A DNA stretch of 39,099 nucleotides from Phoronis australis (taxonomy: Eukaryota; Animalia; Phoronida): the NCBI GenBank assembly GCA_002633005.1, contig NMRA01001216.1:1-39099 (forward strand), in the 5' to 3' direction. The notes under the pieces are model-generated. The model saw only the letters and a program-made list of their open reading frames with translations. It ran no database searches and was not told the origin of the DNA. Positions 1-39,099 of this stretch are shown piece by piece. The stretch's first letter is position 1. Every line of letters starts with the position of its first letter. A program made the position numbers and the translations under genes.

Positions 1-106
1 ATAAAATTTTTTATAGTTTTTACCTTGATAGGATTACATTTCCATTTACCACGAAGAACTACCTCTTGACTAAAGACGAAACACCTTCAGAATTTATGGA
101 AATTAG

Positions 107-422
107 CATAGGCGGATTTAGCCCCCTCCCCTCCTCAGCTGCCGCAAGCAAATGAAGGGCCAACAGTGTGGAGTGTGAGGAAATATTGAGTCTAGGAAGT
201 AGGACCGGTAGCGGTGAACGTCCAAGTTGCCGCGGAGTGGCTGCTCTTTTTTTTTAATCGATAGTCGAATGGTAGATTTTCCTGAATGGAAGGTGCACTT
301 CCGCGGGCTGGCTCCCTCACCTTTTGGGCTGCTTACGCACATGCAATTGCCAATCACACCTTGCACAATGTCCCGAGGCAACATGTTGGACACCCCTTTA
401 TGGTATCCTAGATCCGCCACTG
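107..422. mobile_element. Non-autonomous TIR element (MITE); also present in the duplicate copy at about 1714-2029
   Basis: Ends cataggcggattta / tagatccgccactg are imperfect inverted repeats, flanked by attag on both sides (102-106, 423-427). Confidence 0.65.
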
Positions 423-913
423 ATTAGTACAGCCAGTTCCTCACACTTGCAAATTCGTTTGTGTTCGCAGCACTGCATGTTATTTGGGCATTGACAAATT
501 CAAAATCTGATTAGATGAACATGTTGCCTTCAAATGCAAGTATTGACAACCATGCGGCGTCAAATAAACGTAACATCGGCTTTATGACCGACTGTGTAAA
601 CTGTAAGGCTGATGAATAGATAAAGTGTGCATTTTACAAGCCAATTACTTATGTCAAAAGTTATATTAGGCAAAATGCGAGGTATATTATAAGCACAAAG
701 GCCATATACTTGGAGTATTTTTGTTTACACCTTTACAAATTATCAAAGAATACAACTGCAGTGTAATTTCAAAACAAAAACAAAGCCGACCTCCGCAAGT
801 GTTTACTTCCTATATAAAATACTCCTCCACTTGTGAAGACTCGGGGTCATTCTATTAACGCGCATGTCATCAAAACGCTATCTGGGCGCTAGATGTCGCG
901 AGAGTAAAAAAAG

Positions 914-1063
914 NNNNNNNNNNNNNNNNNNNNNNNNNNNNNNNNNNNNNNNNNNNNNNNNNNNNNNNNNNNNNNNNNNNNNNNNNNNNNNNNNNNNNNN
1001 NNNNNNNNNNNNNNNNNNNNNNNNNNNNNNNNNNNNNNNNNNNNNNNNNNNNNNNNNNNNNNN
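914..1063. other. Assembly gap (150 N)
   Basis: Run of n. Single n characters also occur at 15753, 38410 and 38929. Confidence 1.
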
Positions 1064-3899
1064 ATTTGTAAAATATGTATTTCGAAATTTGTATTTGTAC
1101 TCAAAATGTTGCAACAGGTTGAAAATTGTGAGTTGCACGTGGATAAGACACAGGGTTAAGTCAGATGTAGCGCATTTTGTGAACTAGTTTCTCCACTCAA
1201 TAATAGGCATCAAATTGGTTCTCAAAAGTTAGGTTATGCCATATCCGACTATGGTCCACTATTCAGTGTGTATGAGATTTTTATTTCAAATTATTCAATA
1301 ATTATTTTTATTCTTCCTCAGTTGTTTGAGACTTCATTTGTTCTGCAGGTGTCTGCTTTGAATAAGTCACATCAATGCTAACTAATATTGTATATCTAGA
1401 AATACAGATCGCTAAAGATGGTTCTTAGGTGTCATGAAACAATGTAAAATAAAATGAATCACCTGCAAACTACAAATCCTATGTTGTTTTCTCTGATGGT
1501 AAATACAATATTTCTGCTTACACTACATGTACAATCTATTTTTGACTTTAGGCTTCATTGCACACCATTTAGCTGTAAGAAATGAAATGGGACCTCGCTT
1601 TACGCTTATAAAATTTTTTATAGTTTTTACCTTGATAGGATTACATTTCCATTTACCACGAAGAACTACCTCTTGACTAAAGACGAAACACCTTCAGAAT
1701 TTATGGGAATTAGCATAGGCGGATTTAGCCCCCTCCCCCCCTCAGCTGCCGCAAGCAAATGAAGGGGCAACAGTGTGGAGTGTGAGGAAATATTGAGTCT
1801 AGGGAGTAGGACCGGTAGCGGTGAACGTCCAAGTTGTCGCGGAGTGGCTGCTCTTTTTTTTTAATCGATAGTCGAATGGTAGATTTTCCTGAATGGAAGG
1901 TGCACTTCCGCGGGCTGGCTCCCTCACCTTTTGGGCTGCTTACGCACATGCAATTGCCAATCACACCTTGCACAATGTCCCGAGGCAACATGTTGGACAC
2001 CCCTTAATGGTATCCTAGATCCGCCACTGATTAGTACGGCCAGTTCCTCACACTTGCAAATTGGTTTGTGTTCGCAGCACTGCATGTTATTTGGGCATTG
2101 ACAAATTCAAAATCTGATTAGATGAACATGTTGCCTTCAAATGCAAGTATTGACAACCATGCGGCGTCAAATAAACATAACATCGGCTTTGTGACCGACT
2201 GTGTAAGGCTGATGAATAGATAAAGTGTGCATTTTACAAGCCAATTACTTATGTCAAAAGTTATATTAGGCAAAATGCGAGGTATATCATAAGCACAAAG
2301 GCCATATACTTGGAGTATTTTTGTTTACACCTTTACAAATTATCAAAGAATACAACTGCAGTGTAATTTGAAAACAAAAACAAAGCCGACCTCCGCAAGT
2401 GTTTACTTCCTATATAAAATACTCCTCCACTTGTGAAGACTCGGGTCATTCTATTAACGCGCATGTCATCAAAACGCTATCTGGGCGCTAGATGTCGCGA
2501 GAGTAAAAAAAGTAATTTTGCGACTGGGTCGCGTTTGCGTCGCCGATAGTATCGGGTGCTGTCATCGCCAGTGACAACAAAGTTTAATATTGGCGAGGAA
2601 TCGGTGCCTGAGTTGCAGACGATATATCTTAGCAATTGAAAACTGAGACAGAACTGTAATATAATTAACAGCTGAGTCCTGTTTCAGAAGTTACGATTGC
2701 ATGTTGAATGGTATTTACACTGCTACAATTGTATTACTTTAAGCTGCTTTCCGAAAGTTTCATGATCTAACCGGATAACGACGTCGAGTCGACATTGGCC
2801 TACCTTTTGAACATTCAATGTCAGAGGGCACTGTTGAAGTAGTGCGGGAGGTGAATACGCAAAACATTATTACATGGCCGTATTTCCCTCGACAGATTCA
2901 ACGCGTATGGGATAAAACGAAATAGGGTAACAAGGGAGTCTAGAGGTAAATACCTATACCTAGTTAGGCTATATAGCAGCGAGAGAGCTGCCAAAATGTA
3001 GTGCGGTGTGAATGCCGTAAAATCGACCAAGAAACAAAATAGCTGAAAGTAAGTTTGTTATCTGCTATTTTGATATTGCAGAATACGGTATAAGTGTAGA
3101 CATTTTCTATTTTCCATTTTGGTTGTGGATTGGGAGATGCCATGCATGTGTGTACACGTGTGTGCGTTTCCCTTTCTTTTAAATCCAGTACATGCCAATA
3201 ATAATTAAGTTCAACCTAATAGGCAGTCCTCAGTCTTCGCTCAAAAATTATACATTTAACCAAGGAGATAAGTATAATACACTCCTTGATTTAACTATAT
3301 GGGTGGCGCACCATGGGGTTGGGGGGTATAGCTACCGTATTTTCTTGCACTAAGAAAACCCCGACGAGCATGTTCATATTATTAGGGAAAAGTAGGTCTA
3401 GACCTATCAAAAACTTTGTGTCGCAGTATGTGTACTTGTGCTTTTGCTTCATTTAGTTTAGTCATCGTATTTCGTAACTTTCTATTGTTAATCGCCACTT
3501 TCTTAGAGCAGAACATGAGTATTGCTTCCTATTCCTTGAACTGTTTCTTCGTGAGCACAGAGCATCCTTTGCTTGTTCATTGTATTTGATTAGTTAATTC
3601 GTGTCTCTCTAGTCTCTATATACATGTATATAACTTTCATTTGTATTTCAAGTAGTAGCTTCAGCATGAGTTGATTAGTAGGTGTTTTTCCCCATTTAGA
3701 GTTGTTCCTGCTCATGTAATGTTTGCAGTCTTCAATATACTCGTCAACACTGTTCTAACGAACCACCTCGTACACAGTTGAACCGCATTTTTCCGTGTAC
3801 CCCACACTTTGGTCAAGGAAGAAAGTCTCTTCTTGTCAACCAATACCAATGACGCACAGCCTCGCAGGCATCATACGATCAGTAAACGTGATGCAAAAG

Positions 3900-4414
3900 A
3901 TTCCTAAGGTTTCATGTCACTATTCCGAAGGTTCACTACTCCATGCTATTGAGTCGGAACTTACATGAGAAAAGTATTGTCCATTTAGTAACTATTTGAA
4001 GTGTGCAAAAGTTGACTAGTTCCTAAAACATTGATTACATTGTTTACAAATGAGCTCAGTTCCAATCACTGACAATCGTGAATCTTGATTCTAACTAACG
4101 ACTCATTTAGTCTTAACCATGAACAACATCGGGTCAGGATTTTGATGTATCATGGTTGATAATTCATCATATTCCTATTTCCTATTCTCTTAAAAATTCA
4201 AGTACGTACTCATTTTACGTATTCAAAAGACAAGCGGGCAATTTCACAAGCGCGTGAAGTCCGCGCGTTGTTTGTGCATCTAATAACCGAAGTGTCGTTT
4301 ATTTTTGCAGATAAAAGTATATTTGATACACCGAAATTTTAGATATTTTCGGAGTAGTGAACCTTCGGAATAAACCTTCAGAGTAGTGAACCTTTGGAAC
4401 ACTGGGCTGTTCCC
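3900..4414. mobile_element. MITE/foldback-like element with subterminal repeats
   Basis: Perfect 22 bp inverted repeat tattccgaaggttcactactcc (3921-3942 / 4351-4372) plus further degenerate copies of the unit. Outer ends are approximate. Confidence 0.65.
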
Positions 4415-5029
4415 ATTTCCAGAGGTGTTAGAAAGTTATGTAACACGCAAAATACAACCAGATAAAAATATTCAAGTCGACCATTCTCCGATTAAATTGT
4501 TCCGTCCGAGTATGTAATGAGGTGTAATTACCTATTTAAGCAGGTCCGGTTTCAAAGTTTTGCAGTGCCTGGGTAACGCGGGAACGTTCTCTTTCTGCAG
4601 CCCATTACATCGGAATTTGAGTCCCGTTCTTTGTGAGCAACCGCTATGGCATCCTCATTTCTGGTATAACAAATTCCGTGTGATCTTGGGAACATAGAGA
4701 TGAGACTCCTCGTTGTGTACATTGTATATAGATTTCCCTCCCACCTACTTAAGTTGCGTCAAGGCCCTTACCGAAAACTATACGGTGTCGACGATTGCAA
4801 AATATCAAATGTCCACCGTACTAGAAATCCGAACCACGACCCGCGCAATGTTTTGATTGTGATTAGTTGACGTCAGATGTTGACTATCAATAACAGTATC
4901 GTGGTGACAAAATGCCGGGCACATTCCAGAGTGTATTTTGTCTGTCATAGTTCATTTAGTGACCAGCGATCTGCAATCAATCACATGTGATTGTTTTTTA
5001 TGGTGCCTGTATGTGCTAGGGAGGGGGGT

Positions 5030-5580
5030 CTTCATTGGTTTCTGCCGTACCCATTACAAAGTGCAGTTTGTCTATCATGGGTCATTTGGTGTTCAGTGCA
5101 GTACTATTGTTCGCCTTAAATCAGCTTTGGCCGGTACCTCGAATGTCTAGTCTGTGTCATTTCTGGCCCCTTTGTAAGGCCCCCAGGGGTCACACCCAGA
5201 GTTCAGACAACGGCAGACATCCAGTTTTGTACATGCTGAGGTAGACTCTAAATGCACCTCTGGTCAGATGTTGGTACCTCGTTCACCTATGCTAAGTGCT
5301 CTGGGCTGCTGGTCTATCTTTTTAACGGGGAGAAGTCGATGGACGCATTACGTACCTCTTGAAGCCACAGTCTGACAACGTTACTGCAAGGTTCGGGTTA
5401 CGTAATCGCAGATTGTAGAAACCAGCGCAAGAACGTTTCTAGATACATGCATATGCAGGCTTTATGTACATGTGAAACAGGTGTAATACCGAAGAAGAAC
5501 AGGGAACTTGATGTAAATTGCAAACTCCCACACCCATATTGTATCTGAGTGATGCCTTTGCCTCTCAATTTGCTGTGAGC
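5030..5580 (-). mobile_element. Possible highly decayed non-LTR retrotransposon RT C-terminal fragment
   Basis: Frameshifted motifs (..SLQFTSSSLFFFGI.., MYKT..P..L.SGCDPWG) loosely resemble CR1/L2-group RT 3' regions; many stops. Confidence 0.3.
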
Positions 5581-6823
5581 CTCCCAGCTTGCAGACTTAA
5601 GTATAGGCAATCTTTAACCCTTTCAATTGCGGAATGGCAATGAAGAAAAACACTGCATGATTAATTTTTTTATGGCAAAATCGCAACTCACTGTGTACTG
5701 GGAAACTTTAATACATATTATAAAGCATGTCCAAATAAGGTTGCTGCGAAAAAGCGAAGAGCACGGTAACATGGAAAGAGAGTATCGGGGATGCGAAGTA
5801 CATATATATTTTGGGTAAATATCGCTGGATCAAAGGGTGCGTGGTGGTATTTCGGGGTTTGCTTGTTACTTGGAATGTTCTACAAAGTTTCATATCTTGC
5901 ATTAATTTGGAACGTCTAGTTCAACTTGACAACAACACACTACCTGAAACTAGATGGCACGCATATGTGCTAAGATTGTCGCCAATTGATCGTGACTGTG
6001 TGTCACGCCTGGTACTTATCGAGAAAGTTTATCGTGTGTCTATCTTTTACTCAAATAAAACATCAAGTCACCATGCCAAAATCTTAAGTAATATTTTAGA
6101 ATTTCGAAATAAGGCGTCGTTTCATAAATGCAGACTATACATTTCATTTTTTGCGGTCAACCGCGATTCGATTGCCCGTAAACGACATATTCGACCTGTA
6201 ACGAAACATGTGCTTGTGTGGACTTGTATGGTGTATGTAAATGGTAGACTGGTGTGATGCAAGAATTTACCAACTCAGAAAATTAAACCCAAAATTTTAT
6301 AAAAACGATGAATATGGTGCATTTTGGGATATACTAAAACAAAAAGTGTATGACATACGATCAACTCTTTGTTTCAATGCAGTTTATGTAAACCCAGCAC
6401 TGAAGCAGCGTTGATTGACATTGGCGCACTCATGGCCGCTTTCCGAGACCAGGTCGACCTTAACAATAGCTTCATTTTAACTGGAAAGTTGCATTTTTCA
6501 ATTCATTTTTTAAGTTACTGAAGTCATTTGCAGACAAAACACTCAAAAATGTTCAGTAGGGTATTGAATACAAGTTTACAGTGAGGTCGACAGAACACAA
6601 ATTTTTTTTTGGAAACGGGCTGATTAAAGTGGTAGAGATAAAAAAAAATGTCACACGATTCCTAAGAAACAAAAAATATACGCATCAAACAAAAAAAAAA
6701 CAGTCAGCTGGATTACACTGGCAAACCCTTGAGTCAGGTCTCACCACAGTTTAAACTACATGTATGTATTAATAAAGCGAAACAGGATTTCGGGTAATCA
6801 GTGCAATGGGTCCATCAGAGAGG

Positions 6824-7012
6824 TCAACCGTGTACCAGACCGTCATTATAATAGTAATCTTTCGCTTCAGTGCTCAGATGGTTACCACGGAACTTGTTGT
6901 AAATATGAAGGGCCAATCCAGGAAATAATTGTGTGAAGTACTTGAAAAATTCCACAGCAGACTCGTCGAAGAATGTTCTAGGTCCAGACGTAAACTGATC
7001 GAAGTGGGTTGC
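6824..7012 (-). CDS. KEN terminal exon with catalytic His (ATHFDQF...EFFKYFTQLFPGLALHIYNKF...GLVHG*)
   Basis: Acceptor cctattttcag; 189 nt ending in TGA at 6826-6824. His falls at R+5 as in IRE1/RNase L; YFxxxFPxL motif. Confidence 0.93.
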   Translation of the reverse strand, partial: ATHFDQFTSGPRTFFDESAVEFFKYFTQLFPGLALHIYNKFRGNHLSTEAKDYYYNDGLVHG

Positions 7013-10000
7013 CTGAAAATAGGTAATTTAAGAAACATGCAATGGTCAGGAGATGTTACAAATTCAATGCACAGTTACTGTTGTTTTCATCTTTGTTGTC
7101 TCTTTTCAAGTAATACATTGTTACATTAAAAAGTGTTTCCTTTACTGCAGAAAACCTGCAGCCTAACGCACAAGTACTAATAATTAAGATGTGATCCGCC
7201 ACGTGAAGACTCTGAGTTAAGTATTTAAAAAATCTGCCGAAAGAAACTTAGGAATTCGAGGCGTATGGGATAAATACAAAATGCACCTCGATTGGCATAG
7301 ACGAAGTAAAATCCCACGAGACATTATTTGGCGTATCGATCTCCACCTCCGGTCTCGGTGGATACGCGGTATAATGTATCATGGGACTTTACATCATGTA
7401 AGCCACTGTCGGTACGTCTTCTGTACGTCTCAAATGCATTATTTTTTAGTAGTAAAAAGAGGCTCTGTACAAATATGGAGAAAGCGTGAAACAAGTGTAC
7501 ATGAGATAAAACAAGTTACATCACATCAAAGATAATTTCCATAGGGGCAAAAGGCGTGGTGTCCAGGTACATGACCATGTTTCCTAATTGATGGACAGAT
7601 TCTTGGTAACTATACCTTGTTGCGTATCAATCTTAAAAGCGCTGTTACGGATGAGTAGCAGTTTAAGATGTCCACAATCCTCAAATCCGTTTTCTTTTTT
7701 CCTTTATTCTTCTTTTTGTTGGATTCCGTTTGATTTTCCTCTTTACAGTAGTTATCTGTACCCAGAAAGTAAGAAAGATATGTTGAGGTCGTGGGAGCAC
7801 ACACCACATCAAGGATAATTTCCATAACAGCTCAATGCGTGATGCCCAGGTACAACCAAGTTTCCTAATTCACGATTTTGTCACTTTAAACGGATTATGA
7901 TAATTATACTAAATTGTGCATGAATCTCAAAGGCTCCGTTACTTCATAGCTGCTTTAGCAATTTCCAAGATGAACCTCCCTCTGCAATTCGACTTGTGTT
8001 TTCCTTCTTTCATGTTTCTCGAAATAATTTGCACAGAGAAAATAAGAACAAAATTTTTACGACGTCATACACATATTTTGTAGAAATGAACATATAATAA
8101 AGAACTGAAAAAAATATGTAAAACGTATTGCAAGAGAGCACACTGCAAGCGGCGGAATGTTCCACATTGGTGGTTTTATAGGGGGGACGCGGGGGACATG
8201 TACATGTACAGTTGTCTTTTGTTTTCCCAATCCTCAGTTATGCATCTGAATTGTGAGGATTCAAAAAAAATCGATGTATAGGGTAATGTTTTGGTTTAAG
8301 TCCATGAGCCTAAAAGGGTATAAAAACACGTTACTTTTGTAGAAAAAGTATTAAGTATTGAGTGATATGCCGGGATCTCACAAGAGTTTAATTTACCAAT
8401 AACTTACATAATCAACACAAAGACATTGCATATGGGTAATGCCGTAAAAACCCTCGGAGAAGGGAAATATAGAATCAGGGCTCCTGGAACATAGGGACGG
8501 AAAAGAAGGGGTGGGGGAACATTGGTTGAGGAGAATAGGGACCAGGGAATTAACGGACAGGGGAACTGAGGTACGGTTTGTGCTGATAGATAACAATCCA
8601 GCAAGTGCATAAACGCCATGCAAGATATGTTTTATCCAGTTTTGTTAAAAAACATAAACCGTGCACTTTGTTTAAATATATGAGTCCGTTTTGCCGTACT
8701 GCATATAGTTGCATATAGTTGTATTTCACTGGTTAATGTTCTATTATCCATACTTCCATGTAGCTTGCATTCAGCAAACACAGTACTTAAAATTGTCGTC
8801 TGCACTGTGCTAATGGAGTTAGTCACCAACAAAGTCACCCGATATCACGTCAAATGGTAGTCATTTGAGTGGAATTGCAATCCCAAAATACAATTTCTTG
8901 CTAAAAAAAACAAACGTTTACATCATCACATACTACATATTCCAGAACAATACATGACTGCATGTCAACTTTTCAAAAGGTAGAAACAGTTACCCAAAGG
9001 ACTTTCTTGAGTACATTTTGATGACTGTTCAGAAAACACGCCCATGGGCGTACCTTTGGTTGGGCCTATTACGGAAAGTCTCGATAGTGAGGGAAGTGTG
9101 AGACCACAATGATGCACAGATGATTGGCCACCATTGCGGCCACAGCAGTAAAGACAAGTATTGTTTCGGTTCGAAACGCGTAGATGAAACTGGATGCCGT
9201 ATGAACAGATCATAGTCAATGCATGACAAATGAAGAAACACATATCGTAGAGTAACCTGCATAGATGGTTTACAACTATTGGGGTAACTAGACAACATCG
9301 TTGTAAGTACATAGAACGGACGTGAGGAACATATTTCGGGAAATAACATCAAATTGAGGGTACCTACCGTTTTCCAGGGCTTTACAAAGTTTGGTTTGCC
9401 ATCCCACAAAATGATTAGCATCCTTTCCCGAATTAATTTTTTCAGAAGCTGAAATGTGATTCTCTGCGTCCCCATTGACGTTCTCAGAAACTTTCTGCAA
9501 AGGAAAATTCGTCTACACTTTGAACAAGTTGAGATTGTACGAGTCACTGAGAGCCAGACTAAGGTTTAAGAAACGAAATTTCTCAAAACAATCCTGTGTT
9601 TAAATATGCTCGGTGGGCTTATATGAGAAAACCAATCTGCTGATGCATACACTTATAAAAATAGACTATACATGGTTGAGTCCTAAAACTGTGTGGACCC
9701 CAAAACGTGACTAAAATTAACTTTTAATAGGCATTTCGAAAATCTTACTAAATAATACTAATTACGGTGTTTTGGTGAGGAAGCTGTCCCCGGAATTTCC
9801 CAGTTTCGCGCCGGGTTGTGAGCTTTAGGAAGTAATATGTGTATTTTCACTTGACAATGTACGTTTTGTTTATTGTGACTAAATTGAGTATACATTATTC
9901 ATAATTTCAGAGTTCCTTTGTTTTAAAATACTTGTAGATCATGCACTCACATACGCTGAGCCTTAGAGGGCGCTTTAAAAAACACAACATTAGCCAATCA

Positions 10001-13000
10001 GGATTTGAGAAATGAAACCAATTTCCGGAAGTCAATAGGTAGCACTGAACAGTTAGGCTGCAGCCACAGGGCATTTTCTAGTAGAATTTATGTGCAGGGC
10101 GTATGTCGGGTTTGGCTAGTTGTTCGAGGAATTTCTTGAAAACAAATGCCAGGAAACTGATTTACTAATGAGAAAATCCAAGTTTTTTAGCCGTGACCTG
10201 CTTTTGATGTAAAACGGTGGCTGTCGTTTGCTTTCAACCCCTGTCGCCTGCTGTCCGAGAAACCGAGTGCGCTGTCGAACAGATCAAAATTGCCAGAAAA
10301 GTAGCTGGTAAGGGGCATACTATGACCACAATTTTAAAATCTAGAGAGGGCAAGCATTCCGAATCTGTATTTGGATTTTTCCTAGCACTTTCGGGGAAGT
10401 AGCAATTTTGGGGAGAAAACTGTCAGATAATAATTTTGTTTCCGGGATGTTTTGCCGATGCCTATTAACCGATTAAAAATCTGTGATGTGGGTAAGTTCA
10501 GTTGTCACGAGTAGTGCTTGCGAGTTAGGAATGCTACAAAACCCTTTGTTTTTCAGAGACTCGATTAGCACGTGAGGAAAGGGTCCATCTGTACTTCGAT
10601 GTGTGTCAGCAGCCAAAAGCCTGTTGTAACGGTAGTGTGCGCCCTATAGGACGTTTCGAACAATTGTGGCTCCCCAAAAATGAAAAAAAAAACTAGGTTG
10701 CTCTGGTTTTGCGGCAATTTTGTGGAGTATATGCGCACTGATTACCATTTTTGGGGCACATCCATAGACATCTTATAATATAGACCTGGCGCACGCGCTA
10801 CAGCAGCTTGACGCCATATTGGAGGGTGCAACTAGTCACGTGACACGGCTACTTGCCGTGTAAACAAACGGGGCAAACTGTCCTTTTCAAAGCGCGATAT
10901 CTAACAAATTAAGAGGCCGAAGAGTGTGATTTTTTCAGAAACATACAAAAACATGTGCTGTAGCTCTTACAGGCGTTTTTTAAGAGTTAATCAGTCGATA
11001 AGGAAAATATCAAACTATTAGAAGATTGCAACTAGTGGTAGATTTTCGAGTGGCCTGAGCCGCTGGACGCCTGTCAATCCACTGCAAGCGTTTTATTTTT
11101 TTCGTTTTTTCAAGAGAAACCACTAAGATCGCGCATCTTTATCGTTTAATTCGTATCGGTCGATGCAAGTATAATTATATCCAGGAAAAGTGCCGCTCAC
11201 TCGGGACTATCTTCGTGGTGCCCCAATAAACCTTTTCACAGAGTGTTCAGGGAACAATGACTCCGGGTAACTTTGTAAAACTCAATTATTACCAGAGTCA
11301 CTTTAATGGGGTCTAAATTTAATGGGAAGTAGTTTGAAAATTGGCATCATTTGGGTAATATAAAACTGACAGTTTTTTAAAGTACATTAGGGGGTTCTCC
11401 CGTTCGGTACAGTGGTTGTGAGCCTGTGATAACATCTAGCTCCTTTGTTAACTGCCGAGCATATCGTCTTTTGTCTGGTACGACAACATGCAGATAAATT
11501 ATCTACCAGGCTTATAACCGATCACATTTGAACACAGTCAAACCCAGAACGTTGGTACGTTCGGACAAAATAGATAGTCTTAACTTCGATTGTAGCGACT
11601 TTGGTGTTTCAAAAACTATTAGCTTGATGGGAAATTCAGATATGTCATTGGTTTATGTTGAAGAATTTTATCACTTAACTCATTTTAAACAGCACAGCCC
11701 AGGGAGGATATAAGATACGATGTTATCGGAGATTAGAGCAATTAACGAACAAAGGATAGCTGACCTTCCAGCCCTAATTGCCAGAATGGACTTAATCCGT
11801 CGTTAGTATAAGATTTAGGCTACGGTGGTCATCCGCCCAACTTTTTGTGATTTTCAACGGGAAAAACGTTGTAACGTAAAAAACAAAGGACACAGACTCA
11901 GTTCCTTTCCCTGCATCGCCCGGAATTGCCATAAACAAATATTCTTCTATCACGCACGGTATTCCTTTCACGGATCTGAATTCCCCCCATCAAGCACCAG
12001 GAACTTGCTGGCGTTTTGTACTATCCCCATACCGTGTGCTCACAAAGAGATCAGATCCGCCCCGGCACACATTACTTCGGACTGCTCCTATCCATCCCCG
12101 CTCTTAATCTGATATAGGAACAGCACGACCCTCAGCCGAGAAATTAAAAATTAATTCTTCTCTCACGCACGCTGTCTGCTTATCCCAACCCCCTTTTGCG
12201 GGTTAACCGTTGAATAATGACGGAACAAGACGTAGGGTCATCTTTTCATGGGCTGAATATTCTTATTTTTCTGTGAAAAAACTAACCGGGTCATTTTTTA
12301 CGGAGTCACAAATACTGCTACATCGGCTCGGTTGGGTATATTTCCATTCGATTTCGAATGGGAAATTCCGTAATTTGGGTAAAGTTTGGATGCGCAATTC
12401 AGTCGTATAGGTTTGATATTTTGGTTACTATGCACTTTACTTTTTTGCGCAAGTTTCGTCACAAAACAGAGAGCTCGTAAGCAATCAGTGCAAATCTAAA
12501 AAAATTTCCAATATCAACTTAATAATAATAATAAGTAATAATAATAATAAACTTTATTTAAAGAGGATGAAAATACAATAAATGTAAAACATTCTTTAGC
12601 CAAAGGCTAATATCCAGCCAGGTCCTCTCCAGCAAGATATATGTAAAAATTTTGCAGAAATTTGTTTGTTTTTATACAACAGAAAACATCTAATTTTGCA
12701 ATACGTATTGAAAAATTATTTTTTAAGCAGTATATATTTCAATAAAAAATACACTATTCACGTACATGTACTGATTTCGATGCCGCGGCTGGCGAGTAAG
12801 TTCGTGGAAGTTATTTTTTCATTACAAGTAATAATACATATGATTGTCAACAACACTAAATATTTACTTAAATATAATTAGCAAACAGCATCATCATTGG
12901 ATAATAGCATATGGTGGTCAATAATTATATTTTTAATTGGTCTTATGTGGTCTCAATCACCAAGACTGATGTGGAAATAACGCATACAGTCGCTCCCGTT

Positions 13001-16000
13001 AAACTATGGTGGCAGAACATAAAAACCTAGTTGCAGCACCAATAAACTCCAAGGCCGAACCGAAAAACCCATGACTCATTGGCAGGACCAAAAAACTTAA
13101 CTCTGGCTGCAGGCATAACACTGCGAGCCCCCGCATTTTGTGACTGATGCCGTAGGGCTCCCACTGTTTTCCGCCATTTTTGTCCTGTGTAACACTCTCC
13201 AATATGTCGCCATATTGAGAACGCGAGCTGCATGTATCTGAGTGGCGCGCGCCCGGTCTCTGTGATGTCTATCGGCACATCCTTGTTCGGTGTTGCATTT
13301 TTAGCGTGAATCCTGGTACCCTTCAGACAAGTGGAGATTTTAAAAATTTTGGTTTGTAAGAATATACAAGCATTTTAACATAAATTTCCGGAATTTGTAC
13401 TGCAAAATAATTCGGATTTTTGTCGCATTTCTTGCACCGGTGTAGTCACGGATTTGCCACTCAGGGTAGAAGCTCAAAATTACAGTTTGTGGTCAATTTT
13501 GATATCCCAACTTTTTCGGTGAGTCTACAGCAAAGCAAAAATACATGGCTTCGTTAAATTTCTTTGAGAAACCACGTTGAATGTGTTTTCTCTCAGTTAC
13601 GTCTTTACTCAGTTGTCTTGAAAAAGGGTACAAACAAGGCTTCTCATTAACGCAGACCAGTAATAGTGTCAAAATCAGCTACTCGAACTGTGGTCTGTGA
13701 ACCGATTTAGATGTACACTGTACATCTCCAACAAGTACCAGAACAAGAGATCCTTGGCTGATAGAGAAAATACTTTTAAACAGTTCAGGTCAAATTATGA
13801 TAGCATTACTCTGTGAAAGGACAAAACAGTAATAACGATTTGGAAGCAGGTAAGACAAGTGTGAGGTGTACATGTATGTTGTTAATGGAGCTGCGTCAAC
13901 GTATAGCAAAAAAATTATTGGCATCGTTGATGTACATTTTACTCAAATATTTCTAAAAACAGTTTACGGTACCAAAGCAACTTTTAAGCACTTAAAACAA
14001 ATTTTGTCACGAAAAAAACTACACTTGTATTTATATGTAAATGAATTCATGAAATTCGTGAAAGGCACCAATCTTCATCAACTTTACCAAAAAGAAATCG
14101 TTTTTCAAGCAACTTGTTCATTACACATTTTATGGTATTGACTATGAGAACATTCCAATTGGCCAAAATGAGCAATTAAAGAGATAAAAATTTAAATTTC
14201 TATAACCTGTTGAATAGCGATCAATTTTCATTTACTGTTACGTGTTTCAGATGTGTCACTATTGATACTGAATGACTTTACTTCGATGTATAGAAGGGCA
14301 AAGGAAAAAAATCATGCATACTGATTGCGATATGTGATATGTCTGATGCAAGTCGACCAAAACTTAGCTAAAACTGGGATGCGCTTTTGCCCTACATATC
14401 TCTACCATTTGACTTATATTCCCTACTTCATTATGCTTTTATTTTAAAAGTTTCGACCCTTCCCGCACTAACAACGTTGGAACAAAAATTGAACACTTGT
14501 TTTGCATGAACATCAGTCCACGCATACCCTACCAATATTTGGTGCTGCGGTTGTTAAAAGATGTTTAGTATTCTGCTACTTCCACCTCACTGATATTTGC
14601 TGGTTTAACACTTTTAATGTGATCATAAGTGTTTTGTTATTTGAGAATAGGTTTTCGTCGAAAATGACACATTGTTAACAAAATGTATTTTAAATTTGTA
14701 TATTTTGCAATTTTTACAACGTACATTCCAAATTATACAACCATGTTCAAATCTAAATGAGTTATTTTTTTACAATTGAGCAGTACTGCTACATGTATGG
14801 ATGTGGTGGAAAAGACGCAGTGAGGCCTTGGGGTTTAAGTGTTTGCCTCATGTCCACGAGGTTGCAGATTCAAATCGCACAGGACCCTACTCCAGGAACC
14901 TTGAGACACTTCTCTAGCTACTAAGGCTGTCTTTATCTTTGTATGTACATGTATATGTATATTTCATGTGTTTATTAATGAATGAAATTAGCCTTACGCG
15001 TTTGTCGCAATTGGACCAGGTGATTGGCATGCGAATATCTAATGCAGCCTATACCAGACCACCTGTTATTTTTGAAGTGGGAATGTTTAAACGAAGTCGT
15101 CAAGTGAGATATGTTTTAAAACATCTACTGGGCCTGTGAACTCATTCCTCACGCCCAAATACAAGACCGACGTACATTTCTGATTGACTTTTGGTCCTTA
15201 AACAAGTATTTTTAAAATGTACATATCAACTTGCCACAGGAAAGTCCGGTATAAACTGCATTGCTTATGTATGTGAGAAAGTATATTACCTGAAAACCAT
15301 GTACATGGGGCTAAATCACAATCAAGGCCCATATTCGCAAAATGACTGTGTTACGGTCTATAATAAATCTCTTTGGTCACTTACCAAATGCCAATTGAGT
15401 CTCATATGCAAAGGGTTATTTTGTTGTGCAAAATCGGAAATGTTTGAGAAATTTATGAATGTTTTCGTCTATGAATTTCTTGCATTTTAAGCGTTACGAC
15501 TGGCCCTTTAAAAAATACAACTTTCAACTGTCAACAGTAGAAAAAAATATTTTATTAAGTAAGCAATTGCTTTGATATGACTGGGAATAACTTGAGTCAC
15601 TTTCAGAACAACTTAGACGAAGTTGCGCTTAATCATTGAGAAATGCTGTTCTCATGAATAACACTGGTTTTCCAAATTGCATCCAGTATGACAAAAAAAC
15701 AATTGACATTATGAAATTTGTGGGTAATAAAATGCCAAACAGGAGTTGGTTANGTTGACAAGTTGAACACTTGGCCTAACCATTTTGACCAACTGGTGGA
15801 TGTATTGAAAACTAGGCAAATAGGACCAATAAAGTTGTCTGTAAATAAATGGTTACTTGACATTTTCTTTTTGTAAGAATCACATTGCAAGAGAAGATCT
15901 CATTATACTGTGTTAAGATATGCAATGTGTCATCATCTAGCACAACTTATCATCACGGTAATTTTCCTTACTTAAGTATGTGATATTTCATAAATTTGAT

Positions 16001-19000
16001 TAAGAACTTATTAAATTAACAGCTACCTTATGAATTTTTGAATGATAGAAGTAGGATGTGAGCACAAGTTGTAGTGTACGTACCCTTTTATACAAATGTG
16101 ATGCATTAGGCCATAAAATTTTATTCGGTAGTTCTTGGGCAAAAATATTTTAGAGCACAAACCTGGAGTGATTGTACTTTAAAGTAACCCAGGTTTTACA
16201 GCTATATGACGACCTTCATTTTTCAACATAAGTGGCCACCGAATATGGACTTTGATTCTTATTTGCTCTGTGGTTAAGAGGTAAATGTGGGGGTTAACAT
16301 TTGGTTCCAGCTATAGTAGTTACTTGTCAGTGAGCAATTACTGGATACAATTAAATTAACAAGAAAGTCTCTCTTTTGGAAAGTATCGAGTGCTAGCAGC
16401 AATATTTTCCTCGTCAATATACAGTGTATATCAAAATTGCCATGCCTTCGCTCTTTGAGACGTGTATTCCTATAACGTAGTGACACACTGTGTAATTATT
16501 GTGTCCGTGTAGGAGGTGATTGAATGGTGTATCAATGGGATTGTATGAAACAAACCGTCAAGAACTTTAGCTGATCTTTTTCAGTCCAGAAAAGTGGATG
16601 TTTGAGAACCTCTTTAGCGCATGGTCTCTCCTTTGGTGATTCTTGAGTCATCTTTCGGACAAGATCGTTTGCGCATGCAAGTTCATGACCTACAAAAATT
16701 AGATGGGAACAGAAAATGTGTTAGCAAGAGAATATTTTCAATAAAGCTATGTTTGTCATTGCATTACTCGAACGGGCGTAATCCTTGATTTTGCATGTGC
16801 ATGAGGCGTGACACCAATATATTCCCAACTGAAATAAAACTCAAGATTCACCTTTATACATAAATTACATAAATTTTGTAATTCAGATATGTAGTACACA
16901 GTCAAGAATGTATTAAAAGCTAATTACAAATGCTTTCTAGAACCACAAAATATATAAAATATAACATAAAATCGTTCCAAAATATGTGTACATGTATACG
17001 CACAGTCAGACTTCGTGACGAGGTACTACATAACTTTAATTCAAACGATAGAAAACCCGAATTAGTAGCAGTGTTATGCCCATAGAAAATCCGTTCTCAT
17101 TGTACACCCCGGTACATGTTTAATTTGCGGGAAAAGTCACATTTTGTTGAAATTTGCCAAATTTATAATGGGAATTTATGGTTTGTGACAACATCGTAAC
17201 AAATTACACTCCTCCAAAGTGGTCGCAGGATTCATTTTATAAGTTTTCACAGGTAACCTACGGCCAGAGGCTTACAAAATTCAAATCCTATATCGTCGGT
17301 CAATTGCTTCCTCCACTACTCGTTCACCAACAAATAAAAGTCCATTCAAATCTGTCATCGGTGACAACCCACACGTGAACTTCGCAGTAGGATTTTATTT
17401 CCCGAACATGAGGCATGTCACTGTTATCAAGTCTACCTGATTGTGAGACAAATGCGATTAAAAAGCAGCCAGAGATTATGGTGACACAAAAATAAAGCTT
17501 AAAACTCCGACGAATGTTGTGGAAAGCTCAAGCGATTTGCTCAAAACGAAATCGCCGGATATAGTTGATTTGTCCTAATATCCTGGTTTGGGAACCTATT
17601 GTATTGGAGAAACATGTACATCATTAACTCAAAGTGATGAACACCCTTGAGACTACAGACATTTTGCCTCAAAATATTAAACTTCTAGAACACTACTGCG
17701 CGCATAAAACCACTGAAACCATTACCACAATGCCTCATTCCAGAAAAAAAATCTGCCTTTACGGTTTCCTTTCTGCGATAGCTCTTTTTTGCACGGTACA
17801 TTCAGGGAGGCAGTAATGGTTTTACATGTAGATTCCTACACTAGGGTACCAGACAAACAAAGAGACTTCATCCCTTTATGGAGATGAGCATCCCACATGA
17901 GGAGTATCATAAAACTAACTACTCACTGCTTTCTTCGTAGGGATGACGTAAAACGTCCGGTTCTTTGGTCGCAAAATACAATTCAAGTATAACTTTACCA
18001 ACAGCAAAAATGTCATCTGAAGACGTCTGGAAGAGAGCAGAGAAACTAGGCGCATCTTTATTAAGTTTCGGCTTGAGACAGGGCAGTGTATTATGAAAAT
18101 CTGCAAATGTAGATGGATTTCAATAAAAATCAGCAGGGATGTTGTTTTTGATATGGCAATCACAAAAAATCATTTCGAGAAAAAAAATAGTCGGTTGCCT
18201 TGGCAACGCCAAAAATTACGTAACATTGGTACATCCACGAGAAACGTTATAAGTCATTGAAATAATCACAGAAGAACTATCAGACCACGAAAAATAAAAT
18301 AATAAACTAATCAGTTTTTAGTGAACATTTGAGCCTCTCCATTTCCAGTTTGACCAGAATATGTTGAGACAAAGTCCGTTTGGCAACTATGCTCGTGAAG
18401 TAGGATTGCAAGACTGCAACACATATAGTTTGTGAAGGGACACTTAAGTTGACTTGGGTCCATTAACACTTACTCGTGCAGCTCTGTAAAACCAAGTAAT
18501 GCTCTGCAACCCTCGTCAACAGTCACAAGTTTTTGCAAGGCTTGGAAAAATTTTCAGTCTTCGAAGTTGGCAAGGCCGACCCACAGTTAAGGAGAGTTAC
18601 ACAACAGTCTTAGGAAAAGGCTATCCCCAAAAATAATATCATAAATGTTGTTACGCTGTGTGTGTGTTTTTAATTGAATCCTGTTTGTAATATAGAAGTG
18701 ATACACCAATGGTGCAGTAACAGAACTATTATTATTTGAAATCTCCAAACATCGATAAGAATCAGGGTCAGATCCAGGATTTTGAGTTGGTGGAGGGGCA
18801 GGGCAGAGTATTAGCCAGGATTTTGCCCCTCAGACATTCGCCCCCCCCCCCAACTGTCACAAGGGATCTGTGAAAATTTAGGAGGCCATCGCCCCTTCGC
18901 CCTCTCCCCTTAAATTCGCCACATAGAATCCATTTAGCATTGGCACCAGTGTAAACAGCTCAATCAACACGCGAAAGCCAGCAGTTGAAGAAAACCGTAC

Positions 19001-22000
19001 ATTTCCACCTTCATATACATATATGTGAGTTTGTCATATTAGGGTCTCGCCTGACATACATGTATAGTATTTATGCGTAATGGCAATGAATCAAAAAGAA
19101 GTGTGTTTCGATTTCCGCCTTCTTAGTAATACTAAGTTTGAATTTGGGAATTAAAGGATTAAATGCCGTTATTTACAATCACGAAATGACGGCCATTAAC
19201 CTAAACATGTTTACGAGACATTATTTGTTTTGCCACATGATTGAAATATTGCCCTGGTCTTATGTGCCCGGTTGCATGAAATAGTCCTATATAGGGACCC
19301 AACTAAAGTCTTTTTTGTGTATTTGTGCCTTTGTGGACTCACGGATACAATATTTTTCTATCATTTCACCTTTAGTAAGAGCTCTTCTTTGTTTAATGAC
19401 TTTTTCTAATAATTTGAATAAAAACTGAACCCAGAGTTCATTGAAAATAAAAATTGATTTAGTCCTTAAATTGGGGGTGTTGCTTGAAAAGATCCCTAAA
19501 TATTTTCGATGATATTAGCAATTTAACTTTTATCAAAATCTCTTGGTCTATTTACACTGACCTCTAGTCTACACTGCCACGACGTTTCAGTCGGTATATT
19601 CTGTGGCCATTGTCAGGTGTTCCCGCGTTCTTAGAAGAACGAGCACGCATATGTACGAATTATATTATACTCAAACCTTTCTAAGTAGACTGAGCCAGGT
19701 TTCACTTGGTCGTTTGCTTGGCTGACTGAAGACACTGCCTTGTGTTTTCATGTAGATGGCTTCCTTGATCTTTGTCTTGGTCAACTTGTTTCACTCTCAA
19801 GTATTCGGATGTTATTCCGCTGAATATTGTGTTGTTTCGACGTCATGTGTTCTGCTACTCCTGATGAGGTATTACGCTCTCTACAACACATCTTATGTTC
19901 AGCAATTCTCGTCTCCAGTGGTCTTAATGTGTCACCGATATATGATTCACCACATTCACATAGGGTTTCATAGATGACATTTTTCTTTTCCCCATGTCAG
20001 TTCTTTGTTCGACTTTTGACAATTGCCGACCCAGTGTGTCTGACCTGCAGTATACTGTTCTTATTTTAAATTCGTTACATATGCGTCCTGGCGTCTCGAT
20101 TATTCCGGGTATATATGGAAAGCACATAGTCTGCAGGGGGCGTTCTTCTGCCACTTTCTTTTTTCTCTGCGATGTTAAATCCGACTTGATGAAATCCCTC
20201 GGTTTGCCATTTCTTTTGAAAGTCTCCGACAGGTTGGCCGTTTCTGCTTGGAGTGCTGTATCACTGCAAATTTCTTTTGATCTTGATGCAAGGCATTTGA
20301 TTAAACCACTCTTGACTCCTTCGGTGTGGTTGTGGTTGTTGCCAAGATATCGTCCTGTGTGGGTCTTACAGTAGACTGAAGTTGTTAGCTGTTCTTCAAC
20401 ACGAGTCACTAGTACGTCTAGGAATGGGAGACTGTTATTTGTCTCTTCTTTCGTTGTGAATCTAATTGTAGGCGATATGCTGTTCAGATGGTCAGGGAAC
20501 TCTGATGGATTTTCTGAGTCTTGGCTGAATATTGTAAATGTGTCATAAACGTATCGTTTCCACATCTTCTGGGGTCTGTTAGCTGAGCTGAGAGGAGTTT
20601 GTTCAAACCACTCCATGTACAAGTTAGCTAAGACTGGTGATAGTGGTGAACCCATTGCCATTCCTTGTGTCTGCTCGTAGAACTTGTCTTGGTATTGGAA
20701 GTAGGTGGTAATGACACAGAATGCCACTAATTCCAAAATGGAGTCTATTGGGAGGTTTACATCCTCTGATGGCTTGTGGTCATGTTCCAATTTTGACCTG
20801 AGTAATGGGATGACCTCTGATGTTGGTACACTTGTGAATAGGCCTTCGACATCAAAGCTCACCATGGTGTCATTTGGTGCAATGCTGACTGATGTAAACA
20901 TTGACACGAAATGCTTAGAGTCCTTTACGTACGAGTCAGTTTTTCTAACTAATGGGGATGTGATAATGTTGAGGAATCTAGCTAGTTGGTGACAGGGAGA
21001 ACCAATGTTGCTTATAACTGGTTTCATTAGCATATCAGGTTTGTGTATCGTAGGTTTACCATACATATACAGGGCTTTTGTGTTGTTTGGATTGATTCTC
21101 TGGAGTGTGTCACGTGGTAATGAGCCTTCTACAGTTTTCAGGAGGGATTTGATTTTTCTTTCCACGCTCTTGGTCTTGTCAGACTTTACTTCCTTATACT
21201 GACCATTGCATAGTAGATCAGTCATCTTCCTGCTGTAGTCATCCTTATCAAGTACTTATGTTGCATTGCCTGTGTCAGCTTGTAGAATGATGATGTTTTC
21301 ATCCCATGATAGGCTTCGTAGGGTCATCTCTTCATACCTGTTTAGGTTGTTTCTTGGCATTTTTGTTTTTGGTGAGTGTTTATCTACACTTAACACGTAA
21401 GGTTTCCTTATCAGCAGCTGGTAGCTTGATGGTGGCTGCTTTAATGCTGGCTACAACATCCATTGTTGGCATTTTTTTCGGTCGGATGGCATAGTTCAGA
21501 CCTTTGGACAGAAGTTGGGATTCGGCAACTGTCAGTTTTCAGCTTGACTTATTCACAACCACAGGAGTTATTTGCATGGCTTGATCCAGAGTCTATTTGC
21601 CCACTTTTAACGATTCCGTTAATGTCCCTTTATCACGAAGGCCAAACACAAACTGTTTGTGATCATGTTGAGATTTTCCCCATAGCTGCAATGCAATGGC
21701 AACCGCCGCAAATCGTCAATGAAGTCAGTGACAATCTCCTGCTCTTTCTGAGCTCGCATGGTAAAAGGGAAAACGTTCCGAGATTTCCAAGGGCTCAGGT
21801 TCAAAATGAGATTCTATCAACTTCACGCGCATTTGTTTTGTCCTTGGGAAGATCTGGGTGATCAGGCTATGCAAAATTCCATAGGCATCCTGCCCCATGT
21901 AGGTAAGAGTTGCCAAGACCTTCTTATCGCCTTCAATGTCATTTAATGCAAAATACTGCAGGGTACGTTCGACGTAAGTACTCCAAAGATCAGTAGAAGA

Positions 22001-25000
22001 ATCAAATACCTGTAGATTCCCTAGATGGTTCAACATCATCGCCAATTTGCCTTTAATCTGGGGGGCTCAAATTTCTGACGATGTCGACACAAAGGCGGCA
22101 GGGGACTAAAAAACCGGGATACCACCTTCAGGAATGTACACTGTGCGTCTGCGCCTTTTGGTGGACTTTGTCTCGTTTTCTAGGACTTTTTGTTTCTCTA
22201 TGGCGGACCTTTTTTCCCGCTTCGCCAAATGAGGGACGCTCGTTCAAGCACCCCAACCCCCCGAGTGCACGCATGGTTCGTGATGCTTCTGTTTGGTCCT
22301 CTGGGTGTAGGATGTTTTCGCTAGTTTACCCTCTAAAAACTTTGTAAGCACACCTCTGTTTAGGTGCTGTGCAAATTCAGGATGGTCTGTGAAACACTTC
22401 TTCGCTTCTCCAAGAAGGTGTTTCATCTGCGGAATTTCGTGGCAGCAAACGCAAGCGTCAGTCGTTTCCATTATCATGCAGTTAGCTCACTTTTACCATG
22501 ACAACTCATTCAAACCGTTTTCGGAACCATGTATCCATATGTTCCGTTGTCTGTGCACGTTCACGGAGCCTCTCTATTATTTCTTGATCAAAATACTCCG
22601 GTTCGATCTAGCTGATAGCCTGTGAAACAACGATCAACCTGTGAAGTCTTAGTCGGAGGAGCACTAGTCTAAGTCGGGATTGAGAGTTGCCACATTGACA
22701 TTTATTATTGTGCGCTCTGTTTCACAATGAAATATTCTCACCCTAAACACTGCTTATATAAAACTGAAACAAAATATGTCTCATTAGATACAATCTCTAA
22801 TGCCGTTGAGTGTTCGTGGGTGCAAATGTTTTGAAAAGCCAGCAATGAATAAATTATTGCTTTAGCGGCTTTAGATGCCGGTAATAAACTAATTGACTGG
22901 ACACCGAGGCCGTGTGAGCGAATGCTAATTCAGGGTTGGCTGACAGAAAGCTGTTGAGAAACAATAACTCGACTTTATATCGTATGGTCACATGTTAGGG
23001 AAATCTTTATTTAGACATTCATATACATTATTCGAATCTTTGTTACCACACAACTTTCACCCTGCCGGTTCTGACTTCACGAACCCGGAAGAGCAAGTAA
23101 GTAGATTTGAAGTTCGCGACTAATTCACCAAAATAATCACGTGTTATTTATATTTCTTTGGCTCACTATCATAGTCTTTTCGTGACTGGAAATTTGTTTT
23201 CAACTTTGGCTGGTTTATGTTCGTGATGCCTTTAGTCGGGCCGTGACGGGCCTGATCGGATTCTGAGCCACTGGCTGAGGATAGCAAGCATTTTGTGTGT
23301 TTAGAACTGAAAAACTCGCAAGTCAAAAACTGCAACACGCAGCTGTCTGTATTTCACGGACAAATAATTTGAATTTATCACCGAACAAATCCCAAACTCC
23401 CGCGACCGACCTTGGTAACTTGGACTACCAAACTTTGTAGGTTACGGTACGTTCAAGCGCCTAAAAATCCGTAACAACAGAGAAAAAAATAACACGTTTG
23501 TTCAATAACTCGATGTATTTGTAAGGGTTTTAGATCGAATTTTGATGATTAATTGGTGCGAAAGGATGATTTCAAGCGATAAGCTGGCACCACTAAGCGT
23601 GTTGTGAACTGCTGAATAGACTGCATTCGAGCCTCTGACGCCACTGGTTAATTTCAACACATCCGTCTGCCGTCAGGTGTCATGTAAAAGAGCTGTGCTT
23701 GTTGTTACCGAGTGGAACTACTCGATCTAAATTGATACAAACTAGGTTGTTTTTTGGGTGACATTTTCCTTTAAGCATACGCACTTTTATTCATTCCTGT
23801 TGACAATTATCCTAGTACATCGCCAATAAACATGGCGAAGAGGGTGTGTGACACAGCGCCACTGTTACGTGTGCAACAGGTGGAGGAAGCCGTCAGACTT
23901 CAACCTGAAGACAGGTATTCACGAAAAACCTTCTGGTAATTTTGACTTTCTACCTGATTACGCTGTTTCTCGGCTTGAGGTCACTCAGAGCTACTTGGTT
24001 AAAACCAGACTGGTCATTGCGAAAGACACAGAAAGCAATTTGTTTACTGAAAACTGCCTTTCAAATCAATCATACAGAAGATATAGAGCGGAATCAGTGG
24101 AAAAGTCAGTTTTTATCAGCATGATGATGGTTATGATGCCTGTTAAGAACACCGTGTTAGTCCAGATGCCGCAGCAGAATGAGCCTTGTGTGCCCTTCCA
24201 GAATGACAGACGGTGGACCAGAGGCCCACAATCAGCCAGCAGGTATGAGTTCTCCATTAGTTTATGAACGATCATGACCCTAGATTTTGTTCATATTTTA
24301 GAGTACAACCTAGTCAGAGACAGTCTTTGCAAATTTCAAAAGGTTTGACGTAATCATATCTTCAACATCAGCCTTTGCTGATGGTTCAAAATCTCCTGGT
24401 GTCATCAATGTAAAAGCGTTTAATAGACGTGACTTACTACATGTACATGTATATTAGTTCATAAAATAATGACATCGAGTACTTCCCCAGAGGAGTGGGT
24501 GAGACAGACATTCTTGTTTTGGATAAAAGGTTCCTAACTTTTTAGCACTTCAATAAGTCTTGTAGAGGCCTTGTTCGTGCCACTGTCTAGGCCATTCTAT
24601 AAGAGGATAACTCGTAAATGCGCTCCTCTGAAGAAGGACTTTACCGGTGCCTGTGCTAGTCGAGATCATCAGCCTTAACGTCATTGAATCAAAGTGGGAC
24701 CCATTGAAGGGTAGCAGCAAACCTTTTCGTTACAAGTCTCACTCGCTTGATTTGTAGTGTGAGGCCGGGTTTGTGGGGCTCGTTTTACGCCATCTGAATA
24801 CGGCTCTTGAGGTGCTGCACACCCCCCCCCCTCCTGCAGTGGTGGATTACCATCTTTTGAAAAAACACAAAGGTGCCTAAGTTATTACTTGGTGACACTT
24901 GTATAAGGGAGCTTTTTATTTTAGCCACTTTGATAAGTCGGATGTCCCCTTAATAGCCTGCCGTTATTCGATCCCATATTCCCAAGCTTCCTCTGCCCTA

Positions 25001-26181
25001 CCAGTGAATCTTCAGTTCTCTTCGTGTTTTGTCCATATAAGATCGAAGGACAGGATAACTCTGGGTAGTATATTTCTTTCTTCTTGTCCCATTTAACCAA
25101 CACATTCGAAGGCTTGATGTCGCCGTGTACTACAGAAAAAAAAAATCATTTGTAAAACGCGTAACATGGATGTTGTTGTATGCAGGAAATATCGCACATA
25201 CAAGGGCTCTTCGGAATTTCAATTCTTAGCACACGTGTCTATTGTTTGAGCGCTTTTGTCCTTTTAGTCTTGACCTTGAAAATGAACAGATGCATGTTTG
25301 GACATTCAGAATAGCTCTGTTGTTGTTGAAATATGTACATGTATGTGATGCTATTCTGTTTCATTGCGACCGGAGAGTGGCTTTAGGAATCAAACTCCGA
25401 TCAAAAATCTTAATTTGTCGTCTTGAACGCAAAGAACCTAAGGTTGTGCACGATAGATCTTGTCATATTCGGACACTACCTGCTTAAAGCAGGCACTTTT
25501 GCAAAATAATAGAAATAACACAATGGTGGACTCCAGTACATGCACAGAAACTGAAAGATTTCTTTGATCAATGCACGTATGTATTATTAGTTTCCCAAAC
25601 TAATAAACTAATTGAAAGACAGATATAGAAATATGCAAATTATAAAATAATAACAATAACAATAACGAAAACGATATCAGTATCAATAATGACAATGCAT
25701 TTTTCAAACTGCTTATTCAATACCATACGTTGTTTTACTATTTACGTCACATTATATTATTTTTCATTTATAAAAAATATGGCCAAAGCCACATCCTCAC
25801 TTGCTTCAATACACAAATTGCGCGTACAGTGATAACGGATCGATTTATATTCGTAACACAATATTGAGAAAATAGGACGGAGAAAACAATGCCAGTCCTA
25901 CCTATGTGGCCGTCATGCATCTTGGAAATTGATTCGATCAATTCTTTCAAAAACTCTGTGTACTCAAAGTCCCTGAATGTTTCTAAAGTAGCTGCATACA
26001 TCTGTAAGAAAAGGAAAATGAGTAGCTAATTTTGAGGTTAAGTAAAGCACAGACGACGTTTTCATTATAAATTTAATATAAAAAATAATCGAATATTTTT
26101 GTCTCACTTTAAATGATTTTGACAACAGGCCTTGCTCAAAAGTTTGTAAAGTTAAAACCGACACCAAATAGTTACACGTAA
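6824..26181 (-). CDS. Spliced gene, 5' end unresolved: IRE1/RNase L-family (pseudo)kinase + KEN ribonuclease protein. Exons 26181-26108 (probable), 26001-25902, 25129-25002, 18026-17927, 16689-16556, 9494-9368, 7755-7616, 7012-6824
   Basis: Manual splicing at GT-AG sites gives matching phases at every junction; exons from 26001 down total 918 nt = 305 aa + TGA. Motifs appear in canonical order: MYAATL, IVHGDIKPSNVLV, DDIFAVGKVILEL, ANDLVRKM..PKERPCAKEVLKHPLFW, FVGWQTKL, YSSVTALLRLIRNKATHF, FFKYFTQLFPGLALHIY. Confidence 0.9.
7165..7262 (-). pseudogene. Decayed tandem paralog of the KEN terminal exon (ASNS*VSFGRFFKYLTQSLHVADHI)
   Basis: FFKYLTQ...A.HI aligns with FFKYFTQLFPGLALHI at both protein and DNA level. 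Has a stop, deletions and an acceptor reading ac. Confidence 0.65.
7522..7870. repeat. ~65 bp imperfect direct repeat (7522-7589 and 7805-7870) flanking KEN exon 2
   Basis: cacatcaaRgataatttccata...ccaggtaca...tttcctaatt occurs twice about 283 bp apart. Confidence 0.9.
7616..7755 (-). CDS. KEN exon 2 with catalytic Y/R/N (DNYCKEENQTESNKKKNKGKKKTDLRIVDILNCYSSVTALLRLIRNK)
   Basis: Acceptor ctttctgggtacag; donor aag|gtatag; 140 nt, phase 1 to 0. SVxxLLRxIRNK KEN motif. Confidence 0.92.
7910..8028 (-). pseudogene. Decayed tandem paralog of KEN exon 2 (xYFEKHERRKTQVELQREVHLGNC*SSYEVTEPLRFMHNL)
   Basis: Same phase (1 to 0) and similar donor (gtataa vs gtatag). NC*SS..VT..LR...N aligns with NCYSSVTALLRLIRN. 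Acceptor reads caa instead of cag. The adjoining intron is duplicated too (7805-7870 vs 7522-7589). Confidence 0.8.
9368..9494 (-). CDS. KEN exon 1 (KVSENVNGDAENHISASEKINSGKDANHFVGWQTKLCKALEN)
   Basis: Acceptor ttttcctttgcag; donor g|gtaggt; 127 nt, phase 0 to 1. FVGWQTKL resembles RNase L FDKWTTKI. Confidence 0.88.
10782..13259. mobile_element. Putative ~2.5 kb non-autonomous DNA transposon
   Basis: Left agacctggcgcacgc matches the reverse complement of the right end (agaccgggcgcgcgc) at 13/15. CpG-rich subtermini; no intact ORF; no clear TSD. Confidence 0.4.
12521..12550. repeat. (AAT)n microsatellite
   Basis: aataataataataagtaataataataataa. Confidence 0.9.
14814..14935 (+). mobile_element. 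Decayed tRNA-derived SINE head
   Basis: A-box-like gaggccttgggg and B-box-like gattcaaatc at tRNA spacing; does not fold into a clean cloverleaf. Confidence 0.45.
16556..16689 (-). CDS. Exon, kinase subdomain XI and start of KEN (SHELACANDLVRKMTQESPKERPCAKEVLKHPLFWTEKDQLKFLT)
   Basis: Acceptor ctaatttttgtag; donor acg|gtttgt; 134 nt, phase 1 to 0. RP.A.EVLKHP.FW is the IRE1/RNase L kinase-KEN junction signature. Confidence 0.93.
17927..18026 (-). CDS. Exon, kinase subdomain IX (TSSDDIFAVGKVILELYFATKEPDVLRHPYEES)
   Basis: Acceptor ttctctgctctcttccag; donor a|gtgagt; 100 nt, phase 0 to 1. DIFxxG motif. Confidence 0.9.
18763..18924. mobile_element. Small MITE related in termini to 107-422
   Basis: cagggtcagatcc ... 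aaattcgccacat, flanked by agaat on both sides; G/C-run interior. Confidence 0.5.
19540..21600 (-). mobile_element. Decayed Penelope-like retroelement: N-terminal region + RT + GIY-YIG endonuclease + 3' pLTR remnant
   Basis: VVNKSS*KLT...LLSKGLNYA; RT ORF 19924-21225 with MVSFDVEGLFTSVP, GMAMGSPLSPVLANLYME, RYVYDTF (YVDD mutated) and LPFLDVLV. Frameshifted GIY-YIG NVIYETLCECGESYIGDT.RPLETRIAEH...KIKEAIYM at about 19676-19985. Confidence 0.93.
19575..19620 (-). ncRNA. Degenerate Penelope-type minimal hammerhead ribozyme motif
   Basis: Minus strand ctgacaat-ggccacagaatataccgact-gaaacgtc lies just 3' of the GIY-YIG, where PLE hammerheads sit. The CUGANGA core carries a G-to-A change. Confidence 0.5.
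21620..22052 (-). mobile_element. Ty3/Gypsy gag relic with PBS-like sequence
   Basis: GNLQVFD...WSTYVER..QYF.LN...MGQDAY.IL, HFEP...ISERF.F, Q...E.VTDFIDDLRRL..HC.Y across frameshifts; ttggcgatga at the start resembles a Gypsy PBS. Confidence 0.8.
22244..22520 (-). pseudogene. Cys-rich P2X7 C-terminal (ballast)/Kolobok KolX-like domain relic
   Basis: LSW*K*ANCMIMETTDACVCCHEIP...KCFTDHPEFAQHLNRGVL matches the WCxCxxCxxMxTxxExxCCxE...CxTxHxxF...LNxxVL pattern, with two Cys positions now stops. Confidence 0.7.
22732..22912 (+). repeat. Dispersed repeat, copy 1 (copy 2 at 38932-39099)
   Basis: Colinear blocks tattctcaccctaa, tgtctcattaga, tgcaaatg, aagccagcaatgaataaat, aaactaattgac.ggacaccgaggccg. 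Confidence 0.9.
25002..25129 (-). CDS. Exon, catalytic loop VIb and degenerate VII (VHGDIKPSNVLVKWDKKKEIYYPELSCPSILYGQNTKRTEDSL)
   Basis: Acceptor ttttttttttctgtag; donor ctg|gtaggg; 128 nt, phase 1 to 0. HxDxKPxN motif present; no DFG. Confidence 0.92.
25902..26001 (-). CDS. Exon, kinase subdomains V-VIa (MYAATLETFRDFEYTEFLKELIESISKMHDGHI)
   Basis: Strong acceptor ttttccttttcttacag; donor g|gtagga; 100 nt, phase 0 to 1. Resembles IRE1 LCAATL...LAHLHSLNI. Confidence 0.9.
26108..26181 (-). CDS. Probable exon, kinase subdomains IV-V (xTCNYLVSVLTLQTFEQGLLSKSFK)
   Basis: aacag acceptor with a weak pyrimidine tract; aaa|gtgaga donor; phase 1 to 0, in frame with MYAATL. Spacing from YLV to MY fits the HPNVI...ELC segment of IRE1-type kinases. 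Confidence 0.6.
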
Positions 26182-27290
26182 CTGTTAATTTATTTTAAGT
26201 TAATTTCAAATCCCTATTTACTGGCCTCCATTCTAACTCGTATATTAAAAAACCTGGCTTTGCTAACTACTGAAAGTTAATATTTTATGAAAGAAAATGT
26301 ATTTTGTAGTCCCAATATTAATACTGCAAGAACACTTTTTAAGTCAAAACTTCATTCTAAGAAAGATTAATTCATAGCAAAACATCCCCTCGGTCGATTT
26401 AAAAGAAAACTTTTTGATGAAAACTTCTGTCACCAGTTGCCTCAAAAACGTTGTTGGGGTGGGGGGCTGAGTACATGATTTTAATTCTTTATCAGCCTGT
26501 GGAATACTAATACGTCGCAGAAGGCTTAAATTTCGGATTCAATAAATGATCAACTGATTTTATTAAAATGAAAACAGTCGATGTCATGAGGAAAATCATA
26601 AATCATGTTGGTGCAATTTGACCTACATGTAAGTGCAAGTCGAGTTGAATATGGACGGACCGGAACGACCCCCATTTGAGGAGGGGCATGTTTTCCTAAG
26701 TTTACAGCTTAAGTTTATCAATTAAGTATTGCAGTCGCCTGTTCTGCTATTACGGCGCATGATATGTTGTGAGAATTTACATGACTTTCCTTTTCCCGGA
26801 AGAAACTTGCTTTGAAGCTCACTCTAATATCTCTGGAATGTCAGCCAATTAATACCAATTTTTAATTTTATTAAGACTACGTGGGGCTGCTCATGAAGAC
26901 CATAACAGTATCTTTATGTTCACACTTTAAATGGGTTATATCTGGAATTTGATAAAGCTTTAACACACTGCTTTGTTTGTTCATATCTCCACATTGACAT
27001 TAGGTCTCTATCAGCTAGGTGGAGCACTTGGAAGAGCAAGTGGACATCCAAAACACAAACATCAGAACAAATCACCCACAGTGGTGGTATCGGGCTTTCT
27101 ACACCCAAACTGGTAGACTTTATATTTTTCATTGTTTGGTTAAAAAATAATTGTGCCAATATAAAACTTCTTGGTTCTGATGAGTTTCAAAATGTAGAAG
27201 CAAAAGTATGTGCGATAACAAAACTAAGATCTATCCCTGGTAGTGCCTGTTGAGTCTCCATGTAACATTACTAAGGGAACACTTCAGGGC

Positions 27291-27436
27291 CAGTGCTGTA
27301 GTGGTAAAGTTAGAGATAAGTAGGCGCCCAATGCCCACCGTATCACCTTGAGCACTGAACGTAACTTAGGAGGTGTAGGCGCTACGTTAAAATGCCAAAA
27401 GGTGGTTGGCTGCGCCTACGCCCCACTACAGCACTG
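27291..27436. mobile_element. hAT-type MITE, copy A
   Basis: 14 bp TIR cagtgctgtagtgg / ccactacagcactg; 8 bp TSD ttcagggc / tttagggc (1 mismatch). Confidence 0.85.
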
Positions 27437-27775
27437 TTTAGGGCTGTGCTCAAGATTGCTAGTTAGAAATGCAACTAGCATTGCCTTATCAGACCGACCA
27501 CATAAACAAAGTAAAGTTGAAAAAAGTAATAGGGATTCGAGTTCATCGTACATGCAGTTGCCTACAGTTTCATCACTCGATCATTATATCCCTTAGGTTT
27601 AGATGGTCATACAGATTGAAATAAAAAGTGACAAAATATGTTATCTGGTTAGCATGAAGTCTAACTTTTTTATTAAATAGTTATATGCACGATTTACTCT
27701 AGCTTGAGATTGGATGGTAGGTTACCATGTGCATATTTTGTACTCATATAGAATGAATTTGTTTTGAATGTCTTA

Positions 27776-27918
27776 CAATGATGTAGTGGTAAAATTAGAG
27801 GTAAGAAGGCGCCCAAAGCCCATCGCATCACCTTGAGCACTGAACGTAACTTACGGTGAAAAAATGCCAAAAGGTGGTTGGCTGCACCTACGTACGCCTA
27901 CGCCTCACTACAGCTTTG
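27776..27918. mobile_element. hAT-type MITE, copy B of the same family
   Basis: Interior homologous to copy A; degenerate TIRs; perfect 8 bp TSD atgtctta. Confidence 0.85.
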
Positions 27919-29378
27919 ATGTCTTAGCAGTGAACCCAGGGTTAAAACTCCATTCAAAACAACTGGAAAACTGACCAATTACATCGTATTCTTGGAGTGA
28001 ACTTGAACATTTATACTTGAATCCTGGAGAGTGGTTGATTAGGTTTCCTGTCTGATTTCAGGGACTTTGTTTATACGTCACAAAGAGCGTATAAGTTTTA
28101 CAAGTTAATGTTGTATAAACAGCACAATAAATATCCAGCAAGTTAATTTGGCTTGTACTGATGGCTGTTACCGATATGTTGTTAAATGTTGGTGTCTTTA
28201 TTTCAGCGTATGGCTTTACCCAGCATTGTATAAGGGCGGCTATCTAGACAAAATAACGTGCGCACTTATGAACTGTAGCTCCCGAACCTATGAATTCAGT
28301 TATTTGGGGTCAAGAACTTGGTCTTGCGAGCAGATGCAGCCAGAGAAGATTAAATGGCTTGTGGTGAAGCATAGATACAGTGTATACGTACGTGTGTAAT
28401 GTAGCTTGAAATTAAAGGAAAGTGAATAGCTTGTATTACAAGTCACCGTCTTCTAATTTCCACCTCGTGTAACCAGATTGTACCTAGTAGTACTTTTGCT
28501 GAAACCTGTTCGAGTCATTGAGAGTACAGGATTTATTGTTACTACGTGTGTCAGAAAATCAAACTCTGACTTTAAATTTATATTTTGAAAAGTCAAAAAT
28601 CATGATAGGTGTTCTGGGCACTGTTTCTAACCTAAGGATTGCGTGGAAAATGTACCAGAGTTTCCAAAAAATCACATCTGTGACCCCTACTTATAAAGTT
28701 TCATTTACCTTTTCTACATTATACAGGTACTTTATGCTCTTGTCTTTACACGTTTTGGAGATATTGGTCGCTTTTGCATGTCACGTGATTTTCTTATTTC
28801 TAATATCATTGCTGTAAGCTTAATAGAAAATGTCCGTGCTGATGAAGCACGGTCTTCTATTGTAGTCCTCCCTGGACTTGTTATCGTTTTTTCTTTCTTT
28901 TGGTGTGTTGCATGATTTGGTAATTAGGATTTTCGCTGTATATACATTCCATTTCAATACCTCAATCTCAAATATTGTCTGAGGCTGAGAAAGATGTGTG
29001 TATGAATACATTTTAGTCTGATTTAGTTTTAACTACAATGTATTTTTACCTAGTTTATTGCGAAGCGTTCTCGAGATATTTTTTTTAGGGTTTACGAGTC
29101 AGCAACCTAATATTAACCACGGTTATGTTCCTTGGATATCAAAACAGACAAAATGATATTGGCTAATATTAATCGGATATCTTCAAAAAAAAGTTTCACG
29201 CAGATGTCAATTCCAGAATTCCAAAAGATAAAGAAAAGAATAGTTTTAGTCGAAAGTAGTATTTTAATGCACTTATGTATTTGCTACTGGGACAACAGCC
29301 CTGTTCCAAACAACAATTATCGATGGATTTTTAATCACATCAGTTTTTGGCAAAAGTACGATTAGAGAACGGACAATT

Positions 29379-29520
29379 GCCGCACAAAAAAGTTCATGTT
29401 ATCTCGAAGTTTCGTCTCCTCAACAAGACATCATATCTTGTCCATCTGACACATACCCTGATGACGTCTTGTTGAATAGATGAAACGTTGAGTTAACATT
29501 AACTTCTTTATTTGTGCGGC
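29379..29520. mobile_element. Palindromic Penelope pLTR-like element with a hammerhead-type core
   Basis: Arms 29379-29434 and 29461-29520 are imperfect inverted copies. The plus strand carries ctgatga-cgtct-tgttgaat-agat-gaaac (29458-29486); the minus arm carries a truncated copy. Confidence 0.7.
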
Positions 29521-29856
29521 GATGGATTCTGTCTACGGTGAACTGAGTACACATTTGTCGATGAGGTACACAGCGGTACAGGCGAAGTTTTTAACGTGAA
29601 TTATGTTCACCAAACTTCCAAATGAATGATGTTAGTCACACACTGTAATATGCTGTTCCTAAAAAAATCAACAAATTGAAGGAAAAATACAATCATTTTG
29701 CATAATCTATAACAATAACGAGAACAATGCCAATATCGCTTATAACAATAACAATATATTTCTTCTTAATACCTGTACGCTCCTTTACTATCTAGGTCGT
29801 CTTATTTAATTATTCGGGACACATCGCGTTTCTTAAATCAACACGATATGCTTACA

Positions 29857-30305
29857 TTAAAGGCGAAGGCAACCTTTTTTCATGTCATTTTTAGCAAAAA
29901 TAAGGTTCGTTGATTATCTCAGACATATTTTCCACTTACTTACTGCTTTTCGTAATTCAATTAATTACTCGTCGTATACTCTGGAAGTGACGTTTTGGGA
30001 GGCAAAAATTTCGCGCCAATTTCTTTTCATATAGTCTGACTGTGAGAGCAGTCGAGTCAGTCATTGTTCTACCTCGGTTGTGGTTAGTTCGGTCGTCGTT
30101 TGCTTTTGCTTACGAGTCAGTCAATATGCCACGCTGTAGCTGCGTACTGGGGTGTACTCATTATCGTCTCACGTACAAAGGAAGAACTGTCCCACTTGCC
30201 CGAGTTTCCCGCGACACACTCCCACTGGAGGGTGATCTGAGCACCCAAACTGCTTACATCCCGCCGTGTGACTCTCGTGCCACACACCTGGCACCTTCTA
30301 AATAG
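29857..30305 (+). mobile_element. Possible Kolobok-type DNA transposon 5' end with a decayed THAP-like start
   Basis: ttaa|aggcgaaggcaacc terminus; ATG at 30126 gives MPRCSCVLGCT, like a THAP CxxxxC start, with an FP..W-like motif in a shifted frame. The matching right end was not found. Confidence 0.45.
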
Positions 30306-31284
30306 CTCCAATACAAGTCATAATAAACTTATCAAACTTAGGCTCACCGATCTGTTCATTGGATGATGAACTGTCCTCTTCGCTGGGTGTCGAACTGGGC
30401 CTGTATTCACTCCCACTACTCAACATCGCTGCAGGGTTGCTTACATGATGTAATGAGTGGAAGACGTTTGGTCAATTGACAATCAACTTCAATGGCGGAA
30501 CTCATTATATCAGAATACGAGGACGATTTTGAATGAATTCAATTTCCGACTTTCCTTGGCTTTGAAGCCGTATCAATTCGATTCACTTGGACGGGAAATT
30601 ATGCAGACACATGTGAGCCACAACCAATTGAACCAAGAGGTGGTCAAATTTTATCAACGGAAGTGTCATTGACGTCACACCTCATTACGTAATAGGCTTA
30701 AGCAGACTCGTTAGAGAGGCACCTCGATGCAAGATCAAGGTCATGAGTGTAACCAGGAACGTCAATAAACCGGAAGGATGACGAGGTCGAATTGGAAATC
30801 ACATGACTGCTGGCGTGATCAGGCAGGTTAGGGCGTGGCACCGTTTCAATATCCGGACACTAAAAAGACATTTAGTATTTCGTGTTTGAAGAGTTGAACT
30901 GGTCGATACCCGAAACAAAGTAAGGATTACGCTGGTGAATAAGAACAAAGTGTGGATTACCTTATTTTGCGTGGGCCAAGCGTCGTCGTTGTAGTACGCT
31001 ATATTTTAGCAGTAAAACAGCAATTTCATTTTGGTGAACATGTCTATAAAGAAATAACTCGCGCATGGTGGTGAGTAGTGAGTCCGGTACAACACGTGAG
31101 GATGGCTGTGTAGTAGTTTTTGCTCTCAAACTCAAAAGTAGCCGTTTCAAAATGGAAGATGGACGGAAATGCAGGCAGTTGACGAAAACGGCCATTGGGC
31201 GGGGAGTAAATGACTGAGCCAGGAATTCACTTGCTTAACCTTTTCTTACTATCATGTAGCTCTTGCTTGACAGTACACATGTAC

Positions 31285-31418
31285 TTTTATCTCCTCTTTT
31301 TCGAACCACTCATTAAAGCGTTTTATGAGGCTCGGTTTCTTTTCATGAATGTTTTCATCGTTGGTTTCTACTGCTTCCCAAAACTTCCATTTCTTCATAA
31401 TTCTAAAACTTCTGAGTC
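31285..31418 (-). CDS. Candidate upstream exon of the kinase-KEN gene (GLRSFRIMKKWKFW...NEWFEKEEIK)
   Basis: ctcag acceptor; aaa|gtacat donor; open, phase 1 to 0. By-eye likeness to RNase L YRPMIGKLKFF...YEKQEV. No phase-compatible linking exon to 26181 was found. Confidence 0.35.
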
Positions 31419-33227
31419 CTGAGCATTGAGCAACACTCAACAATCCCTCTCAAAATGTTTCCCTTCTAAACAATGATGTGACCTGACTACATGAGTGTAG
31501 GTTGAGGTACACTACTGCACGTGCACAAGGTCACCAGCATCAGAAGTTTTAAAATCACACCACCAAAACAGTGATTTCGATGTTGTATGTTTCAGAAAAT
31601 CGTATAGCAAGTCATTTTTTGAAAAAAAAGGATAAATCACGTCATTTTAAATCTCCATGTCGATCCGTTATGACCACTTCGACTCGGATGGATTTTGGCT
31701 CCTTCAAACACTCCACCATGCTCTATTTTTGAAATTCGTTAACGAAAACGCGTACCAGGATTGCAAGGTTCGTGCCCTCCCCCTCGAGGTTTAGTTGGCA
31801 ATTTTGACATGAAGATGATGGTGATATTTATGCGTTCTATGACGAGAATTTCATCAAGTCAAGTTTTGCCTCATTCAGCTTTTCTGTCATTTTTATACCG
31901 TGTATGGTCGCTGGCAAAATATAATACCATCAAGATTTTAGTCTAGATGATTCCAAACTGGGTTTTTGGCCATAACAGTTATAGGAATCTGATTATGAGC
32001 GCGCAAGAGAAAACGAACATATTTGAGACGTTTCGTTTACTCAAAGTTAATGAGCCGAAACGTCAGAAATGTTTGTTTTTATTTTCTCGCTTATAATGAT
32101 TTTCAATGGTTTCCGTTATTCAGTTTCGGAAAGGTCGTCGCTTTCTCGCAAAGGTACCGATTGAATGATCAACTACGCTCTTATTCGCTCTCCGTTTTAA
32201 CGTTGATCATTGTCAATACACCTCTCAAAATCGCGCATCGTCTTCGCGCAAACTTTATTGAGATTTAAGTTTCCCGAAAAAAGTTGACGATTGGATAGTG
32301 CTTAAAAGTCTAATTCTCAATTTCTCCAGTTAGTGCACCAATGAAGTAAACAAAAGTAGTTCTGCTTGTCGCGTCAGCTGTTGGTATCATTATCTCGATG
32401 TATGACCCGCAACGCGTGACTGGAAAAAGCCTTTTCAAGTTAGTGTAGATAAGCCGGTGGAGCGTGAGACCCCTGATGTCCCAATCGAGTACTCACGACA
32501 ACTCAACGTTATGAATCTTTAAAGTACAATAATGCCATGAGTATCAAAGAGCAGGAAACCGCGAGTTCAAAGCAAACAGATTGAGCAAAATTATTTATAG
32601 TTTAGAAATTTAATTACATCATAGATAATCCCAGCATTTTCCCCAATTTGTATAACTTTCACAGACTTAGCTTCTCGTGACAATGTTTAGGGGTCTTGCA
32701 ATACTATACAAAACCTTGTACAAGTAGGTAAAGTTCAATTGTGAAATTGGCCGCCAGTTCTAAATAAATTCTTTTGGTTCATTGTATTTTGGTATGATCT
32801 AAAGAGTCAAAGAATTAAAGTTAATGTTTGGCCATCCGGGCAAGGCCTGTCTTTGCTTTCACATGTAAATATTTCAGAGTTAAATGACTTCCTTCAAGTT
32901 AAGTTTTTTATGTTCGGCTCCGTAAATTTGGTTAGATTTAGGCAAAGAACTGCTAACTTCATCAGCGTGCGATTTGAGCATATTCTAGTGGAAAGCAATT
33001 CCTGGCATGGAAGGACGACAGGCTCTCAGAAACATAAAATGGCTTAAGTCTTAAAACAATTTTAATCTGATCATATCATCTTTCATGAACATCGTTACAT
33101 GAAGTTCATATGGAGAATTTCTTGCTTACACTGGTCACCGCTCTGAGTCCCAAAGCCCCAGACAACTTTTCACAATCCATATTCAACAAAGGGCGCCCTT
33201 TGTATCGAAGTAGATCTGGGCCCGGTC

Positions 33228-33495
33228 TCTAATTTCCGTACTCTGACTCGAATCATGCTCAAACTCACACTTCATACTCAACTTGAGTACAGACTCAGCT
33301 TTGGTGTATTCAATGTCATACTCGAAAAATCTGTACTCGAAATTTCGAGCACGTACTCAGTTTTCGAGTGTACTCGAACTGAAGTGTATCTCATCTATAT
33401 TTCGAGTACGATTTTGAGTAAAAATTCGGAGTCTGTGCTCAAATTTCAAGTTTGGTATGGCAGCGTGCTTGAAATCGTACTCGAAAATAAATACG
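33228..33495. repeat. Cluster of tactcga/tcgagta motifs in both orientations (MITE-like)
   Basis: Repeated tactcgaa, ttcgagta and ttgagta units form multiple local palindromes. Confidence 0.7.
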
Positions 33496-36207
33496 AGCCA
33501 GAGAACAAAATATCGAAAGGGAACCAAAAAACACAGCAAATCTAAAAAAATAAGTCCTCTTACCGTATCTCAGCACTTCAATTTCAGTTCAGTGATAATA
33601 GTTTTCATCTTAAATCTTCCTATTCTTCACCTTATTAACCCGCCGTATCACTGTAAATGTTATGGCCTCCATTCTACCTCTACAATTCCTGGCAACAGGC
33701 GCATTGTAATCTCTTGTCTGGGAGTCATAACAAGCATCGAAAGCAGTTGTTGGAAAAGTCGTGTGAGACGTTTGTGCTGCCCTTATTTCGGTATATGTGC
33801 CTACGTTTTGTAGGGTTTCCAAAAGACGAGGAGGGGAGGGAAGTTATAAACAGTTCGCTTTCCTGTCAGGTACATTTCTCATCATAACTTAGTCACCTAT
33901 AATTTATCAATCTCCAAATGGAATTCCAGATTTTGTTTGCCGATTTCTAAGTAGACTTCTCGTCCCGTTCACTGCCAGTGGTGAACTCTGAATGCCGGCA
34001 CAAGTGGAAAGTTAATACAATGTAGCTAGCACTACTTTCTTAACAATGGTGGCCGTTATTACACCCAACTTGTTTTTCTCTGGCGTTTGCACAGATTTAA
34101 AGCCTGCAATATGGAGAGCAGTTTTAACTTGAAGCAAAAAGACAAAAAAATAATTTGCTTTGATCTTGACAAAGGGCCACTTCCTAAACGAGCATTGGTA
34201 TAAAATGTTTCATGCCTGTTTTCATAACTTTATTTTAATATTCCTGTCTACTTGCTTTTTTCTTACTGGTTAGGTTGCTATCTTTATATTTTTTGTTTAA
34301 CAGAAGCATCAAAACAACTTAGAAGTCAGTTAAGTATGAGCCCATCCCTAAAATTTTCAAGAGTACAGCTACACTGAACATGTCACAAGAAACAAAACTC
34401 CACGTGCCATTAGTTCAAGTTCAATCTTTATTAGAACTCGAATCATAAAATATATACAAATGTGCAAATTTGGTGATAGTCAAACTGAAGATTTGGAACC
34501 TCTGGACAATTTTGGCTGCAGTAAATGCATAACTGTTCTAGCTTTCCTTCAGTAACAAAATGTGAAATCACAGCTCTTGCCCACACACCAACCTCATCCA
34601 CTGCTTGCACTTGTTCGTTTACTACAAAGTTAGCCATCTTAGTTGTCCTCAGGGGTGTTCCATAACAACTACAATAGCAGTTTCCTGATTAGTGTACTAC
34701 TCCTGGAGTCAAATAGTTCGGCATGCACTTGGCCATAAGCGATGTTTTAATAATTATTGATATGTAATTTAGTCACTGTGTGTTTTTCATAGATGTTTCA
34801 ATGCAGCTAAGTTGTATATTAAAACGAATAACAGACGTGATATTCTAAACTCTGATCAGCGTTTGTCAATCACCGAGTATATCAATACGCACAGTCGTTT
34901 ATCTCCAATCGACCCCAATGCTTGTACAGTAGTTTTTAGCTTAATACAGTCCATCGATTTTTAAAACACCGAAAACCAAAATTGGTTGTTTTTTTCCATC
35001 TGAATGCAGCTGCATTTTGAAAATTCGCCAGTACGTACAGGCAGAAGTGTTTACTACAATTTCTGGTCGGGTAATTACACTTAATTGGGTCTTGCTTGCA
35101 CGGGACAATGTGGTCATCGCAACTGATTCCGATGCTGGTGCCGCGCTCTCCTTTGATCCCGGTAAAAGCCGCTCCGTAGGACGAGCGGTGAGAAATCACG
35201 CACATCTTTAGAAACGCCTGAGTTGCTGCATGTGTTGCTCCACTCCTGGACTAGGCTATTAGTGTTTCCTGGATCCATGTTCCGTTTTTAATTTTTAAAT
35301 CATCCCAATGTATATCAGATTTCCATAAAGAATAGTGTACATGTACATCGACCTTAACACTGAGCACAAAAAGTGGTAAACAGGACGCCGACAACTGAGA
35401 GCAACTGACGGAAATTGATCGGTTTGCAAGTTTTTCCATTGTGCCTATTCTTACCACTGACGGCGTATTGTAGCTGATCGCCAGGTTGTCGTCTGTTGCA
35501 CGTGCTCTACTTTCTCGCCACCGGCTCCACTCAGTTTCGCTGGTCTAGCACGATGTACGCCTCGTTGTAACTAATTCGTGAGGTTTTAACGACCAAGACA
35601 TGGTCATGTGACCTAATTTTACATTAAAACACAACATTTGACAGATTCTGCGGGCGATGCTTGGCGCGAGAGACCGTGTCTTTGGTCACTAATAGCGAAA
35701 ACTACTCCAACATCACATGTTTTAATGCATTATGTTTCTGTTAAAAGAGATTTCAAATGCAGTACTCATATATATTTTTCAAAAAGACAATTCAGTGAAA
35801 CAAATCTTTTTGAATTTTCTCTTTATTTCCATTGATTAAAAAATCTTAAAATCAAAGAGTTATTCTCAAGTATACTTGTGTTGATTTGAGAGGTTTCAAT
35901 TTTTTATTGATTGAATAATCTTCAAAAGAATTGCTGGAAACAAATTCGTGTAAAATTATTGCATCGTTGTAAAGCAGCCATCTTGGAATATTCACGTGAT
36001 AACAAGCGCCCCCGAGCGTACTCTTGAATGGTTCCAACTCAATCACTGCCAATAGGTTCTTATGAGTGCGCAAACGTGATTGGTGGAAACAGGGACTGCG
36101 TACAGTAGTTTCTCACAATTGCTGAATTACGAGTGGTTACAAACTGACACGTGCGGGGTCTACCAGTTGCCTTGTCGATGTACGCTTAGCTTTTGTTTAG
36201 TACGCAC

Positions 36208-36288
36208 CTTTTTACTGGGCATTCCAGTTCTAAACACTGGCTGCCTTTCTTCGGTGTGGCTCTTTGCAATACGCTCTTTCTCTTTTTC
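36208..36288 (-). CDS. Exon-like segment of unknown affiliation (EKEKERIAKSHTEERQPVFRTGMPSKK)
   Basis: Good acceptor tttgtttgtgcag and donor aag|gtgcgt; 81 nt, open. No recognisable motif. Confidence 0.3.
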
Positions 36289-37768
36289 CTGCACAAACAA
36301 ACGGGCATCATTTCAGTTCCGGGCAAGAAATAATATCAAACAAATTCGTAACAGTAATTGGCCTAACTCTTAACTTAGGATTCACGATGTGCAGTTTCTT
36401 CACATAAAGAAACTAAAGAAGTAGGATCAATTTTAAAGTGACTCAAATATGACTTGAGAATTCACGAAGATAAGATACACATGTAAAAAAAGCTTCTCAA
36501 AGCAGCAGCATCTTTCATAGACTTAAAACCTGCACTGTAGCACGTGTAGAAGAAGCAATTTCCCATAGGTTTCCCGTTCCTTAAAACTGTGTCCATATGC
36601 TCACTGAAACTGTGAATGGGATTTGCTAAATTACTCGGAAAGCACGCTTTCAATTGCGTTAAAACAATTTATACTGCAACGCCCCCACGCTGAAAGTGGA
36701 ATAATATTTTCTTAAAGTTAAGCCAGGCCTTCGTTTAGAAACTGGCTTCGAATCTTAATAACTTGAAATATAATGCGTGTCAACTCATAAGAGTAAATGT
36801 TTTTAGAAAGTCTGGAGAAGACAATAGAATTGGTCAATTATTTTTTGCAAAAGAAAAACTTCTAAAAATAACTTTGGGATACGAGACATTGCAGGAAAGT
36901 TGGCATAACCAAGCAAAAATCGCCCTTCTATGTATGAACAGAAAAACAGTTCCAGTTTTTTAATAGGTAGTTCCATTCCTTAATATTATAAAATCAATTT
37001 TGTTGTTATGAGGTTTGAAAACCAACGTAAAGTTGACACTTTCTGAGAAAAGGTTTTGACCATGAACCTTTAAATTGCATGTTTTGAGGTTTCATGACGA
37101 TGTACATCTATCCTCTCAAACCGTGTTCCTTATGTGCAAAAACTAACGTTTTTGGGTTATTTTGGAAAAATTGATGGGCCATAGGGTTGAAAAAAATATT
37201 CAATTTTATCGTCTTTTCCACATTCCAAACTTTTCTAAGATATACCGACTTTATGTGTTGCCACACATTATATTTCAAATTATTTAGAGTTGAAATTGGT
37301 TTCCCGAAGGTCCGGTGTAGCCGTTGTTTCCTCTGTACATTTTTGCTGTGCCTTAATTTTCCCGCATGCTCCTGCCCTTCGACTATGGTGGTCGACTGGG
37401 AGTCGCCATATCGCCTGAAAACTATAGCATGCCTCACCCCTCTCCCCCACCCAGCTCTTTTTACGGCCTTGACTGTGAATTGAGTATTCACGTTAGCTTG
37501 TCGCCAAGTTGATCGTCTCATTTATCTCATTGTGGTTATCGGGCGTACACGTATGATGTTATTGACTCCCGTTCGTAGTTTGTAAAGCCTCTCGCAGGTG
37601 CCCCCTCACTCAATACGGAAATCACCTCACCGCTTTTGGAGGAAAAATATACTACGGAGGACTGAGCTAGGGAAGTTGTGCAGTGTAAAACACGCAGTAT
37701 ATTTAGCCCCATTGAAAACGTCCTCGTGCACTGAAGGGTAATGTGGTGAACGATTACGGTTCTCATAC

Positions 37769-37831
37769 TATGGAGCGGCCACTCATGCGTCTCGAGCTCG
37801 GTCTGTGACTTAATAGCGATTAAACAGCCAC
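37769..37831 (-). CDS. Alternative candidate exon for kinase subdomains II-III (GGCLIAIKSQTELETHEWPLH)
   Basis: Long T-rich tract then gacag acceptor; a|gtatga donor; 63 nt, phase 1 to 1, compatible with the 26181 exon. IAIK fits the VAIK lysine motif. Confidence 0.4.
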
Positions 37832-38410
37832 CTGTCACAGAGTGAATTATGATAATAATGACAAAAACAAACATCTAACTGATACACAAAACGTTAACGG
37901 TCAATGTCCATTCCAAAACAAAAGACAAGGGGTGAAACCAGGTTGTCAGGAGCTCTAATCACCGCCTCAGATCGGTAAATGCGTTAGAGCGAGCATTATC
38001 AGTCAGATGTGATAAAGGCAAGAACGCAGTCTCAAAGTTTATGCTAAATACATGTATCTTGGGTCGGCACCCTAAAGTAGTCAGATAGGGGAACGTACAC
38101 TGTATATACTTTCTCTAAACGATTTTGCGCCAGTTTTTTCAGGTTTCTCTCCGGTGACGATGAAAGTTGTACCACTCAAAGATCCAGGATCTATGCATTT
38201 CGTAGATTTTTATTTCGTACATTTTCAATTGTTTATGCATATGGTGAAACTGTTACATTGTGGGCGAATGCAGACCTGTTGGAGGATTTGAGAGAAAGCA
38301 ACAACGTACACCACAGAACCTTATACAGTCTTTGTACGGTTACCCGTTAGTTTTTGTGCAGAGTATAGATGGCGCTAGCTTTTGCTCGATCCCGTTTTGC
38401 CGCTAGGGTN

Positions 38411-38810
38411 CAACCCTCATGATTTTGATGCATTGACCCCGAATCATTTGCTGATGGTGAAACCTGGACATTCTATGCCTCCTGGAAGCTTCGACCCCAG
38501 TGATATATATTCTCGTAGAAGATGGCGTCAAGTCCAGTATTTGGCTAATGTATTCTGGAAGAGGTGGTCACGAGAGTACTTGCAAACACTTCAAGAACGT
38601 CAAAAGTGGCTGAGGACTGACCGCAGCCTGCGTGTTGGTGATATTGTGTTGGTTTCAGAGGATTCTGTTAGAAGCGTATGGCCTTTGGGTCGCGTCACTG
38701 AAGTGCATCCGGACAGGAATGGCTTAGTTAGAGTGGTCACAGTTAGGACGCGCGATTCCACTGTTCTACGACCTGTGGACAAACTTTCTGTTGTTCTGGA
38801 AGTTGATTGA
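38411..38810 (+). mobile_element. BEL/Pao LTR retrotransposon polyprotein C-terminus (post-integrase DUF5641-type region)
   Basis: LTPNHLL...[32 protein letters not shown]...VGDIVLV...[11 protein letters not shown]...[10 protein letters not shown]...RPVDKL; stop-free; begins at the single-N join 38410. Confidence 0.92.
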
Positions 38811-38931
38811 CTATGATTTATTACAGGTGTACGTGTTGGAAGTTGTTCTTCGGTATACCTGAGACTCATATTCATTGATATTAGTCACTAAGTTACTGAC
38901 TGTCATAGCTTTATTTGTTTGTTTAGTANAA

Positions 38932-39099
38932 TTATTCTCACCCTAACCAACTGAAACTAAAAGTCTGTCTCATTAGAGGCAATTTGTAATGCCTTTGGAG
39001 TGTTTGTGAGTGCAAATGATTTGAGAAGCCAGCAATGAATAAATCACTGCGTTACCAGCTTTAGGTGCTATAAAACTAATTGACGGGACACCGAGGCCG
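38932..39099 (+). repeat. Dispersed repeat, copy 2 (runs off the window end)
   Basis: Diverged colinear match to 22732-22912. Confidence 0.9.

Follow-up and report, generated by a model that had tools for sequence, protein, structure and literature searches.

A 39,099-nt stretch of the Phoronis australis genome, referred to here as the window, contains a gene of seven exons on the minus strand, running from 26001 to 6824. When joined, the exons are in phase and give 900 nt (299 codons and a stop) with no internal stops. All six introns, which are up to 7 kb long, have GT-AG splice sites, and the acceptors are pyrimidine-rich. The encoded product of 299 residues consists of a kinase C-lobe and a KEN domain, and the joined model reached 130 bits when compared with a profile built from 18 kinase-KEN units. 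Exon 1 (25902..26001; 100 nt, phase 0 to 1) is an internal exon that covers the helix E region and ends at the valine preceding the catalytic loop. Exon 2 (25002..25129; 128 nt) carries the catalytic loop HGDIKPSN, C-P-S at the DFG position, and a truncated activation segment without APE. Helix F, with its DIF motif, and a shortened helix G region are encoded by exon 3 (17927..18026; 100 nt), and kinase helices H-I together with the first KEN helix (HPLFW) by exon 4 (16556..16689; 134 nt). The KEN domain continues in exon 5 (9386..9494; 109 nt), which carries FxxWxTK, and in exon 6 (7616..7755; 140 nt), which contains a lysine-rich insert, Tyr224, and the catalytic helix ending in R235-N236-K237; the coding part of exon 7 (6824..7012; 189 nt including TGA) adds the catalytic His240 and the last KEN helices. 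The 3' untranslated region takes up 6604..6823 on the same strand and extends further, with a contig of RNA run X4 continuing out of exon 7 to 6604. A preliminary description of this DNA had counted seven to eight in-phase exons; seven were retained in the joined model, and the eighth was not. Its upper limit for the gene, 26181, had to be abandoned: it falls outside any exon, at the edge of a dispersed repeat marked by a read pile-up (bins 26140-26475).

The model begins mid-kinase, and profile searches found no N-lobe, sensor, start codon, or exon upstream of exon 1 within the window. In intron 2, the splice filter left no exon of phase 0-0, and no activation-loop exon was found by profiles. 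Adjoining exon 6 is a decayed tandem copy of this exon and its downstream intron (7800..8066, minus strand; exon-like part about 8028-7910), which contains an in-frame stop and lacks the acceptor AG. It was the top match of an exon scan over the whole window, with a local alignment score of 186 versus 57.5 +/- 8.1 in 300 shuffles. Other candidates were rejected. An alternative exon-3 acceptor at 18100 does not keep the frame set by the donor at 25001; since exon 4 already joins exon 5 in frame, the gene has no need of the open frame at 13493-13678 as an exon; and the kinase-like stretch at 24549-24457 (E 0.027) does not qualify as a decayed copy, with a DNA score of 33.5 versus 31.5 +/- 5.7 for shuffles and zero reads. 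A purine-rich frame near 31430-31310 has, by eye, the phases of an N-lobe exon and no profile support; the frame at 31255-31449 had no match in the ESM Atlas.

RNA evidence came from four runs (X1-X4). The junction between exons 6 and 7 is spliced in an X4 contig with a depth of 54.5. This is the one junction of six listed directly in the RNA, from one contig; a second is implied, with another X4 contig spanning 25002-25126 in exon 2 and departing from the genome exactly at the donor. The X4 depth of 2.16 in the exon 3 bin equals 16.7 x 86 / 664, which corresponds to the 86 nt that were left unplaced in the exon-2 contig. X4 depth was 9.32 in the exon 5 bin, and RNA coverage of exon 4 was near zero. 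Reads on exon 7 (42 in X1 and 22 in X2) were strand-specific, with the first mate on the plus strand in all of them, and exon 1 was covered on a single strand by X3 reads. The RNA-seq mapping proposed in the preliminary description thus yielded one spliced and one implied junction and strand-specific reads, and it did not recover the 5' exons. These results confirm a real gene that is spliced and transcribed. Since the reads are 87-96% identical to the gene, they may derive from paralogues.

Searches with exon 4 revealed matches to IRE1 structures in the PDB (E 2.5e-8, 36.6 bits) and to Pkinase (E 0.0046), and exon 7 matched the Pfam family Ribonuc_2-5A (E 2.3e-4; 21.8 bits, slightly below the 23.3 cut-off). 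A kinase-fold domain followed directly by a KEN domain, as described earlier, is therefore present, with the kinase part being the C-lobe. In this C-lobe, HRD has become HGD, the DFG aspartate is a cysteine, and the activation loop and APE are deleted, as is a portion of the helix G region. Motifs were counted in 39 kinase-KEN units that could be parsed out of 50. The distance from the catalytic-loop His to the helix-F Asp is 46 residues in the model versus 52-96 in the 38 other units, which makes its activation segment the shortest of all 39; a DFG-like motif occurs in 33/38 of the others and an APE-like motif in 35/38. The loss of DFG and the short activation segment noted earlier were borne out by this comparison, and the kinase is likely dead, i.e., a pseudokinase. 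Both kinase-KEN units of a plant protein also lack DFG and APE and have a shortened segment, indicating that such pseudokinase traits arise convergently.

The KEN domain contains an exact HEPN-type R-N-x3-H motif (R235-N236-K-A-T-H240), and PMC3710099 describes Rx4-6H as the catalytic determinant of HEPN proteins. The active-site pattern Y...RNxxxH had been regarded as intact; this is correct for R-N-x3-H, whereas the tyrosine lies 11 residues before the arginine and fits only with a small gap, the spacing being 13 in 33 of the 38 other units and 12 in RNase L. A 22-residue lysine-rich insert is also present, and the acidic residue of the D-L-L motif of IRE1 and RNase L is replaced by alanine. 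Searched singly against the PDB, exons 5, 6, and 7 had no match at E 10, and exon 7 gave weak bacterial leads only in the ESM Atlas. From its motifs, KEN is predicted to be an RNA-cutting domain.

Comparison with the cytosolic kinase-KEN module of animal IRE1/ERN1 (PDB 4pl3, 4z7g, and others) revealed the same domain order, the HPxFW junction, R-N-K-x-x-H, and YFTxxFP. All six intron phases are shared with animal IRE1 loci, and four of the six introns lie at the same codon or alignment column. The length and phases of exon 1 equal those of its counterpart in a vertebrate-type ERN1 locus (L001), and of 17 fragments of IRE1-type exons, 16 have the 3' boundary of exon 4; in a plant IRE1 locus, none of the six positions is interrupted by an intron. 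This match of introns indicates that the gene is likely a fast-evolving duplicate of IRE1. However, the model is only 25.5-27.5% identical to five animal IRE1s, which are 48.0-67.5% identical to one another; HRD, DFG, and APE are lost, the lysine-rich insert sets its KEN domain apart, and the luminal and membrane parts were not seen. On sequence grounds, the gene is not canonical IRE1, which agrees with the earlier view that it is too divergent. In a free tree built without RNase L sequences, the model was left unplaced, its branch being very long at 3.33 changes per column; a tree constraining it inside animal IRE1 was not rejected (AU p 0.447).

The best explanation, given a probability of roughly 0.55, is that a duplicated animal IRE1 gene now encodes a kinase C-lobe without DFG and APE joined to KEN, and that the product would be an RNase switched by dimerisation that degrades RNA broadly under stress or in immunity. 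Its starting point was observed: a transcribed and spliced gene with an open frame and IRE1-type introns. Lacking the metal-binding Asp and the loop, the kinase would have neither phosphotransfer nor activation-loop control, and its fold may serve as a scaffold. By analogy with the structures of IRE1 and RNase L, two copies may then pair in a back-to-back arrangement. R235, N236, and H240, probably together with Y224, would thereby make up a composite site that cleaves single-stranded RNA independently of metal. The weakest step concerns regulation and output: the switch may be an N-terminal module encoded beyond the window, and the protein may degrade bulk RNA, with XBP1 splicing left to a separate canonical IRE1. 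If this explanation is true, IRE1 was duplicated and rebuilt as a kinase-dead nuclease in parallel to RNase L, traceable by intron positions, and the gene offers a natural test of KEN switching without an activation loop or DFG. Points against it are the N-lobe, sensor, and start codon not found in the window, the very long unplaced branch, the shortened Tyr spacing, the Ala in D-L-L, the single junction listed directly in the RNA, the near-zero coverage of exon 4, and the reads that may derive from paralogues.

Vertebrate RNase L (PDB 4o1o, 4oau) shares with the model a pseudokinase joined to KEN and I-R-N ahead of the catalytic His. The FxxWxTK motif, reported earlier and present in exon 5 of the model, is also found in pig RNase L, but in 0 of the other 38 parsed units. 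Pig RNase L also has a lysine-rich loop at the position of the model's insert, but the compared stretch of human RNase L has no lysine run of equal length. The activation segment of RNase L is itself short. The intron preceding exon 1 is present in two vertebrate-type loci and missing in three invertebrate-type loci. The C-lobe of RNase L is likewise non-canonical (PMC4718504), and its ancestor has been inferred to be an ankyrin-free kinase-RNase (PMC10400998). The gene could thus be an invertebrate sister or precursor of RNase L gated by 2-5A or a related nucleotide signal, but this is unlikely. RNASEL has five coding introns, all beyond codon 462, in a layout of a large exon 2 plus exons 3-7 (PMC2361943), whereas the C-terminal part covered by the model alone has six introns and an upstream boundary, seven in total. 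RNase L was absent from the 60 listed PDB matches of exon 4, down to 17.8 bits, and the KEN domain that matched RNase L first was that of a cnidarian family, not the model's. RNase L keeps its nucleotide-binding residues (PMC4718504); it retains the metal-binding Asp and binds ATP, whereas that Asp is Cys in the model. In addition, the model as recovered, without its N-terminus, shows no ankyrin repeats or 2-5A site, and the RNase L clade is reported from jawed vertebrates only (PMC10400998). A protein search aimed at RNase L returned 34 matches, none so named, and those with species names were cnidarian. OASb, the OAS group that also occurs outside jawed vertebrates, was not coupled to RNase L in yeast assays, in which both OASb proteins tested were vertebrate (PMC10400998). 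The three RNase L-like traits described earlier are present, but a special link to RNase L or OAS is unsupported given the IRE1-type introns, the IRE1 match of exon 4, and the lost DFG Asp; the resemblance is probably convergent. It is similarly doubtful that this invertebrate gene represents a surviving intermediate stage from IRE1 to RNase L, combining IRE1 introns with an RNase L-like pseudokinase, short segment, and FxxWxTK, and serving a nucleotide second messenger as its effector nuclease where the vertebrate pathway is absent. Such a gene would represent the ankyrin-free precursor inferred in PMC10400998, or an early ankyrin-bearing one, and would be a candidate effector for invertebrate OAS enzymes.

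Three other explanations start from IRE1 itself. The protein may be an ER-anchored paralogue that kept its membrane helix and luminal domain and either works at the ER as a nuclease of the decay type or partners with canonical IRE1 to dampen it. The intron pattern points to duplication at the DNA level, which possibly copied the 5' exons too, and with introns of this length these exons may sit beyond the 13 kb of upstream window; nevertheless, an identity of about 26% in the best conserved part suggests an altered role, and none of the retrieved non-IRE1 kinase-KEN proteins has a full IRE1-type front end in the Pfam lists, so that this explanation is rather unlikely. A truncated or decaying duplicate, still transcribed with a nuclease that no longer works, would fit the adjoining decayed copy of exon 6, the N-lobe not found in the window, and the three catalytic-loop residues altered in X1/X2 reads. 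Exon 2 as read in X4 has 12 changed codons, 11 of them non-synonymous, a share that does not differ from the neutral expectation of 75% (p 0.16). However, even with transposons inserted, the frame is open with canonical splice sites over 19 kb, the catalytic motif has been preserved, and in X4 exon 6 shows better conservation than exon 2 (5/140 versus 16/125 differences in two different contigs; Fisher p 0.006), which makes decay improbable. That the gene is the genome's sole canonical IRE1, unusually diverged, is very improbable: the introns are IRE1-type, IRE1 is the best structural match, and the search for another IRE1 covered the window, but animal IRE1s retain the HRD, DFG, and APE that the model has lost, along with 48-68% identity to one another.

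Besides IRE1 and RNase L, further kinase-KEN proteins are already known across eukaryotes, with ten RNase-homologue clades described (PMC10400998). Databases commonly contain such proteins, among cnidarian and other entries, and many of them have ankyrin repeats, so the gene class is less "hidden" than had been suggested. For example, there are cnidarian ankyrin-kinase-KEN proteins (Exaiptasia KXJ10098.1, Actinostola, Paramuricea), LRR-kinase-kinase-KEN proteins, octocoral tandem units (Xenia XP_046855943.1), and a fish protein (KAM7366186.1); those retrieved carry ankyrin, LRR, or TPR repeats or tandem units. Like the model, they are fast-evolving kinase-KEN proteins outside both textbook enzymes, but most retain DFG and APE, and they are 20-27% identical to it. 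The model fell in none of the supported clades sampled in the tree. A full scan with exon 4 gave 38 matches, all at 58% identity or less, and no close relative; word-based searches with exons 7 and 4 found no homologue among longer proteins, which is weak evidence. In sea anemones, cGAMP and poly(I:C) induce genes that carry an RNase L annotation, and an immune use of such paralogues therefore has precedent.

The gene is read from the minus strand as seven exons (26001-25902, 25129-25002, 18026-17927, 16689-16556, 9494-9386, 7755-7616 and 7012-6824), which join in phase to give 900 nt, encoding 299 residues and a stop codon. The preliminary description had proposed seven to eight in-phase exons; seven were found, and their phases join without an internal break to the stop. 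Each of the six introns follows the GT-AG rule, has a pyrimidine-rich acceptor and is between 603 and 7061 nt long. The proposed fusion of a kinase to a KEN domain was borne out: a family scan matched Pkinase in exon 4 (E 0.0046) and Ribonuc_2-5A in exon 7 (E 2.3e-4), with no relevant family in the six further stretches scanned, and the joined model scored 130 bits against a profile built from 18 kinase-KEN units. In a six-frame search of the window with the same profile, the top four matches were exons 4, 2, 6 and 7. The best 16 PDB matches to exon 4 were all IRE1 (top E 2.5e-8). No N-lobe exon was found in the 13 kb upstream with a 45-sequence N-lobe profile and an animal IRE1 profile (best E 1.1); either the gene extends past the window, or the N-lobe is lost or too diverged. 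The upper limit first proposed for the gene, 26181, falls at a short dispersed repeat with a heavy read pile-up (26140-26475). A purine-rich 65-residue frame at 31252-31449 (-) could serve as an exon (phases 2 to 0), and neither the profile searches nor an Atlas search supported it. An intron stretch at 24310-24550 (-), with wording like a kinase end and a KEN domain, was rejected: it is untranscribed, and its DNA similarity to exon 4 is not above that of shuffles.

Four RNA runs labelled as the same species (X1 to X4) were used to examine transcription. An assembled X4 contig (depth 54.5) spans the intron, linking 7616 to exon 7 with a one-base mismatch at the exon's first base, and continues into the 3' UTR. 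A second X4 contig (depth 16.7) spans 25002-25126 and ends at the donor of exon 2; its remaining 86 letters exactly explain the X4 depth in the exon-3 bin (16.7 x 86 / 664 = 2.16), so a direct join of exons 2 and 3 is implied by depth arithmetic, rather than by a listed joint. Raw reads on exon 7 (42 in X1, 22 in X2, none in X3) and exon 2 (3 and 2), and the exon 1 reads of X3 (depth 1.48), have the first mate on the plus strand only, which in most stranded libraries denotes minus-strand RNA. The predicted splicing holds for one junction and by implication for a second, and the other four are absent among the read joints listed; exon 4 has almost no read cover. Since the exon matches are only 87-96% identical to the window, the reads show either this gene or a close paralogue. 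At 7675-7755, an X4 contig goes back 81 bases with a 6-base deletion, which suggests that a different allele or a paralogue carries the lysine-rich insert as a tandem repeat.

In the kinase part, the catalytic loop has the sequence HGDIKPSN. As previously claimed, DFG is lost, C-P-S standing in its place, and APE is also absent. The activation segment is short as described: the distance between the loop His and the helix F Asp is 46 residues, versus 52-96 in the other 38 aligned units, a comparison that omits five near-identical cluster mates. A DFG-like motif is kept in 33 of these 38 and an APE-like motif in 35; the units lacking both are two from a single Rumex protein. There is shortening around helix G as well, and no additional exon was found in intron 2. 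From these residues we infer a pseudokinase. RNase L differs in keeping canonical nucleotide binding, according to the available text of PMC4718504. Most read variants in exon 2 alter the amino acid: in X4, where 13 of the 16 differences were listed, 11 of 12 changed codons are non-synonymous, and in X1/X2 3 of 4, the loop Lys among them, consistent with relaxed constraint or paralogues.

The nuclease site was described as an intact Y...RNxxxH pattern. R235-N236-x3-H240 fits the HEPN motif exactly; in KEN, the Arg, the polar residue and the His of this motif act as catalytic residues, according to the accessible part of PMC3710099. The Tyr-to-Arg spacing departs from that pattern, being 11 residues; 33 of the 38 other units have 13, and RNase L of pig and human has 12. 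The FxxWxTK motif, claimed to be RNase L-like, is indeed common to the model and pig RNase L and is absent from the 38 other units parsed; W-x-x-K occurs in 8 of 39 (39 of 50 units were parsed for KEN motifs, and 11 were not). By eye, several features are IRE1-like: V-S after the first helix, D-L-R, S-V, R-N-K and Y-F-T. Protomer alignment governs IRE1 promiscuity, as stated in the part of PMC8104961 available. A decayed tandem duplicate of exon 6 and its downstream intron (7800-8066, -) reads R-F-x-x-N-L versus R-L-I-R-N-K in the live exon, nearer to RNase L wording.

As to origin, a metagenome-contig scan returned 37 loci, including spliced animal IRE1 genes; when the model's introns were projected with four such loci on one alignment, all six had the IRE1 phases (1,0,1,0,1,0). 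Four share the same column (at Val before HxD, at Thr before helix F, after QLxFxx and after RNK), and the other two adjoin indels. Exon 1 (100 nt, phase 0 to 1) agrees in length and phase with its counterpart in the vertebrate-type locus L001; the counterpart in L002, also vertebrate-type, is 97 nt, and the preceding intron is missing from the invertebrate-type loci L008, L010 and L013, which tentatively points to a deuterostome as the host. In a plant IRE1 locus none of the six positions is interrupted. We consider the gene real and expressed, and likely a kinase-dead duplicate of IRE1 with an RNase site that looks intact. As proposed earlier, it is too divergent for the canonical IRE1: its identity to five animal IRE1s is 25.5-27.5%, versus 48.0-67.5% among those five. 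Two trees were built, from 35 and 27 selected rows; one dropped six similar rows, and neither contained an RNase L sequence. In both, the model sat on a long branch of uncertain placement that joined none of the supported groups (cnidarian ankyrin, octocoral tandem, LRR and animal IRE1); constraining it with animal IRE1 cost 1.41 log units (AU p 0.447).

A stem relationship to RNase L is one alternative. The anatomy resembles RNase L, but the membership tests run for RNase L speak against its belonging there. In the available text of PMC2361943 and PMC2424240, the RNASEL coding region comprises a single large exon with codon 462, plus exons 3-7, so RNASEL cannot share the model's intron set. 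RNase L may itself descend from an IRE1-like gene through intron loss, and the introns thus exclude plain orthology better than a stem position, which we nevertheless regard as improbable. According to the accessible part of PMC10400998, RNase-domain proteins fall into ten clades, RNase L is confined to jawed vertebrates, ankyrin was gained independently outside it, and OASb showed no coupling with RNase L when assayed in yeast. In the parts available, the OAS-RNase L axis is reported missing in Aplysia (PMC9334734), and cGAMP and poly(I:C) induce Nematostella genes that go by the name RNase L (PMC8713801, PMC8476169).

In database records, many kinase-KEN proteins have ankyrin, LRR, TPR or tandem architectures. 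The KEN of a cnidarian-type ankyrin-kinase-KEN family (P0055 and relatives) has RNase L as its top PDB match (E 0.012), with IRE1 unlisted, and this family may be a better candidate for the invertebrate relatives of RNase L. P0014, a predicted protein from an ENA contig, carries LRR, a membrane helix, a tandem kinase and KEN, a predicted receptor-like RNase. Exon 4 gave 38 matches among 1.84 billion representatives, all at 58% identity or less, and the gene was not described in the literature searched, which leaves out most subscription papers.

Intron 2 holds a decayed retroelement (19700-21540, -), presumably Penelope-like; its reverse transcriptase frame is 443 residues long (RVT_1 E 4.5e-7), and a GIY-YIG-like stretch lies downstream of that frame. 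Two transposon-like fragments with weak Pfam matches, at 21725-22066 (-) and 22244-22486 (-), we take to resemble an LTR-retrotransposon gag N-terminus and a cysteine-rich P2X7-tail-like transposon protein. A DUF5641 domain, typical of Bel/Pao LTR retrotransposon ends, lies at 38379-38810 (+; E 1e-31). The direct duplication at 1-913 and 1600-2512 (98-100% identical, about 1.6 kb apart) flanks an N gap and may be an assembly artefact.
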